The position numbers and the translations under genes were made by a program. Of a DNA stretch of 64,000 bases, positions 1-64,000 are shown piece by piece. The number at the start of each line of letters is the position of its first letter. Position 1 is the first letter of the stretch. This DNA is from an uncultured bacterium (GTDB taxonomy: Bacteria > Cyanobacteriota > Cyanobacteriia > Cyanobacteriales > JASJDA01). The notes under the pieces are model-generated. The model saw nothing but the letters and a program-made list of their open reading frames with translations. It was not told where the DNA came from and did not search any database. The stretch covers positions 32,599 through 96,598 of the forward strand of contig CAYWIH010000002.1 in the NCBI GenBank assembly GCA_964458305.1, in the 5' to 3' direction.

Positions 1-1
1 T

Positions 2-1216
2 TTCAGACAATAATTTTTTGATAATTTTTAAAAGTAAATTAGAATCTAGTGGTTTAGAAATATTTGCGCGGACGTTTTTTGATAATTTAGCTCGGATACG
101 GTCTACAATATTATCCGTTAGCAAAATGACCGGAGTATTTTTTAAACGATCGACTCGCTCTAATTGAGATAAGATTTCGTAACCGCTTACAATTGACATA
201 TTTGCAGCCAATAAAATAGCATCTGGCTGATAGGAAATTAATCTAGGAACAGCTTGCCAACTATCTTCAATGCTAATAAAACGGTTGCCAGTTTTTTTAA
301 CTATATTACCTAGAAATTGACATTTTCCTGGATCGTTATCGATCGCGACAATTAAAGCAGATTGGCAATTATTATTAAAATTTAACGAAGTATTGCGATC
401 GCTATCGGCTTGAGGAGATTTAATTTCTTGGGGATATATTTTTGCAGCTCGATCTTCAAATTCTGATAATTGTTCCGGTTCGATAAACTGCAGTATGCCT
501 TTATTAACGTAAGTAATTAAAGAACTAGCTAATTCTATTAAATTATCTCCAGTTAAAAAAGCTAGATCTAGCAGACTATTTTTGCCATCTAATAAATTAA
601 CTAATTCTGGAGAAATAATATTAGAGAAATTTAATTCTGAATTAGCTATAGTCACTACTAAATGGGGCGACCAAAATCCCAAACCTTTTTCTACCCATCT
701 AGCCCAAACTAGCTTACTTTTTTTAAATGCTTCTTCTGGATGAATTAGAGCTAAGGGTTTAGCTGACATATAACTAATTTTAGCAGAACTATAACAATTA
801 GAATCGATGCTGTATTCTAGGGAATGGTAAGTTTCTTGTTGTAAGAGATCGAATAAAATTTCTTCTACTTTAGTTTGGATTAATTCTTTAACCTGCTGCA
901 GTTCGATCGTGTTTTTTTCTAAATAATCTGCTAAGATTAGATAGCGATCGCAACCGGAATGATTTTCTTTTAAAATCGCAAGAGATTCTCGATCTAATTG
1001 AGGAAAATAATGTTTTAGATGTCTGTGCCAAGATTGAAGAGCTGCTCGGCCACCATCAACCCAGAACAATCTTCCCAAACAAAAATATAATCGCCAAATA
1101 ATATTGCGCGGGGAAGTTATTTTTAATTCGCCGTTAAATTGTTTTTCCTTTAAATAAGATAGTTGTTGAGATAGTTTAAGATTTGTTAAATTGATAGTAC
1201 TAGTAGAAGAGCGCAT
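2..1216 (-). CDS. PatA/PixG-type response regulator (PATAN-like N-terminal domain + C-terminal receiver); 3' end runs off the left window edge
   Basis: Absent from the supplied ORF track because it reaches the edge. Manual minus-strand translation from ATG 1216-1214 gives MRSSTSTINLTNLKLSQQLSYLKEKQFNGELKITSPRNIIWRLYFCLGRLFWVDGG... The C-terminal receiver reads ALIVAIDNDPGK...QPDAILLAANMSIVSGYEIL...PVILLTD...ISKPLD. The frame is open to position 2. Confidence 0.65.
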   Translation of the reverse strand, partial: MRSSTSTINLTNLKLSQQLSYLKEKQFNGELKITSPRNIIWRLYFCLGRLFWVDGGRAALQSWHRHLKHYFPQLDRESLAILKENHSGCDRYLILADYLEKNTIELQQVKELIQTKVEEILFDLLQQETYHSLEYSIDSNCYSSAKISYMSAKPLALIHPEEAFKKSKLVWARWVEKGLGFWSPHLVVTIANSELNFSNIISPELVNLLDGKNSLLDLAFLTGDNLIELASSLITYVNKGILQFIEPEQLSEFEDRAAKIYPQEIKSPQADSDRNTSLNFNNNCQSALIVAIDNDPGKCQFLGNIVKKTGNRFISIEDSWQAVPRLISYQPDAILLAANMSIVSGYEILSQLERVDRLKNTPVILLTDNIVDRIRAKLSKNVRANISKPLDSNLLLKIIKKLLSE

Positions 1217-1394
1217 CTAAAAATATATCCTGACTTTACTTGCCGATTTCAAAAGAAATATTTGAGGTAATTTCGATCTCAATATCTCTTAATTAAATTA
1301 TCGTAGCGAAAACAACAAAATTCATCGGCATATGTAAGTAACATACATTAGGCTGATTTACTTAATTTGTAATAAAAATTAAAATATAAGCCGA

Positions 1395-2066
1395 TTATTC
1401 TCGCAGAACGTAACCGACACCGCGTACAGTTTGAATCAAACGTTTTTCTTGTTTAGCTTCTAATTTGAGGCGTAAATAGCGAATGTAGACCTCAATAATA
1501 TTAGAATCCCCCATAAAATCGTATCCCCAAACCCGCTCTAAAATTTGGTCGCGAGTGAGAACTTGACGGGGATGGGACATTAAATATTCGAGCAAATCGA
1601 ACTCTTTAGCAGTAAACTCGATCGAGCGATCGCCGCGATTTACTTGACGAGTATTGCGATTGAGACGCAGATCGGCAAATTCGAGAACCTCAGAAAGATC
1701 CGAACTATTACTACGCAAACGAGCGCGAATTCTGGCCAGCAACTCCTCAATACTAAAAGGTTTAATCAAATAATCGTCAGCACCAGCATCCAAACCAGCA
1801 ACGCGATCGCTAACTTCATCCTTAGCAGTCAACAAAATAATCGGCACTTTCGAACCAGTTTGACGCAAACGCTTGCAAATTTCGGGCCCCGAAATACCAG
1901 GTAACATCCAATCGAGCAAAATCAGATCGAAATCCGATTCTCGAGCCGCAGTCAAACCGCTAAAACCATCGTTAGCGACTATTACCTCGTAACCTTCATA
2001 TTGAAGCTCTAATTCGATAAATCGAGCTAATTTCGTTTCGTCTTCAACAACTAAAATACGGGACAT
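1395..2066 (-). CDS. OmpR-family two-component response regulator (receiver + winged-helix)
   Basis: The internal ATG at 2066 gives MSRILVVEDE. Receiver motifs are FDLILLDWMLPGISG, ILLTAKD and KPF. The winged-helix tail reads LTAKEFDLLEYL...VRGVGYVL. The 41 extra N-terminal codons in the track ORF overlap the upstream gene and were dropped. Confidence 0.9.
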   Translation of the reverse strand: MSRILVVEDETKLARFIELELQYEGYEVIVANDGFSGLTAARESDFDLILLDWMLPGISGPEICKRLRQTGSKVPIILLTAKDEVSDRVAGLDAGADDYLIKPFSIEELLARIRARLRSNSSDLSEVLEFADLRLNRNTRQVNRGDRSIEFTAKEFDLLEYLMSHPRQVLTRDQILERVWGYDFMGDSNIIEVYIRYLRLKLEAKQEKRLIQTVRGVGYVLRE

Positions 2067-2092
2067 TTTTCCATATAATACGATACGAGAGT

Positions 2093-3160
2093 TTATTTTT
2101 GTTTGGGGACTCGAGGCGATCGGGGCTGCTTCGGAAAAGGACTGAGAACGCGATTGAGAGAGCGTAATTGTTCGGCCGTACCCATACAAATAAGCAAATC
2201 TTTCGGCATCAAACGAGTTTCTCCAGTCGGCCCGGCCACCAGAGTGCCATCGCTGCGGCGAATAGCCAAAACCAGCGCGCCAGACTGCGATCGCAACCTA
2301 GCCTCTCTAAGAGTTTGGCCGACGCAGGTACAAATATCGGGATCGAGCATATATTCTTCCATATAAAAAGAGCGATCCGCACCACTGAGAATACCATCAA
2401 CAAAATCCATAACCAGAGGTCTCAGGGCTGCAGCTGCCAAACGCCTCCCGCCAGTAATATAAGGAGATATTACCGCATCCGCGCCAGCTCTTTGTAACTT
2501 TTGGACAGCTTCTTCAGAAGAAGCCCGAGCGATCGCCCGCAGATCTCGATTGAGGGTTTTAGCAGAGAGTATAGTATAGAGATTTTCCGCATCCGAACCC
2601 AAAGCAGCCACCAAACAAACAGCTTTATCGATTTGAACCGCTAAGAGAGTTTCATCGAGAGTAGCATCCCCTTGAAAAGCAACATAACCCATTTGTTTGG
2701 CTGCTTCGACTTGTTGAAGGTTGGCATCGACAATAGCAAAAGGAATCTTTTCCGATTGAAATTCGGTAGCTACTTGACGGCCCATGCGCCCGAATCCACA
2801 GACAATATAATGTTGTTCTAGGCTTTCTATCATTTGTTTCTCCTGTCGCCGTCGAATTCTTTGCTGAAAGTATCCTTCAATAATTGCCTCGGTAAAGCGA
2901 TTGACGATATAACCGATAGTGATTACTCCCATCAAGATTAAAACAATAGTAAAGAGACGGGATTCTTCCTTGAGAGGATAAATTTCCCCATACCCTACCG
3001 TAGATAGGGTAATAATCGTCATGTAAGCCGAATCCAACCAAGTCCAGCCCTCAACTAGTTTGTACCAAACAGTACCGAGGAGAACAACCCCACCCAATAC
3101 GAAAGCACCTCTAATGAGTTGTTGTCGCAGCCGCCGCTCTTTTTCTTCAATGGTGTACAA
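2093..3160 (-). CDS. Two-TM potassium channel with cytoplasmic RCK (TrkA-N/TrkA-C) domains
   Basis: Selectivity filter TLSTVGYGE between hydrophobic helices. Rossmann motif IVCGFGRMGRQVA. TrkA-C-like C-terminus. The start is a TTG at 3160, so the exact start is uncertain. Confidence 0.85.
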   Translation of the reverse strand: MYTIEEKERRLRQQLIRGAFVLGGVVLLGTVWYKLVEGWTWLDSAYMTIITLSTVGYGEIYPLKEESRLFTIVLILMGVITIGYIVNRFTEAIIEGYFQQRIRRRQEKQMIESLEQHYIVCGFGRMGRQVATEFQSEKIPFAIVDANLQQVEAAKQMGYVAFQGDATLDETLLAVQIDKAVCLVAALGSDAENLYTILSAKTLNRDLRAIARASSEEAVQKLQRAGADAVISPYITGGRRLAAAALRPLVMDFVDGILSGADRSFYMEEYMLDPDICTCVGQTLREARLRSQSGALVLAIRRSDGTLVAGPTGETRLMPKDLLICMGTAEQLRSLNRVLSPFPKQPRSPRVPKQK

Positions 3161-3301
3161 AACAGTTTCACTAAATTTAAATTACTCTGAGCTACCAAAA
3201 AATATTGTTTAAATCCGATCGAACCGGAATTTGACTAAAATTGTGATTAACATTTCCCTTAGAAATCTATTAGCAATCAATTTTTTTTAGGAGTCAACTA
3301 A

Positions 3302-4582
3302 ATGGCGAGCGAGCAAACTCTGGTTGAAAATTCTGGCCCTCCTTCAGCATTTTCCTCCTCGATCGGTTTCGACCAAGATAATTTTAATGCCTACGTGACG
3401 AACACTTACGGCCGCTTTCCTATTGCTATAGAAAAAGGGGAAGGTTGTACCGTAACAGACACTCAAGGTAAAGAGTATCTCGATTTTGTAGCCGGAATCG
3501 CTACTTGTACTTTGGGACACGCCCATCCCGCTTTAATTGAAACGATAACGCAACAAATTCAGAAATTACATCACGTTTCCAATTTTTATTACATCCCTTC
3601 TCAAGGAGAGTTAGCACGTTGGATCGTAAACAATTCTTGTGCCGATAAAGTATTTTTCTGTAATTCTGGTGCGGAAGCCAACGAAGCGGCCATTAAATTG
3701 GCTCGTTTGTACGGCCATCAAGTCCTAGAAATAGACGAGCCGGTTATTTTAACCGCAAAAGCCAGCTTTCACGGTCGGACTTTAGCAACTATTACCGCTA
3801 CCGGACAGCCTAAATATCATAAAGGTTTCGAGCCTTTAGTGCGAGGTTTTGAATACGTTCCCTATAACGATCTGATTGCGATCGAAGATGCGATCGGCGA
3901 TATCGATGAAGGTTCTTATCGTCGGGTAGCAGCAATTATGTTAGAACCCTTACAAGGCGAGGGTGGGATTCGTCCGGGAGATTTGGACTATTTCTTGCGC
4001 TTGCGGAAAATTTGCGACGAAACGGGCATCCTGCTAATTTTAGATGAAGTACAAGTGGGAATGGGTCGCACTGGCAAGTTGTGGGGCTACGAAAATTTGG
4101 GCATCGAACCCGATATCTTTACTGCGGCTAAAGGTTTGGCCGGAGGCATTCCGATCGGGGCGATGATGAATAAGAAATTTTGCGATCTCTTCCAACCAGG
4201 AAATCATGCCAGTACTTTTGGCGGTAACCCCCTTTCTACTGCTGCTGGTTTGTGCGTGGCTCGGGTTTTAGAGCAAGATAACCTTTTAAATAATGTTATC
4301 GCCAGAGGAGAACAATTACGCACTAGATTGCGGGCGATCGCGGCATCTCATCCCGATTTGTTTGTCGAGGTTCGCGGTTGGGGTTTAATTAATGGTATGG
4401 AACTAAATCCAGATGTCGAAATAAGTTCGATCGATATCGTTAAAGCTGCTCTCGATGAAGGGTTATTAATTGCTCCTGCGGGCCCGAAAGTGCTGCGTTT
4501 CGTTCCTCCTTTAATCGTTTCTGAAGCCGAAATCGATCGGGGGATTTCGATGTTAGAAAAAGCAATTGCTAATGCGCGCTAA
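3302..4582 (+). CDS. argD: Acetylornithine aminotransferase (class III PLP aminotransferase)
   Basis: 426 aa. Motifs GHAHPALIETITQQIQKLHHVSNFYY, LILDEVQVGMGRTGKLW and FTAAKGLAGG (PLP lysine context), typical of ArgD. Confidence 0.85.
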   Translation: MASEQTLVENSGPPSAFSSSIGFDQDNFNAYVTNTYGRFPIAIEKGEGCTVTDTQGKEYLDFVAGIATCTLGHAHPALIETITQQIQKLHHVSNFYYIPSQGELARWIVNNSCADKVFFCNSGAEANEAAIKLARLYGHQVLEIDEPVILTAKASFHGRTLATITATGQPKYHKGFEPLVRGFEYVPYNDLIAIEDAIGDIDEGSYRRVAAIMLEPLQGEGGIRPGDLDYFLRLRKICDETGILLILDEVQVGMGRTGKLWGYENLGIEPDIFTAAKGLAGGIPIGAMMNKKFCDLFQPGNHASTFGGNPLSTAAGLCVARVLEQDNLLNNVIARGEQLRTRLRAIAASHPDLFVEVRGWGLINGMELNPDVEISSIDIVKAALDEGLLIAPAGPKVLRFVPPLIVSEAEIDRGISMLEKAIANAR

Positions 4583-4677
4583 ATTCTCAAGCCTCGATCG
4601 GCTTTGTTTGAGTTTATCGGGCAAATTCTAACTAGGTTGCCTGCAGATTTAAGGGGTTATTGTATAGTTTAATTTTT

Positions 4678-5814
4678 ATGGCAGATCGACAACATCTTTA
4701 CTTACTCAAGCAAAATTTGCATATTTGGAATGAGTGGAGAAAAAACAATCCTGAAATTGAGATCGATTTAATTGAAGCCGATCTCAGCGAAATCGATCTC
4801 ACTGGTGCCGATCTGTCTAATGTGGATTTGTCTGGGGCTAAATTAATTAGTGCGGATCTCTCGCGAGTTAATTTGAGCGGTGCTTATCTTTCTGCTGCTA
4901 ATTTGAGCTTTGCTAAGTTAAACCGAGCTAATTTTAGTTTTACTTATCTTGGCAGTTGCGATCTCAGTTTTGCCACTCTCGATCGAGCTAATTTGAGCGG
5001 TGCTTATCTTGCTGCTGCTAATTTGAGTTTTGCCGATCTCAGTAATGCCAATCTTAGTTTTGCTAATCTCACTGAGGCTGATTTTAGCGAAAGCGATGCG
5101 AAATTTTCTCAATTTAGTTTTGCTGACTCGAGCGGGGTCAATTTTTATAAGGCTAATTTATCGAACACCGATTTTAAACAAGCCAATCTTAGCGATGCTA
5201 ATCTCACTGAAGCCAATCTTACCAATGCTAATCTCACCGAAGCCAATCTCAGCAAGACCAATTTGAGCTACGCGATCGCTTATTTTACGAATTTTAAAGC
5301 CGCTACTTTTAATGGTGCTACTGTCGAAAGTTGGAAAATTAACAGTTACACTCGATTCGAGCGAGTTATTTGCGATCGCGTTTATTTGCAGTCGTCTCGA
5401 GCCGAACAAAATTTGAGCGATGAAGTTTTAAAGATCGATTTCGCCCCCGGTGAATTTACCCGTCTGTTTCAAAAAACTCGAGAATCAATTGAATTGGTTT
5501 TTGCTGAAGGTATCGACTGGCCTTGCTTTTTATCTGTGTTTAAAACACTTTTGTTAGAGTGGAGTTCTTCGGAATTATCGATTAAAGCGATCGAATCTGA
5601 ATTTTCTGGGGCTTTCGCGATCGCTGTTGAGGGCCACTTTACCACCGAGAAAGCAAAAATTATCGAGAGTTTTTGGCTTAAGTACAATACACTTCTTGCC
5701 GATCGCCTTACCCCAGATCTCAATTTTGACCCCAAACAAGTTAATGGCGATCGCTTGTTACAAATTATTGAAATCATTGTCGATCGTTTCGAGGAAATCG
5801 AATCTACTGAATAA
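4678..5814 (+). CDS. Pentapeptide-repeat protein with a non-repeat C-terminal domain
   Basis: About 200 aa of A(D/N)LSx pentads (ADLSGAKLISADLSRVNLSGAYLSAANLSFAKL...). The ATG at 4678 (MADRQHLY) is preferred over the TTG at 4660. Confidence 0.85.
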   Translation: MADRQHLYLLKQNLHIWNEWRKNNPEIEIDLIEADLSEIDLTGADLSNVDLSGAKLISADLSRVNLSGAYLSAANLSFAKLNRANFSFTYLGSCDLSFATLDRANLSGAYLAAANLSFADLSNANLSFANLTEADFSESDAKFSQFSFADSSGVNFYKANLSNTDFKQANLSDANLTEANLTNANLTEANLSKTNLSYAIAYFTNFKAATFNGATVESWKINSYTRFERVICDRVYLQSSRAEQNLSDEVLKIDFAPGEFTRLFQKTRESIELVFAEGIDWPCFLSVFKTLLLEWSSSELSIKAIESEFSGAFAIAVEGHFTTEKAKIIESFWLKYNTLLADRLTPDLNFDPKQVNGDRLLQIIEIIVDRFEEIESTE

Positions 5815-6552
5815 TTTTATTTTTTAAGATTTTGTCGCGCTCCTCAGCTTTTATGCAAAGTTTTAATAATATTTTTTTTTCTTTGTAAATTTTAGAAACT
5901 ATAACAATTTCTTAATTTTTTTGGGGATATTTATGACAATAGTCTAACTATCCCAAAATTTATTGCATATTTTTTTTTAAGTGTATATACTGAAGACAGA
6001 AAATAACCAAAAATTACTTATTTTGGTTAAGGAGAAAGAGCTAAATAGTCAGTATAGTTTTAGGTTTCGTATCGATCGCCTAATCAAGTTTTCTCGATCG
6101 ATACGAAATAATAATAAATTGTTTCCAACTGAATAATTACCGGTACAGATCGAGATCGGCAAAGATTTTCAAAGTAAAATTATTTGTCTGTTTTTGAGAA
6201 TCATAATTTTTCTGAAAAAGCCCTTTGTTTGTGAGATTAGAATATTCTCAAAAAAACTAATTTAAAAGATTAGCTATGTAATCAAGAATAAAAACTAATT
6301 TAAAGATTTTCTTGGGAGAAGATTTTTAAGATTTAAAATAATAGTCTACTACAAACGGACGAAATTAAAATGTATTAAAAAAAACATTGTCAAAAAAGTT
6401 TAAAAGCAGGTATTTTTTGAAATAGAAAGGCTCTCTCTAAAAGAGTAGAAACGATCGATGTTATCGATTAATTAAAAAAAAAGCCTTATTATAAATAATG
6501 AGAAAAAATGAATTAAGCTGATAAAATAAGGAGTGGTTAAGAGGAGTAAAAA

Positions 6553-7716
6553 ATGAAAAATAAAATCCTATTTTTAGGTATTAGAGGTATTCCAGCTAAG
6601 CATGGTGGCTTTGAGACTTTTGCACAACGTTTGGCTCTTTACTTAGTAGATAGAGGCTGGGATGTAACAGTGTACTGTCAAATACAAGGAGAGCAAAAAA
6701 TTGTCGAAAAAAAATGGATGGGAATCAATTTAATTTGCATACCAGTAAAGAACGATAACGCCTTAGCTTCGATCGTATTTGATTATAAAGCTACTCTAGA
6801 TTCTTTAAAAAGAGAAGGGCAGATCATGTTATTTGGATATAACACTGCAATATTTTCTTTGCTGCACCGCTTGAAGAAGAGAATAAGTATTATTAATATG
6901 GACGGATTGGAATGGCGCAGACAGAAATGGGGCAATCTAGAGAAAGCATGGTTGTATGCAAACGAACACTTTGGAGCTTGGTTTAACCGCCACTTAATTG
7001 CAGATCATCCAGAAATTAAAAACTATTTACGTCAGTACATTAAGCCCGAAAAAATTACTGTCATTCCTTACGGAAGCGATCCGGTTATTGATGCGGATGC
7101 GAGCTTATTAAACCGATATAATTTATCTGGAGGCGAATACGCATTAGTGATAGCCAGAGCCGAACCCGAGAACTCAATTTTAGAAATTGTGGCGGGTTTT
7201 TCGAGCAAGAAGAGAAATATGAAGCTGGTAGTATTAGGAAAGTACGATCGCGACAATAATTCTTATCAAAAGCAAGTCTTAGATGCAGCGAGCGAAGAAG
7301 TAGTTTTTCTCGGAGCAATTTACGACAAAGCAACAGTTCAAGCCCTAAGATTTTACGCCAGATTATACGTTCACGGACATACAGTCGGAGGAACAAATCC
7401 ATCTTTAGTAGAAGCTTTAGCGGCAGGTACGCCAATTTTAGCCCACGACAATCGCTTTAATCGTTGGGTAGCAGGAGATGGTGCGAGTTATTTTAAGGAC
7501 ACAGCAGAATGTGACGAGCAATTAGCTCTATTGTTAGACAATACTGACCTACTCAAAAAAATGAAACTGGCTAGTATCGATCGATACGTTGAAGAGTTTT
7601 CTGAAGATAAAGATTTAGCAGCTTACGAAGAATTATTTCTCTCCTATTTACCCGAAGAAAAAGCAGCTAATAACTGGGTGTTGATCGAGCAAAAATCATC
7701 GGCTGGAATACGTTAA
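6553..7716 (+). CDS. Glycosyltransferase, GT4-like with a DUF1972-type N-terminus
   Basis: N-terminus MKNKILFLGIRGIPAKHGGFETFAQRLALYLVDRGWDVTVYC. C-terminal GT-B motif HGHTVGGTNPSLVEALAAGTPILAHDNRFN. AGGAG-type RBS upstream. Confidence 0.8.
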   Translation: MKNKILFLGIRGIPAKHGGFETFAQRLALYLVDRGWDVTVYCQIQGEQKIVEKKWMGINLICIPVKNDNALASIVFDYKATLDSLKREGQIMLFGYNTAIFSLLHRLKKRISIINMDGLEWRRQKWGNLEKAWLYANEHFGAWFNRHLIADHPEIKNYLRQYIKPEKITVIPYGSDPVIDADASLLNRYNLSGGEYALVIARAEPENSILEIVAGFSSKKRNMKLVVLGKYDRDNNSYQKQVLDAASEEVVFLGAIYDKATVQALRFYARLYVHGHTVGGTNPSLVEALAAGTPILAHDNRFNRWVAGDGASYFKDTAECDEQLALLLDNTDLLKKMKLASIDRYVEEFSEDKDLAAYEELFLSYLPEEKAANNWVLIEQKSSAGIR

Positions 7717-7979
7717 AATTTGAGGGAACAATTTGAAGAAACTGTTATCGGTAATCTGTGTCCGAAAAAGATACCGATAATAGCATACTAAAAGAATTGT
7801 CTCTTCAAAAACAGATGAAAACGCAGCATTTTTGTAAATATCTATAACAACAATTAATTTTTTGAGAAAATACGCTTCAATCTAAAGTGAGATCGCCAAA
7901 GCGATTTTTAGTACTTAGTTTAGATAGCGACATCGAATCGCTACCAAAGAAAAAGCTAGAGAAATTTAATTAGGTATTT

Positions 7980-9413
7980 ATGACAAAATCCATCTATCCA
8001 AAAACGTCCTTACCAAAAAGCGATCGAGGGGCAAGAAACAATAAATTCAACTGGAACTTTTGGCTCAAAGCCGGAATCGGACTTAACGTAGCTGTCTGGG
8101 GGCTAGGTGGCTTTTTGCTAATGTGGATGGGATCGACTTACGTAAGTAGAGGAGCGGCGATCGTCTCTGCGGCCGGATCTCAAGTTAAAGTGCAAGTACC
8201 TGGAGTAGGACAAGCCTCAGACGCTGGAGATAATTCTCCCTACAGATATTTATTTGGAGTAGACCCGAGGGAAAATTATCAGTACATCGCTCAAAGCGAA
8301 GCGGTACTCTCAGAAGCAGCCAAGGCGATGAATATGTCATTAGAAGACTTCGGAGAACCAGAATTAACTTTGAGCAGAGGGACAACAGTAATCGAATTTG
8401 AACTAGAAGGAAATACGCCAGAAGAAGCTAGAGAAAAGGCCATGGCCTTCTATCGAGCATTCGTCGATCGGATTCAGTATTTAAGAGAAGAAGAACAACA
8501 ACGTCAAGAAAACAACACTCAAGAAGGTTTAGAAACAATTCGCGATCGCCTAGATGGGGCGCAAAAAAAACTAGCCGAGTTTCAGACTAACTCGCCGCTC
8601 AAAGTAAGCGATCAAATCGACCAACTCAGCGATCGACTCGAACAAATGCGGGTAGCTCAAGCAGAGTTAGTAGCAGAACAAAGAGCAGCTGAATCCCGTT
8701 TCAACCAACTAGCCGCCAGTATCGGTATCTCGCCGACTCAAGCAACAGAAGCTTTAAGATTGCTTGACGATGACGTTTTTCAAAAAAATTTGCAAATCTA
8801 CAGCAGCACTAGTGCTAACCTTCAAGTTATTTACTCTAAATTTACCCCACAAAGTCCCCATGCAATACAAGAAGAAAACAAAAAAAGACTAGCCGAGCAA
8901 GCTTTATTCGATCGCAGTCGTGCTTTATTAGGTAGAGCTATTGATGAAAGCATTATCAATCGTATTAGCTTAGGCAATAACCAAACTAAAAGTCAATTAA
9001 TCCAACAGGCGATCGGGGTTTTAGCAGAAGAACGAGCATTACAAGCTAGAGTTATCGGATTGCAAGAACAAATCAGCCGCTTAGAAAATCGACTCAATGT
9101 TTTGGTCGGCCAACGATATCATCACGATCGACTCACCAGAGACGCTCAAGTTGCCGAATCTATTTTTGTCTCTAAATTAGCTCAAATAGACGGTAACAAA
9201 GCTGAAAATGCTACTTCTTATCCCATACTGCAATTATTGATCGAACCAGATCTACCCGAAGATAGCGAGATCTCCACTAAAGTGACGATCGCGATCTCTG
9301 CATTAGGGATAACGTTTTTGACAGCAACAGGATTGATTCTATTTCGTCCGCAAGAAAACAGTAGCCTAACTCAACTGACGACTAAAACAGATTCAATTTC
9401 AACTGAAAAGTAA
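7980..9413 (+). CDS. Polysaccharide co-polymerase-like protein (Wzz/GumC/KpsE topology, no kinase domain)
   Basis: One N-terminal TM (WLKAGIGLNVAVWGLGGFLLMWMG) and one C-terminal TM (VTIAISALGITFLTATGLILF) flank a long coiled-coil-rich periplasmic region. No Walker motifs. Confidence 0.6.
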   Translation: MTKSIYPKTSLPKSDRGARNNKFNWNFWLKAGIGLNVAVWGLGGFLLMWMGSTYVSRGAAIVSAAGSQVKVQVPGVGQASDAGDNSPYRYLFGVDPRENYQYIAQSEAVLSEAAKAMNMSLEDFGEPELTLSRGTTVIEFELEGNTPEEAREKAMAFYRAFVDRIQYLREEEQQRQENNTQEGLETIRDRLDGAQKKLAEFQTNSPLKVSDQIDQLSDRLEQMRVAQAELVAEQRAAESRFNQLAASIGISPTQATEALRLLDDDVFQKNLQIYSSTSANLQVIYSKFTPQSPHAIQEENKKRLAEQALFDRSRALLGRAIDESIINRISLGNNQTKSQLIQQAIGVLAEERALQARVIGLQEQISRLENRLNVLVGQRYHHDRLTRDAQVAESIFVSKLAQIDGNKAENATSYPILQLLIEPDLPEDSEISTKVTIAISALGITFLTATGLILFRPQENSSLTQLTTKTDSISTEK

Positions 9414-9425
9414 TGAGGATTAAAA

Positions 9426-10808
9426 ATGTCGATTAGGATGCGCGATCGCCTCCTGAAAAAATTGCGTTCAAAAGCTCTAGTAGTAATGATTATTACTTTT
9501 TTTGGAATGCTGTTTGGTTTGTTAGTAGATATACTAACTGCCGCTAGGTTTGGTAACAGTCAAACTGCTGACGCTTTAATTATTGCACTTTCCTTTCCTA
9601 GATTGATAGATACTGTCAGTCGCGAAGGGACAAAATTTAGTTTAGTACCTTTATTTATCGAGCGAAAAGAAGCACTGTCATCGAAGAGCTTCAATCATTT
9701 TGCAAGCGGTATTTTCAATCTGAGTTTAATATCAGGTATTACCTTAACAATTTTTTGTGAAATATTTGCCTCGATAATCTTAATTCCTTTAGCACCGGGC
9801 CTGTCTCCCGAAGCATTCAGCGAAACAGTTTTTTTATTTCGGGTTTGCGCTCCTTTAATAATTTTTGCTCCAGGAATAGCCGTGCTGAGCGTTCTACTCA
9901 ACAGCCAAAAACACTTTTATATGGTGGCTTTCCGCAATGCTGTCGCTCCCAGTTTTATGGTGGCTGCTTATGGTTTCGCTTGGAATGCTGAAAATGTTGC
10001 CTTTTGGGTTGTTTTATCTTTTGCGATCGGCTTTGCTGTTTTTTTGATTACTTTGTTTTTTGATGCTCGGAGAATTTTGGGACACCAACATCAATGGTTG
10101 GCAATAGCTTCTAAAGAGGATTTAGTTCGTCTTTGGGGAGCTGGTTTTTTACCCACTATCGGCTTTATTTTTCGACAGACGGGTAATATAATTTCGCGCC
10201 AATCATTAGTTACTTTAGCCGCTCCTCCCGGGGGAGTAGCAATTTTTTATTTTGCTACTCGTTTGTTTGCAGCAGCTCAAAATTTGATCGGAGTCAGTAT
10301 TGTTACCACTAGCTTACCGGCAATGACAGAACACGATCTGGCCGGAAATAGAGCTAAATTAGCCGCCGCTATCCGTAAAAATTTAGCCGATGTATTAATA
10401 GTTACTTTACCTGCAGTATTTTTAATCGTCTTTTTTAACGAGTACATTATTAATTTAATTTACCAAAGGGGTAACTTTTCGGCAGAAGATGTCAAGCAAA
10501 CTTCCGAGATTTTCTTTTGGTTGGGATGGGGATTAATTTTTACTTCTTTAGTGCCAGTTTTGAATTCTGGTTTGTACGCCCAAAGAGCTTATAATGTAGT
10601 CTTTAAAGTTATGGTTAGCATGACTTTTGTCGGGGTTATTCTTTCTTGGATATTTTTACAATGGAAAGGTTTGGCTGGGGTAGCGATCGCTATTTCTCTT
10701 AATGGTTTAATTGCCGTATTAACTTTGATATATTGCCTGTCTAAAACAGGAATTTCTTTAACGATCGTTCCTCGAAAAAAAGCGAATGCTAACATACAGA
10801 AAGATTGA
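9426..10808 (+). CDS. MOP-superfamily flippase (MurJ/MviN/Wzx-like polysaccharide biosynthesis protein)
   Basis: 460 aa polytopic membrane protein. N-terminus LVDILTAARFGNSQTADALIIALSFPRLI resembles MurJ/MviN. Sits in the polysaccharide cluster. Confidence 0.7.
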   Translation: MSIRMRDRLLKKLRSKALVVMIITFFGMLFGLLVDILTAARFGNSQTADALIIALSFPRLIDTVSREGTKFSLVPLFIERKEALSSKSFNHFASGIFNLSLISGITLTIFCEIFASIILIPLAPGLSPEAFSETVFLFRVCAPLIIFAPGIAVLSVLLNSQKHFYMVAFRNAVAPSFMVAAYGFAWNAENVAFWVVLSFAIGFAVFLITLFFDARRILGHQHQWLAIASKEDLVRLWGAGFLPTIGFIFRQTGNIISRQSLVTLAAPPGGVAIFYFATRLFAAAQNLIGVSIVTTSLPAMTEHDLAGNRAKLAAAIRKNLADVLIVTLPAVFLIVFFNEYIINLIYQRGNFSAEDVKQTSEIFFWLGWGLIFTSLVPVLNSGLYAQRAYNVVFKVMVSMTFVGVILSWIFLQWKGLAGVAIAISLNGLIAVLTLIYCLSKTGISLTIVPRKKANANIQKD

Positions 10809-10844
10809 GTAAGTCACTATTTTTAGAAAGAGGGTTAATATTAA

Positions 10845-11822
10845 ATGAACGTTTCTCAGCAAGCTCTAGCAACTCAATATTTAATAATCGGTGGAACGAC
10901 TAAAGCCGCTACTACATCTTTATATCGTTACTTGGACGATCGCCCCGATATTTGCGCTTCTACCATTAAAGAAACCAGATTTTTTATCGACGATGATTAT
11001 CCTTTATCTCCTTTAATAGCCGCTAAATGGTCGGAGGGAATCGAAAAATATAACGAGTGTTTCCCAAAAAATTATTCCTCAGAATGTTTGCGATTGGAAG
11101 CCTCTCCAGATTATCTTTATTCCGGGGGAACGCCAGCAAGAATCAAAGAATATTTACCCAATGCTAAGATAGTATTTATTTTGCGAGAACCGATTTCTCG
11201 ACTAATTTCTTGGTATAAATTTGCCAAACAGAAAGCATACATTCCCGCAGATATTAGTTTTGCAGAATACGTAGAAAAGCAATTTAAAAGCGGCTGTTTG
11301 GAAACAGCAAAAGCAGAAAAAAGAAAGAGCGATCGAGCCGATTTTGTACCTCAGAGTTTTTATTTTAGCACCTTAGAACAAGGCTGTTATTCTAAATACC
11401 TTAAACCTTATTTTGAAGGATTGGGAAGGGAAAATGTTTGTATTGTTTTTTACGAACAATTATGTAGCGATCCAAAATCTGTTTTAAAAGAAATCTGCGA
11501 TTTTGCTGGAATAGATCCATCTTTTTACGACAATTATAATTTTGAAGTATTTAACCGCAGCCAAACCATGAAAAGTAGCAACATACACGCTATTTACAGC
11601 AATTGTTTGAATGGAGTTCGCAAATACACTCATAAACTGCCAATTCGTCCCTTATTGCGCGCTACCCGTCAATGGTTTGATAGCACTATCTATCATCCTT
11701 TAAATACTCGTCCTCAAGAAAAAGTGGAAATTTATCCCACCCTTGAAAGTAAATTAAAAAATTACTATCAAAACGAAATTAAAGAGCTAGAAAACTTACT
11801 GGATCGATCGCTTCCCTGGTAA
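10845..11822 (+). CDS. PAPS-dependent sulfotransferase
   Basis: 5'-PSB loop IIGGTTKAATTSLYRYL and 3'-PB motif ILREPISRLISWY. Soluble, 325 aa. Confidence 0.8.
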   Translation: MNVSQQALATQYLIIGGTTKAATTSLYRYLDDRPDICASTIKETRFFIDDDYPLSPLIAAKWSEGIEKYNECFPKNYSSECLRLEASPDYLYSGGTPARIKEYLPNAKIVFILREPISRLISWYKFAKQKAYIPADISFAEYVEKQFKSGCLETAKAEKRKSDRADFVPQSFYFSTLEQGCYSKYLKPYFEGLGRENVCIVFYEQLCSDPKSVLKEICDFAGIDPSFYDNYNFEVFNRSQTMKSSNIHAIYSNCLNGVRKYTHKLPIRPLLRATRQWFDSTIYHPLNTRPQEKVEIYPTLESKLKNYYQNEIKELENLLDRSLPW

Positions 11823-11883
11823 TCTAGTAATAATTAAACTTAATGTCATTTAGTGAGGAAAGATCCCCAATCGTAGAGCTAAA

Positions 11884-13389
11884 ATGATTATAGCAATTAT
11901 TCATCAATATACAGTTAAAATTGCTTCTTGGTATAGATACGCTAAAGAAAATGGAGAGCTATCTTTTTGGATAGTATTTGCTGTAACTGTTTATCTTCCT
12001 TTTGAAGAATTTGTAATTAAATTCACTCCATTTCGAGGCATAATATTATTCGGCTTTCGCGTCCTCACCACCGAATTTATAATTTTTGCACTTTTTTTAA
12101 AATTAATATATGAAATAATATTTCGAGGCAAACAGTTTAAAAGAACCCCCTTAGATATTTTATTTATTGCTCTTTTATGTTCGATCTTCATTTCAATTAT
12201 CATTAACAAAGCGCAGATAATAGAGAGTTTAGTTAATATACGTCCGATATTTCGCTACATTCCCCTTTACTATGTTGTCGTTCACTTAGATATTTCCCGA
12301 GAAAAATTAAGCTTAACTTTGAAAACAATTAGAAGGATCGGCTTATTCCAAAGCTTGCTAGCAACCTTCCAATATTTTGCCCCTGTAAGCATTAGTAATT
12401 TTTTCCTTCCTTTAGATACGGGGGTATCAGTTGGGGGTTATCAAAGAAGTATGCTGCCAGCAAAAACAGGAGCAGCACTCGGCACTATGGGCATATCTCC
12501 CAATCTTACTACATTTAGTTTAATCTCACTGTCTCTTTTCATAACAACTATTTATAGCAAAGCAAAAAAAGCTTTTTTGCCATCTCTTCAAGAAATTTTT
12601 TGGATTTTAATCATCTTTTTTAGTATTTTTGCTACTTTAAAAAGAGCCAGTCTAGTACTTGCAGTTTTGATTCCTATCTTAGTATTGTGGCATCTTAATA
12701 AAAGAAAAAAAGCTTTAAAATTGGGCTGGTTTTACGGTGCTATCTTTTTCGGTTTAATCTTCACTTTATTAGTAGCGAATTTTCAGCCTCAGTCCCTAGC
12801 TGGTAGGGATGATAGACAAGAAAGAATCGAGCCTAGTGCTTATATAATAGAAATTTTTACCCCAGAATATTGGGAAAAAACCAGTGAAAATTCTCGGGGC
12901 TGGATGATAAGATATGTCGGAAGTTCTCTACTAAGATCTGAGGGGATTTGGTTTGGTTTTAGCCCGGCTTGGACGACATTAAAAGATAGATTGATCGAGC
13001 TTAATAAGGACGATCCTTTTGCTCAACAAAGATTTGAAGAATCTATTATAACTACCTTTGAAGATACTTACTGGTTAGCAATGTTAGCTTACTATGGAAT
13101 TATCGGGGTGCTAATTTATTTACTCATTCTCTGGCGTTTGTATCGATCTTGTCGATGGCTGACAAGAAATAGTTCCGATCCAGAATATCAATCTTTAGGA
13201 GCAACAGTGGCTACCTTAATTGTTATTTATCTCTTTTACTGTTGGGTTGAAAGGGTTTGGGAATTGAAAACAATTAGTTTTTACTTTTGGCTTTTAGCCG
13301 GTTTAGTTACTAATTCTTATTATGCTTTCAAAGAAAATGCTATTCGGCGACAACAAATGAAGAGAATACCCCATGAAAATCTTAAGTAA
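11884..13389 (+). CDS. O-antigen ligase/polymerase-like (Wzy-type) membrane protein
   Basis: 501 aa with more than 10 hydrophobic helices and a large loop. The region FATLKRASLVLAVLIPILVLW is typical of the Wzy_C family. Context next to flippase and PCP genes. Confidence 0.65.
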   Translation: MIIAIIHQYTVKIASWYRYAKENGELSFWIVFAVTVYLPFEEFVIKFTPFRGIILFGFRVLTTEFIIFALFLKLIYEIIFRGKQFKRTPLDILFIALLCSIFISIIINKAQIIESLVNIRPIFRYIPLYYVVVHLDISREKLSLTLKTIRRIGLFQSLLATFQYFAPVSISNFFLPLDTGVSVGGYQRSMLPAKTGAALGTMGISPNLTTFSLISLSLFITTIYSKAKKAFLPSLQEIFWILIIFFSIFATLKRASLVLAVLIPILVLWHLNKRKKALKLGWFYGAIFFGLIFTLLVANFQPQSLAGRDDRQERIEPSAYIIEIFTPEYWEKTSENSRGWMIRYVGSSLLRSEGIWFGFSPAWTTLKDRLIELNKDDPFAQQRFEESIITTFEDTYWLAMLAYYGIIGVLIYLLILWRLYRSCRWLTRNSSDPEYQSLGATVATLIVIYLFYCWVERVWELKTISFYFWLLAGLVTNSYYAFKENAIRRQQMKRIPHENLK

Positions 13390-13528
13390 GAATAGCTAAT
13401 CTAAGCATTCTTAAGATGGAACAAAATTACTAGGTTAAAGAGAGATAGATCGATATAAAAGTTATCTATCTAGGATTATTAACCAAATACAGAAATTGAA
13501 TTATAACCTTCACCTCAATCGACTATAA

Positions 13529-14497
13529 ATGCAACTCAAATTTTCCAAAAAGGAGCGATCTTTGTCTAGCATAAAATTACCCAATTTAGTCATAGCTGGA
13601 GTAGTTAAAAGTGGAACTACATCTATATACAGCTATCTTTCTCGCCATCGAGATATTTGTCCTTCTTCTGTTAAAGAAACTTGTTATTTTTCCTATTATC
13701 GCTACGGTAAGTGGGATAAACGTTATAGCGAAGAATTAGAACCATACCAACAATATCTAGGTTATTTCAGTCAGTGCGAAAATCAAAAATATATTATGGA
13801 AGCTACTCCCGGATATTTTGAAGGTGGGGGTAAACTCGCTCGAGAAATTCAAAAAACTTTAGGAGATAATGTCAAAATATTAATTGTTTTAAGAGATCCG
13901 ATCGGGCGGTTATTTTCCTTTTTTAAGTATAAAAAAAGTATGCTCGAACTCGATCGCCAGTTAACATTGGCTGAATATATAAGTAAATGCCAAGCCATGC
14001 CGATCGAGCAAAAAATTAAAGAAGAAAACGATCGTTACTGGGGTATAGATGGCGGATTTTATGCTAATTATTTACCTGATTGGTTTGATGTCTTTGGAGA
14101 CAATCTCAAAATAATGTTTTTTGACGACCTCAAACAAGATCCTAAACTGTTATTAAAAGATTTGTGCCAGTGGTTAGAAATAGATTTTTCTATTTACGAA
14201 TCTAGTAGTTTTGAAGTAGAAAATAAGAGCAGAAATTATAAAAGTCAAGCTTTGCAAAAAATAGCATTATTGGTAAATAATAAAGCTGAAAAATTTTGGC
14301 GAGCCAATCAGGGAATTAAAACTGCCTTAAGAAATATATATTATGCTGTTAACGGACAATCTCATCAAGAAACCATAAATGAAAAAACTCTTGATTATCT
14401 AAAATCAATTTACAATCCCTACAATCGCAAACTTGCAGGACAATTAGCCGAGCGAGGTTATACCGATCTTCCTTCCTGGTTAGCAGAATTAAATTAA
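13529..14497 (+). CDS. PAPS-dependent sulfotransferase (second copy)
   Basis: 5'-PSB loop VIAGVVKSGTTSIYSYL and 3'-PB motif VLRDPIGRLFSFF. Paralogous in layout to 10845..11822. Confidence 0.8.
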   Translation: MQLKFSKKERSLSSIKLPNLVIAGVVKSGTTSIYSYLSRHRDICPSSVKETCYFSYYRYGKWDKRYSEELEPYQQYLGYFSQCENQKYIMEATPGYFEGGGKLAREIQKTLGDNVKILIVLRDPIGRLFSFFKYKKSMLELDRQLTLAEYISKCQAMPIEQKIKEENDRYWGIDGGFYANYLPDWFDVFGDNLKIMFFDDLKQDPKLLLKDLCQWLEIDFSIYESSSFEVENKSRNYKSQALQKIALLVNNKAEKFWRANQGIKTALRNIYYAVNGQSHQETINEKTLDYLKSIYNPYNRKLAGQLAERGYTDLPSWLAELN

Positions 14498-14510
14498 CGG
14501 TCTTATTAAA

Positions 14511-16052
14511 ATGAAAATATTGCAAATAACCGCGATCGCGTTAACAGTATCAGTGGGAATTAGTTCTTGCAAATCCGCAGCACAAAATACTAACAATAAA
14601 GACAATACAATTAGGGCGACTTTATCGCCAAACAGACGAGAACTCGGCCCAAATTATGTTTGTTTTAATGTTAATACGGTGCAAGTTGATTCGTGGAGAT
14701 CGCCAAAATTAATTGCAGCGATCGATCTGCTCAAACCGAAATTATTAAGATTACCGGGTGGAGATGGTTCTAATTTTTGGGATTGGGAAAGGGGAGGACT
14801 AATTCAAGATACGGACGATTTACCCGATGAATTACCTTCTTTTTTAAGAGCTAATAGAGCGCGTCGATATACTAAAGGGAAACTAGAAGATTTTCAAGCA
14901 GGTTTAGAAGCAAGTAATACCAAGCCGATCTTTGTATTGAATATGCTTACTTCCGACTTAAAATCCCAAATGAAAATGCTGAAAACAGCCAGAGAAATGG
15001 GGATAAAAGTCGAACATATAGAACTGGGTAACGAATTCTATTTTGGACTTCCCAACTATCGAAAAATATTTCCGAATCCTCAAGCTTATGCCGATATTTC
15101 CAGTCGATGGATAACCGCAATTAAACAAGAATTTCCCGATGCTAAAATATCGACGATCGGTGTAATTCCAAAACAAAACCAAAATTATCGCCCGCGTTAT
15201 AAAAATTGGAATCGAGCTTTATTAAAAGAAGCATTACCAAAAGCTGACGCAATCGTGCTGCATATTTACGAGAATCACGGTTTAAATAATAACGATCGGG
15301 ATTTCGATGAAGAAGATCGTCAATTTCCTTTTTTTACTCCTGAAGAAACAGAAATAATTTTAGGAGAACCTTTTAGAAATTGGCAAAATATTCGCAATCA
15401 CTCTAACTTTCAGTTAATACCTGATGACAAAAAAATTTGGATTACTGAATACAACTTAATGGAAAAGATAATCTATAGAAATAAAGAAAAAACCCCGAGG
15501 GTAATAGGAAGTTGGGCCCACGGAATGTACGTTATGGCAATGAGTTTATCTTTTCTAGAAGATCCGCGAGTAGAAATAGCTTGCAATCATTCATTAATAA
15601 CTCGTAATTCTATGTTCGCAGCTGTTTTCGGCAATCGAAAAAGCTTTATAAATCCCTCAAATCCAGATTTAGAAGTTACTCCTTATAGTTTGTCCGCAAC
15701 AGGATCGGCTTTACAATTCCTGGGTAAAGCAACCGAACAAGTAAATTCAGCTCAAAAAATTAGTTTTGTCAACAGTCCAATTTTAAAAGGTAAAAATAAT
15801 TACCAATATCCCGCTTTATACGGTTGGATCTTTACTGATACTAGCAGCAACCAACAAGCATTAATTATGAACTTAGGCGATCGGAAAATTGAAGTAAATT
15901 TAGAGAATATATTCCCCGATACTACCAATTATCAACAAATTTACGGCAACCCCCGCACTTTAGTAACTGCTCCCGAGATTCTCGATCGCAACCAAGGACA
16001 AATTAACCGAAAAATTACTTTACCTCCTCATTCAATAACGAGATTACATTAG
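14511..16052 (+). CDS. Lipoprotein, clan GH-A (TIM-barrel) glycoside hydrolase-like (GH79/GH51/GH30-type signature)
   Basis: Signal peptide with lipobox MKILQITAIALTVSVGISS-C. Motifs LLRLPGGDGSNFWDW, IELGNEFYF (acid/base NE) and IWITEYNL (nucleophile E). Confidence 0.6.
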   Translation: MKILQITAIALTVSVGISSCKSAAQNTNNKDNTIRATLSPNRRELGPNYVCFNVNTVQVDSWRSPKLIAAIDLLKPKLLRLPGGDGSNFWDWERGGLIQDTDDLPDELPSFLRANRARRYTKGKLEDFQAGLEASNTKPIFVLNMLTSDLKSQMKMLKTAREMGIKVEHIELGNEFYFGLPNYRKIFPNPQAYADISSRWITAIKQEFPDAKISTIGVIPKQNQNYRPRYKNWNRALLKEALPKADAIVLHIYENHGLNNNDRDFDEEDRQFPFFTPEETEIILGEPFRNWQNIRNHSNFQLIPDDKKIWITEYNLMEKIIYRNKEKTPRVIGSWAHGMYVMAMSLSFLEDPRVEIACNHSLITRNSMFAAVFGNRKSFINPSNPDLEVTPYSLSATGSALQFLGKATEQVNSAQKISFVNSPILKGKNNYQYPALYGWIFTDTSSNQQALIMNLGDRKIEVNLENIFPDTTNYQQIYGNPRTLVTAPEILDRNQGQINRKITLPPHSITRLH

Positions 16053-17130
16053 TATAAGCCTCAGCAGCAGATACCCATGTCTGTAAATTCACCATCGGAG
16101 CTTGATTGGAGTTAAACTTTTGTAGTATCTTAACAGCAGCAGCTCGAGAATCTTTCGGATCGATCGCGATCGGAGCGTCTCCCCCCGCTTCTATGGCAGC
16201 AAAATTGCGATCGCTGACTATTGCCCAACGTCCGAAAGATACTGCTTCGGCAATAGGAAAACCAAAACCCTCATTATCCGAAAGATATACTACACCTTGA
16301 CAGCGTCGATACCACTCAGCTAAAGCCCGATCGTCGACGTGGCCGTGATAAGTTGCCCAAGAAATCTTATCGAGAGCCTTCAGAAACTCTTCACCCGCAC
16401 TTTGAGTAGATTTATTTAAGCCTCCTACCAAGTGTAATTCCCAATCTCGACCGCTTTCTTCTCGGATCGCAGCAACTAAGTTAACAGCTTCAAAGAGGCG
16501 TTTTGCTGCCGGATCTATGCGTCCTACCGACAGGATAAATGGTTTTTCTGGTGCTGGGATCGATACTGGTGGTAAATCTACTAAACTCGAGTCCGATCCG
16601 TTAGGTATTGCGATCGATTTTTCTTTTAGTTTGGCATTCGGACGGAAATACAAGAGATCTTTTTTTGTAAGTTGAGAGACAGTAATAATTTTTTTGGCAA
16701 AATTAATCGAAGCATCCAAATAAATCAGCGATCGCAGCTTCGTTTTCAACGTGCTGCCATACTTATCTCCTGTTTTCCATTCGTTAACATCGTGAATTAC
16801 TGCTACTGTGGGAGGATGCCAAGGTAGTACGATCGGATTGGATAGAAATACTACTTTTGTAATACCTGCTTCGCGACAGCAGCTAGCAAAATTACTGAAA
16901 AACCACAGATATCTTTTTGTAGGAGAATAGTCTAAAGCCGGAATGACACTAACGTAATCTTTTAATTCTTTTAAAGCTGCTGTTTTTTCGATCGCATTAG
17001 GAGAAGCCAATATCTTTACTTTCATCTCTTTTGCTTCTAATGCTGCTACTAAAGGAGGTAACAACCTTTCTAGATACTGCCCGATTCCCAGTTTAGGCCC
17101 TCTGAAATGAGCTATTAGACCAATATACAT
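16015..17130 (-). CDS. Glycosyltransferase family 4
   Basis: GT-B C-terminal EX7E region LSDNEGFGFPIAEAVSFGRWAIVSD. 371 aa. Its 3' end overlaps the convergent hydrolase gene by 38 bp. Confidence 0.8.
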   Translation of the reverse strand: MYIGLIAHFRGPKLGIGQYLERLLPPLVAALEAKEMKVKILASPNAIEKTAALKELKDYVSVIPALDYSPTKRYLWFFSNFASCCREAGITKVVFLSNPIVLPWHPPTVAVIHDVNEWKTGDKYGSTLKTKLRSLIYLDASINFAKKIITVSQLTKKDLLYFRPNAKLKEKSIAIPNGSDSSLVDLPPVSIPAPEKPFILSVGRIDPAAKRLFEAVNLVAAIREESGRDWELHLVGGLNKSTQSAGEEFLKALDKISWATYHGHVDDRALAEWYRRCQGVVYLSDNEGFGFPIAEAVSFGRWAIVSDRNFAAIEAGGDAPIAIDPKDSRAAAVKILQKFNSNQAPMVNLQTWVSAAEAYTNVISLLNEEVK

Positions 17131-18143
17131 AATTATTTTCTTTCGCTCGAGAGCTTTATTAAATTTATCTTTTTTTCACTACATATTCAGGATAAATACT
17201 GACTGAGGTGCTGTCAAACGAGGTGTGACGTTTCAGTAATCTCTGTTAGCAACCATTTTTAAGATCGCTAAGGAACAGCATTTAACAATAATGCATTTTG
17301 TCAATCAATGTCAGATGTCCTAACTTTTATTTTTACTGCTATTTCTCGGTTTTATTGTTAAGCAATGTTAAGAAAAATCCCCTTTTGCATAAAAGTCGGG
17401 CTTGTCGAGATAATAAACAATTAGATTAAGCTCTAATTTTCAAAAAAAATAAGAGTCTATCTGCAAACAAAATAATAATTAGATTTTCGGATTAACTGCA
17501 TTATTACTAATAATAATTTTATGTTGTTAATCTATCGTTAGTTACTTATAATAGGCTTAAATTGAGAATAAAAAGAGAAAAAACTAATTGCAAATCTTAA
17601 AAAAATAGCAAATTGCCAGCCAGTTGCAATGTATTACAATATACTTTGATAAAGGATTAATTGGGACAATTTATATGAAAAAATAACGCAAATTTAAAAA
17701 ACATCAAATCGATCGCCGATTGTAGCAAATAAAATGAATAGTCCCGATCCAGTCGATTATCAAAAATTGCTCGATCTCTTAAATGTCGATCGAAAACCAT
17801 AATTTAGTTAACTTACCACGATCGTTTTTGTCAAAAACTACTCATCAAATATCTTGCTTGAATTTCAGTTTGAGATAAAAAAAACGAGCTGACATTAGGC
17901 AATAATGAACCCAATACGATCGCTTGGCGAGAAGGCAGAAGCCGCTACTTTTAAATGTAGACTCGCGCGTTAACTTTGTAAACAAACAGAGGCAACAAGG
18001 GTGAGTTCAATATCAACTTAACAATTCTTACTTCCAGTAAAAGCAATTATTAAAGCCGCCATCCGAGAAGTCCAAATACTGTTCGATAACTTCTGAGGAG
18101 GTAATTAAACCGGCAGCAAAAACCTCAGCCTAGTAATAGTGCT

Positions 18144-18179
18144 AAAAGCTGAGTTCAGGTACGGTTTCAGCTTTTTTTT
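18144..18179 (+). terminator. Rho-independent terminator-like hairpin with no upstream ORF (attenuator candidate)
   Basis: AAAAGCTGA (18144-18152) pairs with TCAGCTTTT (18167-18175) around a 14-nt loop, inside a run of 8 T (18172-18179). Upstream CTGAGG (18093-98) and CCTCAGC (18123-29) can form competing stems. Confidence 0.5.
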
Positions 18180-18420
18180 GTCAATTTGTGCCCATCAAAT
18201 CATACTTTTTACTACCTTTTGACTAGCAAATTTACTCTTCTTAACATTAAGACCATACTTTTTCAGACAGACAAAATCGCAAATGCAAGAGAGTATAGTT
18301 AGTAACATTCATCAGTAAAAAGTTAGAGACATTCAGGAGAATAAATTTCTGCGAAAACTTGGAACAGACTACCTTGTAAAAAGTTAAGAGCACAGACAAT
18401 TTCTTATCGAAAGAAGAGCA

Positions 18421-18726
18421 ATGAAAACAAGTAAATTATTTTTAAACAAAAGCAAAATAGGTTTGCTAACGATCGTTTTTCTAAGTTTATTTCAGACCTC
18501 AACATTAGCAAAAGTCCCCGAAATTAACCAAATAAAAACATCAACTATAGAATCAAGTTCCGATCGAACTATAGCGCGCCGCAGATTATTCCGCGATCGC
18601 CGAGGACGCTGTTTTTTTATCAATCGCAACGGTCGTCGCGTTTATGTTCCCCGTCGTCGTTGTAGGATGCAAGAACGTCGTAGCAGATTCTCAAGCGATT
18701 TTAACAACAATCCCCTTTACTTATAA
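18421..18726 (+). CDS. Small secreted arginine-rich protein (hypothetical)
   Basis: Sec-type signal MKTSKLFLNKSKIGLLTIVFLSLFQTSTLA-K. The mature part is extremely basic, with three Cys (CFF, RRRCR) in RRRLFRDRRGRCFFINRNGRRVYVPRRRCRMQERRSRF. No recognisable family. Confidence 0.45.
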   Translation: MKTSKLFLNKSKIGLLTIVFLSLFQTSTLAKVPEINQIKTSTIESSSDRTIARRRLFRDRRGRCFFINRNGRRVYVPRRRCRMQERRSRFSSDFNNNPLYL

Positions 18727-18867
18727 GCCTCGAGATCTTGCTGTAACAAGCAGACTATTAACAAAGCCAAGTTTGATTTTACAGCACATAAAAAACCACT
18801 CAGCAAATTCGATCGAGGATCGATTAGCAAAAGTAGTCACAAAATACCATAATTTAGTTTACTTACC

Positions 18868-20562
18868 ATGATAGCATTTGCCAAAAAAACAACTATTAAA
18901 CAAGTTGTTCAATCTCAACTAGACACTAAAAAACTTGGGATAGTTGTAGGAGAAAAACCGTTAACCATTGAAGAAGTAGTTAAAGTCGCCCGCAATAATT
19001 GTCAAGTCAAAATCAGCGAAGATGTCAATCTCTTAAAAAGAGTACAGCAATCTTGCGATTACATTAACAACGCAGTAGAAACAGGAGAACCCGTTTACGG
19101 AGTTACTAGCGGCTTTGGCGGTATGGCTAACGTAGTCATTTCCCCGGAACAAGCCATTGAGTTGCAAAATAATTTGATGTTGTATCACAAAGTCGGGGCC
19201 GGAGCAAAATTACCACTAGCAGATATTAGAGCGGCGATGTTGTTGCGGATGAATTCTCACTTACAAGGAGCATCGGGAATTCGTCTCGAATTGATTCGAC
19301 GCATGGAGGTGTTCTTAAATGCGGGAGTTACCCCTCACGTTCCTGAATTTGGTTCGATCGGTGCTAGTGGAGATTTAACTCCTTTAGCCTATATTTGCGG
19401 TGCGATTACAGGATCTCACAAAAATTATCTAGTTGATTTTAACGGAGAAGAGACAGACGCACCCACAGCATTAGAACGTTTGGGCCTCTCACCGATGCAA
19501 CTCCAGCCCAAAGAAGGCTTAGCAATGATGAACGGGACTTCCGTGATGACAGGAATTGCCGCCAACTGCGTTTGGGACGCGCAAACTTTCTTATCCTTAT
19601 CAATGGGTGCTCATGCCTTAATGGTTCAAGGTATGAACGGAACTAACCAATCTTTCCATCAATTCATTCATAACTGCAAACCCCATCCCGGACAAAAATG
19701 GGCAGCAGCAACCATGCTAGAGCTGATAACTGGTTCTGAGCTAATTCGCAACGAATTAGACGGATCTCATGACTATCGAGGAAATCGACCGATTCAAGAC
19801 CGCTATTCTTTGCGTTGTTTGCCCCAATATTTAGGCCCGATCGTCGATGGGATCGAGCAGATCGCCGCGCAAATCGAGACTGAAATTAACTCCGTCACCG
19901 ATAACCCTTTAATCGACATCGATCGACAAGTTAGCTATCATGGCGGCAATTTTCTCGGTCAGTATATCGGTACGGGAATGGACAATCTGCGGTATTATTT
20001 AGGGTTGCTAGCCAAGCATTTAGACGTTCAAATTGCCATGCTAGTAGCACCAGAATTTAACAACGGATTGCCCGCTTCTTTAGTAGGAAATCCCGATCGC
20101 AGCGTCAATATGGGTCTTAAAGGGTTGCAGATAACTGGTAATTCTTTGATGCCACTTTTAAGCTTCTATGGCAATTCTTTAGCCGATCGTTTTCCTTCTC
20201 ACGCAGAACAATTCAATCAAAATATTAACAGTCAAGGATTTGGTTCGGCTAATTTAACCCGCAGCTCTTTAGAAATTGCTCGGCAATATATGGCGATCGC
20301 TTTAATGTTTGGAGTTCAAGCTGTCGATTTAAGGACTTATTTAATTAAAGGACATTACAACGCCACTGAATTTTTATCTCCAGCCACCAAACCGCTATAC
20401 TTAGCAATTCGCAATGTCATTGGCAAACCACCAACAGCCCAAAAACCATATGTTTGGAACGATGACGAACAATTTTTAGACGAACATATCGCTAAAATTG
20501 CTGCAGATCTTGCCGCACAAGGAGAAATAGTCGGAGCGATCGACAGAATTTGCCGGATGTAA
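18868..20562 (+). CDS. MIO-dependent aromatic amino acid ammonia-lyase (PAL/TAL/HAL family)
   Basis: 564 aa. MIO-forming triad in FGSIGASGDLTPLAYI. Also YGVTSGFGGMANV. Length and layout are like cyanobacterial PALs. Confidence 0.9.
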   Translation: MIAFAKKTTIKQVVQSQLDTKKLGIVVGEKPLTIEEVVKVARNNCQVKISEDVNLLKRVQQSCDYINNAVETGEPVYGVTSGFGGMANVVISPEQAIELQNNLMLYHKVGAGAKLPLADIRAAMLLRMNSHLQGASGIRLELIRRMEVFLNAGVTPHVPEFGSIGASGDLTPLAYICGAITGSHKNYLVDFNGEETDAPTALERLGLSPMQLQPKEGLAMMNGTSVMTGIAANCVWDAQTFLSLSMGAHALMVQGMNGTNQSFHQFIHNCKPHPGQKWAAATMLELITGSELIRNELDGSHDYRGNRPIQDRYSLRCLPQYLGPIVDGIEQIAAQIETEINSVTDNPLIDIDRQVSYHGGNFLGQYIGTGMDNLRYYLGLLAKHLDVQIAMLVAPEFNNGLPASLVGNPDRSVNMGLKGLQITGNSLMPLLSFYGNSLADRFPSHAEQFNQNINSQGFGSANLTRSSLEIARQYMAIALMFGVQAVDLRTYLIKGHYNATEFLSPATKPLYLAIRNVIGKPPTAQKPYVWNDDEQFLDEHIAKIAADLAAQGEIVGAIDRICRM

Positions 20563-20636
20563 CCTCAATAAAATCTATCTCCGAATGAGATAGATTATCC
20601 AGCAAAAATAAATTTAGATAAAGAGAATTTTCAGTC

Positions 20637-22148
20637 ATGAATATCGCGCAACATATAGAAAAAGCTTCTCAATTTTTACCTGACAAAACTGCATTAATTT
20701 TTGAAGATCGAGCTTACACCTACCAACAATTAGATCGCTTAATTAATAGACTCAGCAACGGCTTCAAGAAAAAAGGAATTCAAAAAGGCGATCGAGTAGC
20801 ACTTTTCTTACCAAATATTCCCGAATTTATTATTGCTTATGCCGCGATTTTAAAGCTCGGAGCAATAGCAGTTTCTCTCAATGTAATGCTCAAAAGCAGC
20901 GAAACCACCTACATTCTTAACGACTGCACCGCTAAAGCCATAATTACCACAGAACAACTTTGCGAACATATTAGCCCAGCAGACTTACCCTATCTCCAAC
21001 ATATTTTCGTTGCTGAAGCCAAAGCCAGTAAAGCAGTTAGTATCTATCAACTAATAATTAATGCTTCCCCCGAAGCCAAAGCAATAAAAATGCAACCATT
21101 AGATCCGGCTGCGATCGTCTATACTTCTGGAACTACTGGCTTCCCCAAAGGTGCAACGCTGTCCCACGGCAACATTATTTCCAATATGTACGCCCAAAAC
21201 CGTTGTTGCGAAATGACTGCAGAAGATCGCTTGCTGCTATACGTCCCTTTATTTCATTGTTTCGGTCAAAATGCCATTCTCAACTCAGGATTTAATATCG
21301 GTGCGACGATCGTATTGCAAGGCAGATTTAATTTAGAACGGATTTTAGAGGCGATCGCAAAAGAAAAGATAACCATGTTCTTCGGCGTGCCTACAGTTTA
21401 TATTAAGCTGTTAAATTCTAACTTCTGCAAATCCGATTTGAGTTCGGTACGCTTTTACTTTTCTGCAGCAGCATCGATGCCAGTAGAAATTGCTCGCCGA
21501 TGGGAACGAGAAAGTGGATTAAAAATTTACGAAGGATACGGTTTAACAGAAACATCTCCCTGCGCTTGTTACAACCACCCCAAAAAATACAAATTCGGAT
21601 CGATCGGCACTCCGATTGAAAACGTAGAAATGAAAATCGTCGATGGGGATGGTAAAGAAGTCGCCCCAGGAAGATTGGGTGAAATTGTCGTGCGCGGGCC
21701 TAATGTAATGTTGGGTTACTGGAATCGTCCTTTAGATAACGAAAAAGCAATCCGTAATGGTTGGTTTCATACCGGAGATATCGGACGTAAAGATGAAGAT
21801 GGCTATTTTTACGTAGTCGATCGACTCAAAGATATGATTAACGTTTCTGGATTTAAAGTATATCCGGCAGAAGTCGAAAACGCAATCTATCAACATCCTG
21901 CAGTCGCTGAAGTAGCAGTTTACGGAATTCCCGATCCAGTCAAAGGAGAAGTAGTTAAAGCCAATATTATCCTCAAACCTGGTTATACCCTCAGCGAAAG
22001 AGAAGCGATCGCCTTTTGTTCGGAAAAGATAGCTGCTTACAAACGACCTTATTCGATCGAATTTGTCGATTCGATTCCCAAAAATGCCACCGGAAAAGTA
22101 ACTAAATTAGTCTTGCGCCAAAAACAAGCTTCAGTTTTGGCCTGCTAA
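20637..22148 (+). CDS. Adenylate-forming acyl-CoA ligase (4-coumarate/cinnamate:CoA ligase-like)
   Basis: AMP-binding motifs YTSGTTGFPKGATLSH, GYGLTETS, TGDIGRKDEDGYFYVVDRLKD and the terminal PKNATGKV. Confidence 0.9.
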   Translation: MNIAQHIEKASQFLPDKTALIFEDRAYTYQQLDRLINRLSNGFKKKGIQKGDRVALFLPNIPEFIIAYAAILKLGAIAVSLNVMLKSSETTYILNDCTAKAIITTEQLCEHISPADLPYLQHIFVAEAKASKAVSIYQLIINASPEAKAIKMQPLDPAAIVYTSGTTGFPKGATLSHGNIISNMYAQNRCCEMTAEDRLLLYVPLFHCFGQNAILNSGFNIGATIVLQGRFNLERILEAIAKEKITMFFGVPTVYIKLLNSNFCKSDLSSVRFYFSAAASMPVEIARRWERESGLKIYEGYGLTETSPCACYNHPKKYKFGSIGTPIENVEMKIVDGDGKEVAPGRLGEIVVRGPNVMLGYWNRPLDNEKAIRNGWFHTGDIGRKDEDGYFYVVDRLKDMINVSGFKVYPAEVENAIYQHPAVAEVAVYGIPDPVKGEVVKANIILKPGYTLSEREAIAFCSEKIAAYKRPYSIEFVDSIPKNATGKVTKLVLRQKQASVLAC

Positions 22149-22199
22149 ATAATAGTTTTTTTTCACTTATCAAAAATTAAATTTAAAATTACCTGACCT

Positions 22200-23987
22200 A
22201 TGACCCTTCAATCGGATTCCAACTCTTCAGTTACAGTAGAGCCTTCATCTGGATCGTCAATTTTTTCCCACTCTAAATCCTCCGCCAATAGCCCGGCGAT
22301 CGCCAAAAATTCCCTTGCCAAAACTACAGTAGCAGAAGCTTTAGTAAAAATCTTCAATAAATTAGGAATTAACTCTGCTTTTGGAGTATCTGGCGGCGGT
22401 ATCGGCCCTTTGTGGGCAACTTTAGCAGCCAGTCCCATTCAAGTAGTACATTTTCGTCACGAAACTGGAGCAGCATTTGCCGCGATAGAATCATATTTTG
22501 CTAGCGATCGCCCGGTGGTAGTTTTTACGACTACCGGCCCCGGCATTACTAACGCCCTAACTGGATTGCTAGCTGCTAGAGGAGAAGGGGCTAAAGTAAT
22601 TTTAATCTCGGCTTATACCTCTTCAGGCAATCGCGGGCGATGGGCTTGTCAGGAAACTAGCAGCTACACCTTACCCCAAGAAGGAATTTTTACCTCCGGG
22701 TCTCTATTTGATTACGCAACTATTGTAGAAAGTGCCGATCGATTGCCAGAAATCTCGCGACGCTTAGCTATCGGTTTGACCCAACCAGGTGGATTTGTCG
22801 CCCATATCAGCGTTCCTACCGCAGTTCAAACCAGTCAAACTTCAGTATCGTTAGCACCCTTAAATTTCTCTCGCAGTTTGGCAACTGCTAACCAAGAAGC
22901 GATCGCTCAATGTGCTAAATGGATTTCTGAAAACTCCTGCGGGATCTGGATTGGCTTTGGCGCGCGCCAAGATGCCCGAGTTATCCGCCAACTAGCCGAA
23001 AAAACCGGAGCGGCAGTGATGTGTTCCCCTCGCGCTAAAGGAATTTTTCCCGAAAATCATCCTCAGTTTGTTGGGGTAACTGGTTTTGCCGGCCACGCTT
23101 CGGTATTGGAATATATGGAAAAGCACCGTCCTGAATGGATTTTAGTTTTGGGTACGCGTTTGGGCGAGCCTACTTCATTTTGGAATCCGACTATGATTCC
23201 GACACGAGGCTTCATTCAGGTAGATATCGACCCGAAAGTAGCCGGAGTTGCTTATCCCGATGTAGAAACTTATTCGATTCAATCTGAGATCGGAACTTTT
23301 GTCAAAGCATTATTGCAACATTTTCCCCAAGATCTCAAAAGATCGATCGGATCGCCTTTACCTCGACCGAAACTATTCAAAGCTAGTTCCCACACCAACG
23401 AATTAGTCAGACCAGCCGTACTGATGGCAGCGATTCAGCAACAAATCGTTAAAAAAAGCAATGCGATCGTGCTGGCCGATGCTGGCAACTCTTTTGCTTG
23501 GGCAACCCATTTTCTCAAATTCGATCGACCCTTACGCTACAGGATTAGCACCGGAGTAGGAGCGATGGGTCATGCAGCGACAGGGGTAGTAGGTGCAGCT
23601 CTAGCCTCTAATAATAAAGCAGTTGCGATCGTCGGCGATGGTTCGATGTTAATGAACTGCGAGGTGAGTACGGCAGTTAAATTAAGAGTTCGAGCAGTTT
23701 GGATCGTACTCAATGACGGTCGTTACAATATGTGCGCTCAAGGCGCAGCAATGCAAGGTTTTTCGGCAGTAGATACAGAAATTCCCGAGACTGATTTTGT
23801 CAAAATTGCCAAAGGTATGGGGGCTGATGGGATTCGGGTCTGCAAAGAATCGGAACTAGCTCCAGCAATAGAAAAAGCGATGGCTTCGGGCTTACCTTTC
23901 GTGGTGGATGTCACGATCGACCCCAGCCAAAAAGCACCGATTGGCAGTCGTATTACCAGTTTAAAAGCTCAAGGAGCAGAACTATAA
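22200..23987 (+). CDS. Thiamine-diphosphate-dependent enzyme (acetolactate synthase/acyloin synthase-like)
   Basis: PYR domain with catalytic Glu in VHFRHETGAAFAA. ThDP-binding motif IVGDGSMLMN...WIVLNDGRYNM. No small-subunit (ilvN-like) gene adjacent. Confidence 0.85.
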   Translation: MTLQSDSNSSVTVEPSSGSSIFSHSKSSANSPAIAKNSLAKTTVAEALVKIFNKLGINSAFGVSGGGIGPLWATLAASPIQVVHFRHETGAAFAAIESYFASDRPVVVFTTTGPGITNALTGLLAARGEGAKVILISAYTSSGNRGRWACQETSSYTLPQEGIFTSGSLFDYATIVESADRLPEISRRLAIGLTQPGGFVAHISVPTAVQTSQTSVSLAPLNFSRSLATANQEAIAQCAKWISENSCGIWIGFGARQDARVIRQLAEKTGAAVMCSPRAKGIFPENHPQFVGVTGFAGHASVLEYMEKHRPEWILVLGTRLGEPTSFWNPTMIPTRGFIQVDIDPKVAGVAYPDVETYSIQSEIGTFVKALLQHFPQDLKRSIGSPLPRPKLFKASSHTNELVRPAVLMAAIQQQIVKKSNAIVLADAGNSFAWATHFLKFDRPLRYRISTGVGAMGHAATGVVGAALASNNKAVAIVGDGSMLMNCEVSTAVKLRVRAVWIVLNDGRYNMCAQGAAMQGFSAVDTEIPETDFVKIAKGMGADGIRVCKESELAPAIEKAMASGLPFVVDVTIDPSQKAPIGSRITSLKAQGAEL

Positions 23988-24006
23988 ATTATTAAGGAGA
24001 TTGACA

Positions 24007-25158
24007 ATGAACTTTAAACCTGTAGGAATTAAGGCGATCGCCGTTACTTTTCCCAGCATCATCCGCACTAACGATTATTATCGAACTTATTACCCCGATT
24101 TAGTTGTCAAAGCAGAAGAAAAAACCCTAGCACGAACTTTTTCGGTAACTCAATCTAATTTTGACAATAAAGCCGCCGATATCTGGACTGAAGAAATGAC
24201 ACCATATTTATCAGATCCCTTTCGCGGTACTGTCGAACGTCGAGTATTTAGCCCCGAAGAATCTGCCCTTTCAATTTCCGATCGAGCCGCTCGAGATGTT
24301 CTCGAAGCAGCCAAGCTCGGCCCCGAAGATATCGATTTAATGCTGGTTGCTACGATCTTTCCCGATCGAGTCGGGCCTGGAGATGCGGCATTCTTGGCAC
24401 GGGAACTCGGTTTGCAAGGAGCTGCCTGGAATTTAGAATCTACTTGTTCGAGCGCGTTAGCAGCCTTACAAACTGCTGCGGCGATGGTTCGAGCCGGAGA
24501 ATATCGCAATGTGTTGGTGGTGATTTGTACTAACTACTCCCGGTTTACTGACAAAAACGATACTCTTTCTTTTCTTTCCGGTGACGGTGCGGGTGCTTTT
24601 GTAGTTAGTTCCCTCGAGGGCGATCGGGGCATACTCGGAACTCAAATTATCAATACTGCTTCGACTTGCGAAACTTTTTATAACGAACTAACCGCAGATG
24701 AAACAGGAAACCCGCAAATATTTATTAGAGCGCGTAAAGGTGCTGGAAAAATATTAGCAGAAACCGCAGTTCCATTAGTCCGAGAATGTTGTGAAAAGGC
24801 TGTAAAAGCTGCTGGTGTCAGCCTCGATGAAATTGATTTCTTTGCTTTCAATACTCCTACTGCTTGGTACACCAATGTTTGCACTCGGGCATTAGGAATC
24901 GATCGCGATCGCACCCTCAACCTCAACCCTTTATATGCAAACATCGGCCCGATGTTACCTGTAGCCAATCTTTATCACGGAGCAGAATCGGGGAAAATTC
25001 GCGAAAACGACCTAGTTCTGGTCTATACCATTGGTTCGGTATCGAATGCAGCCGCTAGCGTTATGCGCTGGGGCAAAGTAGCCCTCGGCCCCGCTCCCGC
25101 ACCGGCAATAACCTCAGCAGCACAGCTCGAGCGAAGTTTAGAAACCGCTCGCGTTTAA
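24007..25158 (+). CDS. KAS III (FabH)-like thiolase-fold enzyme, non-canonical active site
   Basis: AAGGAG RBS lies 7 nt before ATG 24007. Nucleophile Cys in WNLESTCSSALAAL. The HQAN position reads FAFNTPTAW. Asn-containing YANIGPM. 383 aa from this start. Confidence 0.8.
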   Translation: MNFKPVGIKAIAVTFPSIIRTNDYYRTYYPDLVVKAEEKTLARTFSVTQSNFDNKAADIWTEEMTPYLSDPFRGTVERRVFSPEESALSISDRAARDVLEAAKLGPEDIDLMLVATIFPDRVGPGDAAFLARELGLQGAAWNLESTCSSALAALQTAAAMVRAGEYRNVLVVICTNYSRFTDKNDTLSFLSGDGAGAFVVSSLEGDRGILGTQIINTASTCETFYNELTADETGNPQIFIRARKGAGKILAETAVPLVRECCEKAVKAAGVSLDEIDFFAFNTPTAWYTNVCTRALGIDRDRTLNLNPLYANIGPMLPVANLYHGAESGKIRENDLVLVYTIGSVSNAAASVMRWGKVALGPAPAPAITSAAQLERSLETARV

Positions 25159-25197
25159 TTTCTCTTTATCGCAAACAATATTTTGAGGAAAATAGTC

Positions 25198-26583
25198 ATG
25201 AAAAAAATAGACGGTTTTAAAACTCCCCACTGGTGGCAAACCCTTCAATTTGTCCTTAATAAAGTAGGCTATTTGGGAGCAGCAAAAGAGCGTTACGGTG
25301 GTGAGATCTTCACTACCCGAGTCTTTAGTGGCGATCCTGCCGTTTTTATCAGCAACCCAGAAGTAATTAAAGAGCTTTTCACCACTCACAGCAAACATCT
25401 TCAGCTCGATAATAAACTGACAAATTTTAGAAGACCCATTATGGGGGAAAACTCGATCTTTCTGCTCGAAGGAGAGCAACACGATCGCTATCGCAAGCTT
25501 TTGATGCCGATTTTTCGTCCCGATCGGATTAAAGTTTACGGGCAAATGATAAGTGAAACAACTAAAAAAGTTATCGATAAGCTGCCGACAGATAAAGTTT
25601 TTTCTCCTCTTAACGCCACCAATGAGATTACCTTAAATCTGATTATGGATATTGTTTTTGGTTGGTCAGATCGAGAACGGGGCGAACAATTTCGCAAAGT
25701 GTTATTAAAACTCGAAAAAGATGTTCGTTTTGTGCCTATCATTTATGCTAGCTTTTTTCCATCTCTGCAATGGAATTTAGGGCCGTGGAGTCCTTGGGGA
25801 TTTCTCATCGAGACTCGACAGCAAATGGATCGATTAATCCATGCAGAAATTCAAGCACGTCGCCAGCAACCTGAGACCGATCGACACGATATCTTATCAT
25901 TGCTTCTCTTAGCTCGCGATGAAGACGGCCAGCAGATGAACGATTCGGAGTTACTAGATAACTTAAGAACGCTGCTTTTAGCCGCTCATGGGACGATAAG
26001 TGGTGCTATGGCTTGGTCTTGGTATTGGGTTCATAAATATCCAGAAGTTCGCGATCGACTTATCGAAGAAATCGCTAGTCTCGGCGAGTCTCCCGATCCG
26101 ATCGCTATTTACCAATTGCCTTATCTTACAGCAGTTTGCAATGAAATCTTACGACTTTACCCACCCGATCCAGTAACGACAGTTGGTGCAAAGAGAGTAA
26201 TAGAGCCTTTCGAGCTGATGGGTTATAAATTCGAGCCGGGTATGTTTGTCTGCGCGTGCATCAAAATGTTGCATTATCGCGAAGATGTGTATCCAGAACC
26301 AAACAAATTCAACCCAGAGCGTTTTATAGAACAAAAGTTCTCGCCTTACGAGTATATGCCTTTTGGTGTTGGTGCGCGTCGCTGTATCGGTCAGGCTTTA
26401 GCCCAGTTCGAATTGAAGTTAGTTCTAACTACCATTGTCTCATCTTATCAACTCGAGCTTGCCGATAATAAGTTACCGCGTTCTTTTCCACCAGGAACTG
26501 AAGTTGCTCCTCTTACTAAAATGCTCAAAAAATCTCTTCGTCAAAATTCTCAGCCAAATAAAGCTTTAATCGAAGTTGGTTGA
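25198..26583 (+). CDS. Cytochrome P450
   Basis: Heme loop FGVGARRCIGQALA, ExxR (EILR) and I-helix AAHGTISGA. GAGGA RBS before ATG 25198. The N-terminus resembles cyanobacterial CYP110-type proteins (from memory). Confidence 0.9.
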   Translation: MKKIDGFKTPHWWQTLQFVLNKVGYLGAAKERYGGEIFTTRVFSGDPAVFISNPEVIKELFTTHSKHLQLDNKLTNFRRPIMGENSIFLLEGEQHDRYRKLLMPIFRPDRIKVYGQMISETTKKVIDKLPTDKVFSPLNATNEITLNLIMDIVFGWSDRERGEQFRKVLLKLEKDVRFVPIIYASFFPSLQWNLGPWSPWGFLIETRQQMDRLIHAEIQARRQQPETDRHDILSLLLLARDEDGQQMNDSELLDNLRTLLLAAHGTISGAMAWSWYWVHKYPEVRDRLIEEIASLGESPDPIAIYQLPYLTAVCNEILRLYPPDPVTTVGAKRVIEPFELMGYKFEPGMFVCACIKMLHYREDVYPEPNKFNPERFIEQKFSPYEYMPFGVGARRCIGQALAQFELKLVLTTIVSSYQLELADNKLPRSFPPGTEVAPLTKMLKKSLRQNSQPNKALIEVG

Positions 26584-26636
26584 TTAATTGCAGTAGTCAT
26601 TAAGTTTTTCGTTTTTTCTCAAAAGGTAAATTAAAA

Positions 26637-27764
26637 ATGTTCAAAATTTATTTCACTCTTCTCAATAAAATCTGGAAAAAATTTGGCTTTTCTGGGCCGT
26701 TCTTATTTTGGGGTTTATTGATACCGCTTCGTCTATCTTTTACTCATTTCACCTTATTTTTGGACAGAATATTTTTCCCAGGATACCGTAAGAAAAAGAT
26801 TGTCAATCCAGTTTTTATTATTGGTTGTCCTCGAAGTGGCACGACTTTTTTACACACATTATTGACAGAAACAAGAGATTTTTCTGTATTCGAGACTTGG
26901 CAACTTATTTTCCCTTCTTTGACAGCAAGAGCTTTGGTAAAACCAATAGTCAATCATTTAGTTAAAACTAATCGCTCCACGATTATGGATAAAAGTAAAG
27001 GTCATGAAATGTCTCTGAATAAAATAGAGCATGATGAATTTTTATTTTTACATAAAATCGAAATGTGTGGATTTAGATTTGCCTCTTTACTAGCAAAAGA
27101 ATTTGAAAATGGCACTAAAATACCAGAATTAGATATTCCCGATCGCCAACCAAAATATCTGCGCGATAAGTCAATGGATTTTTTCAAAGGTTGTCTTCAG
27201 CGACAGTTATATTACACGGGAAAAGATCGCCTCATCGCTCACGTTCATTTTTCTACTTTAAGATTGAAAACTTTGCTTAAGGCTTTTCCTGATGCTAAGT
27301 TTATCTATTTAGTTCGATCGCCTTACGAAGTTATTCCTTCTTATACTTCTTTCTTTACCAAGGTTGGTGCAACAAAGCAAGTGTTTTTTACACCAAAAGA
27401 TTCGTTATATCAAGAAGTTCTTCAGTATTATCGCTATTTCTACGAACTCCAACAAAATCAAGAAATTCCTCCAGAAAATTACACTGTTGTAAGATACGAA
27501 GACTTGTGTTCTAACCTAGAAGAAACTTTTGCCAAAATAGTCGCTTTTACCGGAATCAAACCGAGCCAAGCACTGAAAGAATCTGTCGAGCAAAAGAGTA
27601 AAAAACAAAAAAATTATCGACGCAAGCACAAAAATTTAACCCTAGAAGATTTGGGATTAACTAAAGAAAAAATAGCTGAAGATTTCTCGTTTGCTTTTGA
27701 GAAGTATGGCTGGAGCGAACCCCAAGCAAAAACTGAGAAAATATCCGTTAGCTCGGAATTATAA
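26637..27764 (+). CDS. Sulfotransferase with N-terminal hydrophobic anchor
   Basis: N-terminal hydrophobic stretch FSGPFLFWGLLIPLRLSF. 5'-PSB IIGCPRSGTTFLHTLL. 3'-PB YLVRSPYEVIPSY. Confidence 0.8.
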   Translation: MFKIYFTLLNKIWKKFGFSGPFLFWGLLIPLRLSFTHFTLFLDRIFFPGYRKKKIVNPVFIIGCPRSGTTFLHTLLTETRDFSVFETWQLIFPSLTARALVKPIVNHLVKTNRSTIMDKSKGHEMSLNKIEHDEFLFLHKIEMCGFRFASLLAKEFENGTKIPELDIPDRQPKYLRDKSMDFFKGCLQRQLYYTGKDRLIAHVHFSTLRLKTLLKAFPDAKFIYLVRSPYEVIPSYTSFFTKVGATKQVFFTPKDSLYQEVLQYYRYFYELQQNQEIPPENYTVVRYEDLCSNLEETFAKIVAFTGIKPSQALKESVEQKSKKQKNYRRKHKNLTLEDLGLTKEKIAEDFSFAFEKYGWSEPQAKTEKISVSSEL

Positions 27765-27794
27765 TCGCTCTTTCAGGAATATTATTCGAACGAT

Positions 27795-27840
27795 TTAGGG
27801 TATAAAAAAATAATTTTTTACAAATTTATACCCTAAGTTT
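27795..27840 (+). terminator. Hairpin/terminator-like element between the sulfotransferase and MATE genes
   Basis: Perfect 12-bp inverted repeat TTAGGGTATAAA (27795-27806) / TTTATACCCTAA (27825-27836) with an AT-rich loop, followed by GTTTT. Confidence 0.4.
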
Positions 27841-27876
27841 TCCAAACATCGCGATCTTTCAAATTAAGCACTAAAA

Positions 27877-29271
27877 ATGAAACCTCGACCACCAAGATTT
27901 ATCAAAGGCAAACTAACTGAAGATAGTATTAGTTCTCATTTAATTAAATTGAGCTGGCCGATGCTATTAGGAAGGTTAAACTTTATCGCCTTCAATATTG
28001 TAGATACCTTCTTTATCGCCCAACTGGGTACGAAACAACTAGCCGCAATGAGCTTTACTTTTCCTGCAGTTATGATTATTAGTAGCGTAGCTATGGGATT
28101 GGGAAATGCAAGTGGTTTAGTTATCGCTCGTATTATTGGAGAAGGCGATCGCAATAAAATTCAGCGCAGAATTACCGATAACTTGTTACTATCTCTAGTT
28201 ATTGGCATTATTTTAGGTTTAATTGCTTTAGTAACGATCGATCCATTTTTTAGTCTTTTAGGAGCTAAACCAGAAATTATTAATCTCATCCGAGAATACA
28301 TACCAATAATTTATATCGGCTCGATTTTTTCGATAGTTACTTTAACTGCAAATAATGCAATTCGTGCCTCTGGAAATACATTACTTCCCAGTGTATTAAT
28401 GATATTTTCTACTTTAATTAATTTTGTTCTCGATCCCTTATTTATTTTTGGCTGGGGTATTTTTCCTCGTTTAGAAATGCAAGGAGCAGCTTTAGCAACA
28501 TTAATTGCCAAGGCGATCGCTTTTATTTTATTCTTAATTATTCTCGATCGAGAAAAAAATATTGCATTTAATATCCCTAAATTCAAGGAACTTTTAAAAT
28601 CCTGGAAAAATAGCCTTTATCTTGCCATACCTATTATCGCTACTAACGCAATTAAACCTCTTTCTACAGCAATAATTATCGGTACGATCGCCGTTTATGG
28701 TTCTTCAGCTATTGCTGGGTTTGGGATTATTTCGCGAGTAGAAGGAATAGTATTAATAGTATTTTCTGCCGTATCAACAAGTGTCGGTTTGATCGTCGGA
28801 CAAAATTTTGGTGCTGGCAAGTTATTTCGCGTTAATAAAACCTTCTCGCTCGGTTCTCAATTTTGCTTGCTTTGGGGGATTTTTATGGCAATAATATTAG
28901 CCTTATTCTCTGGAAATATAGCAGCAGTTTTTAACAATAATTCTGAAGTTGTTTCTGTTGCGATCGCTTATTTTAAAATCGTTCCCATCAGCTATCCAGC
29001 TTTAGGAATTTTGATAATTTCTAGTGCTATTTTTAACGGTACGGCTAAACCTTTACCACCAGTTATCATGACTTTGACAAAAACTTTTGCGATCTACTTA
29101 CCATTAGCTGCAATTGGCAGCAAAATATTAGGAATTCAGGGAGTTTTTCTAGCTATTTGTTTGTCTAATTTGCTAATTGGGATATTAAGCTTTACCTGGA
29201 ATAAAATTAGTTTGAATCTTGTAGCAGAAAAAAAATCTATTTCTAGAAAATTCGCCGATCGGGTAAATTAA
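27877..29271 (+). CDS. MATE-family efflux transporter
   Basis: 464 aa, 12 predicted helices. N-terminal signature LIKLSWPMLLGRLNFIAFNIVDTFFIAQLG is typical of NorM/DinF-type MATE proteins. Confidence 0.85.
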   Translation: MKPRPPRFIKGKLTEDSISSHLIKLSWPMLLGRLNFIAFNIVDTFFIAQLGTKQLAAMSFTFPAVMIISSVAMGLGNASGLVIARIIGEGDRNKIQRRITDNLLLSLVIGIILGLIALVTIDPFFSLLGAKPEIINLIREYIPIIYIGSIFSIVTLTANNAIRASGNTLLPSVLMIFSTLINFVLDPLFIFGWGIFPRLEMQGAALATLIAKAIAFILFLIILDREKNIAFNIPKFKELLKSWKNSLYLAIPIIATNAIKPLSTAIIIGTIAVYGSSAIAGFGIISRVEGIVLIVFSAVSTSVGLIVGQNFGAGKLFRVNKTFSLGSQFCLLWGIFMAIILALFSGNIAAVFNNNSEVVSVAIAYFKIVPISYPALGILIISSAIFNGTAKPLPPVIMTLTKTFAIYLPLAAIGSKILGIQGVFLAICLSNLLIGILSFTWNKISLNLVAEKKSISRKFADRVN

Positions 29272-29337
29272 TTTAAACTCGAAAACTTAATAATATCGGT
29301 GTAATTTTAAATCCAATTCCCACTATCTCTAAGAAAA

Positions 29338-30504
29338 ATGATGATAAGCGAAAAAATCAAACAAATCGATCGACAATTAATCGAACTGATCGGCGAAAGA
29401 ATAAAACTTTTAGAGCGATCGGATGGTTCTTACCCCTTAGAAAATCCCGAGTTAATTCCTCTGCTCGAACAAGCTGGTATTCCCGAATTTGTTTGGAAAA
29501 ATTTAGCGATCGATTGTGCGGCTAGTTTAACAATTAAAGCTTCATCTTCTACGTTAAATAATAGGCGATCGAAACGGATAACTATTATTGGTGGAAAAGG
29601 AATGATGGGGCGTTTTTTCACAGCAAGATTATCTGCGGCCGGACACGATGTAAAAATTCTCGAATCTAATGATTGGGAAAGAGCAGAACAATTATTAAAT
29701 TCAGCAGATTTAGTATTAGTATGCGTGCCGATCGAATGTTCGATCGAAGTAATTAAAAAAGCAAGTAAATATCTTTCTCCTGATACTGCTTTAGCAGATA
29801 TTGCTAGTATTAAAAGTCCGATAGTCAAAGCAATGTTGGAATATCATAACGGCCCGGTCATGGGTTTGCATCCGATGTTCGGCCCGCAAATTAAGTCATT
29901 TTTAGGTCAAAAAGTAATCGTCTGTTCCGGGCGTGAAGATCGAGCTTTTCAATGGTTATTAGATCTGATTAAAAATGAGGGAGGTAAACTGATTTTTGCT
30001 ACTCCAGAAGAACACGATCGGATGATGGTAGATATTCAAGCAATTCGTAATTTTACTACTTTTAGTATGGGGGTTTTTCTTTCAGAAGAAGGAATAGATA
30101 TTAACCGCAGTTTGGATTTTTCTAGCCCTCTCTATCGCCATAATATTGCCGTAGTAACTCGTTTGTTCGCTCAGTCCGCACCCTTAATCGTAGATATTAT
30201 TTTAGCCACACCAGAGCGTCACCAAGCCATCTCTAAACTAGCAAATACTTACAGTCGTTTAGCTGAATTAGTAAACCAAGGCGATCGCGATGGTTTGATT
30301 TTAGAATTTCAGCGCGCTCAAAACTTTTTTGCTCGATCGATTCCCTGCGGTCTTAAAGAAAGCACTTATATAATTAATTCTCTCAATAATTTTTTAGCCG
30401 CTCAGGAACAAGAACAAAAACAAAAATATCAATTTTCACTCAATAATTGTCCCAGTAATTTTACAAAGATCTCTTCTCAGAAAACCCCGGCACTTTCTAA
30501 TTAA
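29338..30504 (+). CDS. tyrA: Prephenate dehydrogenase of the E. coli T-protein type, with a short, apparently degenerate chorismate-mutase-like N-terminus
   Basis: ITIIGGKGMMGRFFTARLSAAGHDVKILE ... GPVMGLHPMFGP ... SSPLYRHNIAVVTRLFAQ is collinear with the E. coli TyrA dehydrogenase domain. The N-terminal 75 aa keep only a helix-1-like EKIKQIDRQLIELIGERIKLLE. Confidence 0.8.
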   Translation: MMISEKIKQIDRQLIELIGERIKLLERSDGSYPLENPELIPLLEQAGIPEFVWKNLAIDCAASLTIKASSSTLNNRRSKRITIIGGKGMMGRFFTARLSAAGHDVKILESNDWERAEQLLNSADLVLVCVPIECSIEVIKKASKYLSPDTALADIASIKSPIVKAMLEYHNGPVMGLHPMFGPQIKSFLGQKVIVCSGREDRAFQWLLDLIKNEGGKLIFATPEEHDRMMVDIQAIRNFTTFSMGVFLSEEGIDINRSLDFSSPLYRHNIAVVTRLFAQSAPLIVDIILATPERHQAISKLANTYSRLAELVNQGDRDGLILEFQRAQNFFARSIPCGLKESTYIINSLNNFLAAQEQEQKQKYQFSLNNCPSNFTKISSQKTPALSN

Positions 30505-30650
30505 AATCGGGAGGATTAGTTATTACTAAATATATCAAAAAATTACGAGTGATAAAGACTATTTCACCTTCAATCTAGTTCTTTATAAGATAAGTATTTA
30601 AAGGGATTTTATACGAAGAAAAAATTTACCAACTCGTTGGAAATAAAGCT

Positions 30651-31985
30651 ATGAAAGATCTAAGCAATACCGCACCGCTCGAAAATCAAGAAACAAATCT
30701 AAGAACTGCTAATCCCAGCCAGATAAGCACCAATAAATTAAAATGGTTGATTCCAGGCCTATTAATAGTAACCTTAGCCGTAACTTTTCGGATAGTTTCA
30801 TCTAGATTTAACACCAGATCGGTTATTGATTTCTCAACGGTGACAGTACCTGCAAAAGAAAAACAATTGACCGTCAAAATTGAGGCTGCTGGCAGTATAG
30901 TTCCGAGTTACAGCGTTAATATTAGTCCAAAAAATATCGGACGTTTAACAGATCTTTATGTAAATCAAGGAGATGAAGTAAAACAAGGACAAATTTTAGC
31001 ACGGATGGACTCTTTTAATTTGCAAGCTCAAGCCAGCGAAGCTAAAGCAAAATTAAAACAAGCAGAAGCAGAATATACCAAAGTAATTAACGGCAACCGT
31101 ATTGAAGAAATTCGCAGAGCGCAAGCACAAGTAGAGTCCGATCGGGCCAAGGTAGAATTAAGCAATTTAGAAGTACAAAGATATCAAACCCTGGTCACAC
31201 AAGGTGCGCTCGCTCGACAAGAATTAGATCGCAAATTGAGCGAACATAAAGTAAATTTAGCCGCTTTAGAACGCTCAGAGCAACAATTAAAAGAATATAG
31301 TGACGGTTCGCGCAGCGAAGATATCGAGCTAACAAAAGCTAAAGTAGAAGCAGCAAAAGCACAATTAGAAGTAGTTAAAACCAATCTCGAAGAAACAGTA
31401 ATTCGCGCTCCATTTGACGGCATCATTTCTCAAAAATATGCTACCGTAGGCTCGATTATCACCCCCACCACTTCAGCTTCTTCTACCGCTTCAGCTACTT
31501 CCACTTCGATCGTGGCAATAACTTCCGGTTTAGAAGCAAAAATAAATGTCCCCGAAGCAAGTATTTCTCAAATAAAAACGGGCCAGCAAGTAGAAATTGT
31601 TGCCGATGCTTATCCTCAAGAGACTTTTACAGCAAAAGTCACACAAGTAGCCCCAGAAGCAGTAGTCCAAAATAATGTTACTTTCTTTGAGGTGAAATTA
31701 GAACTAATTGAAGGTCGATCGAAATTGCGCTCTGGGATGAACGTCGATGCCACTTTCATCGGCCAAACCAAACAAGCATTAACTATCCCGACAGTAGCGA
31801 TCGCCCTGCAAAACGGTGAAATGGGAGTGATGCTTTTAGACGAGGAAAATCAAGTTCAATTTCAACCCGTAACAGTAGGTTTAACCCAAAACGGCGAAAC
31901 TGAAATTCTCGATGGTTTGCAGTCAGGAGAGCGGGTATTTATTGATTCTCCCAAACAAAATAAAAGATCTTTTGGTAATAGGTAA
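30651..31985 (+). CDS. HlyD/DevB-type membrane fusion (periplasmic adaptor) protein
   Basis: N-terminal TM, lipoyl-like VNQGDEVKQGQILARMD, long coiled coil, then beta-barrel domains. 444 aa. Confidence 0.85.
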   Translation: MKDLSNTAPLENQETNLRTANPSQISTNKLKWLIPGLLIVTLAVTFRIVSSRFNTRSVIDFSTVTVPAKEKQLTVKIEAAGSIVPSYSVNISPKNIGRLTDLYVNQGDEVKQGQILARMDSFNLQAQASEAKAKLKQAEAEYTKVINGNRIEEIRRAQAQVESDRAKVELSNLEVQRYQTLVTQGALARQELDRKLSEHKVNLAALERSEQQLKEYSDGSRSEDIELTKAKVEAAKAQLEVVKTNLEETVIRAPFDGIISQKYATVGSIITPTTSASSTASATSTSIVAITSGLEAKINVPEASISQIKTGQQVEIVADAYPQETFTAKVTQVAPEAVVQNNVTFFEVKLELIEGRSKLRSGMNVDATFIGQTKQALTIPTVAIALQNGEMGVMLLDEENQVQFQPVTVGLTQNGETEILDGLQSGERVFIDSPKQNKRSFGNR

Positions 31986-32007
31986 TCTAAATAGGAGGTA
32001 AAATTCA

Positions 32008-33240
32008 ATGGGTGCAGATTTAAAAGAAAACCTAAACATGGCATTGCGAACTTTAACCGCCAACAAAATGCGTAATTGCCTGACGATGTTGGGGATGATT
32101 ATCGGTAATGCTTCAGTAATTGCAATGGTATCTGTAGGACAAGGTACTCAGAACGAAATTAAGAAACAATTTGAGTCTTTAGGGACTAATATTTTATTTA
32201 TCGTGCCAGGAGTGCAGCAAAGAGGGCCTCAAGCTGGAGCAGTTCAAGCAAATACTTTGTTGTTATCCGATGCCGAAGCGATCGCTAAAGAAGTTCCAGC
32301 AGTCAGTTACGTTGCTCCAGAAAAAATCGAACGTTTGCGTCTAGTTTATGGCGATCGCGATACGAATGTTAGCGTCACCGGTACTACTGAAACATATCCG
32401 CAAGTTAGAAATTCCGAAGTTGCTAAGGGTCGTTTTTTTAATACCGTAGAGGTTGAAAGTCTCTCTCGAGTAGCAGTACTCGGTAGCGAAACGGCTCGAC
32501 AATTATTCGGCACTCGCTCCCCGTTAAATGAAAAAATTCGCATCGGCGATCTCAGTTTTCAGGTAATTGGGGTGATGGCAGAAAAGGGTGCGGCCTTGGG
32601 TCAAAATCAAGATGAAGTAGCTTTTATCCCTATTGTGGTGATGGCTAATCAATTAAGCGGAAGAGATAACCTCAATACTAGCCCCACAGTACAGACTATT
32701 TCTGTTTCAGCTCGCGATCGATCTAGTTCTAGTGCTGCTCAATATCAAATTACTAACCTGCTCCGTTTGCGTCACAATATTTTAGATGGTGAAGATGATT
32801 TTACGGTTCGCAACCAGCAAGATTTGTTAAAAACTGCCAATAATGTGACTAATTTACTGATTTTGGTTTTAGGTGTGACGGCAAGTATTTCTCTAATTGT
32901 CGGCGGTATCGGTATCATGAATATGATGTTGGTATCGGTAACCGAACGTACCAAAGAAATTGGTTTACGCAAGGCTCTCGGTGCGACTGGTCAAGATATA
33001 TTAATACAGTTCAGTATCGAATCGATCCTTTTATCTACCACTGGAGGAGTTTTGGGTATTGTTTTGGGTGTGGGTGGAATTGTCTTAGTTGCTGCGGCAA
33101 GTCCTTTGAGTGCGATAGTTTCGGGTAATTCAATTTTGTTAGCTTTTAGTGTTTCTAGCAGTATTGGTTTGATATTTGGCATAATTCCGGCTCGTAATGC
33201 TGCCAATCTCGATCCTATTTTGGCATTAAGAAGTAGTTAG
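32008..33240 (+). CDS. ABC-transporter permease of the MacB/DevC (FtsX-domain) type
   Basis: AGGAGG RBS lies 8 nt before the ATG. N-terminus ALRTLTANKMRNCLTMLGMIIG, a MacB periplasmic domain, and C-terminal FtsX helices with ERTKEIGLRKALGA. Confidence 0.85.
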   Translation: MGADLKENLNMALRTLTANKMRNCLTMLGMIIGNASVIAMVSVGQGTQNEIKKQFESLGTNILFIVPGVQQRGPQAGAVQANTLLLSDAEAIAKEVPAVSYVAPEKIERLRLVYGDRDTNVSVTGTTETYPQVRNSEVAKGRFFNTVEVESLSRVAVLGSETARQLFGTRSPLNEKIRIGDLSFQVIGVMAEKGAALGQNQDEVAFIPIVVMANQLSGRDNLNTSPTVQTISVSARDRSSSSAAQYQITNLLRLRHNILDGEDDFTVRNQQDLLKTANNVTNLLILVLGVTASISLIVGGIGIMNMMLVSVTERTKEIGLRKALGATGQDILIQFSIESILLSTTGGVLGIVLGVGGIVLVAAASPLSAIVSGNSILLAFSVSSSIGLIFGIIPARNAANLDPILALRSS

Positions 33241-33241
33241 T

Positions 33242-33661
33242 TTAAGGCTGAATTATCGGACAAATAGTATCTGCTTTTGTGTTTTGTTTTGGTTGAGTTT
33301 CTGAAATTAAAGACTGTAATTTAATTTTGAGATCTTTTAATTGTTCGATGCGATCGTCTATTTCTTCAATTTTAATTTTAAGAGTCTGGCGAACTTTACT
33401 ACAAGGCATTTCTCCTCGATCGTGAATTTGCAGTAGCTGTCCAATTTCAGTGAGGCTCAAACCAAGACTTTGAGAGCGTTTAATAAAATTAAGTCGCCCA
33501 ACAATTTCAGGAGAAAAAAGCCTAAACCCTCCTTCTGTGCGCTTTAGGGCTTGAAGCAATCCCAATTTTTCATAATAGCGAATTGTTTCGATTGAAACCT
33601 TAGTTATTGAAGAGATTTCCCCGATCCGCAAGAGTTTTTCTTCTCGATCCGACATAAGCAA
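33242..33661 (-). CDS. MerR-family transcriptional regulator
   Basis: HTH LRIGEISSITKVSIETIRYYEKLGLL, a long dimerisation helix, and Cys residues at positions 87 and 134. It is the last gene of the minus-strand DUF4139 operon. Confidence 0.85.
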   Translation of the reverse strand: MLMSDREEKLLRIGEISSITKVSIETIRYYEKLGLLQALKRTEGGFRLFSPEIVGRLNFIKRSQSLGLSLTEIGQLLQIHDRGEMPCSKVRQTLKIKIEEIDDRIEQLKDLKIKLQSLISETQPKQNTKADTICPIIQP

Positions 33662-33683
33662 TTTTAATAAAAAAAATCAATTA

Positions 33684-35264
33684 CTAAGCTAAAAAATCCA
33701 CTTCTAAATTTACTTCTGGATTCACTTTAATTTTATATACTAAATCGATTTGGTGCTGAGAATAAGCATTTAAATTTAAATTCCAAATACAAAAACCATT
33801 TTCATCTGGCTCGACTCGATCGCTTGTTTTAGTTTTTATTATTTCGATTGTGACTTCTTCTAATTCTGAAATTGGTACTCGTTCGATTAGTTTAATTTCC
33901 CTGTTGCGATCGCTAATATTAGAAAGAAAAATTTGAACTGTAAAAATATAAATATCCCACTTTGTGAGATTATCTTCTTTTTTTTCCCAATCTTTTTCTC
34001 GCTGTACTCTTATTCCCGCATCCGCACCCCATCCTAAAGCAAATTTTTCTTGAGGTGCGATAAATAAAATTGAAGTTTTACCAATAAATTCTGTAGCACT
34101 AATTAAGTCTACTGGTGCGGCTAATAAAGGATAATTAGATAGATTAGTTTGAGTACTTTTAAGAATTACTTGCGGGGCTATTTCTGGCATTAAAAGATAT
34201 TCTATTTCTGCGGGCGATCGAAATTCAAATAAAGGTACTCGATAGGGACGACCGTCAGAAGGGATCTTAGCTTTATTTAAAGCTCTTAATATCCTTACTT
34301 CTCCCCCATCATCGACACCGGGTAAATTAACAGTAGTTGATATTTGTTCTGGTTTAATTCCGGTTGTTTGGATTGTTTGTTCTCTAGGTTTGACAATAAT
34401 TTGTTCCGATTTATTTTTAATATTAAGTAAATCGTCGTTAAGTAGAGGTGGTTCTGTTCCCAAACTAGCCCTTGCTGTCGAAAAAACTAAATCGACATTT
34501 TCCCAATCTTCTCCGGTATTTTGCCAAACACAACCATCACAGCCAAACTCGATCGAAGCTTTTTCTGCTGTTATTAAACGCGCCCGATGCCAAGGTCGCC
34601 AAAGAGCGTTAGCAACGATATATTCAAAGCTTATTTCGTATTCTCTTGGTTGGTTAATTGTCAGATCTACTTCGATATTAGCTGTATAAATATAATCCGG
34701 TCGGGCGATATTTTCGATTCTTGCGATTAAATAATTAATCTTTTCTGCCAGTTTTTCTTGTTCGTAATAGTTACTAACAATTTCGTTTTGTAAGTCTCGC
34801 ATTCTTTGCCACAAAGAATTTAATTGCCTGCGCCAACTGCTAAGATCTAACTGTCCCCAAACCGCATCGATCGGAATTTCTGCGATAGTTTTATTTAATA
34901 TCTCTTTTAATCTTATAAAAGATTTTTCACCGTGCTGACGTTCTTCATTTTTTATTTCAAAATTATTTACAAAATCACGATATTCTACTAACAGTTCTTT
35001 GATTTCTGCTGGTTTTTCTGCTTCTTTAACTAACATTTTACGGCGCGATCGCACGTCATTAATAAGATTATTTTTAGACAAATTTACAAATTCCGCTCTT
35101 AAAGATTTATCCCAAAGAAGCGGAGTGATTTTATCTATTTTTACCCTCCACAAACCAGGATTTAAATTAATAGTTGTTTTTCGCCTTACTAAAGCCCGAT
35201 CTTCAAGTAAAGTTACTACAGAAATAGGAGCATTTATAATTAATTCACTAATTCTTTTTGACAT
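33684..35264 (-). CDS. DUF4140/DUF4139 (MuiA-like) family protein, short paralog
   Basis: 526 aa. N-terminal beta-rich segment APISVVTLLEDRALVRRKTTINL, a central coiled coil, and a C-terminal region (WRPWHRARL...VDLVFSTA...LIERVPIS) collinear with the 774-aa neighbour. Confidence 0.6.
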   Translation of the reverse strand: MSKRISELIINAPISVVTLLEDRALVRRKTTINLNPGLWRVKIDKITPLLWDKSLRAEFVNLSKNNLINDVRSRRKMLVKEAEKPAEIKELLVEYRDFVNNFEIKNEERQHGEKSFIRLKEILNKTIAEIPIDAVWGQLDLSSWRRQLNSLWQRMRDLQNEIVSNYYEQEKLAEKINYLIARIENIARPDYIYTANIEVDLTINQPREYEISFEYIVANALWRPWHRARLITAEKASIEFGCDGCVWQNTGEDWENVDLVFSTARASLGTEPPLLNDDLLNIKNKSEQIIVKPREQTIQTTGIKPEQISTTVNLPGVDDGGEVRILRALNKAKIPSDGRPYRVPLFEFRSPAEIEYLLMPEIAPQVILKSTQTNLSNYPLLAAPVDLISATEFIGKTSILFIAPQEKFALGWGADAGIRVQREKDWEKKEDNLTKWDIYIFTVQIFLSNISDRNREIKLIERVPISELEEVTIEIIKTKTSDRVEPDENGFCIWNLNLNAYSQHQIDLVYKIKVNPEVNLEVDFLA

Positions 35265-35276
35265 AATTTTTTATCC

Positions 35277-35328
35277 CCCCTGACCTCCTACCCACTCTCT
35301 GACCCCTGACCTCCTACCCACTCTCTGA
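35277..35328. repeat. 26-bp direct tandem repeat, 2 full copies plus the start of a third
   Basis: CCCCTGACCTCCTACCCACTCTCTGA occurs at 35277-35302 and 35303-35328, followed by CCCCTG. Lies in the spacer between the two DUF4139 genes. Confidence 0.9.
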
Positions 35329-35338
35329 CCCCTGTACC

Positions 35339-35356
35339 GACGTACCATGGTACGTC
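35339..35356. repeat. 18-bp perfect palindrome GACGTACCATGGTACGTC (member of a dispersed element)
   Basis: Self-complementary around CCATGG. The 20-mer TGTACCGACGTACCATGGTA (35333-35352) recurs identically at 45412-45431. Confidence 0.9.
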
Positions 35357-35370
35357 CTCTAACCTCATTT

Positions 35371-37695
35371 TTATTCTCTTCTATTACCGCCAATTAACTC
35401 TTTATCGATAAAAGTTTTAACAGTATAATTTACTTCTAAAATTGTTTCTTCTTTTGCGGGTAAATCGATTTGCCAGCGATAACCGCCTTTAATTATGGCA
35501 TTTCTTTCTTTTTGATTGTATTCTTCCCATTCTGGAGATAAGCGATCGATCTCGACATCGACTTTAACATTGCGATCGGCTACGGGTATTCTTTCTCTAA
35601 CTTCTATTTTTGCCGATCTATTTAAACGGTTGGCCAGATCTATTTTAATTTGATGGTGTAATTGATTTAAGGCTACTAAACTATCGCTCGATCGGGTTTC
35701 ATTATAGTTAGTATTGCGAGCAACTTTTATTGCTTGTTCTACTCCCAATCCTAATTCCATTTCTCCACCAGTTGGGACAGTTTTAATGTTAGTTCCGAGG
35801 ATATATTCTCCATCGACATAAATATCCGCCGATCCTGCCAATAATGGGGCTTGTAGTGGGTTGCGAAGCTGGGCGATTCTAAATACATTTGTACTTTCGC
35901 GCGGAACTACTACATAACGTAAATTAACATCTGTATTTTGAGATGCGATCGCCACTGAATGAAATTGTCCGTCGCTGAGTAAATCTATTCTTCCTGCTGC
36001 TAAATAAGCATAATCGAAAGATCCTGCTTCTTCGCGAACGTCGATCGATCCGATAGGAAGAGATGGTATGTTATTTGTGGCTTCAAAAGTGGCTTTTTTT
36101 ACTCGATCGATAATATTGAAAGATACGATCGCTTTTTGCCGTTTGAGGTATGTTAAGTATATTTCTTGGCGCGATTCGATGTATAATTTACCTCGTTTGG
36201 ATCTATTATCTGCCGAACTCAATCGCATTAAATTATATGCCAGGCGATCGATCTGAGTTGACATTTTTATTCTCGACTGCGATCTTTTTCGCAATGATGA
36301 AGATCTAGTAGTAATTCCTCTTGCTTTTTCTTCTGGTTCTTCTAAAGTATATCCAGCATTAGCACCAGCTTGTTCTAGCCGAGCTATTACCTCTTCAGCT
36401 TTTTCTTTAGTTAAACCTTGTATGGCTGCTGGTATTGATTCGACGAACTCTTTAGATTCTTTCAGCCCCAAACCAGTAATCGATCTTATTTCTTTGAGGA
36501 TCGCAACTTTGTTCCGTTGTGGAACATTTGTCAGATAAACATCAAATTCTGTTTGTTCTTCTTCTGGTTCGGCAGCAGCACCCATCATCCCCGGCATCAT
36601 CATACCACCAAAAGCACTAGGAGGAGCATCAAGTTCTTCAAGATCGTAGGGAATATCCAAATCTAAAAGAGGTGCTACATTGACAGGAGATATATAAGGC
36701 AGATCGTATCGATCTGAAACGAGATCTTGCTTAGCTATATTTTTATGTCGATCGTAATCTTCAAAAAGAACTTCAGATCCTCTAGGAGGTTGTCGCCATC
36801 CAGTTTTTACTGGTAAACTAGGCTGAGCCTTGCCAATACGTAAAGAAGGTAATTCTGGTAATTCGCACCAACTTTCTGGCAAAGCGGTGGATAATTCTAA
36901 ACGCACCCCCAACCAATCTTCGCCACTATAATGAGCGATCGAGGCACGCATTGCAATAGTCGCTGTATTATTTTTACTATCCAAACGACAAACATAAGTA
37001 GGAGTCCAACGCGCTCCAGGCACGAAGTATTCTATTATTAATCTAGCTCGAGTAAAATTAGCTATCTCCCCGCTATAATTTAAACTTACTATTACTGTTT
37101 TGCGTAATTCGTTCGGTTTGGCTGCTTTTGCTGTCGAGGCTAATTTTTGTTTTTGTTCTAGATCTTGAAGATGTTCGATCGCCTGACGTAATTTTGCTTT
37201 ATTTTCGCGTCGCTCTTTTAATTTAATCTTAATTTCTTCTTCTTTAAAATTAGCTATTGCTAATCTTGCAGCGATCGGCGATGGTGGTGGGGCTTTTTTC
37301 GGATCTGGGTGGGGGCGATCGGGTATCTTTAAATCTGCGATCGCTTCTATTTCTGCATCTATTAAAGCGATGATGTTCTGTAATTTCTGTTCTGCTGCTT
37401 TGGCTTGTCTTATTGCTTCTTCTGGGGGAATAGAGTCGATTTTTTGCGGTGGTGGTACTGCCAAACCGATGCGAATATCCGTGGCGATCGCACTATTTTC
37501 TGACGATTCTGTTTCTACTCTAGCCCTAACGGAACTATCTTCTAAAGCTAAAGGCAGCCCAGCAATTTCTACTCTACTGGGTATCTCCCCATCGACTAAT
37601 TCTAAGTTAGCGATGCGGGTTATTGTCGCACCACTTGCATACACTTTTGCCTTATCGATGTTGGAATTTAATCGAGCTAAACTCATAAAATACAT
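35371..37695 (-). CDS. DUF4140/DUF4139 (MuiA-like) family protein with an inserted ribosomal bL12 (L7/L12) hinge + C-terminal domain
   Basis: 774 aa (start ATG 37695 or 37686). The N-terminus [17 protein letters not shown], a coiled coil, and C-terminal [17 protein letters not shown]...VRERIPVAD are collinear with the 526-aa paralog. Residues about 355-451 are bL12-like. Confidence 0.7.
36343..36561 (-). other. bL12 (L7/L12) C-terminal-domain-like segment inside the 774-aa ORF
   Basis: [74 protein letters not shown] compared with E. coli bL12 [71 protein letters not shown]. It is preceded by a Gly/Ala/Met/Pro hinge. Confidence 0.8.
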
Positions 37696-37889
37696 CCAGT
37701 CTCAAATTCATATTACAGCACAAGAGCAATAGGGAAATATTAATAAATCCTTCCCTCGGCATTGCGGTTGAATCCACAATCGAATAAAGATAATTATTTG
37801 TAGGAGAGTTTTTGGGATGAATAGCTGAAGGCGATCGGCTCAGATTAAAGAATAATAAAAATAGTTAAGCAAAAGAATCTAGAAAAAAA

Positions 37890-38177
37890 ATGTTTTTTAA
37901 AGCCGACAGCCCAGAACTAACTTATTGCTCCATTATTAACGATAGATTTCCAAATCCTTTGAGAGGAATTATGTATTTTGGTTGTTTGTATGTAGAAGTT
38001 AAATCTTATTCTCTTGAAGACTTAGCTGATAATACTACAACAGCAAACGATTTTTTAGCTTCACTCGAACCTAATTTATCGATTGTTACCGAAAATGAGG
38101 AAAAACTTATTATTTGGAGACAAAATGAGGTGTTAAGTAGAACGAGTCGTTTTAAAAAAGAAAAAGTTGCTGCTTAA
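37890..38177 (+). CDS. Hypothetical protein (95 aa)
   Basis: Open frame only. No recognisable motif and no clear RBS. Confidence 0.3.
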   Translation: MFFKADSPELTYCSIINDRFPNPLRGIMYFGCLYVEVKSYSLEDLADNTTTANDFLASLEPNLSIVTENEEKLIIWRQNEVLSRTSRFKKEKVAA

Positions 38178-38429
38178 ATTAGATCGAATTTAAAAAATCA
38201 ATTATCAGAAGTCAAATTAATATCAACGTAAAAATCACTGAAGATCGAGGGAAGCAAACAGATTAGAAACACGATCTCAAAGCATGTAATTTAAATTTGT
38301 CAAGAGATTTAGAAGGACGAAGAAAAAAAATTGCCAAAACCTTTGGCAAAACTGAGAAAAACTCTGTAATAGTAAAATTTAGAACCGCAATTGATTTCTC
38401 AGAAAGTCTAAAACAACTAGAATATTAAG

Positions 38430-38816
38430 TTAGTTGAGATTATGTTTTAGATCGAGGTGTTTAAAAACGGTACCGATTAAATCTTGAGGAGCATATGGTT
38501 TTGTGATGTAGTCCGTACCTCCTTGTCGTAAAGCCCAAAAGCGATCGAATTCTTCAGCTCTAGAACTGCAAAACAAGATAGGTATTTCTTGCCATTCTTG
38601 GGAACGGGAACGAATTTGACGACAAAACTCCAAACCATTAATACCAGGTAAAATAATATCTAAGAGAATCATATCGGGGAAGGAATTAACTTTTAACCAG
38701 TTCCAAGCGTTTTCTACACTATTTACTTCTCCGACTTTAAATCCAGCTTGTCTTAATAATGCTGACATTAGCCTTCTTTCTGATTTAGTGTCTTCCACTA
38801 CAAGTACAGTCTTCAT
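38430..38816 (-). CDS. Single-domain CheY-like response regulator
   Basis: MKTVLVVEDTKSE...PDMILLDIILPGINGLEF...PILFCSS...ITKPY. All receiver signature residues are present. Confidence 0.9.
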   Translation of the reverse strand: MKTVLVVEDTKSERRLMSALLRQAGFKVGEVNSVENAWNWLKVNSFPDMILLDIILPGINGLEFCRQIRSRSQEWQEIPILFCSSRAEEFDRFWALRQGGTDYITKPYAPQDLIGTVFKHLDLKHNLN

Positions 38817-39832
38817 TCTTATGATTTTAACTTTGTTATTTTTACTAGGATCTATAACAGATCTAATAACAATAAAAAGTGATTAAATGGTGACTTATAT
38901 TATCTCTCCTCAAATTTAAACAATCTTGAAAAATGATTAAAAAATAAATCCAAAGGTTGCCAATGTAATTAATTATCGTCGGCTTTTGCCTCCTAGGCAA
39001 AAGTTTTGCTTCTTTCGGTAGTTACTAATACCTTAGTTTAAGACCGCCCCTTCTCTAAGGGAAACCGATCTTTAAAGGATACAGTCCGCTTTCAGGAATT
39101 GGTATAAGAAGAGATGCAAAGCAAGTCTAATCGCTTTGTTCAACTTGCTTTTGTTTAATATTTAAAAAGTTGTAAGTCCCCAATGAGTTAAACAAAGTTT
39201 GAGGGGAAAAGTGGTTACAAAAATAAGAGGCTGAATGAAGATAATTTCGATTGTTGTAAGCTTGATAAGAGTAGAAAAAATCGTGAAGCTGGTGGACATT
39301 GAAAATATTTTAAGGCTGTTTCAAATGCATTCTATCATAGAATCAATCGACTGCAGCCTTTAATTTGACGAAAATTAGATAATATAAATTTTATTTGCAA
39401 TTAATTGTCCGAGCTGGGTTGTTCAAAAAAATCCAGGTTATTTTTGTTAAATTTTATTTTAATTGACTAATAGTTTAAGCAAAGATGATAACATTGTTAT
39501 TTGTAAAACTATTAAATTAATCTGGTCATCGATCGCTACATTATAAGTCAAAACTAATTAGTAAGATTTGAGGTGATTTCTAGATTTTAAAAATGTTAAT
39601 TTGCTTGTTAAGGAGAATTAAAAGGATCGAAGTTCGTTAGTTGTAATAATACATCAAATATTTCGAGCTTCAATTTTCGATCTCAGAGCGAACTGGATAA
39701 TTAGATCGCGTTTCATTATTAGATTGCAATAAAACAAGCAGAGCGATCGATAAATTAGCGGAAGTTTTTTAGGAAAGCGAACAATTAAAATGTAATCAAA
39801 AGAAATAAAAATATAAAGAAAGAGTAAGAATA

Positions 39833-40114
39833 ATGAATCAAAATTTACTAGAGACCTTAAAAAAAATCTGTCCCGAACAAATAGGAGAATTGATTAATTC
39901 TTGTCGTATATCGATAGAATCTTATCAACTAGAGGAAAATAATTCACAAGAATCGACTTTGTTTGCGATGATTTATAGCCCTTATTGTCTCTTAAATGAA
40001 TTATTGGTTTACGAAACGGAACTAGATTTGGTCGCTGAGGAAATGGGTTTAAATTCGATCTTAATTATTCCAGAGGGGCCAAATAATTTAGATTATTTTT
40101 TTAAAACTGCGTGA
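39833..40114 (+). CDS. Hypothetical protein (93 aa)
   Basis: Open frame with a purine-rich stretch upstream. No recognisable family. Confidence 0.35.
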   Translation: MNQNLLETLKKICPEQIGELINSCRISIESYQLEENNSQESTLFAMIYSPYCLLNELLVYETELDLVAEEMGLNSILIIPEGPNNLDYFFKTA

Positions 40115-40288
40115 TGGGAGAGTTTGCTGGTAGTTGCGATCGATATGTTATGATAAACTCAGGTAAAGATAAAGATTAACGATTAAGCATTGATTCAGTA
40201 TTAAAGGTTTGTCCGTCAAGTATTGAGCGATTTTTTTCAAATAATCTTCTCTCTTTAAGCACAACAATCATGGAGAAGAAAAAAACAT

Positions 40289-40576
40289 ATGTCAATTTAT
40301 GTAGGTAATCTATCTTACGAAGTCGAGAAAGAAGACTTAGATGCAGTATTTACCGAATACGGAGCTGTTAAAAGAGTTTATATTCCCACCGATCGCGAAA
40401 CAGGTAGAGTCAGAGGATTTGCGTTTGTAGAAATGGAATCTGAGACTGATGAAGATAAAGCAATTGAAATTTTAGATGGTGCTAGCTGGATGGGACGCGA
40501 CATGAAAGTTAATAAAGCTAGACCTCGCCAAGATAATAATTCATTCAGTGGTAGTCGTCGTAACAACCGCTTCTAA
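40289..40576 (+). CDS. RRM-type RNA-binding protein (cyanobacterial Rbp family)
   Basis: RNP2 IYVGNL and RNP1 RGFAFVEM. 95 aa with a short basic tail. GGAGAAG RBS. Confidence 0.9.
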   Translation: MSIYVGNLSYEVEKEDLDAVFTEYGAVKRVYIPTDRETGRVRGFAFVEMESETDEDKAIEILDGASWMGRDMKVNKARPRQDNNSFSGSRRNNRF

Positions 40577-40594
40577 ACTTCTAAATTGAATTTT

Positions 40595-40656
40595 AAAAAA
40601 AGCTTCTGAGTTGAAAGTAGATTAATTGTAAATCGCTTCGATCGGAAGCTTTTTTC
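40595..40656 (+). terminator. Terminator-like hairpin downstream of the RRM gene
   Basis: AAAAAAAGCTTC (40595-40606) can pair with GAAGCTTTTTT (40645-40655). There is also an inner GCTTC-GATCG-GAAGC hairpin (40635-40649) followed by T6. Confidence 0.55.
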
Positions 40657-40899
40657 GATCGACGAGCAATAAATTAATACTTAAATCGTGGGAACATATT
40701 CGAGCGGGCGATAGTCTAGTCAATTGTATTCTTCTTTTGCTATCTTTTTTCAGGCGTTAATAGCTTAAGTTATTTAGATTTTAAAACAATTATCAATTAG
40801 TCAGGCAATTTTCGGAACTTTTTCTCTTGCTAATTATTCTATTAATACGAGAGTTAGCTTTAAATAAAAGTCAAAGTAATTGGAGATAGTTTTTCGATA

Positions 40900-41901
40900 A
40901 TGGCTGTAATAAACGGGACAATTTCTGATGATATTTTATCGGGAACATTTGGAAATGATGTTCTTCAAGGTTTTGAAGGTAATGATGTTTTAAATGGAGG
41001 ATCGGGGGACGATCTTTTGAGAGGAGGAGGGGGAAACGATACTCTTAATGGAGGATTCGGCATCGATACTATAGATGGTGGATCGGGATTCGATCTGGTT
41101 GATTATAATTATTTAAATGGAGTAGTTAATCTCGATCTCAATACTGGTATCGCCAGGTTTCCGGGCAATACAACTTTAACCGAAACATTAATCAGTATTG
41201 AAGATGTCATTGGTAGTAATGGTAACGATACTTTAATTGGCAACAATGTCGGCAATCAACTTTTTGGCAGTAACGGTAACGATCTTTTGAGAGGAGGAGG
41301 AGGAAACGATACTCTTAATGGAGGATTCGGTATCGATACTCTAGATGGTGGATCGGGGATAGATCTGGTTGATTATAATTATTTAAATGGAGTAGTTAAT
41401 CTCGATCTCAATACTGGTATCGCCAGGTTTCCGGGCAATACAACTTTAACCGAAACATTAATCAGTATTGAAGATGTCATTGGTAGTAATGGTAACGATA
41501 CTTTAATTGGCAACAATGTCGATAATTATTTTGTTGGCAGTAAAGGAAACGATTTTTTATTCGGACAAGGTGGTAACGATATTTTAGTAGGAGGAGGAGT
41601 TGCAAATAATAGTTCTGAATTTGATATCTTAGAAGGAGGATTCGGAGCGGATACTTTTGTATTGGGCGATTCTATTGATACTTTTTATAAAGGAGATGGT
41701 TTCGCTACTATTACTGACTTTTTTGCGATCGAAGGTGATGTAATTGAAGTTAGCGCACGATACAACTACGAACTAAAATCAGCCTTTGGTGGAGTGGATC
41801 TTGTTTATCAGGGAGATGCGATCGCTTTTATTGATGGGGTAAGTTTAAACGATATTAATCTTGCACCAGTTTCTTCAGGTGGCAATTTTATTTACGTTTA
41901 A
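40900..41901 (+). CDS. RTX-type (hemolysin-type) calcium-binding repeat protein
   Basis: Repeated GGxGxD nonapeptides ([33 protein letters not shown]...). No N-terminal signal peptide, consistent with a T1SS-type substrate. Confidence 0.85.
41011..41521 (+). repeat. Near-identical 241-bp segments repeated with a 270-bp period inside the RTX gene
   Basis: 41011-41251 and 41281-41521 differ at only a handful of positions (for example GGCATCGATACTATAGAT vs GGTATCGATACTCTAGAT). They encode duplicated 80-aa blocks. Confidence 0.9.
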
Positions 41902-41909
41902 ATTAGTAC

Positions 41910-41955
41910 GGCGATCGAATAAAGGAGAAAAATAAGGTTTTTTGATTCGATCGCC
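41910..41955. terminator. Hairpin between convergent genes (possible bidirectional terminator)
   Basis: 11-bp inverted repeat GGCGATCGAAT (41910-41920) / ATTCGATCGCC (41945-41955). The loop contains GGTTTTTT. Confidence 0.4.
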
Positions 41956-42594
41956 TTAAGTACCTGGTAAATTACGTAAATGTTCCGGTAAATGGTAGCG
42001 ATCGCACAATACTTGTAAAAGAGGCCCGTGTAAGTCTAATTTGACGATGCTAATAGATGCTACTGGCATATCGATGCGATCGCGATAGCGTCCGATATCC
42101 ATGCCTAACAAGCTAGAAAGAACGATCCTAATCGTTGATTTGTGCGCGACTACTAAAACATTGCCGCTAGAATAGTTTTGCTGTATTTCTGCGAGTACTA
42201 AAGATGCTCTACTGGCTACTTCTGTAGCGGTTTCCCCTCTAGTAGGTGCGTTCCAAGCTGGTTCGGTCATCCAGTTAAAATAATCTTCTAGATATTCTTG
42301 TTTGACTTCTTCTTTTGATTTTCCTTCCCACTCTCCAAAATTCATTTCTTTTAAGCCGTCTCGAATTTGCATTGCCATGCCGATCGTTTCGCACAGTGGT
42401 TTGGCAGTGGCAATAGTTCGCTTCATCGGACTGACAAAAATGGCTTTCCAGGCGATCGATTTATAAACTTTAGCAAATGCTTCGGCCATTTCTTTACCGC
42501 TTGGGGTAAGGTCTGGATTTAATTCGCCGCAAAATCCATCGCTTTTGCTAGAGTCTGTTTCTCCATGTCTTAGGAAGTAAATTGTTAAACTCAT
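41956..42594 (-). CDS. Histidine phosphatase superfamily protein (phosphoglycerate mutase-like / CobC-like)
   Basis: Catalytic RHG motif IYFLRHGETDSS and downstream VVAHKSTIR (His). 212 aa. Confidence 0.8.
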   Translation of the reverse strand: MSLTIYFLRHGETDSSKSDGFCGELNPDLTPSGKEMAEAFAKVYKSIAWKAIFVSPMKRTIATAKPLCETIGMAMQIRDGLKEMNFGEWEGKSKEEVKQEYLEDYFNWMTEPAWNAPTRGETATEVASRASLVLAEIQQNYSSGNVLVVAHKSTIRIVLSSLLGMDIGRYRDRIDMPVASISIVKLDLHGPLLQVLCDRYHLPEHLRNLPGT

Positions 42595-43098
42595 ACAATA
42601 TAAATCCGAGCTAATTTGCGATCGATTTTTTTAATTCAAGCCACCAAAAAATTATAAACCCAAAAATACTTTTCAATTCTGTTTATTCTTTTTTTATATA
42701 AGCTTAACTTTCAATTATTACCTTTTTAGTTGGCAAATTTTTATCTATACTTCGATTTCATAAATCTTAACAGTCGAAAAAATTAGATTTTGAAGATTTT
42801 TATTAACGAAAGTCTTGGCTTCTGCGGCTTGATGTGGTAATCTCTTATTATGCTTTTTAAAAGAGCGTATGATATTTTGGAAAATTATAACTATTTTTAG
42901 AAATAGAGGTTTGTAACCCTTTTATTAGGAAGCGATCGATCTTTTTTAAGCTAATTTTTAGCAGTTCAGTTGAAGCGATGTTTTATTCTACAAAAATATC
43001 TTGACTTGACAAAAATAATAAAGTGTGCGTAAAGGGAAAATAAAAGCGATCGCACCAAAGAATATTTTATCTCGATCGAGATTTTTTTTAGATGGTAA

Positions 43099-43377
43099 CT
43101 ACCAATATCTTAAAAAGGTTTTACCTTCGATAAAAGGCTGGTATAGCAGTTGGTAGGATTCATCTTTATCTCTAGCATAGCGATCGATATGTTCTTTTAC
43201 AGTTTTAATTGAAGTTATATCGTCGCTGTCCCAGATTCCATCTTCATAAAATTGTTCTTTCATTCCTCCACGTTGATAAGATATCTGAGGATGGTACAAA
43301 CATATTTCTGTAACTGTAAATGTTGGCGGATCGATTACTTCTAGTTTTCCATTTAATCTTTTTTTTCTAGTTCTCAT
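43099..43377 (-). CDS. Hypothetical protein (92 aa), possibly the 3' part of a frameshifted gene
   Basis: ATGA overlap with the upstream ORF. Its frame stays open for 24 more codons upstream of the ATG (SSFKYDLRVKEYRRYQLWWDYVAT). Confidence 0.4.
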   Translation of the reverse strand: MRTRKKRLNGKLEVIDPPTFTVTEICLYHPQISYQRGGMKEQFYEDGIWDSDDITSIKTVKEHIDRYARDKDESYQLLYQPFIEGKTFLRYW

Positions 43378-43760
43378 CGTAGCAACATAATCCCACCATA
43401 ATTGATAGCGACGATATTCTTTAACGCGAAGATCGTATTTAAAACTACTTTATATGTTCCAGGAACTTGACATCTAAAATCTTCTCTACAACTTCCTGTA
43501 ATCCAATTTTCAGCCCAGTAGCGTTCAAAGCCTTCAAAATAGACATCATCTCTGATATATCCTAAATTTTTTAGTCCTTTAATAGGATCGTAGTATTCAA
43601 TTTCTCTTTCAAAAAAAAGAGCCTCAAAACATTTTAAAACTTCAGCATCCTTTGTTTTTATGCCATTCTCAGTAAGAAAAGTTATATAATCATAGTCTAG
43701 ATCGTTAATTTCGGAAGCGTTAACTTTTTTAGGTTCTAATATTGATATATCTAAGCCCAT
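43374..43760 (-). CDS. Hypothetical protein (128 aa), possibly the 5' part of a frameshifted gene
   Basis: Open frame in an AT-rich island. The last 25 aa (VVLNTIFALKNIVAINYGGIMLLR) look like out-of-frame read-through. Confidence 0.4.
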   Translation of the reverse strand: MGLDISILEPKKVNASEINDLDYDYITFLTENGIKTKDAEVLKCFEALFFEREIEYYDPIKGLKNLGYIRDDVYFEGFERYWAENWITGSCREDFRCQVPGTYKVVLNTIFALKNIVAINYGGIMLLR

Positions 43761-44151
43761 ATTTAATACCTTTTCTGTTTAATGTTGCTAAACTTGGCGA
43801 AAACTCATCCTATTTTCTAAAATAATTTATAAAAATAGTGTCTAGAAGAAAATTAATTTAATTTAATAATATTTAAGATAATTTTTAATTAATGATAAAA
43901 GGATTAAAATTGATGACTTACATACTTTAATTTAGAAAAACCTGCAATCTCTAACCTCTAACTAGACCTAATGACATACGCGGTGTAAATAAAAGGCTAA
44001 TTGGTATCATCAGTCAAAAATTAGGACAATAGATAACAAGTCTTGGGAAATTTTATTTTTTAGAAATGGAATAATTAAAATTGATATTTAAGATAATAAA
44101 TTGAATAAATTTAGAAATATATCCCGAGATTGACCCGGGAAAAAATTAAAA

Positions 44152-45069
44152 CTAAGAAACGATATCTTTAAGAGCAGGTTTTAAATTAGGATATTGATAT
44201 TCAAAACCGATCGATTGAGTCTTTTTCGGTAAAACTTGCTGACCTTCGAGAACTACTTTAGCACCATCGCCTAACAGTAATTCTAAAGCAAAACTCGGCA
44301 CTGGCAGCCAAGAAGGACGATTTAATACTTCTCCCAATACCTGACAGAATTGGTTCATACGTACTGGATTGGGGGCAGTAGCGTTAAAAGTTCCGGCCAG
44401 ATCCGATCTTTTTAATGCTGTAATAATAAGATTTACGAGGTCGTCGCGATGTATCCAAGAAAACCATTGATTGCCGTTACCTAAAGGCCCTCCGGCATAC
44501 ATTTTAAAAGGGGCTAACATTTTACCTAAAGCACCGCCATCCCCTAAAACTATACCAATTCTGAGGATAACTAAACGAACGTCAACTGAAGTTACTTTTT
44601 GTGCTTCTGCTTCCCAATTTTTGCAAACTTCTGCTAAAAAATCATTACCGGGGGGGCTATTTTCCTCAAAAGTTGCGGTTTCGCTAGTTCCGTAATAGCC
44701 GATCGCGGAGGCATTTACCAATACGCTGGGTTTGGGATCTGCTTTTGCTATTGCTGCGACAAGATTTTTAGTAGCCAGTTCCCGACTTGCCTTAATTTCT
44801 TGTTTGTGCTGTTCGCTCCAACGTTCGGCGATCGGTTCTCCTGCTAAGTTTACCACGCCATCGCAGCCAGAAATTTTATTTTGCCATTCTCCGGGTTGTT
44901 TGGGGTTATATTGTGCTATTTCTAAGTTTGGAAAAGCAGAAGGAGGGAATACTTTTTTTGCTCTTTCAAGGTTGCGGGTAAAAATTAATAATTGATGTCC
45001 TTCACGGTTAAGTTTTTGTACTAAACGACTGCCAACAAATCCTGTTGCTCCGGTAATTGCTATTTTCAT
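44152..45069 (-). CDS. SDR-type epimerase family protein (YfcH/DUF1731-like)
   Basis: MKIAITGATGFVGSRLV Rossmann motif. 305 aa. C-terminal region GFEYQYPNL is typical of the TIGR01777-type family. Confidence 0.8.
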   Translation of the reverse strand: MKIAITGATGFVGSRLVQKLNREGHQLLIFTRNLERAKKVFPPSAFPNLEIAQYNPKQPGEWQNKISGCDGVVNLAGEPIAERWSEQHKQEIKASRELATKNLVAAIAKADPKPSVLVNASAIGYYGTSETATFEENSPPGNDFLAEVCKNWEAEAQKVTSVDVRLVILRIGIVLGDGGALGKMLAPFKMYAGGPLGNGNQWFSWIHRDDLVNLIITALKRSDLAGTFNATAPNPVRMNQFCQVLGEVLNRPSWLPVPSFALELLLGDGAKVVLEGQQVLPKKTQSIGFEYQYPNLKPALKDIVS

Positions 45070-45190
45070 TTACTATTTTTGGAGGATATAAACAAATAAA
45101 GACCAAAGAGCGAAAATTATAATAATGTATTTATAGTTTACCTGCGATCGCTGCTTCGGCCTTTAATATTTTTTTAAAAGATTATTCTGG

Positions 45191-45295
45191 TTAACTGCCT
45201 TGAATTTTCAACAGTAAAAATCCCCAAGCTAAACCGAAAAGAATTAAAACAGGAGCGGCGATCGCTCCATAAAAAAGCATACTTTCAGCACTCAT
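45191..45295 (-). CDS. petM: Cytochrome b6-f complex subunit 7 (PetM)
   Basis: Not in the ORF track (34 aa). Manual translation gives [34 protein letters not shown], compared with Synechocystis PetM [36 protein letters not shown]. Confidence 0.85.
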
Positions 45296-45411
45296 AATTT
45301 TCTCTCATCTAGATATATTTCAACTTATGATAACTGCTGCGATCGATTTTCCCCCCAGACGATCGCCCTCTTTTAATACCGTTTTTGTTTATTACTACAC
45401 TCGATGAATTT

Positions 45412-45431
45412 TGTACCGACGTACCATGGTA
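45412..45431. repeat. Second copy of the dispersed TGTACCGACGTACCATGGTA element
   Basis: Identical 20-mer to 35333-35352. Here the palindrome's right arm has diverged (…GGTAAGC). Confidence 0.85.
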
Positions 45432-45516
45432 AGCCCCTACTGAATTTTGCAGTTGTCCGATCGGAAATTATATGGTAAAACGAACGAGTCGAAGGATAAA
45501 ATTAAAAACTTTAAAA

Positions 45517-46581
45517 ATGGCTACAGATCCGACTATCCTTAAAATAGCCGTTACTTTAGGAGATCCTGCGGGTATCGGGCCCGAAATTGTGCTAAAAGCT
45601 TTAGCAGATCGTGAATTAGTGCCTGAAAATTGTTCGATAACCGCGATCGGCACTCGATCGCTCTTAGAAGAAAGATATCAATATCTTCGTCAAAAATCGT
45701 CAGAATTAGCAGATCCGGCGACAATATCAATCTTAGATATTCCTTTAAATTATGGAGATCGCATCGAACTCGGTCAAGGAAATGCTGTAAGTGGTGCGGC
45801 TAGTTTTGCTTATTTAACTGAAGCGATCGCCAGAACTATTAAAGGGGAATTTAATGCTATTGTCACCGCACCGATCGCTAAATATTTATGGCAAGAAGCA
45901 GGATATAATTATCCCGGTCAAACAGAAGTTTTAGCAAGCAGTGCCAAAGCAGATCGATATGGGATGTTATTTGTAGCCCGATCGCCCCATACGGGTTTTA
46001 TCTTACGTACCCTCTTAGCTACTACCCATATTCCCTTATCTCAAGTTCCATCGGTTTTAAATCCCGAGTTAATGTCAAAAAAATTAGCATTGTTGATAGA
46101 CTGTCTTCGCACTGATTTTGGTATTAACAACCCTAAAATAGTTATCTCGGGTTTGAACCCTCATAGCGGTGAAAACGGACAATTAGGAAGGGAAGAAAAA
46201 GATTGGTTAATACCTTGGTTGGAAAAAGAAAAGCAAAACTATCCCAATCTAAAATTAATCGGCCCCGTACCTCCCGATACGATGTGGGTCAAACCAGGTC
46301 GTGCTTGGTACGATAAAGTAAATTCCGATAATGCTGCCGATGCTTATCTAGCTTTATATCACGATCAAGGCCTAATTCCAGTAAAATTAATGGCTTTCGA
46401 TCGCGCGATTAATACGACGATCGGGTTACCTTTGATTCGTACTTCCCCAGATCACGGTACTGCTTTCGATATTGCCCGACAGGGTATTGCCGATCCCAAT
46501 AGTATCAAAGCCGCGATCGCTTTAGCAACAGAACTGGCCCGACACCGACAACAGAACTATCAATACTTAAATTCCCGTTAA
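45517..46581 (+). CDS. pdxA: 4-hydroxythreonine-4-phosphate dehydrogenase
   Basis: [36 protein letters not shown] and [14 protein letters not shown] are PdxA signatures. Start taken at MATDP (45517). An upstream ATG at 45472 is also in frame. Confidence 0.85.
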
Positions 46582-46672
46582 ATTATACGACGATCGCTTT
46601 ACCTTTGATTCGCACTTTCCCAGATCTTGGTACTGCCGATCCCAATAGTATCGAAGTTGCCCGCTTTAGCAA
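46582..46672 (+). pseudogene. Decayed duplicate of the pdxA 3' end
   Basis: ATTATACGACGATCGCTTTACCTTTGATTCGCACTTTCCCAGATCTTGGTACTG-CCGATCCCAATAGTATCGAAG... aligns with pdxA 46411-46530, with about a 30-nt internal deletion and scattered mismatches. Confidence 0.7.
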
Positions 46673-47180
46673 TTCTCGATCTAACAGGGTTAAATTCTTA
46701 CTTGTGATTTCCATTCTTTGCTTTAGTGTTTGCGATCGTTTCTTTTGCTTTTAGCTTGGATCATACTTAAGTAAATACTAGGAGAACAAAGAGCTATTAA
46801 TTAGTAATTTTAGTATTTTTTATTTGCTAATCAGTTCGCAAATTCTAGTATTTTTACGGAATAAACGATCGACAAAAATTTAAATTCCATAAAGCGAGAA
46901 AGAAAATTACAAATTTTCAAAAGCCAGGATTTAACTTCGATCGAGACAATAAGCGCAAAGAAATTAGCGTTTTTGGGGATAAATAGTCGGGTAAAAAATT
47001 TAAAGTATCTATGAAGATCTGACATTTTTAGAGGGTAACATTTAAAATCTCAGAAAAAACACTTAAAATATCTTATGGATTGACTTCCATAAAAATCGAG
47101 ATCGACGTTATCTCTAATACCTCTTAATAAAAAAAAGCTAATCAAACATCAATTAGAAAAACGAGCGGGAGTAAAATATC

Positions 47181-47501
47181 GTGTTAATTCTGACTAATTC
47201 TGAAGTTCAATACTGTACGGTAACTCATTTTGAAGGTAAAGAAACTGAAACTTTACTAGGCTTGAATTATCGAGGCCTTTTATTTGTTCGCTCGAGCACT
47301 TATGCTAAAAATCAATTTAAAAATGCGATCGAACGATGCAGATATTTCTTAGATTTAGAAATCCCAGTCGCATCGATCGTCGTAAAAGAAGGCGATCGCA
47401 TTAGCGTTTGGTTTGAAAATAAAAAAGTTAAATTAGTTCAAAATCCTGAATTTAGCCCAGTAAAGAACAGTTTAGAAAGAAGACCAGAAATGGCCTGCTA
47501 A
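47181..47501 (+). CDS. Hypothetical protein (106 aa, GTG start)
   Basis: GGGAG lies about 9 nt upstream of the GTG. No recognisable family. Confidence 0.35.
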   Translation: MLILTNSEVQYCTVTHFEGKETETLLGLNYRGLLFVRSSTYAKNQFKNAIERCRYFLDLEIPVASIVVKEGDRISVWFENKKVKLVQNPEFSPVKNSLERRPEMAC

Positions 47502-47585
47502 TAATTCAAACAATCGAGAACAAAGCGATCCTCGAAGCGGATCTGAAGCGGGAGCTTCAGCGCGCAAAACTTTCGATCGCCAGTT

Positions 47586-48209
47586 TTAATTAAATGCTTC
47601 TCTTGCCATACAAGCGCGGCCGCTAACTGCTATTTCTGGATCTTTTTGCTGCAAATGTTGAAATTTTGCCAAAATAGGCTTGACAAATTCACTATTTTCT
47701 GAAACTCTAGCTAAAAGTGCTTGCAAACCAACTACAGCAGCATAACGAACTACCCATTCCCCATCTTCGCAAACTAACAATAAAACATCGAGAACTTGTT
47801 TTTGAGCCGGTAAAATATCCTCTTGGGGTAATTTAGACCAATTGATAAATCCCAAGCCTCTAGCAGCCGCACGACGCACGCTCAAAGAAAAATCGCTGAC
47901 AGCAGCTTTTAACAATAAATCGAGGGCGCGAGGATCGCCGATCCCAGCAAAAGCACGAATAGTCCAAGCTCTCGCACCATAATTATAATCGTCAAGATTT
48001 TCTAATAAATAAGGAACTGCTGGCTCGCCGATATCGATCAATCCATCGACAGCAGCAACGGCAGCTCCGGGATTGTTATAACCCAATATTTCAATTAAAG
48101 TAGGGATTGCTGCGGGATCTTTTCGATCGGCTAATGCTTCGGTTGCTTCTAACAAACCATCAGCAGAATCAGCTTTTTCGACAGCTTCTATATATTTTTG
48201 TACGGACAT
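47586..48209 (-). CDS. cpcF: Phycocyanobilin lyase beta subunit (E/F-type, HEAT repeats)
   Basis: IPTLIEILGYNNPGAAVAAVDGLIDIGEPAVPYLL and following HEAT repeats. Sits downstream of cpcE. Confidence 0.85.
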   Translation of the reverse strand: MSVQKYIEAVEKADSADGLLEATEALADRKDPAAIPTLIEILGYNNPGAAVAAVDGLIDIGEPAVPYLLENLDDYNYGARAWTIRAFAGIGDPRALDLLLKAAVSDFSLSVRRAAARGLGFINWSKLPQEDILPAQKQVLDVLLLVCEDGEWVVRYAAVVGLQALLARVSENSEFVKPILAKFQHLQQKDPEIAVSGRACMAREAFN

Positions 48210-48245
48210 TTTTTGAAAGTAACGAGTAGATAATTTCTGATTTCT

Positions 48246-48356
48246 ATACCGACTTACCGGGAGAGAATAGACAGCTTTAGTAACGATCGATCGGTAGGAA
48301 TCTATAAGTTATCAATTCAAGGAAAGCTGTCTACTCCTTCCACCCAAGGTACGTCG
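48246..48356. repeat. Long imperfect inverted repeat filling the cpcE-cpcF spacer
   Basis: Left arm 48246-48278 (ATACCGACTTACCGGGAGAGAATAGACAGCTTT) and right arm 48323-48356 (AAAGCTGTCTACTCCTTCCACCCAAGGTACGTCG). The 11-bp core is perfect. The outer ends resemble the GGTACGTC dispersed motif. Confidence 0.6.
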
Positions 48357-48360
48357 CTTA

Positions 48361-49185
48361 TTACAATAGTCCGTCCATTAACTCCATTAATTTAATACTT
48401 TCTTCAGATAAAGCAGTAATTTCCGACTGCTTTGTTAATTGAAATTCTAATAATCCTCTCAAAGCGATTAATTTCATACTATTTTCAGCTAAAGTATTAA
48501 AAATTGGCTCTCCAGCAGGATAATAACCGATCGCCCCTAAATCTATTAAAGCCGATCGTCGCAGTTGTAAATTATCTCCAGCCAAAGCCTTAACCAGAAT
48601 ATCCCCGTAAACAGAATTACCAGTTAATTGATACATCGCTCGAGCTGCTGCATACTGTACTTTAGGGACTCGATGTTTTAAAAAAGGCTCGATCTCCTCT
48701 TGAGCTTCTGTTGCTCCTAAAGTTCCTAAAGCTTCGATAATTGCCTCGTAGGGCTGCACTAGATGGGGTTTTCCAGGGACTTGCTTAGCCTCCGCTACAC
48801 CACCTGCAAGTAACTTTAAAAGAGGCTGAATACAACTGGCATCGCCAACAGTTTCTAAAGACTGTGCTGCAGCTTCTCTGACGTAAACATCGGGAAAATC
48901 CAAACAGCGAATTAATGGCTCGATCGCTCTTTTATCTCCCAGTTTACCTAAAGCTCTAGCTGCATTTCTTCTTAAAGGATAACCACCGTCGGGTGCTCGA
49001 TCTTCAGAGTCTTCTAAAGCCAATAATAAAGCATCGATCGCCGCAGGTGTTGCCACTCTAAATCTTCCCAACCACCAAGCAGCATAATAACGCTGACCTA
49101 AATCTTCTTTTTGCAATAATTTAGCGATCGCTGTTTCTTCGGTTAACGATTCTGGTTCGCCAAACTCGGGATATTCTTGTTGCAT
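48361..49185 (-). CDS. cpcE: Phycocyanobilin lyase alpha subunit (E/F-type, HEAT repeats)
   Basis: LGQRYYAAWWLGRFRV signature and multiple HEAT repeats. 274 aa. Directly downstream of cpcA. Confidence 0.85.
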   Translation of the reverse strand: MQQEYPEFGEPESLTEETAIAKLLQKEDLGQRYYAAWWLGRFRVATPAAIDALLLALEDSEDRAPDGGYPLRRNAARALGKLGDKRAIEPLIRCLDFPDVYVREAAAQSLETVGDASCIQPLLKLLAGGVAEAKQVPGKPHLVQPYEAIIEALGTLGATEAQEEIEPFLKHRVPKVQYAAARAMYQLTGNSVYGDILVKALAGDNLQLRRSALIDLGAIGYYPAGEPIFNTLAENSMKLIALRGLLEFQLTKQSEITALSEESIKLMELMDGLL

Positions 49186-49207
49186 TTGCTCGCAATAAAC
49201 GTAACAA

Positions 49208-49269
49208 TGCCCGGAACAGTAAACAAATACTAGCGCGCTTTAGCCGGCATTCGCATACTTTTCCGGGCA
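49208..49269 (-). promoter_or_regulatory. Stem-loop downstream of cpcA (possible attenuator separating cpcBA from cpcEF)
   Basis: 9-bp inverted repeat TGCCCGGAA (49208-49216) / TTCCGGGCA (49261-49269). On the minus-strand transcript it is followed by a U-rich TTGTTACGTTTATT. Confidence 0.4.
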
Positions 49270-49353
49270 AGATCTTCAACAATCTCGATCGATTGCTTAA
49301 ATTTCTCGATCGACTAGAGACTCAATTTTTGCCCCCAGAAGTCGCTCTTCAAA

Positions 49354-49842
49354 TTAGCTGAGAGCGTTAATTGCGTAGTCGAAATAGTTGTTAGCTTCGG
49401 TAGCAGATTGACCTTGCAAACCGTGGTTAGCTTTGATGTATTTTAAAGCTTCGATGTACCAGCTAGGAGATAATTCGTAGCTGCGGTTGATTTCATCTAA
49501 GCCAGCAACTAAATACTCGTCCATGGGGCCAGTTCCACCAGCTACTAGACAGTAGGTTACCATACGCAAGTAGTAACCGATGTCGCGAGAGCATTTTGCT
49601 TTACCTTCTTCGGTAGAAGCGTAGTTGGGCCCGGGAGTAGAAGTAGTGTAAGGGAATTTGCTGTACACTGCTTGAGCTGCTCCGTTAACTAAGCTTTGAG
49701 AGTTAGCAGTTAATGTTTTTGCTGCTTCTAAAGCGGCACTAGCTCTTTCAAAACGACCGAAAGCGATTTGAATTTCGGTGTTGCTTAAGAAACGACCTTG
49801 AGAATCTGCTGCGGATACTGCTTCGGTTAGAGGTGTTTTCAT
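49354..49842 (-). CDS. cpcA: Phycocyanin alpha subunit
   Basis: 162 aa. [25 protein letters not shown]...[29 protein letters not shown]...[18 protein letters not shown] is near-collinear with C-phycocyanin alpha. Confidence 0.95.
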
Positions 49843-49900
49843 TTTTTTCGATTTCTCCCTGATATTTTGCTAAAAAACGATGCTTAATTGAATGGTTTGC

Positions 49901-50419
49901 TTATGCTACTGCCGCTGCTGCGCGATCGAAGTAGCCGGAAATTTCAGAAGCAAGCGCGCTGCAATCGCCAGGAGTGATACCGTTAGGATCGTTAACGATC
50001 GCTAATGCTGCTTCTTTCATTTTTTGTACGCCAACTGCAACAGAACTTCCTGGAGTTCCTAATGCTAGGTAAGTTTCGCGTAAACCGTTCAAGCAACGAT
50101 CTTCTAGTACGGAAGCATCGCCAGAGAAAATCGAGTAAGTTACGTAACGCAAAATAATTTCCATATCCCGCAAGCAAGCTGCGTTGCGACGGCTAGTGTA
50201 AGCGTTACCACCAGGAGCGATTAACTGGGGCTGCTCTTTGAATAATTCGCGAGCTGCGTTTGTTACGATCGCCGAAGCGTTGCTAGTAATGCGGTTTACC
50301 GCATCCATGCGCTTGTTGCCCTCTTTAACCATGTTGTTAAGAGCGTCGATTTGAGAGCTGGATAGAAATTCCCCTCTTGCATCTGCTTGAGAAACTACTC
50401 TAGTGAATGCGTCAAACAT
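49901..50419 (-). CDS. cpcB: Phycocyanin beta subunit
   Basis: 172 aa. [20 protein letters not shown]...[16 protein letters not shown]...[14 protein letters not shown], with Cys-82 and Cys-153 contexts. Confidence 0.95.
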
Positions 50420-50749
50420 TTAGATCTCCTGTCAATAAGTTATGGTCTTATTTTTTAGTTGCGATCGCAACCATTTTTTTGGCAAAACAGGTGGATGTTT
50501 CCACTACTGTTTTAGTTTCCTTTATTTTTCTCAAAAGTTAAAGCCATTATCCATGATATGACTCAAACTATTTTTTTAAGAAATATCAGAAAACTTTATG
50601 TTTTTATCATATACCGCTTTATCGCGTTTATTTGCCTTTTTGGGGTTACTCTAGTTTCTCCCCAGGTAAATTTTATACAATCCTACGATATTTTTGCTCC
50701 CCAGATCTTGTAAATTTTTTAAGCTTTTTCTTAATAAAACTTAATATTA

Positions 50750-51517
50750 TTACAAGCTGATGATGCCCCAAGCTGCTAGAGCGACGGCGATCGCGATCCC
50801 AGCAAGTGCCGCTAATCCCCCGTAAAATATTGTTTGGGCGATCAGGGCGTATGCTTTGGAGTAAGGGGGACGTTGCCAACTCCAGCGATAGCCGGATGTC
50901 ATCCAAGGATATTGTTTGAATTCGTGGGAAAAATAGCCGATTTCTTCCAATTTAGCCCGATAATCTGCACCGTAACGAGGCATTCTCGCAAAAGGCAAAT
51001 CTCCTTGGGATCTTTGCGGTAATATCCGCCTTCTTTGATAGGGAAGGGTATCCTCGCCAAAGTTCTTCAAATATTCCTCGCTAGTCAGCAAGGCATCTAC
51101 GAACCCTTCTAAGCCTTTAGTCGCCAAAACGATCGACCAAGCCATTTTTTCGCGATCGTTGTAAATATCCCTTCCTAAAACGCGCCGAACGCACATTTGC
51201 ACGAAACGATAATTACTATTTGGCTCGTAATTGCGTCGCCGAAAAGTTTCTGAAAGCAGCAAGCCCCGCACGAATTCCCTGACGGTAATTTTTCGGTTTC
51301 TCAGCTGAGATTCTAGAAAAACTTGACGGTTGCTAGTTAAAAGTTGCTGTTCGTTAAAGATTTGGCGGTAAGCGGCTCTAATTAGCTCGTTGATTTCTAC
51401 TTGATTTGGTAGATGAGCTGTTGTATAATTTCTAGGCTGCTCTTCTCCTGGCACTTCAAAACCTGCTACGCGCTGATTTTGACTGTTAGGGGGATAGCTC
51501 AATAAAGGAATAGTCAT
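50750..51517 (-). CDS. cpcL: CpcG-family rod-core linker with C-terminal hydrophobic anchor (CpcL/CpcG2 type)
   Basis: PBS-linker domain (LIRAAYRQIFNEQQL...VREFVRGLLLSETFRR...RFVQMCVRRVLGR), plus C-terminal AYALIAQTIFYGGLAALAGIAIAVALAAWGIISL. Confidence 0.8.
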   Translation of the reverse strand: MTIPLLSYPPNSQNQRVAGFEVPGEEQPRNYTTAHLPNQVEINELIRAAYRQIFNEQQLLTSNRQVFLESQLRNRKITVREFVRGLLLSETFRRRNYEPNSNYRFVQMCVRRVLGRDIYNDREKMAWSIVLATKGLEGFVDALLTSEEYLKNFGEDTLPYQRRRILPQRSQGDLPFARMPRYGADYRAKLEEIGYFSHEFKQYPWMTSGYRWSWQRPPYSKAYALIAQTIFYGGLAALAGIAIAVALAAWGIISL

Positions 51518-51700
51518 ACCTTTGCTTGTCCTCCGCGAACGTTAAATTTAAAATAAGCCTTTAATTATTCCCATCTACGATGGTCGAGAAGGATTGGCTG
51601 AGTAATTTTACTCGTCTTTTTCCTTCTCTTTCGAGACTAAAGGAAGATCGGGCTATATTGCTATGTCTACGTCAAAAACAGCAATAATTTGTAATATTTA

Positions 51701-52456
51701 CTACAAACTCGGTAATAATTGAGGAATTTTTCTCGGCAAATCGAATAAAAAACCGTGAATGTATTCTTCTGTCCATTCTTCCCCGTACAAGCGAGCAAAC
51801 ATCCCCCGAGCCGGGTCTTTTTCGGCGCGATATTTGACATAACGCAATTGAGCTTGTAGGATATGCTTTTGCTTGTCAATGTCGTCGATCGCCACTGCTG
51901 CGCTAACAAAATCTAAATAAGCGGTGAGATAGTCGCAAAAAGCCGAATATACTCTAGTTTTAACCGTTTCTGTTTTTTCGGGCCGCGTCCACAAAAAAGC
52001 TTCCGAAAAGAAGGGTTTTGCTTCTTCTGGAAAATCTCCACCCCAACTTAAATGTTCTTGGTGGGTGCGAAATATTGGTAAAATCGGTTCGGTATATTTA
52101 TCTCGATAAGCTGGGTCGTCCCGAAAAAGAGGCTGCAGATCGATCGCGATTAGATGACCTCCTGGTAGGGTAACTAAATCCGCACCAAAAAAGGGTAAAT
52201 CGTAATTTGGCTGGGGAAAAATTACAAAATTAAGTACTTGTAAAGCTCCTCCTCCTCTGACGTGTGCCGCACGAATTTGCCGCAATTTTGGGGTAGAATA
52301 AGCAACCGAAGTAGTAATGACTGTTTCAAGTCTTTTTCCTTTTCCGGTTGTTGTTTCTTGGCGATCGAATCCTGGGGGAATTGGATAAGGAGATAAATTT
52401 AATTTATCTGATAGAAGATCGATCGCAAAATCTAAAAAAGGTTGATACAAACTCAC
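51701..52456 (-). CDS. pebB: Phycoerythrobilin:ferredoxin oxidoreductase
   Basis: [21 protein letters not shown] and [32 protein letters not shown] match PebB. GTG start at 52456. Confidence 0.85.
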
Positions 52457-52485
52457 GTCAATTAAATTTTAAATTGATTGATTTT

Positions 52486-53217
52486 TTATTTATTTGCTGT
52501 CACAGCTAAAGAGCGAGCATCTTCAAAGAGAAATTCGTGCAAAAAGCGATCGGCCCATTCGCTACCGAAATAACTGCTAAATAAACCGTGAGCGGGATCT
52601 CGCTCCGCGCTATAACAATCGTAATCTTTTTGAGCGGTAACGATGCGATCTATCTCTTGAGGTTCGGTTAAAAATTCTGCATCTTCGAGGATCTGCCAAT
52701 ACAATTGAATGTATTCTTTGTAAGCTGGAAACAGTCTTTTTACTATAGTTTCTTTGTCGGTTTTGGCAAAGAGAATGTATTTAGAAAAGTAGCGATTGGC
52801 ATCGTAAAATTTCATGGGAATATTTTGAGCTAAATCTCGATATCGATCGCGAATTTTTGCCATCGGTTCGACATATTTATCTTGATAAGCTCGGTCGTTA
52901 AATAACGGTAAAAAATCTAAAACTACTAAATTTTTTACTTTGCCAAAGGTTAAAAAATCTATGCCTAAAAGAGGGATATCGTAATTATGTGCGGGATAGA
53001 TAACGCTATTAAAGATTTGAGCCGATTCTCCAGCATCGATATAGGTATAACGAATTTTCCGCAGTTGGGGAGATTTATAGCACCAACTTTGAATTGTGGC
53101 TTGGTTTTTACCCCGATCGCTTTGGTTGAATTCCAATCCGGGCGGAATCGCTCTTTTTTCTAAATTAAAATGCTTAAATAGCTCTTCTTCTAAATATTCC
53201 CTAAAAATTTGATACAT
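52486..53217 (-). CDS. pebA: 15,16-dihydrobiliverdin:ferredoxin oxidoreductase
   Basis: IQSWCYKSPQLRKIRYTYIDAG...LLGIDFLTFG...YSAERDPAHGLFSSYFGSEWADRFLHEFLF matches PebA. Lies upstream of pebB as in known pebAB operons. Confidence 0.85.
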   Translation of the reverse strand: MYQIFREYLEEELFKHFNLEKRAIPPGLEFNQSDRGKNQATIQSWCYKSPQLRKIRYTYIDAGESAQIFNSVIYPAHNYDIPLLGIDFLTFGKVKNLVVLDFLPLFNDRAYQDKYVEPMAKIRDRYRDLAQNIPMKFYDANRYFSKYILFAKTDKETIVKRLFPAYKEYIQLYWQILEDAEFLTEPQEIDRIVTAQKDYDCYSAERDPAHGLFSSYFGSEWADRFLHEFLFEDARSLAVTANK

Positions 53218-53320
53218 AGATTAAGACTCGGATACTATAGCTCTGTTGCGAGGATATCGGATCTCCCAAAACCTCGTCTCATATGCGATCGACAAAGCAA
53301 CATTACTTAATATCGTTCTC

Positions 53321-53908
53321 TTAAATACCGGCCCGAGCAAAATTATTTTGAATCAGATCTTCGATGCGATCGCCCGACAAACAACGACGCTCCGAACAAT
53401 AAGTCATTAAATTCACGCCATTCATCATTTTGACCGTACTGACGCGAACTCGGAAATCATCGGTAACGAACCAACAACGCTCCTGACCTTGATTGTTATC
53501 GTAATCGGTATCGATAGTCAAGATACCATCTCGGCCGAACCAATAGCGACTGATTACGGGAATACTTTCAACGTAACCGCGATCGCGAATTAATTTTCCG
53601 CTCAATTTGCTGTCATCGTCGGGAATATCGATTAAAATTGCGGCATAATCTGGATTGGGTTCGCGATCGTCTAAATTTCCCTGCCAACTGAAACTTGCTC
53701 CTCCGGTTGCTCGATCGGGATCTATGCCTTGAGAGGAGCAAACTTCTGCTATTTTAGAATCGTCTGGCTCGATAACTGTGACGATTAAGTTAGATTCTCC
53801 CGATTCGTCGGCAGCATTGTCAAAATGATGTACTGTTCTTTGGGTGAACCAAGTTCCTTCGCTTTTGCGAAAAAAGTCCATCATCGTGGTTGGCGGTTTC
53901 AATCTCAT
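53321..53908 (-). CDS. S/U-type phycobilin lyase (CpcS/CpeS family)
   Basis: MMDFFRKSEGTWFTQRTVHHF is the family N-terminal signature, on a lipocalin-like length. The true start is probably at Met-9/10 (53884/53881). Confidence 0.8.
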   Translation of the reverse strand: MRLKPPTTMMDFFRKSEGTWFTQRTVHHFDNAADESGESNLIVTVIEPDDSKIAEVCSSQGIDPDRATGGASFSWQGNLDDREPNPDYAAILIDIPDDDSKLSGKLIRDRGYVESIPVISRYWFGRDGILTIDTDYDNNQGQERCWFVTDDFRVRVSTVKMMNGVNLMTYCSERRCLSGDRIEDLIQNNFARAGI

Positions 53909-54112
53909 TGTTTTTTGCTCCGCAATTTTTTTTGTGCCTTCGGCTTTATCTTTAACTATTTTCTAGATATACTTTAAAAATGCAATTTTTAGCGATTTTA
54001 CTAGTTTTATTTTTTTTTACAAAAGTTTATTTGCAGTTATTAATTAAAAATTTAAAAAATGCCAAAATTATGCAAAGATCGCGGGCAATAAAAATATAGA
54101 CCAAATGTAATT

Positions 54113-54940
54113 ATGCAAACATCCCAACAAAGCCAAAAAAAACACCAAGAGACGATCGAATTGCTGCGATCGGGAGAACAATTGCAAGATATTGAATTAT
54201 CTCATGCCGATTTGTACGGCATTTCTTTAAGAGGTGTTAATTTAACTGGTGCTAATCTCAATAAAGTTAGTTTGACCAATGCTAGATTGACTAATTCTAA
54301 TTTGAGCGGGGCTAATTTAGCAGGTGCGGATTTGCGCGGTGTCGATTTTAGCAGGGCTAATTTAAGCGGGGCTAATTTAAGCGGAGCTTATTTACAAAGA
54401 GCCGATTTGCGTCAAGCTAACTTAAAAGATGCTATTTTCGAAGGAGCTAAATTACAAGTAGCATTGTACGATTCGGTAACGGTTTGGTCGCCAGAATTTA
54501 ATTATCAAAACTCTGGAGCGGTCGGCCCGGGTGCTATACTCAACGGAGCATTTTTAAATACAGCCAATTTGCGCGGAGTCGATTTGCGCGGAGCTAAACT
54601 AATCGGGGCTTATTTGAGCGGTGCGGACTTGATCGGGGCTAATTTGGAGAATGCAGCTTTGAGCGGAGCTAATTTACAAAGAGCTTTCTTGAGCGGGGCT
54701 TATTTACGCAATGCAAGATTGAGCGGAGCAGAATTACAAGGGGCCGACTTGCGGGGTGCGGACTTAACCGGAGCAGAAATAAGTCATTTAAACGGTATTG
54801 CTGGAGCTGATTTTAGCATGGTAGTGGGATTGAATGAAGGGACGATCGCCCAACTATTAAGCAATCACTCTCAGATCGAGTTGACTACTTGGAATCCTTA
54901 CACTCGCAACAATACCAAAAATAGTCTGACATTGGAGTGA
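54113..54940 (+). CDS. Pentapeptide-repeat protein
   Basis: Long runs of A(D/N)LxG pentads (ANLSGANLAGADLRGVDFSRANLSGANLSGAYL...). Confidence 0.9.
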   Translation: MQTSQQSQKKHQETIELLRSGEQLQDIELSHADLYGISLRGVNLTGANLNKVSLTNARLTNSNLSGANLAGADLRGVDFSRANLSGANLSGAYLQRADLRQANLKDAIFEGAKLQVALYDSVTVWSPEFNYQNSGAVGPGAILNGAFLNTANLRGVDLRGAKLIGAYLSGADLIGANLENAALSGANLQRAFLSGAYLRNARLSGAELQGADLRGADLTGAEISHLNGIAGADFSMVVGLNEGTIAQLLSNHSQIELTTWNPYTRNNTKNSLTLE

Positions 54941-55309
54941 AAATTGTAACTTATAGCAGTTGAAATAAAGGTTGGGAGATGTTCGATTGGCAAAATGGTT
55001 AAATATTAAGGATTATTCCTCTGACTTGTGCTAAGAAGGGTCGATCGCTTCTATTGCAATCGACTTTTAAGTAAAAAAATTGCTAAATAGTTATATAAAT
55101 TTTAAATAAAACTAAAATTACTAAAGTTGCAAACAAATCAAGATGGTCTGGGCAACCCTGGCAGTAAAGCCGAAGCTAGAAAGATAAAAATTTTTCGGAA
55201 GATCTGAAAAATAATTTATCATCTTATTATTGTCAACTGCTTTACAAAGCAACCAAAAATTACTGCAAAATTCTACCTATTGTAGTGAATTTTTAATAGA
55301 TACCATCTA

Positions 55310-58216
55310 ATGACTCAGCAAAAAGAACGCGCCAAATCATCCCTCAAAGAGGGAGACAAATTAGACTTAGACGGTCTACAACTGAGATTCTCAGAAAAAT
55401 CAAAATCCCAATTAAAAACCAAAGCCACTGTCATAGCAAGCATATTAGGTATAATACCGGCTTTGATAATTGGAGGATCTACTTACTATTTTGCCGGCCG
55501 AGCTATCGATGAGGAGATTGTCAGAGTAGAACGAGAAGAAAATCAAGTTTTAGTTGCCAATAAATTAGAACAGCAAAGACAACTACTGACAATATTGTCC
55601 TTCACAACGGTAATTGCAGCATTATTCGGAGGCGGGATCGTCGGTTTTTGGACTAATCGTGCCATTAATTCGGCAATGAAAATTGCTAAAAACTCTAGCC
55701 AGTTGTCACCAGAGGCAGCAAAAACAGAGAGAACCGAATTATTAACAGAAGCGATCGGCCACATTCGTGCTTGTATCAAAGAGCAAGATATTCTCGATGC
55801 AACGGTAGAAGAGCTACAAAGAATTCTCAAATGCGATCGAGCAGTCGTTTATTCCCTCGAAGCAGAATCTCGAGCTACAGTAGTGGCTGAAGCCGTTCAA
55901 CCGCGCTGGCCCAGAGCTTTGGGACGGAAGATCGAAGATCCTTGTTTTGATGCTAAATACGCTAAAGAATATGAAAACGGTCGAGTTAGGGCGATCGAAA
56001 ATATTGATAATAGCGGCATGACTCGGTGTTACATCGACCAACTCAAAAAATTTAAAGTTAAAGCTAATTTAGTTACTCCTATTGTCAGCGAAGGAAAATT
56101 GTTGGGTTTGTTAGTAGCTCATCAATGCGACGGCCCCCGATATTGGCAGCAGTGGGAAGTCGATCTGACGGCTCAGCTGGCATCCCAAGTCGGTTTTGCT
56201 CTCGATAACGCTCGAGTTTTAGAACGAGCCACTCAAATCCAAAAACAGTTAGAAAACGAAACAGAATGGACGCAGTATTTTACCGATGCGATCGGCTATA
56301 TTCGCGCTTCCTTGCAAGAAACAGAACTGCTCAAAGCCGTTGTTAAAGAAGTTCGCGGAGTTCTCAGTTGCGATCGAGTGGTAATTTATGGTTTAGAAGC
56401 AGAAAATCGCGGCGTAGTAATTGCAGAATCGGTTACTCCGCGCTGGCCGAGAGCTTTAGGGCGCAAGATCGACGATCCTTGTTTTGATGCAAAATACGCC
56501 AAAGAATATGAAAACGGTCGAGTTAGGGCGATCGATAATATTTATGAAGCGGGGATGACTCCTTGTTACATCGAACAGTTAGCAAGATTGGAAGTTAAAG
56601 CTAATTTAGTCGCTCCCATTCTCAATGAAGGAAAATTATTGGGTTTGCTAGTAGCTCACCAATGCGACGAACCTCGATTTTGGCAACAATTAGAAATTAG
56701 ATGGTTCGCTCAAATTGCCATTCAAGTCGGTTTTGCGATCGATAACGCTCGAGTTTTAGCAAAATCTAACCAGATCCAAAAACAACTAGAAACTGAAATC
56801 GAGCGAAATGAGTTTTTTACAAATGCGATCGGACATATTCGCAGTTGTATTTCAGAACAAGGAATTATCGAGATTTCCGTTGAAGAAGTCCAAAAAATTC
56901 TTAATTGCGATCGAGTGGTAATTTATGGACTAGAAGCAGAAAATCGCGGTGTGGTAATTGCCGAAGCAGTCCAACCACGCTGGCCCAGAGCTTTGGGAAG
57001 AACGATTAAAGATCCTTGTTTCGATGCAAAATACGAAACAGAATATCTCAACGGCAGAGTTCGGGCGATCGATAATATTTATGAAGCAGGGATGACTTCT
57101 TGTTATGTCGAACAGTTAGAAAGATTGGAAGTTAAAGCTAATTTAGTCGCCCCAATCATCAAAGAAGGAAAATTATTGGGTTTGCTAGTAGCCCATCAAT
57201 GCGAAGCACCTAGAGTTTGGCAAGAATTAGAAATTAATTGGTTCGCTCAGCTAGCAGTGCAAATCGGCTTTGCAATCGATAATGCCCGTATTTCAGAGCG
57301 TTATGCTGCAATGGAGAAAAAACTAGCGCAAATGTCTCGAGACGATGTATTTATGGCTCGAGCCGAGCTACAAGATGGACATTTATTGCAAGCTGAGTTA
57401 CCGCAACTCTCAGGCCGCAGCGACATCGATATTGAGAATTTTTTAGCCAGGATCGAAACTCAAGAACAAACGATCGCTTCTTTTGCCGATCGCATTCAAG
57501 AAATAGTTAATTATAGCTCCGAGCTGGCCGAGGGAGTAGAATTACTAGATCGCAATGCTCGCGAAGATCTTAACGATTTAAACATCTTGAGAGAGCCGAT
57601 CGAACGATCTTTAGATAATGGAGGTGCGATCGCAACTACAATCGAGGGAACTACACAAGCGATCGATAAAGCGAAATCTCTTTTTAACCAACTCAAGGAG
57701 ATAGAGAGTTTAATTAGCGATTTTGGCGAACGCATTAACGAACAAACTATGAATTTAATTATTGAAGTTGGTAAGGGCGAACAACAGCTCGATCGCGATT
57801 CGATCGCCGGGATGGCCGATCTAATTTATGCTTCGACTCAGCAATTAACTTCTACAGTTGGAGAAATTAAACCAGTAGTTAGCGAAATCGATCGCCATAG
57901 CGCAGAAATTACTGCAGGAGTCGATAGTTGGCAACAACAAGATTCCCAGCAAAGGCAATTATGGCAACAGATCGATTCTCAATTCCAAAAACTGCTTGCA
58001 GAATCCGACGAGCGAATTAATTGCCTCGATCGAGTTACTAAAACTGCTGCAATTCAATTGCAAACTTCAACCACAGCTAACCAATCTCTTTTAGAATTAA
58101 GTTCTCTTGCCAAACAGACTTCAGAACAATCTAGCCTCTTAGCTAACTATCTTAACGAGCTAAAATCATTCGCCCTGAGAATCCATAATTCTCCAGTCGA
58201 ACCACCTAGAAATTAA
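55310..58216 (+). CDS. PixJ-like photoreceptor: two TM helices + three DXCF-type cyanobacteriochrome GAF domains + divergent MCP signalling domain
   Basis: Each GAF has DPCF and a second Cys exactly 28 residues later (DPCFDAKYAKEYENGRVRAI.NI...GMT.CY), then LLGLLVAHQC. C-terminal coiled-coil region with ERINEQTMNLIIEVGKGEQ in place of the MCP hairpin-tip consensus. Confidence 0.8.
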   Translation: MTQQKERAKSSLKEGDKLDLDGLQLRFSEKSKSQLKTKATVIASILGIIPALIIGGSTYYFAGRAIDEEIVRVEREENQVLVANKLEQQRQLLTILSFTTVIAALFGGGIVGFWTNRAINSAMKIAKNSSQLSPEAAKTERTELLTEAIGHIRACIKEQDILDATVEELQRILKCDRAVVYSLEAESRATVVAEAVQPRWPRALGRKIEDPCFDAKYAKEYENGRVRAIENIDNSGMTRCYIDQLKKFKVKANLVTPIVSEGKLLGLLVAHQCDGPRYWQQWEVDLTAQLASQVGFALDNARVLERATQIQKQLENETEWTQYFTDAIGYIRASLQETELLKAVVKEVRGVLSCDRVVIYGLEAENRGVVIAESVTPRWPRALGRKIDDPCFDAKYAKEYENGRVRAIDNIYEAGMTPCYIEQLARLEVKANLVAPILNEGKLLGLLVAHQCDEPRFWQQLEIRWFAQIAIQVGFAIDNARVLAKSNQIQKQLETEIERNEFFTNAIGHIRSCISEQGIIEISVEEVQKILNCDRVVIYGLEAENRGVVIAEAVQPRWPRALGRTIKDPCFDAKYETEYLNGRVRAIDNIYEAGMTSCYVEQLERLEVKANLVAPIIKEGKLLGLLVAHQCEAPRVWQELEINWFAQLAVQIGFAIDNARISERYAAMEKKLAQMSRDDVFMARAELQDGHLLQAELPQLSGRSDIDIENFLARIETQEQTIASFADRIQEIVNYSSELAEGVELLDRNAREDLNDLNILREPIERSLDNGGAIATTIEGTTQAIDKAKSLFNQLKEIESLISDFGERINEQTMNLIIEVGKGEQQLDRDSIAGMADLIYASTQQLTSTVGEIKPVVSEIDRHSAEITAGVDSWQQQDSQQRQLWQQIDSQFQKLLAESDERINCLDRVTKTAAIQLQTSTTANQSLLELSSLAKQTSEQSSLLANYLNELKSFALRIHNSPVEPPRN
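55745..57355 (+). repeat. Three tandem 537-bp (179-codon) coding repeats = the three GAF modules
   Basis: Landmarks recur at exactly +537: GCGATCGG at 55751/56288/56825, and CC(G/A)CGCTGGCC at 55901/56438/56975. Long stretches are nearly identical. Confidence 0.9.
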
Positions 58217-58222
58217 TTTACA

Positions 58223-60034
58223 ATGTTATCCATTATGGCCCTCTCTTGGGAAGTCGATCGAGAAATTTACCAAATTTTTATTCAAGAAACCCTTCAATTA
58301 TTGGAGCAGATTGAAGAGATTTTGGTGGGTTTCGATCGCGATTGGAATCAAACTAAAATTGAAGAACTTGTCCGTGCGGCCCATACAATTAAAGGGGGTG
58401 CGGCCCAAATTGAATTTAGCGAAACTCAAATCATAGCAGCTCGTCTCGAAGTTTTTTTTCGCCGTCTCAAGCACGAATCTGTTAAAGTAGATCTCGATTT
58501 GTTAAACCTTTTAATCGAAGGCTACGAGTTATTAAGGTTATCGGTAATAACTCGCATTGAAAATAACGGCCATCTCGATAATAGTGAAGATTTAATATTT
58601 CGATCGGAATCTATTTTTACTCAGCTAGAGGCGATTCTCGAAGACAACTCAGCCGCAGAAGATCGCAATATTCCTAAAATTACCGATGTCGAACCAGATC
58701 TTAAAAATTTAATTTGCAATACAGAAATAGCTGAAGCTCTCGAAGATCTCGATCGGGTTTTAATCGAAGCAAGCGAAGCAGATATCTTAAGCCAACTTCA
58801 AGATCGGATCGCAATTTTCCTCGATTTAGGGACAGTTTTAGGCATATCTGAATTTGTTACTATCGCCCAAACTACTCGAGCTACTTTAGAAGCAAGTCCT
58901 CAAGCGGCTCGAAATATCGGTCAGTTAGCTAAAGTTGGTTTTCAAGCTGCCTTACAAGCATTATTAAACGATAATAACCAAAATAGTAATCCCCCTTCCT
59001 TATCTAATGGTTCGATCGAGGATTGGGAAAATTTGGAGATAGATTTATTTTCACCAGATTTAGATCCGATTGTTTTCCAAAATTCGATCGAGCGAGCAAA
59101 ATCAGTTTTTTTAGAAGATTCTCAAGCTCTCAAACCGCCAAAATTACCAGCTGTAGCGGTTAAGAAAGAATTACATTATAACATTAGCAAATCTTTAGTT
59201 TGGCAGTTTCAGAATAATGTTTTTATCTTACCCTACAGAAAAATCGAAAAGAATTTAAGTGCTAAATTTGTTAAATTTATTTACTCGGATGGTGAGAAAT
59301 ATTTACGCTGGCAATCTCAATTGCTTCAAGTTTACCAACTATCTGAATTACTGAGTTATCAATACCCGCAAACTGCGCTCGAACCAAGCAAACAAAAAAA
59401 AGATTCTTCGATCTTAATAATCAATTTTCGCTCCCTGATTATTGCCTTAGAAATACGGATCGATCGCATATTTACTGCTTCAGAATTAACAATTAAACCT
59501 TTCAGCCTCGCTCTAACTCCACCTAATTATATTTATGGCTGCATCATCTTAGCAAATTCATCTTTAGCTTGCGCGATCGACGTTCCTTTATTATTAACTT
59601 TGACCTTCGATAGTCCTCAAAACACAAGTAATTCTCTCGATCGAGTTAATTCAAATAATAATAAACAACCGACTATTTTAGTAGTCGATGATTCTTCTGC
59701 TTGGAGACAAACGTTATTATTAGCCTTACAAAAAAAAGGTTATAAAGTCCTACAATCAGCAGATGGAAAAGAAGCGATCGAACAATTACAAAATAACTCC
59801 CAAATTCAATTAATTATCAGCGATTTAGAAATGCCTTATATCAATGGCTTCGAATTGCTTGCTTACTGTCGCGAAGATCTATTATTAAAGGAATTGCCAT
59901 TTATTTTATTAACTACTCGCAACAGCGATCGATATCGAAAGCAGGCAAAAGAATTAGGAGTTACGGAATATTTTACTAAACCTTATAACGAGTCAGAATT
60001 ATTAGATGCTTTGCAATCTTATTTACAGTCTTAG
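58223..60034 (+). CDS. CheA-like scaffold lacking the kinase core: Hpt + CheW-like + receiver domains
   Basis: Hpt motif LVRAAHTIKGGAAQ. CheW-like region (LVWQFQNNVFILPY...ILIINFRSLIIALEIRIDRI...). C-terminal receiver ILVVDDSSAWRQ...LIISDLEMPYINGFEL...ILLTT...FTKPY. No N/G1/G2 ATPase boxes seen. Confidence 0.75.
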   Translation: MLSIMALSWEVDREIYQIFIQETLQLLEQIEEILVGFDRDWNQTKIEELVRAAHTIKGGAAQIEFSETQIIAARLEVFFRRLKHESVKVDLDLLNLLIEGYELLRLSVITRIENNGHLDNSEDLIFRSESIFTQLEAILEDNSAAEDRNIPKITDVEPDLKNLICNTEIAEALEDLDRVLIEASEADILSQLQDRIAIFLDLGTVLGISEFVTIAQTTRATLEASPQAARNIGQLAKVGFQAALQALLNDNNQNSNPPSLSNGSIEDWENLEIDLFSPDLDPIVFQNSIERAKSVFLEDSQALKPPKLPAVAVKKELHYNISKSLVWQFQNNVFILPYRKIEKNLSAKFVKFIYSDGEKYLRWQSQLLQVYQLSELLSYQYPQTALEPSKQKKDSSILIINFRSLIIALEIRIDRIFTASELTIKPFSLALTPPNYIYGCIILANSSLACAIDVPLLLTLTFDSPQNTSNSLDRVNSNNNKQPTILVVDDSSAWRQTLLLALQKKGYKVLQSADGKEAIEQLQNNSQIQLIISDLEMPYINGFELLAYCREDLLLKELPFILLTTRNSDRYRKQAKELGVTEYFTKPYNESELLDALQSYLQS

Positions 60035-60438
60035 TATCCGATCTAAATAGAAGCATTTAATGATTAGGGGGACAGGGGGAGTAAGAAATGGAGAGAATTC
60101 ATTTGGCAATAGTTTTCAAATGAAGAACCATATTTTAAACCCTCTCAATTATTATCATCTAATTTAGTCCGTTAGTTTTTTAAAGAATACTATTAAGCAA
60201 ATTTAGAACAACAAAAGTTTGTTATTTGAGTTCATTAAAAATTAAAATTCTATAGAATAATTAGCTAATTAAATTCTCTTAATATAAAAAATATAAAGTT
60301 ATTTCTAAATCCGTATTTATCTCACTTGTTACGAATTTTTACTTGAAATATATTGATATATAGAATTAACTTTTAGGCTTTCTAGAAAACTCTTAAAAAT
60401 TAGTTTTCGCTTAAAAATAATAAACAGGAATAAATATA

Positions 60439-60795
60439 ATGCTTAAAAAAATTGGCTTAATATCAATTGCCATTATTTGCTTTGGATGCTCTAATTTTGA
60501 ATCTTCAGAAGATAAAACATTTAAAAAAATATTGGATAATTGGATATCGACAAGTCACGACCCTAAAATAAAGCAATATTTTTCTAATAAAATTAGATAT
60601 AAACAAGCTAAAAAATCAGCATTATACTATTGCAAACTTAAAAGAAAACATGGTAAAGAAATTGCCAAATATATGTTTTTAAATAAAAGTTTAGAATTGA
60701 GCTTACAAGAAAATCAAAAAGATACTTCTAATCTTTTTTTAGTAAATTTATATATTGAAAACTCTGCCGATTTAAGCTATTGTCCTGATAAATAA
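60439..60795 (+). CDS. Small putative lipoprotein (118 aa)
   Basis: MLKKIGLISIAIICFG-C lipobox-like signal. Lys-rich mature part. AGGA RBS. Confidence 0.45.
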   Translation: MLKKIGLISIAIICFGCSNFESSEDKTFKKILDNWISTSHDPKIKQYFSNKIRYKQAKKSALYYCKLKRKHGKEIAKYMFLNKSLELSLQENQKDTSNLFLVNLYIENSADLSYCPDK

Positions 60796-60988
60796 GTTCC
60801 TGCTGCGGTCATAGGTCTAAACTTACCTATCAAACCTTACTAATTTTAACGTGAGTTCGATGAAGTTAGACAGCTTTAAATCAAATGTACTCGGAGCTAT
60901 ACTGATGCGTCTGCGTATTGGTATAGCCGGATCTGCCTTGATTTCAGCTCTTTTTGTTTCGTCGAACTCACGTAAACAAAGTCTCTTA

Positions 60989-61849
60989 TTATTTTTGAGA
61001 AATGGTATTACTACGATCGCGTTTAATTATTGAATAATTATCTTGAGTAGAAATAAATGGCAGCAATAAGATCCAATGTAATTTTTGAACTTGAAGATTT
61101 TCTTGGTATTCTTGTAAGCCGATCGACATCTTTTCTTGACTAACACGAGAATTATGGCGATACGTGCCAAATAAATAATCCCACCAAGGCAAATTAAAGC
61201 CAAAATTACTATTAGTTTCGCATTCAATAATTGAATGATGAATTCTATGCATATCTGGCGTAACTAGAAACCATCTTAATCGACGATCTAATTGCTGTGG
61301 CAGCAAAATATTGCCGTGATTGAACATTGACGTTCCATTTAGTAAAATTTCAAACAAAACTACAGCCAAAACCGGAGTTCCCAATAATACTATTGCAGCG
61401 ATCTTAATTACCATTGAAAGCAAGATTTCAAGGGGATGAAAACGCAAACCAGTACTGACATCAAAATCTCGATCGCCATGATGGATTTTATGCAAATGCC
61501 ATAAATTTGGTAAAGCATGAAACATAACGTGCTGAAGATAGATCGCTAAATCCAATCCTATTATTGATAGTAAAACTACTTGCCAATTTGCTAGATCGAT
61601 ATTATTCAATAAACCCCAACTATTTCGATCGGCATATATCGCCATACTCACCGCACTAGCTGGAAATATTACTCGCAAGACAATTGTATTTAAAGCTACT
61701 AATCCTAAATTATTCAACCAACGCATTCTTTTAGAAATAGATAAATTCCGGCGTGGTGCTAATATTTCCCATAAACTCACTATTAAAAAAATGCCGCAGA
61801 AACAACTTAAGCGTATTATCGGCTCATTATTTAGTAGGTTAGATTCCAT
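60989..61849 (-). CDS. Fatty acid hydroxylase / sterol desaturase superfamily membrane protein
   Basis: Histidine boxes HVMFHALPNLWHLHKIHHGD and HRIHHS in a polytopic membrane protein of 286 aa. Confidence 0.8.
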   Translation of the reverse strand: MESNLLNNEPIIRLSCFCGIFLIVSLWEILAPRRNLSISKRMRWLNNLGLVALNTIVLRVIFPASAVSMAIYADRNSWGLLNNIDLANWQVVLLSIIGLDLAIYLQHVMFHALPNLWHLHKIHHGDRDFDVSTGLRFHPLEILLSMVIKIAAIVLLGTPVLAVVLFEILLNGTSMFNHGNILLPQQLDRRLRWFLVTPDMHRIHHSIIECETNSNFGFNLPWWDYLFGTYRHNSRVSQEKMSIGLQEYQENLQVQKLHWILLLPFISTQDNYSIIKRDRSNTISQK

Positions 61850-61864
61850 TGCTTGCTAGAGATA

Positions 61865-64000
61865 TTATTTTAATTGACGATCGCGCGGGAGAATATCAAA
61901 AATTAAGTGAATGCGCCAGTCATCGGATTGATTGATGGCTTCGTGGGGTTGTTTATTATCAAACCACCAAAGTTCTCCTTCTTGCATGGCAATCCATTCT
62001 TCACCCGCTCCTAAAAGACTACCAGCAGGACTTTGCAAGACCAAATGATAGCGATCGCGCAGTTGATAGTAACTACCCAGATCGATATGGCGATAAACCC
62101 GGCCGTGAGGTTTTAAACGCACGATCGTCGCTCTTGCTAATTCTCCATCAATGCTTTCGGCAAAGCTTTTGAGCCAATTGAAGACTTGGGGGAATTTTTC
62201 GGCTGCTTTGGTGGTGCGACTTTCGTGTACGTCATTGCTGCTGGTAATTCCTGGTGGAAATGGTTTTAGCGCGCTGCGAAGATAAATAGTGTTGGTTTCT
62301 CGCTGTACTTTAATTTTGTTCTGCCGACTGGTATCTTGAAGCCAGAGATCGGTATTATTGTTAATTTCCCTTAAGAATGGTTCGATCTCAACTCGGGAAT
62401 TTAGCAGACGAAAATTTTTTAAGTCTTTGGGTAGATTTGAACTCGAGCCGACTCCCGAGCGATCGGGCAAACGATCGACTGTAATTTTCTGGTTTGCTTC
62501 GCGATCGAATTTAGTAAATCTTTCAATTTTTAACAATGCCATCAAGCAATGTTGCACGTTATCGACTCTGATCGTATTATCATACACTGTAGTACGAATT
62601 GCGCCATGAACTCGAGATCGCTTTGAGATGTAAAAAAGATCGATATCATCGCGAAATTGTAATTGACGGATGCTGCGAATTCCTCGCCAAATAACTTCTT
62701 TATAGATGCTAGCCCGATCGCGATCGCCTGTTTGAATTGCTAATTGATAAGCATCGGCTAAACCTTCTAAATATACTCCGGTAGAAGAAGCATGAGGTGG
62801 CCCGTATTCGGGGCGATCTCGGTTGTAAAATCTTCCTTGTAAGTCTTGGTATTTAGCTCCATTCCACTCTTGCATCGATAGCAGCCAGTCGTTCATTTCC
62901 CAGATAAATTCTAAAAATTGGCTGTCTTTAGTTGCATTGTAGAGCAGAGTGTAAGCTTGAGTGTGCCAAGGTATAAAAGCAGGATTGGGATTATTGCGAT
63001 GCCAATTTCGATAATAATTAAAACTTTTATAACATTTTTCTAATAGGTTTGGATCTCGGTTTTTTTGATAAAGAGATGCCCAAAATAATAATGCTTCGCC
63101 AGGATAGAAATTTTGATTGTCGTTGCGATCGCCCGGCTGGTAAAAAGTCCGAAAAGATCCGTCAGGTTGCCAGAGCAAATCGATACATTTACAAAGTCGA
63201 TCGAAAATCTCGGCATAGTCTCGATCTATTTTTATTTTCCCGTCTCGTTCTGAATATTCTAAAATTGCTAAAGCTGCTAAAGATACTGCTCCTAATTTTA
63301 TTTTTCCCTCGTATTCGACTGCGCCAATTTCTCCTTCTCTTCGATAAAACTTTTTGAGATTGTAGTTAAGATTGTGACCTGCTAAAATCCAACAATCTGG
63401 GCGATTTGTAAATTTTGCGTAGCGAATTAGGCTTAAGGTTGCCATAAATTGGCGAATTAAATTATTAGCACTCGATTCTTGTCCGCGACTGGGAAAATAT
63501 TTATAAGTCATGCGCCCGTCTTCTTGTATTTGGCGCAACAACCAGTTTGCCATCGTTTCTACCATCTTGCTAACTTCCTGTTTAGAAAGTTCTCGATCGC
63601 CAAAAATACGATTACCGCGGTGGAGAGTAGTGACAGTTATTTCTGGAGTTAATTTAATTAGGATTTGTTGGGCATCAAATGTTTGAATAACTCCCCCTTT
63701 GCGGGCGAATGTTTCTGCGGAAATAGATTCATCTTTTAAAAATGATTCCCAGATTTTTTTAAAGCTGAGATTGCGGGCGATCGCGCTAGTCGGACTGTAA
63801 CGTTTAATTGTATCTTGATATTGTAATTCTATGCCGCGAATACCTCTATATACGTTACTGAAAATACGTTTAAATTTTGATGGTTCGACTAATTGATAGT
63901 TATAGGTAAAGCAAAGTTCGATCGTATCTATGCCTCTTGCTGAAGCGATCGAAGCTAAACCATATATTTCCAAAGCCTGGCTAATAGTTTGTTCTAAAAT
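61865..64000 (-). CDS. Fusion protein: alpha/alpha-toroid-like region + C-terminal aspartyl/asparaginyl beta-hydroxylase (cupin) domain; 5' end probably beyond the right edge
   Basis: C-terminus LKPHGRVYRHIDLG...RYHLVLQSP...WWFDNKQPHEAINQSDDWRIHLIFD is the Asp/Asn-hydroxylase/LpxO-type signature. The track start (63973) is a TTG, and the frame stays open to position 64000. Confidence 0.65.
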   Translation of the reverse strand: MLEQTISQALEIYGLASIASARGIDTIELCFTYNYQLVEPSKFKRIFSNVYRGIRGIELQYQDTIKRYSPTSAIARNLSFKKIWESFLKDESISAETFARKGGVIQTFDAQQILIKLTPEITVTTLHRGNRIFGDRELSKQEVSKMVETMANWLLRQIQEDGRMTYKYFPSRGQESSANNLIRQFMATLSLIRYAKFTNRPDCWILAGHNLNYNLKKFYRREGEIGAVEYEGKIKLGAVSLAALAILEYSERDGKIKIDRDYAEIFDRLCKCIDLLWQPDGSFRTFYQPGDRNDNQNFYPGEALLFWASLYQKNRDPNLLEKCYKSFNYYRNWHRNNPNPAFIPWHTQAYTLLYNATKDSQFLEFIWEMNDWLLSMQEWNGAKYQDLQGRFYNRDRPEYGPPHASSTGVYLEGLADAYQLAIQTGDRDRASIYKEVIWRGIRSIRQLQFRDDIDLFYISKRSRVHGAIRTTVYDNTIRVDNVQHCLMALLKIERFTKFDREANQKITVDRLPDRSGVGSSSNLPKDLKNFRLLNSRVEIEPFLREINNNTDLWLQDTSRQNKIKVQRETNTIYLRSALKPFPPGITSSNDVHESRTTKAAEKFPQVFNWLKSFAESIDGELARATIVRLKPHGRVYRHIDLGSYYQLRDRYHLVLQSPAGSLLGAGEEWIAMQEGELWWFDNKQPHEAINQSDDWRIHLIFDILPRDRQLK

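Follow-up and report, generated by a model that had tools for sequence, protein, structure and literature searches.

A CybBCEF-type furanolide gene cluster with a predicted CYP110 P450 and sulfotransferase tailoring set in a phycoerythrin-containing cyanobacterium

Furanolide pathways and the gene row of the window

Furanolides (such as cyanobacterin, the nostoclides, maculalactones and enhygrolides) constitute a small but active class that includes photosynthesis inhibitors as well as signalling, antibacterial and cytotoxic compounds, and for which only three cyanobacterial gene clusters have so far been linked to their products. The cyanobacterin (cyb) logic relies on the lyase CybB, the CoA ligase CybC, the ThDP-dependent acyloin synthase CybE and the furanolide synthase CybF (PMC13288894, PMC12395478), in agreement with the pathway given in the initial annotation of this DNA, and CybB is reported to deaminate L-tyrosine (PMC12395478). 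As reference we used the verified cyanobacterin cluster (cybA-K, hereafter L009) of Scytonema hofmanni UTEX 2349 / Tolypothrix sp. PCC 9009, which encodes a DAHP synthase, lyase, ligase, O-methyltransferase, TPP enzyme, KAS III, NmrA-like protein, Rieske protein, halogenase, a further O-methyltransferase and a tyrosinase. In the maculalactone (mac) cluster the precursor-supply genes encode a DAHP synthase and a chorismate mutase (PMC13288894, PMC9324945). Outside this class, Cyp128/Stf3 of Mycobacterium tuberculosis (sulfomenaquinone) offers a precedent for a paired P450 and Stf-type sulfotransferase (PMC7404182).

The window (i.e. the whole 64-kb stretch of DNA that was analysed) derives from a phycoerythrin-containing cyanobacterium, its nearest public record being labelled 'Prochloraceae cyanobacterium'. 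According to the ORF list, it harbors eight co-directional and intact ORFs on the + strand (18868-30504; spacers of 13-112 bp), exactly where eight tightly spaced genes had initially been placed; two exporter genes lie downstream of them and extend the cluster end to 33240. The arrangement is compact, with about 9 kb from lyase to sulfotransferase (18868-27764) and 11.6 kb when the MATE and TyrA genes are included. The features are as follows:

18868..20562, +, MIO aromatic amino-acid ammonia-lyase, CybB orthologue, predicted tyrosine ammonia-lyase (Pfam Lyase_aromatic, 501 bits)
20637..22148, +, acyl/aryl-CoA ligase, CybC orthologue, predicted 4-coumarate-CoA ligase (Pfam AMP-binding and AMP-binding_C)
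22200..23987, +, ThDP-dependent acyloin synthase, CybE orthologue (three TPP_enzyme domains, N/M/C)
24001..25158, +, KAS III-like furanolide synthase, CybF orthologue (ACP_syn_III; alternative ATG start 24007)
25183..26583, +, cytochrome P450, putatively of the CYP110 family, tailoring oxidase (Pfam p450, 231 bits; alternative ATG start 25198)
26637..27764, +, PAPS-type sulfotransferase with mycobacterial Stf-like fold, predicted phenol O-sulfotransferase (Pfam Sulfotransfer_3, 110 bits, and Sulfotransfer_1)
27877..29271, +, MATE efflux transporter (TIGR00797, 204 bits vs cut-off 147; Pfam MatE)
29338..30504, +, T-protein-type prephenate dehydrogenase with vestigial chorismate-mutase N-terminus (PRK11199, 300 bits vs cut-off 273; PDH_N/PDH_C)
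30651..31985, +, membrane-fusion (periplasmic adaptor) protein of a tripartite exporter (TIGR01730, 180 bits vs cut-off 95)
32008..33240, +, MacB/FtsX-type ABC permease (Pfam MacB_PCD and FtsX; without cognate ATPase gene)

Pfam and NCBIfam matches agree with the families initially assigned to the lyase, CoA ligase, ThDP enzyme, KAS III-like protein, P450, sulfotransferase and MATE transporter, and all motifs quoted for them (GSIGASGDLTPLAY, TSGTTGFPKG, GDGS...LNDG, NLESTCSS, FGVGARRCIG, PRSGTTF and RSPYEVIPS) were found in the translations; the reported absence of halogenase and methyltransferase ORFs from the cluster likewise holds. The two gene starts called at upstream TTGs stand less firmly, as the KAS III-like and P450 genes may begin at the alternative ATGs listed above, where they are called in the near-identical record L082 (99.4% identity; 53 synonymous as against 26 non-synonymous codon changes, an excess that speaks for a cluster kept intact by selection). 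Neither a P450 redox partner nor a PAPS-synthesis gene is present in the 64-kb window. On the evidence set out below, we consider that 18868-33240 probably represents a functional CybBCEF-type furanolide cluster, the product of which would be an oxidised and sulfated polyphenolic furanolide (of a structure that we infer).

Core enzymes and precursor supply

The lyase shares 72% identity with that of L009, and among solved structures it comes closest to the cyanobacterial PALs 2nyn and 2nyf (853-859 bits), while none of the NCBIfam lyase models is reached at or above cut-off. At the position where 2nyn has Phe-Leu the window enzyme carries Tyr106-His107, a dipeptide common to CybB of L009 and 44 of the 55 family members (Phe-Leu being found in eleven loci and in the solved PALs), and on this match to CybB we predict it to be a tyrosine ammonia-lyase. 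The ligase (NF004837, 513 bits vs cut-off 476) shares 66% identity with its counterpart in L009, where the gene has an equivalent place in the cluster.

The ThDP enzyme (64% identity to CybE of L009) is separated by a 13-bp spacer from the KAS gene directly downstream, and finds its best solved relative in BbmA (223 bits). The KAS III-like protein is 66% identical to CybF over 377 amino acids, with which it has the motifs STCSS, FNTP, YANIGP and NLYH in common; its Cys149 is conserved, Asn284 (within FNTP) occupies the position of the catalytic His of FabH, and Asn314 is kept, this Cys/Asn/Asn set being invariant in the family and present in CybF. Given that the ScyA model NF035923 assigns the ThDP enzyme 904 bits and the NCBIfam model 'ScyA-related TPP-binding enzyme' 952, and that the KAS protein matches FabH Pfam domains, we weighed whether the cluster could make a non-furanolide acyloin product (scytonemin-like or sattazolin-like), or whether the pair could be primary-metabolism paralogues (FabH, acetolactate synthase). 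The ScyA-type scores, however, fall under their cut-offs (1020 and, by a slight margin, 1000), the ThDP gene neighbours a CoA ligase and a KAS III-like gene, and the ORF list holds no ScyB- or ScyC-like neighbours. The primary-metabolism cut-offs are missed widely, namely those for acetolactate synthase (IlvB; TIGR00118, 193 bits vs 538) and for housekeeping FabH (TIGR00747, 117 bits vs 292; 98 bits to the best solved FabH), the catalytic His of the latter being replaced by Asn; moreover, the ThDP enzyme was correctly described as devoid of an IlvN partner (no IlvN-like ORF lies near the gene). The initial annotation had named grouping of the two proteins with housekeeping FabH and acetolactate synthase as the result to look for against its proposal; in the comparison they group with the furanolide enzymes, at 64-66% identity and in identical gene order. 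We therefore regard both the non-furanolide and the primary-metabolism readings as very improbable, and the four core proteins, judged by their sequences, as orthologues of CybB, CybC, CybE and CybF in the same order. A core block of these four genes is found in about 60 of 80 related loci.

The prephenate dehydrogenase had been likened to the E. coli T-protein, which is borne out for the dehydrogenase part (the PRK11199 match being restricted to model positions 95-370) and not for the chorismate mutase, of which CM_2 detects 22 N-terminal residues (E 0.004, 17.7 bits vs 27). It is remote from the cyanobacterial arogenate-type model (PRK07417, 46 bits vs 290), and is predicted to supply 4-hydroxyphenylpyruvate. 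In line with the proposed role of TyrA in precursor supply, TyrA-type homologues (55-73% identity) recur in more than 30 of the 80 related furanolide loci.

Tailoring genes and the role of the sulfotransferase

The furanolide family comprises 219 loci among GTDB species representatives, 80 of which were inspected for gene content. In the ThDP+KAS tree the window falls nearest to a clade of Pleurocapsales-type cyanobacteria and metagenomes (L081, L014, L012, L013, L043, L090 and L170). Its P450 reaches no NCBIfam cut-off; CYP families are by convention delimited at >40% identity to named members, and JGI applies the name 'cytochrome P450 family 110' to homologues at 44-49% identity. Orthologues of this P450 (45-69% identity) are found in the furanolide loci L081, L012, L013, L037 and L043, and it is in these uncharacterised loci that the whole set of P450, MATE, TyrA and exporter recurs, so that the set is not unique to the window. 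MATE orthologues lie directly 3' of variable tailoring genes in L081, L085, L086, L090 and L170, and the relatives thus reveal a variable tailoring slot directly 5' of the exporter gene, which is occupied by a P450 in L081, by two P450s in L170 (where a halogenase gene lies further upstream and another P450 gene, the third, comes after MATE) and by a sulfotransferase in L090, L085 and L086. Several lineages have recruited sulfation into this slot, and no furanolide paper that we found mentions sulfation. P450 and sulfotransferase occur together in no locus seen except the window.

The motifs PRSGTT and RSPYEVIPS of the sulfotransferase are invariant among 40 homologues, and its AlphaFold model (mean pLDDT 85.8) has the mycobacterial enzymes Stf1 (2zq5) and Stf9 (2z6v) as closest folds (TM 0.61-0.65, E 1e-10). 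With the 5'-phosphosulfate and 3'-phosphate binding motifs and the fold present, we class it as a PAPS-dependent Stf-like sulfotransferase; JGI gives several homologues (46-49% identity) the function name Stf3, which hints at a possible relation to that enzyme. The membrane anchor initially ascribed to the protein is not established, the best 19-residue hydropathy being 1.35 and the N-terminus being modelled as two conserved helices. Spacers of 53 and 112 bp separate its gene from those of the P450 on the 5' side and of the MATE transporter on the 3' side. The closeness to the P450 gene would suit a transient sulfation, in which the enzyme activates a hydroxyl (possibly P450-made) as leaving group for elimination, cyclisation or rearrangement and the final product is an unsulfated, rearranged furanolide (which, if true, would represent a new scaffold), and the structural neighbours of the model do include CurM and olefin-synthase ST domains, retinol dehydratase and LGS1 ('sulfation-assisted ring formation' in PDB titles). 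These leaving-group enzymes, however, align at TM 0.29-0.34, as opposed to the values for Stf1 and Stf9; the nearest homologues reside in furanolide clusters that lack a P450, and the conserved adjacency of sulfotransferase and MATE genes suits the export of an anionic end-product. Transient sulfation thus seems unlikely to us.

Homologues of the enzyme (56-65% identity) are encoded in the metagenomic furanolide-type loci L084, L085, L086 and L090. In L090 the full core is followed by a halogenase, a hypothetical protein, CM_1, sulfotransferase and MATE without a P450, L085 and L086 have the order CM_1-sulfotransferase-MATE, and L084 sulfotransferase-TyrA-MFP; paralogues at about 50% identity belong to type I/III PKS clusters that also contain ICMT and FMO genes (alkylresorcinol- or phenolic-lipid-type). 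Since furanolide-type clusters repeatedly encode its nearest homologues (in one case beside the full core and in the absence of a P450), we argue that the enzyme probably is a true tailoring enzyme that O-sulfates phenols independently of the P450, and we do not favour an order in which it would sulfate a hydroxyl made by the P450. The alternative is that the sulfotransferase (perhaps the P450 as well) does not act on the furanolide and targets a precursor (4-coumarate or tyrosine), a lipid or an exopolysaccharide encoded upstream. Several observations fit such a passenger: the gene is absent from all 80 inspected genome loci (of 219) and from L081, the closest relative with a long contig, which has P450-MATE-TyrA and no sulfotransferase (so that the clade can do without the gene, which may have been inserted recently); its GC3 of 0.29 falls below the 0.36-0.39 of the core genes; and a polysaccharide locus with two sulfotransferases of its own lies upstream in the window, at 6.5-17 kb. 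On the other side, any kinship with these two upstream enzymes is limited to short motifs, the gene sits within the co-directional row, its nearest homologues lie beside accessory genes of furanolide loci in no fewer than three further lineages, and window and L082 agree in it completely (100% conservation) while adjoining genes have diverged. On balance we find a passenger role improbable, and assign the sulfotransferase to the pathway because it lies inside the gene row, has homologues in furanolide-type contexts and combines PAPS motifs with a Stf-like fold.

The two genes downstream had been annotated as a 'DevB/DevC' pair, a name that we do not retain, given that the DevB model is missed (TIGR02971, 75 bits vs cut-off 129) and that the ABC ATPase gene is missing: none follows the permease and no homologue was found anywhere in the window. 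Adaptor (43-49% identity) and permease (62-67% identity) homologues are nevertheless present inside the furanolide loci L012, L013, L014, L037 and L043, where the permease gene is followed by one for an ABC ATPase.

Proposed pathway and comparison with described systems

In the preferred reading, the T-protein-type dehydrogenase would convert prephenate into 4-hydroxyphenylpyruvate, and (by orthology to CybB and CybC) the Tyr-His-type lyase would turn tyrosine into 4-coumarate, to be activated by the ligase to 4-coumaroyl-CoA. By CybE orthology, the ThDP enzyme would join 4-hydroxyphenylpyruvate and a second 2-oxo acid to an acyloin acid, which would be O-acylated by the KAS III-like furanolide synthase; the putative CYP110-family P450 would oxidise the scaffold, and the Stf-like PAPS sulfotransferase would O-sulfate a phenolic hydroxyl, most likely one stemming from the tyrosine-derived building blocks rather than made by the P450. 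Export of the anionic product would then fall to the MATE pump encoded next to the sulfotransferase and to the adaptor/permease pair. What we infer from sequence comprises the product itself, the second 2-oxo acid and the sites of P450 action and sulfation. We also put forward, as a tentative and rather doubtful idea, that sulfation serves self-protection, i.e. that the phototrophic producer masks a polyphenolic furanolide related to the PSII inhibitor cyanobacterin as its aryl sulfate and exports it through the co-inherited MATE pump, to be unmasked outside; if true, no sulfated furanolide would precede it, and cyanobacterial allelochemicals would gain a new logic of self-resistance. The cluster is in any case a good genome-mining lead, of a size that suits heterologous expression, that could give water-soluble sulfated furanolides, and its sulfotransferase could serve the existing chemo-enzymatic furanolide platform as a phenol sulfotransferase.

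With the cyb cluster the window shares lyase, ligase, ThDP and KAS III-like genes in identical order (72, 66, 64 and 66% identity, respectively), the Tyr-His dipeptide of the lyase, the Cys/Asn/Asn pattern of the furanolide synthase and a dedicated gene for aromatic-precursor supply, which encodes a DAHP synthase in cyb and a prephenate dehydrogenase in the window. The two differ in that cyb has a halogenase, O-methyltransferases, a Rieske oxygenase, a tyrosinase and the NmrA-like CybG, none of which is found in the window, whereas the latter adds the putative CYP110 P450, the sulfotransferase, the MATE pump and the adaptor/permease pair; since these cyb functions are missing, we expect an oxidised and sulfated product, polyphenolic and simpler than the furanolide of cyb. 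The maculalactone (mac, Nodularia sp. NIES-3585) and nostoclide (ncl, Nostoc punctiforme) clusters, compared here via papers, have in common with the window the four signature enzymes and shikimate-pathway supply genes, and the papers mention neither a sulfotransferase nor a P450 in them (PMC13288894, PMC9324945). The unsubstituted benzyl groups of maculalactones imply a PAL-type lyase, while the window has the TAL-type dipeptide. The Cyp128-Stf3 pair resembles the window in that a P450 gene adjoins a gene for a Stf-type PAPS sulfotransferase (the model being nearest to mycobacterial Stf1 and Stf9), and differs in its substrate class, a menaquinone side chain as compared to an aryl butenolide; the order of hydroxylation followed by sulfation is not required here, because the sulfotransferase recurs without a P450.

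The closest likeness is to the uncharacterised Pleurocapsales-type and metagenomic loci, which share P450 (45-69% identity), MATE, TyrA or CM_1 and adaptor/permease genes with the window, and in the case of L090, L085, L086 and L084 the sulfotransferase as well (56-65% identity); the relatives retain an exporter ATPase and a secreted hypothetical protein of about 220 amino acids, both lacking in the window. The initial annotation had called its tailoring combination one not known to be described, and in the literature searched we found no paper that links furanolides and sulfotransferases. Taken together, these comparisons place the cluster within a known kind, that of furanolides (cyanobacterin-type butenolides), with a tailoring set of putative CYP110 P450 and sulfotransferase that is undescribed for the class, and it therefore probably adds a sulfated compound to this family.

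Gene row, integrity and surroundings

The eight co-directional, tightly spaced ORFs described in the initial annotation were found at exactly the positions it had given, their translations carry all the motifs it had quoted, and Pfam and NCBIfam models, together with the two genes that follow downstream, give this gene row:

from 18868, + strand, MIO aromatic ammonia-lyase
+ strand, adenylating CoA ligase
+ strand, three-domain ThDP enzyme
24001-25158, + strand, KAS III-like protein
25183-26583, + strand, cytochrome P450
26637-27764, + strand, Sulfotransfer_3 protein (sulfotransferase, ST)
+ strand, MATE transporter
to 30504, + strand, prephenate dehydrogenase (TyrA)
30651-31985, + strand, membrane-fusion protein (adaptor)
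32008-33240, + strand, MacB/FtsX-type permease

The region shares 99.4% nucleotide identity and gene order with JBHJGT010000068.1 (GCA_050331515.1, ‘MAG: Prochloraceae cyanobacterium’; hereafter L082), and the ST and P450 sequences are present at 100% identity in a 97-kb NCBI contig. As no ORF is disrupted in any of three independent assemblies, and codon changes relative to L082 are more often synonymous than non-synonymous (53 vs 26), the cluster looks functional. The KAS III-like gene (L082 7365-8519) accounts for 30 of the 83 coding mismatches and 12 non-synonymous codons, and the ST gene for none. Across 18868-31985 the third-position GC content (GC3) forms a mosaic (0.36-0.39 from lyase through P450; 0.26-0.30, resembling flanking genes, in ST, MATE, TyrA and adaptor).

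Antisense ORFs inside the cluster genes were disregarded (short, and within coding sequence). A 101-aa ORF (18421-18726; signal-like N-terminus, very arginine-rich C-terminal half, no Pfam match) is separated by 141 bp from the lyase gene downstream; neither it nor the MerR gene at 33242-33661 was accepted as a conserved cluster part, their homologues being confined, among furanolide loci, to the near-identical L082. The Rfam scan of 16000-34500 returned no RNA element at a permissive threshold, and promoter and terminator counts did not exceed those of shuffled sequence. In related furanolide loci (L012, L013, L014, L037 and L043 were compared) an ABC ATPase gene lies directly 3' of the permease, whereas the pair at 30651-33240 is without it: the convergent MerR gene abuts the permease in its place, and no homologue of the exporter ATPase occurs anywhere in the 64-kb window.

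Beyond the cluster, two adjoining genes encode DUF4140/DUF4139 proteins (33684-35264; 35371-37695, - strand), the latter with a Ribosomal_L12 C-terminal domain inserted at residues 384-446, and an RTX calcium-binding repeat protein (40900-41901) falls in a stretch of unusually high GC skew (0.27 for 40001-42000). A phycoerythrin operon (47586-53908, - strand; two HEAT-repeat lyase-like proteins, two phycobilisome subunits, a linker, two ferredoxin-dependent bilin reductases and CpeS) indicates a phycobilisome-bearing cyanobacterium that is not Prochloron-like, despite the Prochloraceae label on the nearest NCBI record.

Furanolide-type core and probable precursor supply

The biosynthetic logic that the initial annotation gave for cyanobacterin (cyb) agrees with the literature: CybB converts tyrosine to 4-coumarate, CybC forms the CoA thioester, CybE joins 2-oxoisovalerate and 4-hydroxyphenylpyruvate into an acyloin, and CybF carries out O-acylation, a Morita-Baylis-Hillman-type closure and a 1,4-hydride shift (PMC12395478, PMC13288894). 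When one genome for each GTDB species was scanned with a KAS III-like protein alignment, 219 loci emerged, 80 of which were kept for comparison; the maculalactone (mac) and nostoclide (ncl) sequences lie outside these 80 and outside the ThDP+KAS tree. The cyanobacterin producer [Scytonema hofmanni] UTEX 2349 (contigs named Tol9009) was among the scanned loci (L009), with the order DAHP synthase, lyase, ligase, O-methyltransferase, TPP enzyme, KAS III, NmrA-like protein, Rieske protein, flavin halogenase, O-methyltransferase and tyrosinase, in agreement with the published eleven-gene cybA-K cluster (PMC8777810). Compared with their L009 counterparts, the lyase, CoA ligase, ThDP enzyme and KAS III-like protein of the window reach 72%, 66%, 64% and 66% identity, with an unchanged gene order, and this four-gene block is kept in about 60 of the 80 loci.

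The ThDP enzyme scores 952 bits with the NCBIfam model ‘ScyA-related TPP-binding enzyme’, and falls below the cut-offs for ScyA (904 vs 1020 bits) and acetolactate synthase (193 vs 538); a literature search on its closest solved relatives, BbmA and CsmA, returned nothing relevant. The KAS III-like protein likewise misses the FabH cut-off (117 vs 292 bits; best solved FabH, 98 bits). Aligned to Aquifex FabH, it keeps the catalytic Cys (Cys149) and the Asn (Asn314), and has Asn284, within an FNTP motif, at the FabH His position; all three residues are invariant across the family, CybF included. Given the orthology to the L009 core, the missed cut-offs and the CybF-like active site, the two proteins do not group with housekeeping enzymes (FabH, acetolactate synthase), the outcome that the initial annotation had named as speaking against a furanolide assignment. 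A non-furanolide product or a primary-metabolism role, against which the same family cut-offs and orthology stand, is consequently regarded as highly improbable.

The lyase has the cyanobacterial PALs 2nyn and 2nyf as nearest solved structures (~855 bits), and carries Tyr106-His107 at their Phe-Leu position. Tyr-His is found in 44 of 55 family lyases (Phe-Leu in 11), including CybB of L009, a tyrosine ammonia-lyase (PMC12395478), and on this basis a 4-coumaroyl starter is predicted. TyrA had been described as of the E. coli T-protein type, which holds for its dehydrogenase part (PRK11199, 300 bits vs 273) but not for the mutase domain, which is only vestigial; it is not of the cyanobacterial arogenate type (PRK07417, 46 bits vs 290). 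It has homologues in well over 30 of the 80 related loci, and would most naturally be read as a gene dedicated to providing the ThDP enzyme with 4-hydroxyphenylpyruvate.

Sulfotransferase and the variable tailoring slot

Within 10 kb of the 80 genome loci no homologue of the window ST was found; its nearest homologues sit in furanolide-type contexts (L090, L085, L086 and L084; see table), and the ST is therefore not an isolated oddity. That it is a mere passenger would be in keeping with its absence from the closest relative and its lower GC3; since it recurs in the family and lies inside the gene row, we deem this unlikely. Its motifs PRSGTT and RSPYEVIPS (PAPS-binding) are invariant in 40 homologues. 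The AlphaFold model (mean pLDDT 85.8) has as nearest folds the mycobacterial Stf1 and Stf9 (TM 0.61-0.65), followed by tyrosylprotein sulfotransferases. As its structural neighbours include enzymes that install sulfate as a transient leaving group, such a role was considered here too, and is judged improbable in view of their low TM scores. The first 50 residues of the ST form a conserved stretch, modelled as a pair of helices, whose maximal 19-residue hydropathy is 1.35, so that the membrane anchor reported initially is a possibility.

Immediately 5' of the furanolide genes, a polysaccharide-type locus (6553-17130) encodes GT4 glycosyltransferases, a MurJ-like flippase (9426-10808), a Wzy-like protein (11884-13389) and two sulfotransferases (10845-11822, 13529-14497). 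This locus may serve the synthesis of a sulfated exopolysaccharide. The cluster ST is unrelated to its two sulfotransferases, and paralogy with them was rejected (short motifs alone in common).

The neighbour-joining tree of ThDP+KAS places the window in one group with L014 (Xenococcaceae MAG) and L081 (ENA metagenome), and their sister clade contains L012, L043, L037 and L013.

Table. Genes downstream of the core, or on the recovered fragment, in related loci (identities to window proteins; CM_1, chorismate-mutase Pfam domain)
L081: P450 (69%), MATE, TyrA; no ST
L012, L013, L043, L037: CM_1, adaptor, permease, ATPase, P450 (45-49%), MATE
L014: halogenase, ~220-aa secreted hypothetical protein, CM_1, TyrA, TauE, complete exporter
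L170: halogenase, CM_1, two P450s, MATE, third P450
L090: DAHP synthase, core (lyase/ligase/ThDP 80%, KAS 66%), then halogenase, hypothetical protein, CM_1, ST (60%), MATE (62%); no P450
L085: CM_1, ST (56%), MATE
L086: CM_1, ST (60%), MATE
L084: ST (65%), TyrA (69%), adaptor

The picture given by these gene orders is of a variable tailoring slot directly upstream of the MATE gene, holding a P450, several P450s or an ST, with P450 and ST together only in the window's lineage. A P450 C-terminus was sought upstream in L084 and L086 and not found (L086 has a CM_1 C-terminus there, and L084 is non-coding). The window P450 is 44-49% identical to proteins named CYP110 by JGI, and reaches no cut-off among curated NCBIfam models. 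A different P450 lies between the lyase and ligase genes in many Nostoc-type furanolide loci (L016-L028, L034, L036, L039, L044-L046, L050, L054, L055, L058, L060-L062; ~4600-5200 in each); being only 24-25% identical to the window enzyme, it indicates that P450s were recruited to furanolide clusters at least twice. Most furanolide loci have kept the ~220-aa protein (N-terminal signal-like segment, no Pfam match), frequently as two copies (e.g. L014 12726-13394, L090 8640-9299, L085 1-417; ~70 tblastn hits). It is absent from the window, and may be the counterpart of the ‘hypothetical proteins’ described for the mac cluster.

The next tier of ST paralogues (~50% identity) belongs to clusters of type I PKS, type III PKS, ICMT-methyltransferase, FMO and TauE (a TauE/SafE-family membrane protein), in L087 (4288-11167), L089 (1-6621), L091 (1223-12863) and L093 (83-3030). 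These look like alkylresorcinol-type phenolic-lipid pathways, which points to sulfated products of alkylresorcinol type, so far uncharacterised, in Pleurocapsales-like cyanobacteria.

Proposed pathway and comparison with known furanolide clusters

Taken together, we consider it probable that the cluster encodes a furanolide pathway whose product is oxidised, O-sulfated and exported. By orthology to characterised enzymes, tyrosine would be converted to 4-coumaroyl-CoA, the ThDP enzyme would make the acyloin and the CybF-type synthase would close the butenolide; prephenate would furnish 4-hydroxyphenylpyruvate, the putative CYP110 P450 may oxidise the scaffold, the Stf-like enzyme may O-sulfate a phenol, and the MATE pump with the adaptor/permease would export the product. 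We favour sulfation of a building-block phenol over that of a P450-made hydroxyl, as orthologous STs occur in P450-less clusters and paralogues in phenolic-lipid ones; the second option, less likely in our view, has a precedent in Cyp128/Stf3 (PMC7404182).

As noted initially, the window lacks a halogenase (none was recovered in a search of it). The tailoring combination was not known to the initial annotation as described, and we found no paper joining ‘furanolide’ and ‘sulfotransferase’ in a literature search that did not extend to the first cyanobacterin report (Nat Chem Biol 2022); sulfotransferases and P450s go unmentioned in the papers on cyb, mac and ncl that were examined. The sulfated aryl butyrolactones of Aspergillus (butyrolactone I sulfates) arise by an unrelated pathway. 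The novelty is in the tailoring set, and the cluster is a good genome-mining lead; its kind is not new, being both known and widespread.

Follow-up and report, generated by a model that had tools for sequence, protein, structure and literature searches.

A conserved pair of DUF4140/DUF4139 paralogs in a cyanobacterium carries a captured bL12 C-terminal domain in an exchangeable loop

In a 64,000-nucleotide stretch of DNA from an uncultured cyanobacterium (hereafter the window), we identify a two-gene operon encoding divergent DUF4140/DUF4139 paralogs, A and B, the longer of which (A) holds a C-terminal domain of the ribosomal stalk protein bL12 within a hypervariable loop. From comparative and structure-model data we infer, with a probability of about 0.55, that A and B form a cytoplasmic scaffold showing an exchangeable "hub" domain, which here would be a mimic of the ribosomal stalk. 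DUF4139/MuiA-like proteins are widespread, and no member has a known biochemical function; as the sequence-only reading of this DNA had stated, our literature search on the DUF4140/DUF4139 family returned incidental mentions only.

Organization of the Locus

The two paralogs are followed by a MerR-family regulator gene:

35371..37695, minus strand: gene A, long paralog with DUF4140, helical hairpin and split DUF4139 (ORF listing, Pfam, TIGR02231, orthologs)
35265..35370, minus strand: A-B spacer, 106 bp (sequence and pattern searches)
33684..35264, minus strand: gene B, short paralog, 526 aa (ORF listing, Pfam, TIGR02231, AF2, orthologs)
33242..33661, minus strand: MerR-family regulator gene, 139 aa, or 137 aa from an ATG at 33655 (Pfam, NCBIfam)

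The sequence-only reading described this arrangement accurately: the lengths of its three minus-strand reading frames (774, 526, and 139 aa) match the ORF list exactly, all three genes are co-directional, a 22-bp gap (33662-33683) separates B from the MerR gene, and the flanks consist of HlyD and MacB/FtsX exporter genes, converging, on one side and unrelated genes on the other, with no metal-resistance genes seen in the 28-43 kb interval. Gene A is 774 aa as listed, and the N-termini of its relatives indicate that the real start is likely Met4 at 37686, which would give 771 aa. Pattern searches of the spacer found a perfect 18-bp palindrome at 35339-35356 and, at 35279-35330, a 26-bp unit repeated exactly in tandem (two copies, each with an AGGAGG). 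A terminator-like site was looked for between the B and MerR genes and none was found.

A and B Are Divergent Paralogs of One Family

Both proteins score well above the curated cut-off of the NCBIfam model TIGR02231, "mucoidy inhibitor MuiA family" (112.6 bits), A with 219.6 bits and B with 223.1 bits, and both are assigned DUF4140 plus DUF4139. The paralogy first read from the translations holds: Pfam places an N-terminal DUF4140 before DUF4139 in each, with the DUF4139 of A split by an insert of ~160 aa, the two align at ~23% identity (E = 5e-11), and the shared motifs are found in the translations as WTPTY/WRPWH, LSTA/FSTA, and ERIPV/ERVPI (A/B). The parts of A are as follows:

37342..37647, minus strand: N-terminal beta-sandwich, DUF4140, aa 17-118 (PF13600, E = 1.4e-9; AF2 strands)
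37132..37422, minus strand: long antiparallel helical hairpin, aa about 92-188 (AF2 model)
36244..36735, minus strand: hypervariable loop interrupting DUF4139, aa about 321-484 (alignment, pLDDT, dN/dS, DNA comparison)
36346..36579, minus strand: captured bL12 hinge end and C-terminal domain, aa about 373-450 (PF00542, TIGR00855, AF2, dN/dS)
35371..36243, minus strand: C-terminal DUF4139 part, aa 485-774 (conservation; alignment to B)

The hairpin helices of A (92-120 and 141-188) are modeled by AF2 at pLDDT 82-94, and the core of the model is poor, with a mean pLDDT of 59.9. The C-terminal part shows the highest conservation in the family, ends in an invariant GGNRRE, and aligns to aa 336-514 of B. 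In its own AF2 model (mean pLDDT 77.9), B has a beta-sandwich followed by a helical hairpin (aa 86-186) and DUF4139; a disordered loop of ~60 aa (aa 265-323) occupies the site equivalent to the insert of A. Orthologs of A are 50-97% identical; those of B are 53-98% identical and uniform in length. Neither protein has a hydrophobic segment fit for a signal peptide or membrane helix, and both are soluble cytoplasmic proteins.

Comparison of the DUF4139 fold with the PDB found no characterized structural relative, the best matches being weak (E about 8e-3, TM about 0.24, to the AP2 mu-homology domain). Searching with a profile of the long paralog recovers about 9,000 cluster representatives when the threshold is E ≤ 1e-3, and 1,076 when it is tightened to E ≤ 1e-30. 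Fold-level relatives of DUF4139/MuiA-like proteins also occur in giant viruses.

The Conserved Unit Is a Two-Gene Operon

An ortholog of B lies directly downstream of A, on the same strand, in 63 of 68 evaluable loci, commonly overlapping it or less than 100 bp away. These loci span Cyanobacteria, Myxococcota, Planctomycetota, Streptomyces, and a spirochaete (Spirochaeta), so that the pairing noted in the sequence-only reading is a dedicated one reaching far beyond the cyanobacteria. A and B form separate orthologous groups, with own-type scores far above cross-type scores, and comparison of the neighborhoods revealed no third gene conserved across loci. What is conserved is an operon of two genes, with A preceding B, whose products are ancient paralogs.

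A bL12 Domain Within an Exchangeable Loop

The insert of A originates from a cyanobacterial rplL, is bL12-folded, and is under purifying selection. Pfam identifies a Ribosomal_L12 C-terminal domain at aa 384-446 (PF00542, E = 3.9e-19), which the sequence-only reading had overlooked. The match to TIGR00855 covers model positions 45-122 only, at 76.4 bits, short of the equivalog cut-off of 84.4, and the N-domain PF16320, carried by nearly all genuine bL12 matches, was not found in A by Pfam. The insert is 48-64% identical to genuine bL12, its best database matches are cyanobacterial (55-64%), and its 11-residue hinge sequence is identical to that of Trichodesmium bL12. AF2 models it at pLDDT 80-91, and the model superposes on 1CTF with a TM score of 0.90 and an rmsd of 1.2 Å. 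Residues K65, V66, K70, R73, G79, L80, and E82 (E. coli numbering) are identical between the insert and 1CTF, and I69 is conservatively replaced by Leu. We take these aligned positions to include factor-contact residues of the helix 4/5 surface; judged by residue identity, this conserved surface is retained in the insert. The list of bL12 factor-contact residues reportedly goes back to Helgstrand et al. 2007. In one L12-bearing lineage (P0002/L001), two conserved factor-contact positions are altered (K70Q and E82R equivalents).

The loop as a whole consists of disordered linkers and an inserted cassette: AF2 pLDDT falls below 50 at aa 324-380 and 453-484, and both occupancy and conservation of the family alignment collapse at aa about 330-480 of A. 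Values of dN/dS are 0.5-1.1 for the linkers, 0.17-0.20 for the core of A, and 0.10-0.51 for the insert, which evolves faster than the core and lies below the linkers. The bL12 insert has persisted even as amino-acid identity between the cores fell to about 70% (dS about 1).

At the same site, Pfam detects other inserts in relatives, namely Clp_N x2, RNA_pol_A_CTD, and MshEN with the N-part of T2SSE; the relatives' loops thus hold ClpC N-domains, an RNA-polymerase αCTD, the PilB N-terminal region, or disorder alone. Proteins with different inserts have cores that are 94-97% identical, and in a DNA comparison a ~800-bp ClpN loop and a ~530-bp αCTD loop share no similarity between flanks that are 93-96% identical. 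The loop is exchanged by clean replacement of the entire segment at the DNA level. MshEN is the commonest folded cassette. In most of the family, and in every member from outside the cyanobacteria, the loop is disordered only; therefore, a folded cassette is accessory and not part of the core function.

A Proposed Scaffold Displaying a Hub Domain, and Its Alternatives

We propose that A and B most likely assemble into a hetero-oligomeric scaffold, a complex suggested by their strict co-occurrence. Each protein has a disordered loop at one fixed DUF4139 site, short in B and long in A; the latter evolves near-neutrally and is a hot spot for whole-allele exchange and for the capture of folded domains copied from host machines. 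The piece captured here is the hinge end and C-terminal domain of bL12 without the N-terminal domain that anchors it to the ribosome, and in relatives this position is taken by other peripheral domains that recruit ligands, likewise minus their machine anchors (αCTD, ClpC N-domains, and the PilB MshEN/N-terminal region). Because the insert is folded, under purifying selection, and keeps the helix 4/5 surface, it would be expected to bind stalk partners off the ribosome, i.e., the translational GTPases EF-Tu, EF-G, IF2, and RF3, or alternatively whatever else targets the stalk; a tethered stalk mimic of this kind could act as a bait or a sponge. Since the insert evolves faster than the core, its GTPase binding may have been lost.

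A related but unlikely reading makes the A-B scaffold a sensor, the loop of which carries copies of host hub domains under attack by phages or toxins (ribosomal stalk, RNAP αCTD, ClpC N-domain, and PilB N-terminus), with an invader on the bait triggering a response through the scaffold. The pair would then be a previously unrecognized bacterial guard or bait system that detects or absorbs phage or toxin factors, a counterpart of plant integrated decoys. Consistent with this, the captured domains are without exception peripheral parts of essential machines that recruit partners, each taken with its anchor left out. Entire loop alleles also differ even though the genes carrying them are 93-97% identical, as is typical when conflict systems are under diversifying or balancing selection, and the family is patchily distributed, with a concentration in lineages that have complex lifestyles. 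However, Pfam recognizes no effector or signaling domain in A or B, and neither has a match in PADLOC-DB v2, where the HTH of the MerR protein alone matched, to a generic "mad1" model. Nor do the 103 flanking genes of cyanobacterial loci give a clear defense-island signal, being heterogeneous with PADLOC matches solely to generic kinase-type models (4-5 proteins), and no relatives were found in viral contigs. MshEN, as a c-di-GMP receptor, fits regulation equally well, and the well-conserved cores and the A-then-B order kept across phyla resemble a stable operon.

Somewhat less probable again is a neutral explanation, in which insertions of any kind are tolerated in the loop and the bL12 fragment came to lie in a structural protein by accident, as a passenger with no function. 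The disorder and near-neutral evolution of the loop, the absence of a folded insert from most relatives, and the faster change of the insert relative to the core all accord with such tolerance. A passenger would not readily account for an insert that has dN/dS clearly under that of its flanking linkers, persists across the divergence of the cores, and is still predicted to fold, nor for the capture of several unrelated domains of one functional type at the same site.

The MerR Gene Is a Local Neighbor

The sequence-only reading had treated A, B, and the MerR gene as a self-contained conditional system with a dedicated stress-type regulator; on this model, MerR would respond to a metal or redox stress and control both DUF4139 genes. 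The MerR protein itself is a clear family member, with PF13411, PF00376, and PF09278 all above cut-offs (a winged HTH and a coiled-coil dimerization helix). Counting from the TTG start puts its two cysteines at 87 and 134, as the sequence-only reading had them; from the ATG two codons on, where the start is called in a 98% relative (L076), they fall at 85 and 132. The best solved relative is MerR of Bacillus megaterium (4UA1, E = 1.8e-24), and two of its three Hg ligands, the first and the third, have counterparts in Cys87 and Cys134, with the middle Cys replaced by Gln. The protein misses the cut-off of the Hg(II)-sensing model TIGR02051 (104 bits against 150.85), and every NCBIfam equivalog score is under its cut-off.

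Of the module originally proposed, the A-B pair stands and the linkage to MerR does not. Searches within ±10 kb of the 75 related A-B loci (phmmer; tblastn at E < 1), which include the closest ones (70-85% identity) and the closest L12-bearing loci, L001 and L009, returned no MerR homolog; a MerR gene after B recurs only in L076. Conversely, the closest orthologs of the MerR gene, at 79% and 55% identity, have no DUF4139 gene beside them, and none of 80 MerR loci contains A or B. The comparison of gene neighborhoods that the sequence-only reading had called for thus finds its arrangement unconserved in related genomes, which speaks against a dedicated regulator. The three-gene model is very improbable: co-direction, the short gap, the repeated arrangement in L076, and the two Hg-ligand cysteines speak for it, but the gene lies downstream of the pair and is not divergent from it, and the non-conservation of MerR largely refutes the regulon. 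By sequence comparison, MerR is an adventitious local neighbor and not a conserved member of the pair. At most, the MerR gene may share a transcript with A and B in this one species, given the 22-bp gap and the lack of a terminator-like site between B and MerR.

Implications and Comparison With Known Systems

The conserved A-B pair, the wholesale swapping of loop alleles, and the recurrent capture of recruiting domains provide testable handles on this family, and the sources of the captured domains (ribosome, RNA polymerase, Clp unfoldase, and pilus ATPase) point to what the scaffold likely touches. An off-ribosome bL12 C-terminal domain under selective maintenance is unusual in itself; it could be a regulator that soaks up translational GTPases like a sponge, or it could be a bait, and in the latter case it would represent a new logic for bacterial immunity.

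The window's MerR protein has the winged helix-turn-helix and dimerization helix of 4UA1 and of metal-sensing MerR regulators (CadR, CueR, and ZntR); unlike these regulators it lacks nearby metal-resistance genes, and unlike the B. megaterium protein it has two Hg-ligand cysteines instead of three. Plant NLR integrated decoys are similar in logic only, combining a constant scaffold with a copy of a host target that differs between close alleles; in contrast to them, A and B have no NTPase, TIR, nuclease, or other signaling or effector domain and no clear defense-island context. A and B share their domain order with MuiA and TIGR02231. MuiA of Pseudomonas aeruginosa (PA1494) is reported to be encoded by one gene controlled by SbrI, an envelope-stress sigma factor; it is described as suppressing alginate promoter activity, and the interpretation of its effect on alginate and biofilm is disputed (PMC10418997), whereas here two cytoplasmic paralogs form a conserved A-then-B operon and A bears a hypervariable loop with captured domains. 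Genuine bL12 possesses an N-terminal dimerization and L10-binding domain (PF16320) that A lacks, and the L12 domain of A is embedded midway in a 774-aa non-ribosomal chain; A therefore cannot be a ribosomal subunit. With ribosomal bL12, the insert of A has in common the hinge end, the C-terminal domain, its fold, and the helix 4/5 residues.

Gene content and surroundings

The sequence-only reading had grouped three minus-strand ORFs into one module comprising two DUF4140/DUF4139 paralogs (A, the long one, and B, the short one) and a MerR-family regulator gene 3' of B. All three ORFs were recovered, with intergenic gaps of 106 bp (A-B) and 22 bp (B-MerR), in the following setting:

30651-33240 (+): HlyD-family adaptor and MacB/FtsX permease genes
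33242-33661 (-): MerR-family regulator, 139 aa
33684-35264 (-): paralog B, 526 aa
35371-37695 (-): paralog A, 774 aa
37890-38177 (+): 95-aa ORF without a Pfam match
38430-38816: single-domain response regulator
40900-41901 (+): RTX-repeat (HemolysinCabind) protein

Both A and B carry DUF4140 and DUF4139 (Pfam), score far over the TIGR02231 ("MuiA family") cut-off of NCBIfam and are distant paralogs (~23 % identity, E = 5e-11) that contain the shared motifs first used to relate them. The 139-aa protein was likewise rightly assigned to the MerR family, with Cys87 and Cys134. Because the proteins of relatives start at the equivalents of Met4 in A and Met3 in MerR, the true products are probably 771 and 137 aa long, respectively.

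On the MerR side the neighbours encode MatE, prephenate dehydrogenase and then the HlyD-family adaptor and permease, with no ATPase gene directly downstream of this gene pair; the permease gene is convergent with MerR, and a single base separates the two stop codons, a layout identical in the related locus L076. On the A side lie the response regulator, an RRM protein, the RTX-repeat protein, which has a near-exact internal duplication of ~105 aa, and a histidine phosphatase. The promoter of A must lie within the ~735 bp between the response-regulator gene and A (37696-38430), which also hold the 95-aa ORF and a terminator-like hairpin at 38349-38331 (-). In the A-B spacer, within 35279-35356, a perfect palindrome of 18 bp (GACGTACCATGGTACGTC) precedes a 26-bp unit (GGTCAGAGAGTGGGTAGGAGGTCAGG) that is present twice in exact tandem, with an AGGAGG in each copy; a copy of the palindrome with 2 mismatches occurs at 45418-45435. 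Possible identities for these elements are a small dispersed repeat and an intercistronic hairpin.

A bL12 domain within paralog A

The sequence-only reading did not notice that A contains a Ribosomal_L12 C-terminal domain at aa 384-446 (Pfam, E = 3.9e-19), an insert that splits DUF4139 into aa 221-320 and 485-760. The match to the NCBIfam bL12 model is confined to model positions 45-122 and scores under the cut-off. In database searches the insert matched best to genuine bL12 proteins of cyanobacteria (Trichodesmium, Okeania, Crocosphaera, Chondrocystis; 55-64 % identity), nearly all of which have the N-terminal domain PF16320 that A lacks. The insert includes the end of the hinge, with an 11-residue segment the same as in Trichodesmium bL12. 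In the AlphaFold model it forms a confident β-α-α-β-α-β domain (pLDDT 80-91) flanked by two disordered linkers, and it superposes on the E. coli bL12 C-terminal domain (1CTF) with a TM of 0.90 and an rmsd of 1.2 Å. The residues reported as factor contacts of bL12 (K65, V66, I69, K70, R73, G79, L80 and E82; Helgstrand et al. 2007) are kept in the alignment with the E. coli protein, I69 being replaced by a conservative Leu.

By the Nei-Gojobori method, the dN/dS of the insert comes to 0.10 in the comparison with a 96 % relative and to 0.33-0.51 with more distant ones, compared with 0.5-1.1 for the linkers and 0.17-0.20 for the cores. Selection thus maintains the domain, if less tightly than it does the scaffold.

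Loop contents among homologs of A

Across 120 homologs, A is highly conserved throughout except at query aa ~330-480, the loop that houses the insert. In most homologs this loop is acidic or proline-rich disorder, while in some cyanobacteria it holds folded cassettes recognized by Pfam, namely two Clp_N repeats, RNA_pol_A_CTD, MshEN with the N-terminal part of T2SSE (the PilB N-terminus without its ATPase), or the bL12 C-terminal domain, with MshEN the commonest among long cluster representatives. In each case, what was captured is the part of a machine that recruits ligands on a flexible tether, and the part that would anchor it to that machine is missing.

Proteins with different loops can have nearly the same core: identity is 94 % between P0029 (ClpN) and P0030 (αCTD), 97 % between P0028 (αCTD) and P0021 (no folded domain), and 95 % between P0024 (ClpN) and P0008 (no folded domain). 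In the DNA of loci L077 and L081, both flanks are 93-96 % identical and enclose segments of ~800 and ~530 bp without detectable similarity, and L082 and L084 follow the same pattern; such dissimilar segments between near-identical flanks argue that whole loop alleles are exchanged between close relatives.

A helical cassette in P0041, P0051, P0093 and L019 was considered as a HAMP domain, an identity that neither Pfam nor PDB sequence searches supported. The motif DEFDITLISPG (D-E-F-D-I-T-L-I-S-P-G-M) occurs in 39 of 160 cyanobacterial loops (e.g., P0004, P0018, L014) and in none from other phyla. Its superficial likeness to the first strand of the bL12 C-terminal domain (TEFDV.L) is treated as coincidence rather than as a remnant, since only these loops have it and nothing bL12-like follows the motif.

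Distribution and architecture of the pair

A profile scan with one genome per species yielded 75 loci; the three window proteins then served as queries against the ORFs of these loci in all six frames. The proposed pairing of DUF4139 paralogs is borne out, as a B ortholog follows A on the same strand in 63 of the 68 loci with sufficient downstream DNA. The pair is found in Cyanobacteria, Myxococcota, Planctomycetota, Streptomyces and one spirochaete, and in non-cyanobacterial loci the A and B genes often overlap. Strains of Pseudanabaena, Scytonema, Coleofasciculus and Allocoleopsis, among the matches to A and B, offer culturable carriers. Clustering of all neighbouring ORFs revealed no further conserved gene around the pair; the flanks of cyanobacterial loci are heterogeneous (103 genes), with response regulators in 8, Uma2 in 5 and kinases in 4. 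A defence annotation of A and B was not adopted, PADLOC having no model for either and the neighbourhoods being heterogeneous. The sole defence-like neighbourhood noticed is in L078/L079 (341-7893), where two AAA_15/AAA_21 (OLD/Gabija-like) ATPase genes, one adjoining DUF4276, lie 2-9 kb upstream of a ClpN-type A-B locus.

Some Coleofasciculus and Phormidium loci (L004, L026, L028, L030) have the order A1-A2-B, with plain disorder in the A1 loop and a PilB N-terminal cassette in A2. Core identity between proteins of the two types reaches ~95 %, pointing to a duplication or gene conversion in the recent past. One cyanobacterial subclade has an extra gene for an Hpt-like protein of ~170-210 aa with an acidic tail between A and B; in some cases it is fused to B instead, and the Hpt-annotated N-terminus of such fusions (P0158, P0172) is its homolog:

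L002, 4664-5308: intervening Hpt-like gene
L078, 12784-13377: intervening Hpt-like gene
L081, 2664-3287: intervening Hpt-like gene
9 further cyanobacterial loci: intervening Hpt-like gene

A CheY-like gene lies 3' of B in several cyanobacterial loci, and a single-domain CheY-like regulator is often found there in loci with the Hpt-like gene, a gene content that hints at a phosphorelay input. The window has neither the A1-A2-B tandem nor the intervening Hpt-like gene, and its upstream response regulator was discarded as a conserved partner, its match to the CheY-like genes after B being only generic (55-62 bits).

In the model of B (mean pLDDT 77.9), a β-sandwich at aa 1-77 is followed by two ~50-residue helices that form a hairpin (aa 86-186) and then by β-rich domains at aa 193-514, among which the loop at aa 265-323 is disordered. 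A is built alike, its variable insert occupying the place equivalent to the B loop, and neither protein has a hydrophobic segment. No characterised relative of the DUF4139 fold emerged: PDB sequence searches were empty, and Foldseek matches to the AP2 mu-homology domain (E ~8e-3, TM ~0.24) and to MacA were too weak for use. Against BFVD, B matched uncharacterised giant-virus proteins (E 8e-14 to 1e-6; one annotated DUF4139) from Tupanvirus (A0A6N1NPX4), Pithovirus, Pandoravirus and Orpheovirus. A viral origin of A and B was not adopted, as the patterns used retrieved no IMG/VR relatives and the only viral proteins sharing the fold are these uncharacterised ones.

The literature searched does not describe this architecture and mentions DUF4139, DUF4140, TIGR02231, MuiA and the Pfam accessions only incidentally, one mention of PF13598 being an apparent typo for a kinase domain. 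The role of MuiA itself is debated (PMC10418997). The region holds a variant, not described before, of a family that is itself uncharacterised.

Possible roles of the pair

The best-supported reading is that A and B form a cytoplasmic scaffold in which A presents, flexibly tethered, a hub domain that can be exchanged. The hub domain of this genome would be a ribosomal-stalk mimic, which should bind translational GTPases, or stalk-targeting factors, away from the ribosome. The displayed domain may serve regulation as a sponge or recruiter, a role favoured by how often the c-di-GMP receptor MshEN occurs and by the Hpt/CheY accessories of one subclade. Alternatively, it may act as bait in surveillance, consistent with the swapping pattern of loop alleles and with which domains were captured, but the pair has neither an effector domain nor a defence context. 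That the bL12 piece is a purely neutral insertion is unlikely because of its dN/dS values and the long time over which the domain has been kept. This variant yields concrete predictions open to testing, among them partners specific to each cassette: GTPases, transcription activators or DNA, ClpC adaptors, and c-di-GMP or pilus proteins.

The MerR-family gene

The pair is the part of the proposed three-gene module that is conserved, whereas the MerR gene is not conserved with it. No MerR homolog was found beside the pair in the 75 loci (phmmer, 1e-5; tblastn, E < 1), including the closest L12-bearing ones (L001, L009), and the B-MerR-MacB arrangement is repeated only in the 98 %-identical relative L076. 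In a metagenome scan with MerR, the nearest orthologs were 79 % and 55 % identical and had unrelated surroundings, with A or B at 0 of 80 MerR loci. The MerR-free loci, together with orthologs that have other neighbours, rule out MerR as a conserved partner of the pair; its co-transcription with B in this species is possible. Every NCBIfam equivalog that would give MerR a metal-specific identity scores under its cut-off. The protein resembles Bacillus megaterium MerR (4UA1; E = 1.8e-24); in the alignment Cys87 corresponds to the first Hg ligand of that protein and Cys134 to the third, and Gln takes the place of the middle one.

Follow-up and report, generated by a model that had tools for sequence, protein, structure and literature searches.

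A ribosomal bL12 C-terminal domain embedded in a variable disordered slot of a cyanobacterial DUF4139/MuiA-family protein

In this work, we describe a gene pair located in a stretch of 64,000 nucleotides (hereafter, the window) from an uncultured bacterium of the order Cyanobacteriales (GenBank contig CAYWIH010000002.1). The two genes lie side by side on the reverse strand and encode a long and a short protein of the same family, the long one carrying a copy of the hinge and C-terminal domain (CTD) of ribosomal protein bL12 in the middle of its DUF4139 region. The features of the pair are the following:

35371..37695 (-), long DUF4140/DUF4139 (MuiA-family) gene, 774 aa, carrier of the insert; ORF with Pfam and NCBIfam matches, orthologs at 50-96% identity
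37342..37647 (-), DUF4140 N-terminal beta domain, aa 17-118; PF13600, E 1.4e-9; AF2 strands with pLDDT 75-91
37126..37422 (-), long alpha-helical hairpin, aa 92-190; AF2 helices 92-120 and 141-190, pLDDT 85-95
36724..37104 (-), first half of DUF4139, aa 198-324, conserved N-flank of the slot; column identity 0.7-0.95 (122 sequences)
36553..36723 (-), linker 1, aa 325-381, acidic, predicted disordered; pLDDT about 30-35, dN/dS 0.31-1.14
36346..36552 (-), bL12 CTD, aa 382-450; PF00542, E 3.9e-19; TM 0.91 to 1ctf
36244..36345 (-), linker 2, aa 451-484, predicted disordered; pLDDT about 30-47
35374..36243 (-), second half of DUF4139, aa 485-774, conserved C-flank of the slot; column identity 0.65-0.99, beta-rich in AF2
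33684..35264 (-), short DUF4140/DUF4139 paralog, 526 aa, partner directly downstream; TIGR02231, E 6.7e-66; AF2 pLDDT 79

An earlier sequence-only reading of this DNA had reported a 774-aa reading frame with a bL12-like segment between non-ribosomal flanks, and the quoted segment is present exactly in the translation. Both proteins are members of the MuiA family, with scores well above the TIGR02231, DUF4139 and DUF4140 cut-offs. In the long protein, TIGR02231 reached 219.6 bits (E 7e-65; cut-off 112.6), DUF4140 38.7 bits (cut-off 27) and DUF4139 112.2 bits (E 3.5e-32; cut-off 31.8), the last match beginning at aa 221 and extending to residue 760, split by the insert. The 526-aa neighbour is a paralog free of any insert, as had been proposed; it is 22% identical to the long protein and its AF2 model has the same alpha-helical hairpin. 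Beyond DUF4140, DUF4139 and the L12 insert, Pfam gave nothing in the 774-aa protein, in which no catalytic or signalling domain was recognisable. Likewise, a Foldseek search with the long and short scaffold returned no solved structural relative and no significant fold match to an enzyme or NTPase.

The DUF4139/MuiA family is large, with about 10,850 cluster representatives at E <= 1e-3. Its layout of beta domains and a long alpha-hairpin is shared with the 'mucoidy inhibitor A' of Pseudomonas aeruginosa (PA1494; TIGR02231), a periplasmic protein known solely from its overexpression phenotype. The cyanobacterial proteins differ from it in forming a conserved long and short pair, in the hypervariable disordered slot with inserted domains of the long member, and in their N-termini. 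Since no signal peptide is obvious when the N-terminus of the 774-aa protein is read by eye, and the same holds for its cyanobacterial relatives, the protein is probably cytoplasmic.

The identity of the insert was confirmed by profile and by predicted fold: residues 382-450 are a genuine bL12 CTD. Ribosomal_L12 (PF00542) matched residues 384-446 over profile positions 1-63 of 67 with 69.2 bits (cut-off 25.9), and in a phmmer search residues 355-446 aligned with residues 22-115 of E. coli bL12, the PDB match (E 4e-14). In the AF2 model, residues 384-450 adopt a beta-alpha-alpha-beta-alpha-beta fold with pLDDT 83-92. All significant Foldseek matches of this model were bL12 structures, the best superposition being on 1ctf (TMt 0.91, rmsd 0.9 Å over 68 residues), with 1rqs at TMt 0.84. 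The adaptor ClpS, whose fold resembles the bL12 CTD, was matched only weakly in the same search (E 0.1-0.6), and the insert is 10-15% identical to it, against 43-51% to bL12; the insert is thus clearly derived from rplL rather than ClpS-like.

The N-terminal half of bL12 is absent, as the sequence-only reading had stated. The bL12 equivalog model TIGR00855 matched over positions 45-122 of 125 only, with 76.4 bits (cut-off 84.4), which is consistent with a hinge and CTD lacking the N-terminal domain. PF16320, the dimerisation and L10-binding domain, was found in all 119 true bL12 matches having both ends and had no match in the 774-aa protein, which therefore does not qualify as a full-length ribosomal bL12.

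On both sides of the CTD the chain is predicted to be disordered, with pLDDT near 30 in residues 325-380 and 452-486 of the AF2 model, in line with the flexible tethering suggested earlier. The last ~22 residues of linker 1 align with cyanobacterial bL12 hinges and are of that type. Linker 2 is EPEE-rich and then Ser/Arg-rich and basic. A Ser/Arg-rich linker had indeed been noticed after the insert, although it is a shared feature of the slot and not a property of the insert, as a basic tail is common in the slots of the family. A direct repeat of 27 nt (36313-36339 and 36544-36570), coding for EPEEKARGI and EPEEEQTEF, brackets the CTD.

Mis-assembly as the source of the fusion can be excluded, because several independently assembled sequences show the same architecture: locus L086 (Logan SRR830622; 96% amino acid identity to the window protein), the sister protein P0002 (found on three contigs, each of a different assembly, and at the GTDB MAG locus L008) and P0003 (found on a metagenome contig in ENA and at the MAG locus L016). 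The junctions had been placed correctly, and GC content over the insert (0.40-0.41) is the same as in the remainder of the gene. With the in-frame architecture repeated in different samples, lineage-specific divergence and purifying selection at the codon level, continuous GC and a conserved DUF4139 alignment that resumes in both flanks, an assembly or annotation artefact, in which a chimeric contig would have fused rplL with a DUF4139 gene, is vanishingly improbable.

Where did the L12 copy come from? The rplL gene of this genome lies outside the window, in which the sole tblastn match to rplL was the insert itself; the insert was therefore compared with 110 cyanobacterial bL12 sequences. Its best relatives were bona fide cyanobacterial bL12 proteins, at 55-64% identity, and in a tree of the flanking sequences the six L12-type slots formed one pure clade. 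These results show that the hinge and CTD were captured once, from a cyanobacterial rplL, since both the best matches and the hinge are of cyanobacterial type. The clade, known only from MAGs, is small, comprising four clusters at 90% identity (that of the window included) among 5.8 billion cluster representatives, and its nearest relatives are Prochloraceae MAGs. A phage origin was rejected: tblastn against 50,697 phage records retrieved host-type bL12 at no more than 53% identity and no cyanophage.

Some other orthologs carry a motif, DEFDITLISPGM...ESMPAAAP, which resembles a degenerate bL12 CTD. That it is a relic of L12 was rejected by the scores of an HMM built from true cyanobacterial CTDs, which gave 64-86 bits in the six L12-type slots and at most 3.7 bits in the remaining 315, the maximum for shuffled sequences being 10.2 bits. 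The motif is clade-specific, present in 29 of 95 plain slots and in all five with a ClpC N-domain, and in none of the L12, alphaCTD or PilB-N slots.

Far from being an isolated fusion, the L12 insert sits in a hypervariable disordered slot whose contents change between orthologs. The flanks of the long members are 50-96% identical (120 orthologs), and aa 341-480 are variable. Between the two conserved, beta-rich halves extends a disordered arm of 100-450 aa, tending to be acidic early and basic late, which in most orthologs holds no folded domain. Other cyanobacterial clades carry in the same place a ClpC N-domain, an RpoA αCTD or the N-terminal region of PilB (MshEN + N1), and Pfam confirmed RNA_pol_A_CTD, Clp_N (twice) and MshEN+T2SSE-N in the slot. 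The closest solved relatives were the NTD of chloroplast ClpC1 (E 6e-66) for the ClpC type, residues 251-325/328 of an RNA polymerase alpha subunit (E 2e-30) in 8gzg, which we take to be a cyanobacterial RNA polymerase entry, for the RpoA type, and PilB residues 25-301 for the PilB type. MshEN also occupies the slot of Myxococcota-type members, where it was captured separately.

Such contents come and go between close relatives. The ClpC-N head was deleted recently in some of them, with relics still present in P0008 and P0005, which shows that a head can be dispensable; head presence or absence differs between proteins with flanks about 89-97% identical; and in some genomes a plain and a PilB-N long gene stand in tandem. 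As the slot holds varied domains or none, any explanation must concern the slot and not translation alone. The interpretation given in the sequence-only reading is supported in part.

A long and a short DUF4139 gene were found in 85 of 85 fetched cyanobacterial and Myxococcota loci, a count that takes in contigs cutting off one member, and wherever a locus reaches far enough, the long gene is closely followed by the short paralog. Conserved at 50-60% identity over cyanobacterial orders and in Myxococcota, the pair is apparently inherited vertically. In 13 other loci an Hpt-like gene stands between its members, and in the L12 clade it does not. L12-type loci have no neighbour in common beyond the short paralog; in the window the surroundings are housekeeping genes, and a response regulator there is 32-34% identical to the regulator conserved beside other pairs. 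Some pair loci adjoin NB-ARC/CHAT/EAD1 or AAA_15/AAA_21 genes. A known defence system was rejected for the long and short proteins alike, as PADLOC-DB v2 returned 0 families at E <= 0.1, and for a mobile or plasmid-borne system we found just three weak matches to Streptomyces megaplasmids. No Rfam families were found in the window, and promoter and terminator scans gave counts no higher than chance.

In the ribosome, the bL12 CTD is the hook that recruits translational GTPases. Its factor-binding surface in E. coli, on helices alpha4 and alpha5, we take to consist of K65, V66, I69, K70, R73, L80, K81, E82 and K84. The window protein has K396, V397, K401, R404, L411, K412, E413 and K415 at the corresponding places, its single change being L400 for I69. 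P0003 retains the set of residues, and P0002, from a sister lineage, shows K70Q, L80I and E82R. All fused copies share the derived changes K107I, V72I and K-to-N before K65, and five lysines conserved in true bL12 are lost in every one of them. Fused CTDs are 42-55% identical to true cyanobacterial ones, which are 81% identical among themselves; by region, identity to true bL12 is 66-70% in alpha4-alpha5 and 33-40% in beta2-alpha6-beta3. The fused copy keeps its factor-binding helices best. The dN/dS ratio of the CTD was 0.10, 0.31, 0.46 and 0.49, and that of the linkers 0.36-1.14 (three between-lineage pairs), while between lineages the dN of the CTD was roughly 1.2-3 times that of the scaffold. 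The L12 copy is thus under purifying selection, yet it evolves faster than the scaffold.

With the ribosomal protein the fused copy shares the PF00542 family, the fold, the Met/Gly/Ala/Pro hinge, the flexible tether and most of the alpha4/alpha5 residues. It differs in being internal and tethered at both ends, in scoring under the TIGR00855 cut-off, in the loss of several conserved lysines and in the missing N-terminal domain, without which it cannot join the ribosomal stalk. A precedent for a member of the L12 family acting as an off-ribosome protein-binding module is mitochondrial MRPL12, whose free pool binds the mitochondrial RNA polymerase. In that case, however, it is the whole free protein that binds, in mitochondria, and not a CTD embedded in another protein.

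The reading we tentatively prefer, at a little less than an even chance, is that the L12 CTD may be a tethered docking head that binds the ligands of bL12, the translational GTPases. The long subunit of the pair bears a predicted disordered arm, which in one small clade captured the hinge and CTD of the host rplL; on this reading, the captured domain would be one of several interchangeable host-derived docking heads. Most likely, EF-Tu, EF-G, IF2 and RF3 would be bound via alpha4/alpha5 and either tethered to the DUF4139 scaffold or reported to it. Should the scaffold form oligomers, avidity would arise from the display of several heads, as in the ribosomal stalk. We count against this reading the changes at K70, L80 and E82 in P0002, the lysines gone in all fused copies, the elevated dN of the CTD and the weak factor binding that isolated bL12 CTDs reportedly show in the NMR titrations of Helgstrand et al. 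(2007). We also count against it that most orthologs manage without a folded head, and that the scaffold is devoid of recognisable catalytic or signalling domains and of solved structural relatives. A broader version, which we regard as unlikely, sees the pair, in cyanobacteria and myxobacteria, as a so far unrecognised cytoplasmic scaffold for surveillance or coupling and the arm as a plug-in site. Core machines would have supplied copies of their flexibly tethered docking domains to it, namely the ribosomal stalk, RNA polymerase through its alpha subunit, the unfoldase ClpC and the pilus motor PilB. The L12 form would then monitor or sequester translational GTPases, or effectors mimicking them, and by analogy the system could correspond, in bacteria, to integrated decoys, or else serve to tether cellular hubs in a programmable way.

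The resemblance to the integrated decoys of plant NLRs (RRS1-WRKY, RGA5/Pik-1-HMA) is an analogy only, resting on a conserved chassis with host-derived domains at a fixed position and on presence/absence variation between close relatives. A decoy in the strict sense, in which the arm would show host hub domains as baits to phage or toxin effectors and the DUF4139 long/short complex would sense their binding or modification, seems to us rather improbable. Copies of host domains varying at one position are found here (bL12 CTD, RpoA alphaCTD, ClpC NTD, PilB NTD); each head copies a housekeeping docking domain and evolves faster than its donor on a conserved scaffold, and modules come and go among close relatives. 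Phages do target RNAP alpha and PilB, and both the tandem plain and PilB-N genes and the NB-ARC or AAA genes near some loci would suit such a system. On the other hand, neither subunit has a recognisable NTPase, switch, signalling or effector module, and a defence-island context is lacking, with no PADLOC match and housekeeping surroundings in the window. Moreover, conservation of the pair is wide and apparently due to vertical descent, unlike the patchy distribution typical of defence systems, most orthologs have no bait, and the dN/dS of the CTD is below 1.

Alternatively, a permissive arm may simply collect pieces of genes with high expression, in which case the L12 domain would be a folded, soluble spacer with no role in ligand binding. 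The arm is merely disordered in most orthologs, heads are easily lost (as the ClpC-N relics attest), the L12 type is rare, its dN exceeds that of the scaffold and key factor-face residues are lost in P0002. Nevertheless, we doubt this explanation, because the CTD is more constrained than the adjacent linkers, which shows selection on the fold, and the functional helices are the most conserved. Furthermore, every captured domain is a docking module held by a flexible tether in the machine it comes from, which sets these domains apart from random fragments, and MshEN was captured independently in two phyla. It is also rather improbable that the L12 fold was kept for a new partner, such as the short subunit or another protein, instead of translational GTPases. 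The shared derived changes, the five lost lysines, the divergent beta2-alpha6-beta3 half and the missing Hpt-like gene would fit a new partner, but the best-conserved part is the canonical factor face and the conserved neighbourhood offers no evident candidate.

The sequence-only reading knew of no described function for this architecture, and the literature on DUF4139, PF13598, TIGR02231 and PF00542 did yield incidental mentions only. We found no described case of a bL12 CTD embedded in a non-ribosomal protein, and the contents of the slot suggest a swappable "bait" site, of which we likewise found no earlier description. Here, the L12 CTD is tethered within a conserved family of proteins and maintained as a module by selection. 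The larger point is repeated uptake: docking domains from four core machines have come to sit at the same disordered site of a single conserved scaffold. This offers a concrete route into the function of DUF4139/MuiA proteins. The ligands of the heads are known or easily guessed. If the heads act as baits, they would represent a way of sensing that is new for bacteria; as adaptors, they would be a new means of attaching the hubs of translation, transcription, proteolysis and motility to one shared scaffold, in multicellular or gliding bacteria.

The ribosomal insert lies in the first of two paralogous ORFs that follow one another on the same strand of the window, a long ORF and a short one without the insert:

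35371 to 37695, minus strand: long DUF4140/DUF4139 ORF, 774 aa
aa 17 to 118 of the long protein: DUF4140
aa 221 to 760 of the long protein: DUF4139, one split match
aa 384 to 446 of the long protein: Ribosomal_L12 (PF00542), Pfam E 3.9e-19, 69.2 bits against a cut-off of 25.9
33684 to 35264, minus strand: short paralog ORF, 526 aa, after the long gene

The three Pfam profiles all scored above their gathering thresholds, and the sequence-only reading, which described a bL12 hinge and C-terminal domain (CTD) embedded in a DUF4139 protein, proved right in every checkable detail. The long protein belongs to a known but uncharacterised family, MuiA/DUF4139, to which NCBIfam assigns both ORFs (TIGR02231, E about 1e-65). 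The NCBIfam equivalog model of bL12 matched the long protein over its positions 45-122 of 125 only, with a score under the cut-off, which indicates a hinge and CTD without the N-terminal domain. Among PDB sequences, phmmer matched E. coli bL12 at E 4e-14 (residues 355-446 of the query against 22-115). An AlphaFold2 model of the long protein, built from an alignment of 46 sequences, gave a beta-alpha-alpha-beta-alpha-beta fold for aa 384-450 (pLDDT 83-92), with pLDDT dropping to about 30 on both sides (aa 325-380 and 452-486). The only significant PDB matches of this model in Foldseek were bL12 structures (1ctf, TM 0.91, 0.9 Å). An assembly artefact was considered and excluded, since the same architecture was found again in independent assemblies and no compositional break occurs across the insert in the long gene. 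We found no published account of a non-ribosomal protein with a bL12 CTD inside it, nor of a variable slot in DUF4139 proteins, and the literature on DUF4139 or MuiA consisted of incidental mentions only.

The scaffold is modelled in both proteins as beta-sandwich domains broken by a long alpha-hairpin (pLDDT 69.7 for the long protein; pLDDT 79 and pTM 0.64 for the short one). Even in the short protein the position of the insert is disordered, as a low-confidence loop of about 55 aa (aa 266-321). Foldseek recovered no significant solved relative of the scaffold with either model; the weak matches, all with E of at least 5e-3 and low TM, were to glycoside-phosphorylase N-domains, the mu-homology domain and alpha-hairpin adaptors. 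The mu-homology domain in question is the cargo-peptide-binding one of AP2/COPI, and the adaptors are the periplasmic MacA and EmrA.

The insert occupies a hypervariable slot. A search with the whole long protein recovered 315 relatives (E ≤ 1e-3), of which the 120 best are 49-96% identical and similar in length, and in the alignment of orthologs strong conservation covers residues 1-340 and 481-774 but not 341-480. In most orthologs the slot consists of 100-150 low-complexity residues. Its middle is acidic in 256 of 321 cases, and its tail is basic in 144, against 43 with a basic cluster at the start. The Ser/Arg-rich stretch reported after the insert is present and is this basic slot tail, common in the family rather than a feature of the insert. 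Other clades carry other folded heads in the same slot of the long protein:

one clade: RNA polymerase alpha C-terminal domain (alphaCTD), 52.7 bits
another clade: two Clp_N repeats, 106.9 bits
another clade: MshEN with the first ~115 positions of T2SSE

The nearest solved relatives of the first are RNA polymerase alpha-subunit chains, residues 251-325 of 328 (8gzg, E 2e-30), the top entries being presumably cyanobacterial enzymes. The second corresponds to residues 3-147 of chloroplast-type ClpC1 (E 6e-66), and the third to residues 25-301 of PilB, which leave out the ATPase domain. In its core machine each of these heads is the docking part on a flexible tether, and each resembles the cyanobacterial or chloroplast version. 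The slots of Myxococcota orthologs are disordered only, and MshEN was acquired independently in a few of the representatives nearest to Myxococcota (clusters P0310, P0301 and P0355).

Heads can also be lost. The cluster representative P0008 lacks the ClpC N-domain module (150 aa) present in P0024, with flanks about 89-97% identical, and still has QQMRGWEETAI, a relic of ClpC's QQIRTLGETAEV. The pair P0005 and P0025 repeats this pattern with flanks 70-82% identical, and both domain-less proteins keep a relic of the ClpC C-terminal linker (…GWEETAI in P0008 and …CGEIAEV in P0005, against …LGETAEV), a sign of recent internal deletions. In one cyanobacterial subclade (P0004-P0020 and others) the otherwise unconserved slot contains a short conserved sequence that may act in linear docking, [DE]-[FY]-D-I-T-L-I-S-P-G-M, found in 29 of 95 plain slots, in all five ClpC-N slots and in none with an L12, alphaCTD or PilB-N head.

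Searched alone, the L12 insert had its closest relatives among bona fide cyanobacterial bL12 (55-64% identity), including those of Trichodesmium, Prochlorothrix, Prochloraceae and Rivularia, and nothing in phage records was closer than 53%. The stretch before the CTD aligns with a hinge of the type usual in cyanobacterial bL12 (Met/Gly/Pro/Ala), so the captured piece starts at the boundary between N-terminal domain and hinge of a cyanobacterial rplL; rplL was not found in the window itself. In a neighbour-joining tree built from the conserved flanks, one pure clade comprises the six proteins with an L12 insert (the window protein, P0001, P0002 and P0003, and the MAG loci of the last two, L008 and L016), which points to a single capture. 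Sister proteins have a slot without a domain, and among named genomes Prochloraceae cyanobacterium MAGs come closest. Among 5.8 billion cluster representatives, the insert was found in just three clusters other than the window. A 27-nt direct repeat brackets the CTD exactly (window 36313-36339 and 36544-36570, 78% identical, with an exact 12-mer inside), coding EPEEEQTEF directly before it and EPEEKARGI directly after; a similar EEERVRG follows the CTD of P0003. This repeat may be a trace of capture, by microhomology or duplication, or due to chance.

The domain has diverged since its capture. True cyanobacterial bL12 CTDs share a mean identity of 81%, against which the fused CTDs show 55% (window), 50% (P0003) and 42% (P0002) identity to them and about 50% to each other; the flanks of the L12-bearing proteins share 66-85%. 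Nei-Gojobori dN/dS of the CTD was 0.10, 0.31, 0.46 and 0.49 (window–P0001, window–P0003, window–P0002 and P0002–P0003), compared with 0.08-0.28 for the scaffold flanks and, for the two linkers, 0.36-1.14 in the three between-lineage pairs (0.31 and 0.17 in the closest pair, on small counts). These values indicate purifying selection on the CTD, weaker than on the scaffold. Divergence is uneven: identity to true bL12 is still 70% (window) and 66% (P0003) over helices alpha4-alpha5 and drops to 33-40% over the beta2-alpha6-beta3 half. The factor-binding face is kept in P0003 and, except for a conservative I69L, in the window protein, and is altered in P0002 (K70Q, L80I, E82R). All fused copies have lost lysines whose conservation among true bL12 exceeds 95%.

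Each of the 85 loci fetched from cyanobacteria and Myxococcota contains both a long and a short family member, and wherever the contig reaches far enough the short paralog, of about 525-560 aa, lies downstream of the long gene. In Myxococcota (Archangium, Hyalangium, Pyxidicoccus, Haliangium and Polyangiaceae, L021-L085) the two genes overlap, and the slots are Pro/Ala-rich and disordered. Some Coleofasciculus and Phormidium genomes (L011, L041, L043, L045) have a plain-slot long gene, a PilB-N long gene (MshEN and T2SSE-N) and a short gene in tandem. Beyond the pair, no neighbour is conserved across the fetched loci. Thirteen cyanobacterial loci have an Hpt-like gene (product 165-215 aa) between long and short, and four have a single-domain CheY-like response regulator after the short gene, 75-79% identical between loci:

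L006 9784-10377: Hpt-like gene; also in L009, L010, L015, L018, L026, L028, L030, L032, L036, L037, L052 and L057
L006 12309-12698, L009 7694-8077, L018 4620-5009, L028 10645-11040: CheY-like regulators

The Pfam Hpt profile matches the L010 copy at 43.6 bits, the phospho-accepting His is missing from many copies, and two protein clusters (P0427 and P0441) are Hpt-short fusions. The Hpt-like gene is absent from the L12 clade, and the gap between long and short in the window is 106 nt. A receiver-only regulator adjoins the long gene of the window (38430-38816, minus strand), with a terminator-like hairpin between them (38331-38349); it is only 32-34% identical to the four CheY-like regulators. 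A MerR-family regulator (33242-33661, minus strand) starts 22 nt past the short paralog, possibly sharing its transcript; the other L12-type loci do not have this regulator beside the pair. The neighbours of the pair in the window, the MerR regulator and the response regulator included, are housekeeping genes; the others encode a MacAB-like pump, prephenate dehydrogenase, an RRM protein and an RTX protein. The RTX (HemolysinCabind) protein (40900-41901, plus strand) is made of two near-identical halves, each with …IGNNV in its opening stretch, indicating a recent internal duplication.

For the L12 insert, what is established is its identity, tethering, origin, selection and surface retention only. 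The best-supported interpretation, which we hold tentatively, is that the disordered stretch is a docking arm that can carry different heads of host origin, the L12 hinge and CTD being one of these interchangeable heads. This head would most likely still bind translational GTPases, the ligands of the alpha4/alpha5 face of bL12. That the domain is a tolerated passenger seems unlikely to us: head loss and relaxed constraint would agree with it, but the CTD has a lower dN/dS than the linkers, the choice of donors is non-random and MshEN was captured repeatedly.

We consider it rather improbable that the long protein is an integrated decoy at which effectors of phages or toxins would be caught. 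The exchange of heads copied from the host, and their gain and loss, would suit a decoy, but the pair is conserved vertically and widely, with neither an effector module nor a defence context found, and PADLOC returned no match for it. A head neofunctionalised towards a new partner appears just as improbable. On a more radical reading, which we think unlikely, the DUF4139 pair would be a plug-in bait scaffold for cellular hubs.

Follow-up and report, generated by a model that had tools for sequence, protein, structure and literature searches.

Cyanobacteriochromes are studied both as colour sensors and for use in optogenetics; the sequence rules drawn up for them rest on a small number of model strains. 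The closest described systems to the locus analysed here are TePixJ and SyPixJ1, the Tax1 phototaxis receptors of the DXCF blue/green type, and the PixJ of Synechococcus elongatus (P0024), which was recovered as a homologue and likewise fuses tandem DXCF GAF domains to an MCP domain. The latter is textbook in its other attributes: its five GAFs are all Cys-His, and it possesses a HAMP domain, a textbook hairpin tip and a Pfam MCPsignal match. On the kinase side two further systems are relevant. CheV proteins combine a CheW domain with a receiver (REC) domain, and in the CheA3/CheA4 system of Rhodobacter sphaeroides (Porter and Armitage) a CheA-family protein with P1/Hpt and P5/CheW-like domains reportedly lacks P3-P4 and needs another CheA in trans.

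The window (the whole 64,000-nt stretch of DNA analysed) contains two adjacent genes which, at a rough probability of 55%, we read as a two-gene light-signalling cassette of a Prochloraceae-type cyanobacterium, whereby a receptor and a kinase-less partner act as a private pair with light-controlled phosphoryl flow through the partner. The features of the locus are as follows.

54113-54940, + strand: pentapeptide-repeat protein gene, directly upstream of the receptor and possibly part of the system; L001 and L091, which are syntenic, have it too
55310-58216, + strand: receptor gene of the PixJ family, 968 aa (ORF call, ATG start; homologues annotated PixJ)
55412-55489, + strand: first predicted transmembrane helix, aa 35-60 (mean of 2.06 in a 19-residue Kyte-Doolittle window)
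55583-55651, + strand: predicted transmembrane helix 2, aa 92-114 (Kyte-Doolittle mean 2.02)
55694-56230, + strand: GAF module 1, aa 129-307, with DPCF Cys212 and Cys240-Tyr241 (repeat register, alignment)
56231-56767, + strand: GAF module 2, aa 308-486, with DPCF Cys391 and Cys419-Tyr420 (alignment to TePixJ 3VV4)
56768-57304, + strand: GAF module 3, aa 487-665, with DPCF Cys570 and Cys598-Tyr599 (repeat register, alignment)
57305-58213, + strand: diverged MCP-type signalling hairpin, aa 666-968 (hhalign, profile versus PDB, AF2, Foldseek)
57728-57796, + strand: off-consensus hairpin tip ERINEQTMNLIIEVGKGEQQLDR, aa 807-829, with a predicted turn at K822-D828 (HMM/hhalign comparison, AF2)
58223-60034, + strand: partner gene, 603 aa, in the order Hpt, second helical bundle, CheW-like, REC (Pfam, BLAST, HMM, AF2)
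58382-58384, + strand: codon of His54, the putative phospho-accepting His of the Hpt motif RAAHTIKGG; invariant in 14 kinase-less homologues
59171-59608, + strand: CheW-like beta-rich domain of the partner, aa 317-462 (Pfam CheW, AF2 strands)
59672-60028, + strand: receiver domain of the partner, aa 484-602, with the Asp534 codon at 59822-59824 (Pfam, Foldseek CheY-type matches)

An earlier note on this DNA had proposed a PixJ-like receptor with three DXCF GAFs, and a membrane-anchored protein of this kind is supported by the Pfam search of the whole receptor (three GAF matches), by alignment to TePixJ and by the two predicted transmembrane helices, which are only ~30 residues apart. As in TePixJ and SyPixJ1, an N-terminal transmembrane anchor is combined with an MCP-type hairpin and a PixL relative is encoded next door, whereas the receptor here has three photosensory GAFs and no HAMP was detected between the GAF array and the hairpin. 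A repeat search returned the modules as three in-register 179-aa copies at 537-nt spacing; they went undetected by Tandem Repeats Finder only because its longest period, 500, falls below that spacing. Each copy carries a DPCF Cys (codons at 55943, 56480 and 57017) and, exactly 28 residues on as in the Cys pair of TePixJ and SyPixJ1, a second Cys (codons at 56027, 56564 and 57101) followed by a Tyr (TAC, TAC and TAT; MTRCYIDQL, MTPCYIEQL and MTSCYVEQL). Cys codons, spacing, Tyr codons and 537-bp modules thus reproduce exactly what had been reported.

The alignment to TePixJ that the earlier note had called for proved straightforward. In a phmmer search of the PDB, GAF2 matched the TePixJ GAF (3VV4) with an E-value of 1.1e-37, gap-free over 139 residues at ~42% identity, which places DPCF on C494 and Cys-Tyr on C522-H523. 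All three modules keep R459, Y463, D492, C494, F495, R507, C522, Q526, N535 and H553 (TePixJ numbering), and relative to TePixJ the pocket is changed by W499Y, F465L, Q509R and E497A in addition to the Tyr for His523. Given the gap-free fit, the largely conserved residues among those checked in the pocket and a dN/dS of 0.08-0.21, the GAFs look functional. Most likely, each would bind a phycocyanobilin-derived bilin via the +28 Cys, with the DPCF Cys providing a light-labile second linkage that would give rise to blue-absorbing and green/teal-absorbing states.

The Cys-His motif, a conserved and arguably non-defining feature of DXCF cyanobacteriochromes, is replaced in three of three modules, and we extracted the corresponding residue from homologues. 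The earlier note had taken His to be nearly invariant after the canonical Cys, a view that the counts contradict: Cys-Tyr was found 447 times versus 60 for Cys-His in the closest 120 homologues, and 120 versus 123 times in 150 diverse cluster representatives. Tyr follows the canonical Cys in 564 of the 747 unique two-Cys domains of relatives, making Cys-His a non-universal feature; 549 of these 564 domains, which were selected for the presence of D492, C494 and C522, also keep H553. By these counts Cys-Tyr is a common natural variant, one half of what the note itself had said would refute its interpretation, namely a subclass both common and already characterised. It is present in PtxD/AnPixJ-like receptors of Nostocales, and also in PixJ-type receptors that have a canonical MCP tip and lie beside an intact PixL kinase (L011, L020). 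When Nostoc punctiforme was searched for a Cys-Tyr domain of known behaviour, the protein recovered, NpR6012, was all Cys-His.

Of 119 receptors carrying at least three Cys-Tyr GAFs, 117 have a diverged MCP domain, and the association between Cys-Tyr and a diverged MCP domain holds only for arrays of this size. A stricter rule, with canonical MCP tips absent from all Cys-Tyr receptors, was ruled out by HMM scoring, which recovered 16 Cys-Tyr receptors whose MCP domains are fully canonical.

These distributions bear on the idea that Tyr for His marks a real chromophore change, in which, in a cell making phycoerythrobilin (PEB), Cys-Tyr GAFs would bind or discriminate PEB or PUB, or would run a shifted photocycle, as opposed to the standard PVB blue/green one. 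We regard this as distinctly improbable. It draws on the movement of H523 during TePixJ photoconversion (PMC6955287), on the four further pocket differences and on the neighbourhood, where pebA and pebB equivalogs and a gene for a cpeS-type lyase lie divergently upstream (pebA/pebB 2 kb from the receptor) in a synteny retained in L001 and L091. However, Cys-Tyr GAFs occur in many taxa and contexts without nearby peb genes and, as noted, in TePixJ-like receptors with canonical tips and intact PixL, and conservation extends to every other residue that the two-Cys cycle requires. PEB, furthermore, cannot photoisomerise at C15=C16, which makes it a poor fit with the strongly conserved second Cys. 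The altered chromophore chemistry put forward in the earlier note is now less compelling; the Tyr at the His523 position probably tunes the photocycle and does not abolish it. A candidate report of His-to-Tyr beside Cys improving PEB binding in Slr1393g3 was set aside, since the paper concerns Trp496. Our full-text literature searches turned up no account of a Cys-Tyr DXCF class and no bilin binding or photoconversion experiment for any Cys-Tyr DXCF GAF, although earlier characterisation is possible in the 2011-2015 DXCF papers of Rockwell and Lagarias, which were not covered. Hundreds of natural DXCF domains break the Cys-His rule, and they would constitute a large spectroscopic class for which we found no published characterisation.

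With regard to the origin of the array, modules are 63-72% identical to one another in protein and 70-78% in DNA, and their previously remarked high similarity was overstated. In a neighbour-joining tree GAF1 is orthologous to the GAF1 of P0005 and P0010, while GAF2 and GAF3 group within each protein (module 3 being sister to module 2), which points to lineage-specific duplication or concerted evolution. The duplication thus appears to be lineage-specific but, with copies already 28-37% diverged in protein, not recent; the recent amplification or gene conversion once suggested is upheld only in part.

The C-terminal region departs much further from its relatives. ERINEQTMNLIIEVGKGEQ sits at aa 807-825 (nt 57728-57784), and the consensus is largely lost: the tip NEQTMNLIIEVGKGEQQLDRDSIAGMA keeps only two Asn, a Glu, a Lys-for-Arg, one Arg and two Ala of the near-invariant sequence. 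No MCPsignal match was obtained by Pfam in the whole receptor at E<=0.01, and the isolated C-terminus scored 13.9 bits against PF00015 versus a Pfam cut-off of 34.6, a below-normal score in the HMM comparison that the earlier note had proposed; the sub-threshold match nevertheless runs from position 16 to position 169 of the 172 in the profile. With an HMM of canonical PixJ C-termini the region reached 44 bits, versus a median of ~385 in 89 receptors without two-Cys DXCF GAFs. More sensitive comparisons recover the family. Alignment to canonical PixJ C-termini by hhalign gave 99.4% probability (E 3.5e-21) over 261 columns at 15% identity, and in the PDB the C-terminal profile matched the PcaY chemoreceptor, colinear at an E-value of 0.005. 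The AF2 model comprises two long helices (residues 43-156 and 164-295 in the numbering of the modelled fragment; helix pLDDT ~70-83), and the top 11 Foldseek matches to it are all chemoreceptors, if weak ones (E 3e-3 to 3e-2). By profile and model alike, the region is a genuine MCP hairpin, though a very diverged one. A metagenome scan with the C-terminal profile yielded two loci only.

The partner gene starts 6 nt downstream of the receptor gene, and the two are probably co-transcribed; promoter and terminator scans of 53800-60600 gave signal at shuffle background. Pfam assigned the product an Hpt domain (1.6e-11) and a receiver (Response_reg, 1.3e-22), with a marginal CheW match (23.8 versus a cut-off of 23.5 bits) in a domain that lines up with P5 in relatives of PixL and is beta-rich in AF2. 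There was no Pfam match to a HATPase or P3 dimerisation domain, and a PixL kinase-core HMM found nothing in the partner at E<=10, whereas PixL itself scores ~620-630 bits. By BLAST the protein aligns to residues 1-252 and 705-1010 of the PixL-like P0141, skipping 253-704 (~450 aa), and AF2 places a disordered linker at 252-310, where the kinase core would be expected (model confidence being moderate, pLDDT ~70). Foldseek with the partner model returned receiver-domain matches only, and its nearest full-length relatives are PixL proteins. The partner is on these grounds best described as a PixL/CheA derivative without the dimerisation and ATPase core, and with such a protein as the operonic partner of the receptor, the "rewired output" of the earlier note has more support than its author knew of. 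Nothing on a kinase-less PixL was found in the full-text literature.

Against a 96%-identical relative, the receptor as a whole has a dN/dS of 0.18. Loss of the kinase core, a sub-threshold MCPsignal score and a dN/dS that is higher than in the GAFs, at 0.52 for the MCP-like region and 0.42 for the partner (few substitutions), might also describe what is left of a Tax/Pix phototaxis operon in decay, in which the tip and kinase are degenerating and signalling has been lost. The faster evolution of both regions relative to the GAFs could indeed reflect relaxed constraint. Such decay is nonetheless very improbable, as neither ORF is broken, purifying selection on the GAFs is strong and the hairpin retains its length and register. 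In the partner, H54, D489, D490, D534 and K586, among them the putative phospho-accepting His and Asp, do not vary across 14 homologues, the most distant of which are 35% identical. The architecture itself recurs in about nine loci from Prochloraceae, Fischerella, Pleurocapsa and Nostoc: a kinase-less partner stands beside a multi-GAF receptor in this window, L001, L003, L004/5, L008, L009, L010, L089, L090 and L091. Variations exist, in that the partner of PCC 7327 is without REC and the related receptors L006 and L007 are without an adjacent Che-like gene.

In the private-pair cassette that we favour, the diverged receptor tip would dock on the CheW-like domain of the partner to form a receptor-scaffold pair, and light would control phosphoryl flow via His54 and Asp534, the phosphate being supplied by, or drained away from, a kinase whose gene lies elsewhere, for instance a canonical PixL. 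No kinase core was found in the 64-kb window, the part of the genome covered here, and the source of phosphate is accordingly hypothetical, but related Prochloraceae genomes carry a canonical receptor together with a kinase-bearing PixL (L036), making a trans-acting kinase plausible. The partner resembles R. sphaeroides CheA3 in joining P1/Hpt to a CheW-like domain without a P3-P4 core, though CheA3 has no C-terminal receiver and belongs to an unrelated lineage, and trans-phosphorylation of the partner is hypothetical. We further entertain, as a doubtful extension, that the cassette is a kinase-less branch of chemotaxis-like signalling in cyanobacteria that has so far gone undescribed. Here a Cys-Tyr array would drive a private, co-diverged MCP-tip/CheW pair, the Hpt-CheW-REC protein would be trans-phosphorylated by or drain the canonical PixL, as a cyanobacterial counterpart of the CheA3/CheA4 split kinase, and the tip would insulate the pair from the main receptor array. 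The Tyr might in addition adapt the sensors to phycoerythrobilin-rich cells.

An unlikely alternative, slightly less so than the chromophore change, is that the pair signals without any CheA-type kinase. The partner would then be a CheV-like adaptor or a stand-alone Hpt-REC phosphorelay protein fed by an unrelated histidine kinase, possibly with a non-motility target such as the neighbouring phycobilisome-rod/PEB operon, in the manner of chromatic acclimation. Its order of a CheW-like domain and then a receiver whose phospho-acceptor residues are intact is indeed the CheV arrangement, no pixG/H/I-type genes were found adjacent to the cassette (a difference from the TePixJ/SyPixJ1 systems), and the receptor is transcribed divergently from cpeS-pebAB-cpcG-like-cpcBA-cpcEF, a layout recalling sensors placed next to their targets. 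Paralogous cassettes lie in unrelated neighbourhoods, however (L003, L008, L009 and L010), and there is no DNA-binding output; the partner differs from CheV in its N-terminal Hpt and second helical bundle, and its sequence descends from PixL, not CheV.

A conserved receptor paired with a CheA descendant that retains phospho-sites and no kinase offers a tractable case of pathway splitting, insulation and kinase sharing where multiple Tax/Pix systems exist. Should the GAFs be ordinary blue/green sensors and the partner merely a CheV-like adaptor, the locus would be an ordinary divergent paralogue.

The PixJ-like receptor gene is a real open reading frame, and every coordinate, motif, spacing and Tyr codon that the earlier note had read from the DNA was confirmed in the sequence, although the interpretation placed upon them (altered chromophore chemistry, a rewired output and recent module amplification) is only partly supported. 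The features concerned are as follows.

55310-58216 (+): receptor ORF, 968 aa
55694-56230, 56231-56767 and 56768-57304 (+): GAF1, GAF2 and GAF3, 179 aa each, at 537-nt repeat spacing
55943, 56480 and 57017 (+): DPCF Cys codons
56027, 56564 and 57101 (+): second Cys codons, each exactly 28 residues after the DPCF Cys
58223-60034: partner ORF, 603 aa, starting six nt past the receptor stop

Tyr follows the second Cys in every module (codons TAC, TAC and TAT), within MTRCYIDQL, MTPCYIEQL and MTSCYVEQL. Against Pfam the receptor yielded three GAF domains, and no further domain, above threshold. Two hydrophobic segments (aa 35-60 and aa 92-114), approximately 30 residues apart, indicate that the receptor is anchored in the membrane and has hardly any external domain. 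Directly upstream on the same strand is the gene of a 275-aa pentapeptide-repeat protein (54113-54940 (+)), a position kept in the syntenic loci L001 (TARA) and L091 (JGI metagenome). The coding repeat of this gene accounts for the 15/30-nt tandem repeat located at 54297-54394.

GAF2 aligned with the TePixJ GAF domain (3VV4) at E 1e-37 with zero gaps, DPCF falling on Cys494 and Cys-Tyr on Cys522-His523, so that the earlier structural assignment to this Cys pair was right. The receptor GAFs are ~42% identical to TePixJ, and all three modules conserve R459, Y463, D492, C494, F495, R507, C522, Q526, N535 and H553, whereas they differ in carrying H523Y, W499Y, F465L, Q509R and E497A. In TePixJ crystals H523 lies on a pocket helix and moves upon photoconversion (PMC6955287). 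When the window was compared with L091, a 96% identical relative, dN/dS was 0.09 for GAF1, 0.08 for GAF2 and 0.21 for GAF3, values that place all three under purifying selection. We propose that every GAF would bind a PCB-derived bilin and run a two-Cys cycle of the blue/green type.

One rival reading is an altered chromophore chemistry, tied to the neighbouring pebAB genes. The earlier note had treated Cys-His as a near-invariant rule, yet Cys-Tyr is not unusual in this sequence space: it outnumbers Cys-His 447 to 60 among DXCF GAFs of the best 120 homologues (mostly Pleurocapsales, Hydrococcus, Hyella, Xenococcaceae and Prochloraceae), stands at 120 versus 123 in the best 150 representatives of 50%-identity clusters drawn from 1.84 billion proteins, and occurs in 564 of 747 unique two-Cys domains when the sets are pooled, counts that are no census of all CBCRs because both sets are skewed toward relatives of the query. 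Pocket His553 is retained in 549 of the 564 Tyr domains. Cys-Tyr extends beyond the receptor's clade to TePixJ-like receptors that have one GAF and a textbook MCP tip and are encoded beside PixL genes with an intact kinase (L011, Xenococcaceae; L020, Moorena), and to one or two GAFs of Nostocales AnPixJ/PtxD-like receptors, so that the His-to-Tyr change recurs in other CBCR lineages. In those with 6-7 GAFs (L040, L047, L052; P0396, P0401, P0468) it is found in GAF3, which lacks the DXCF Cys, and in the last GAF, which reads DPCL...CY. PixJ of Synechococcus elongatus (P0024) and NpR6012 of Nostoc punctiforme (P0503) are Cys-His throughout. Cys-Tyr is a common natural variant and no anomaly peculiar to this gene; a literature search run without key subscription papers found no published description of the class.

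The modules share 63-72% identity in protein, 70-78% in DNA and 56-68% at third codon positions. In a neighbour-joining tree of the modules of ten related receptors, GAF1 clusters by position across proteins and GAF2-GAFn cluster within their own protein, as would fit internal modules that duplicated within individual lineages or evolved in concert. That much of the proposed amplification or gene conversion stands, but not its recency, since the receptor's copies are well diverged. In the four-GAF TARA orthologue P0005 (L001 7022-10441) GAF3 and GAF4 are almost identical, which indicates a very recent duplication in that lineage.

The C-terminal region is off-consensus, as had been noted: in isolation it scored 13.9 bits against MCPsignal (cut-off 34.6), covering profile positions 16-169 of 172. 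It is nevertheless colinear with canonical PixJ C-termini, and hhalign against twelve of these gave 99.4% probability (E 3.5e-21, 261 columns, 15% identity). In the PDB, a profile built from four sequences of the close orthologue group matched the chemoreceptor PcaY at E 0.005, tip aligned to tip. AlphaFold2, from a shallow alignment (pLDDT 69), predicted two long helices with a turn at K822-D828, exactly the aligned tip, and the best eleven Foldseek PDB matches to this model were all chemoreceptors, albeit weak (E 3e-3 to 3e-2). The hairpin tip region (aa 807-825) reads ERINEQTMNLIIEVGKGEQ; of the canonical tip only the two Asn, the Glu, a Lys for the Arg, one Arg and two Ala remain, with substitutions at the small-residue positions and at the GRGF Phe. 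Scored with an HMM built from canonical PixJ C-termini, the receptor reached 44 bits, against medians of ~385 for 89 receptors lacking a two-Cys DXCF GAF and ~100 among Cys-Tyr-containing receptors, and 117 of 119 receptors with at least three Cys-Tyr GAFs fell below 150. The region is therefore a true, far-diverged MCP homologue that follows a clade-wide trend and is no private oddity. Its dN/dS against L091 was 0.52 (11 synonymous and 21 non-synonymous changes).

The partner matched Hpt, CheW (marginally) and Response_reg in Pfam, and no HATPase. Its nearest full-length relatives are ~20 proteins of identical kinase-less build, followed by ~1000-aa PixL proteins (CheA-type kinases) with H-kinase_dim and HATPase_c. 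BLAST aligned residues 5-259 and 317-598 with residues 1-252 and 705-1010 of the PixL-like P0141, in which ~450 aa of dimerisation and ATPase core correspond to a ~57-aa variable linker in the partner. An HMM of this core scored 620-630 bits in PixL, and four kinase-less members showed no match to it at E<=10; the whole 64-kb window lacks a kinase core. The AlphaFold2 model (14 sequences, pLDDT 72) predicts an Hpt helical bundle at 9-140, another helical bundle at 158-249, disorder at 252-310, a CheW-like domain rich in beta strands at 317-462 and a receiver at 484-602. His54 (RAAHTIKGG), Asp489/490, Asp534 and Lys586 are invariant in 14 homologues with identity down to 35%. Invariant phospho-sites and a missing core point to a protein built for carrying phosphoryl groups and unable to make them. 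Receiver-domain ORFs matching the partner-family REC profile also lie at 2-1216, 1398-2297 and 38433-38882 (all (-)).

A kinase-less Hpt-CheW-(REC) gene adjoins a multi-GAF DXCF receptor in the window, in syntenic L001 and L091, in Prochloraceae paralogues in other neighbourhoods (L003, L009), in a Fischerella MAG (L008), in Nostoc sp. T09 (L010), in Pleurocapsa PCC 7327 (L004/5, partner without REC) and in the truncated loci L089 and L090. The L010 receptor is of the Cys-His type, so that loss of the kinase does not depend on the Tyr variant; this locus (5385-9713) encodes a receptor of 819 aa with two DXCF GAFs of that type, then a kinase-less Hpt-CheW-REC protein. Some related receptors occur as orphans or within receptor clusters (L006, L007), and a related Prochloraceae genome (L036) has a conventional receptor with a kinase-bearing PixL. 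More notable than Cys-Tyr is this conserved pair, in which a strongly diverged MCP hairpin goes with a PixL descendant lacking its kinase.

We envisage that the signal would travel along a continuous helical spine into the hairpin, whose diverged tip may dock on the CheW-like domain of the partner to form a private pair, and that light would gate phosphoryl flow via His54 and Asp534 from a kinase encoded elsewhere. The route could be trans-phosphorylation, for which Rhodobacter CheA3/CheA4 is the precedent, or the partner could take a CheV-like or sink role. That the cassette is instead a decaying remnant is the weakest rival, because the conservation data count against it. Another rival is a kinase-independent or non-motility role, for example in controlling the divergently transcribed cpeS-pebA-pebB-cpcG-like-cpcB-cpcA-cpcE-cpcF operon.

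This operon (47586-53908 (-)) encodes a cpeS-type lyase, equivalogs of pebA (355 bits) and pebB (448 bits), a rod-core linker resembling CpcG, C-phycocyanin beta-scoring (332 bits) and alpha-scoring (308 bits) subunits, cpcE and cpcF. That phycocyanin-type subunits share an operon with phycoerythrobilin synthesis suggests a phycocyanin that carries PEB. A PBP_like_2 gene (phosphate-binding-protein-like, ~347 aa), absent from the window, is found in four different genomes beside a related multi-GAF receptor (L002 6878-7954; L004 6736-7779; L006 5723-6763; L008 5622-6665). Elsewhere the window holds a long cluster of twelve consecutive large same-strand ORFs of 375-595 aa (18868-33240 (+)) and a 333-aa protein bearing calcium-binding nonapeptide repeats of the RTX type (40900-41901 (+)).
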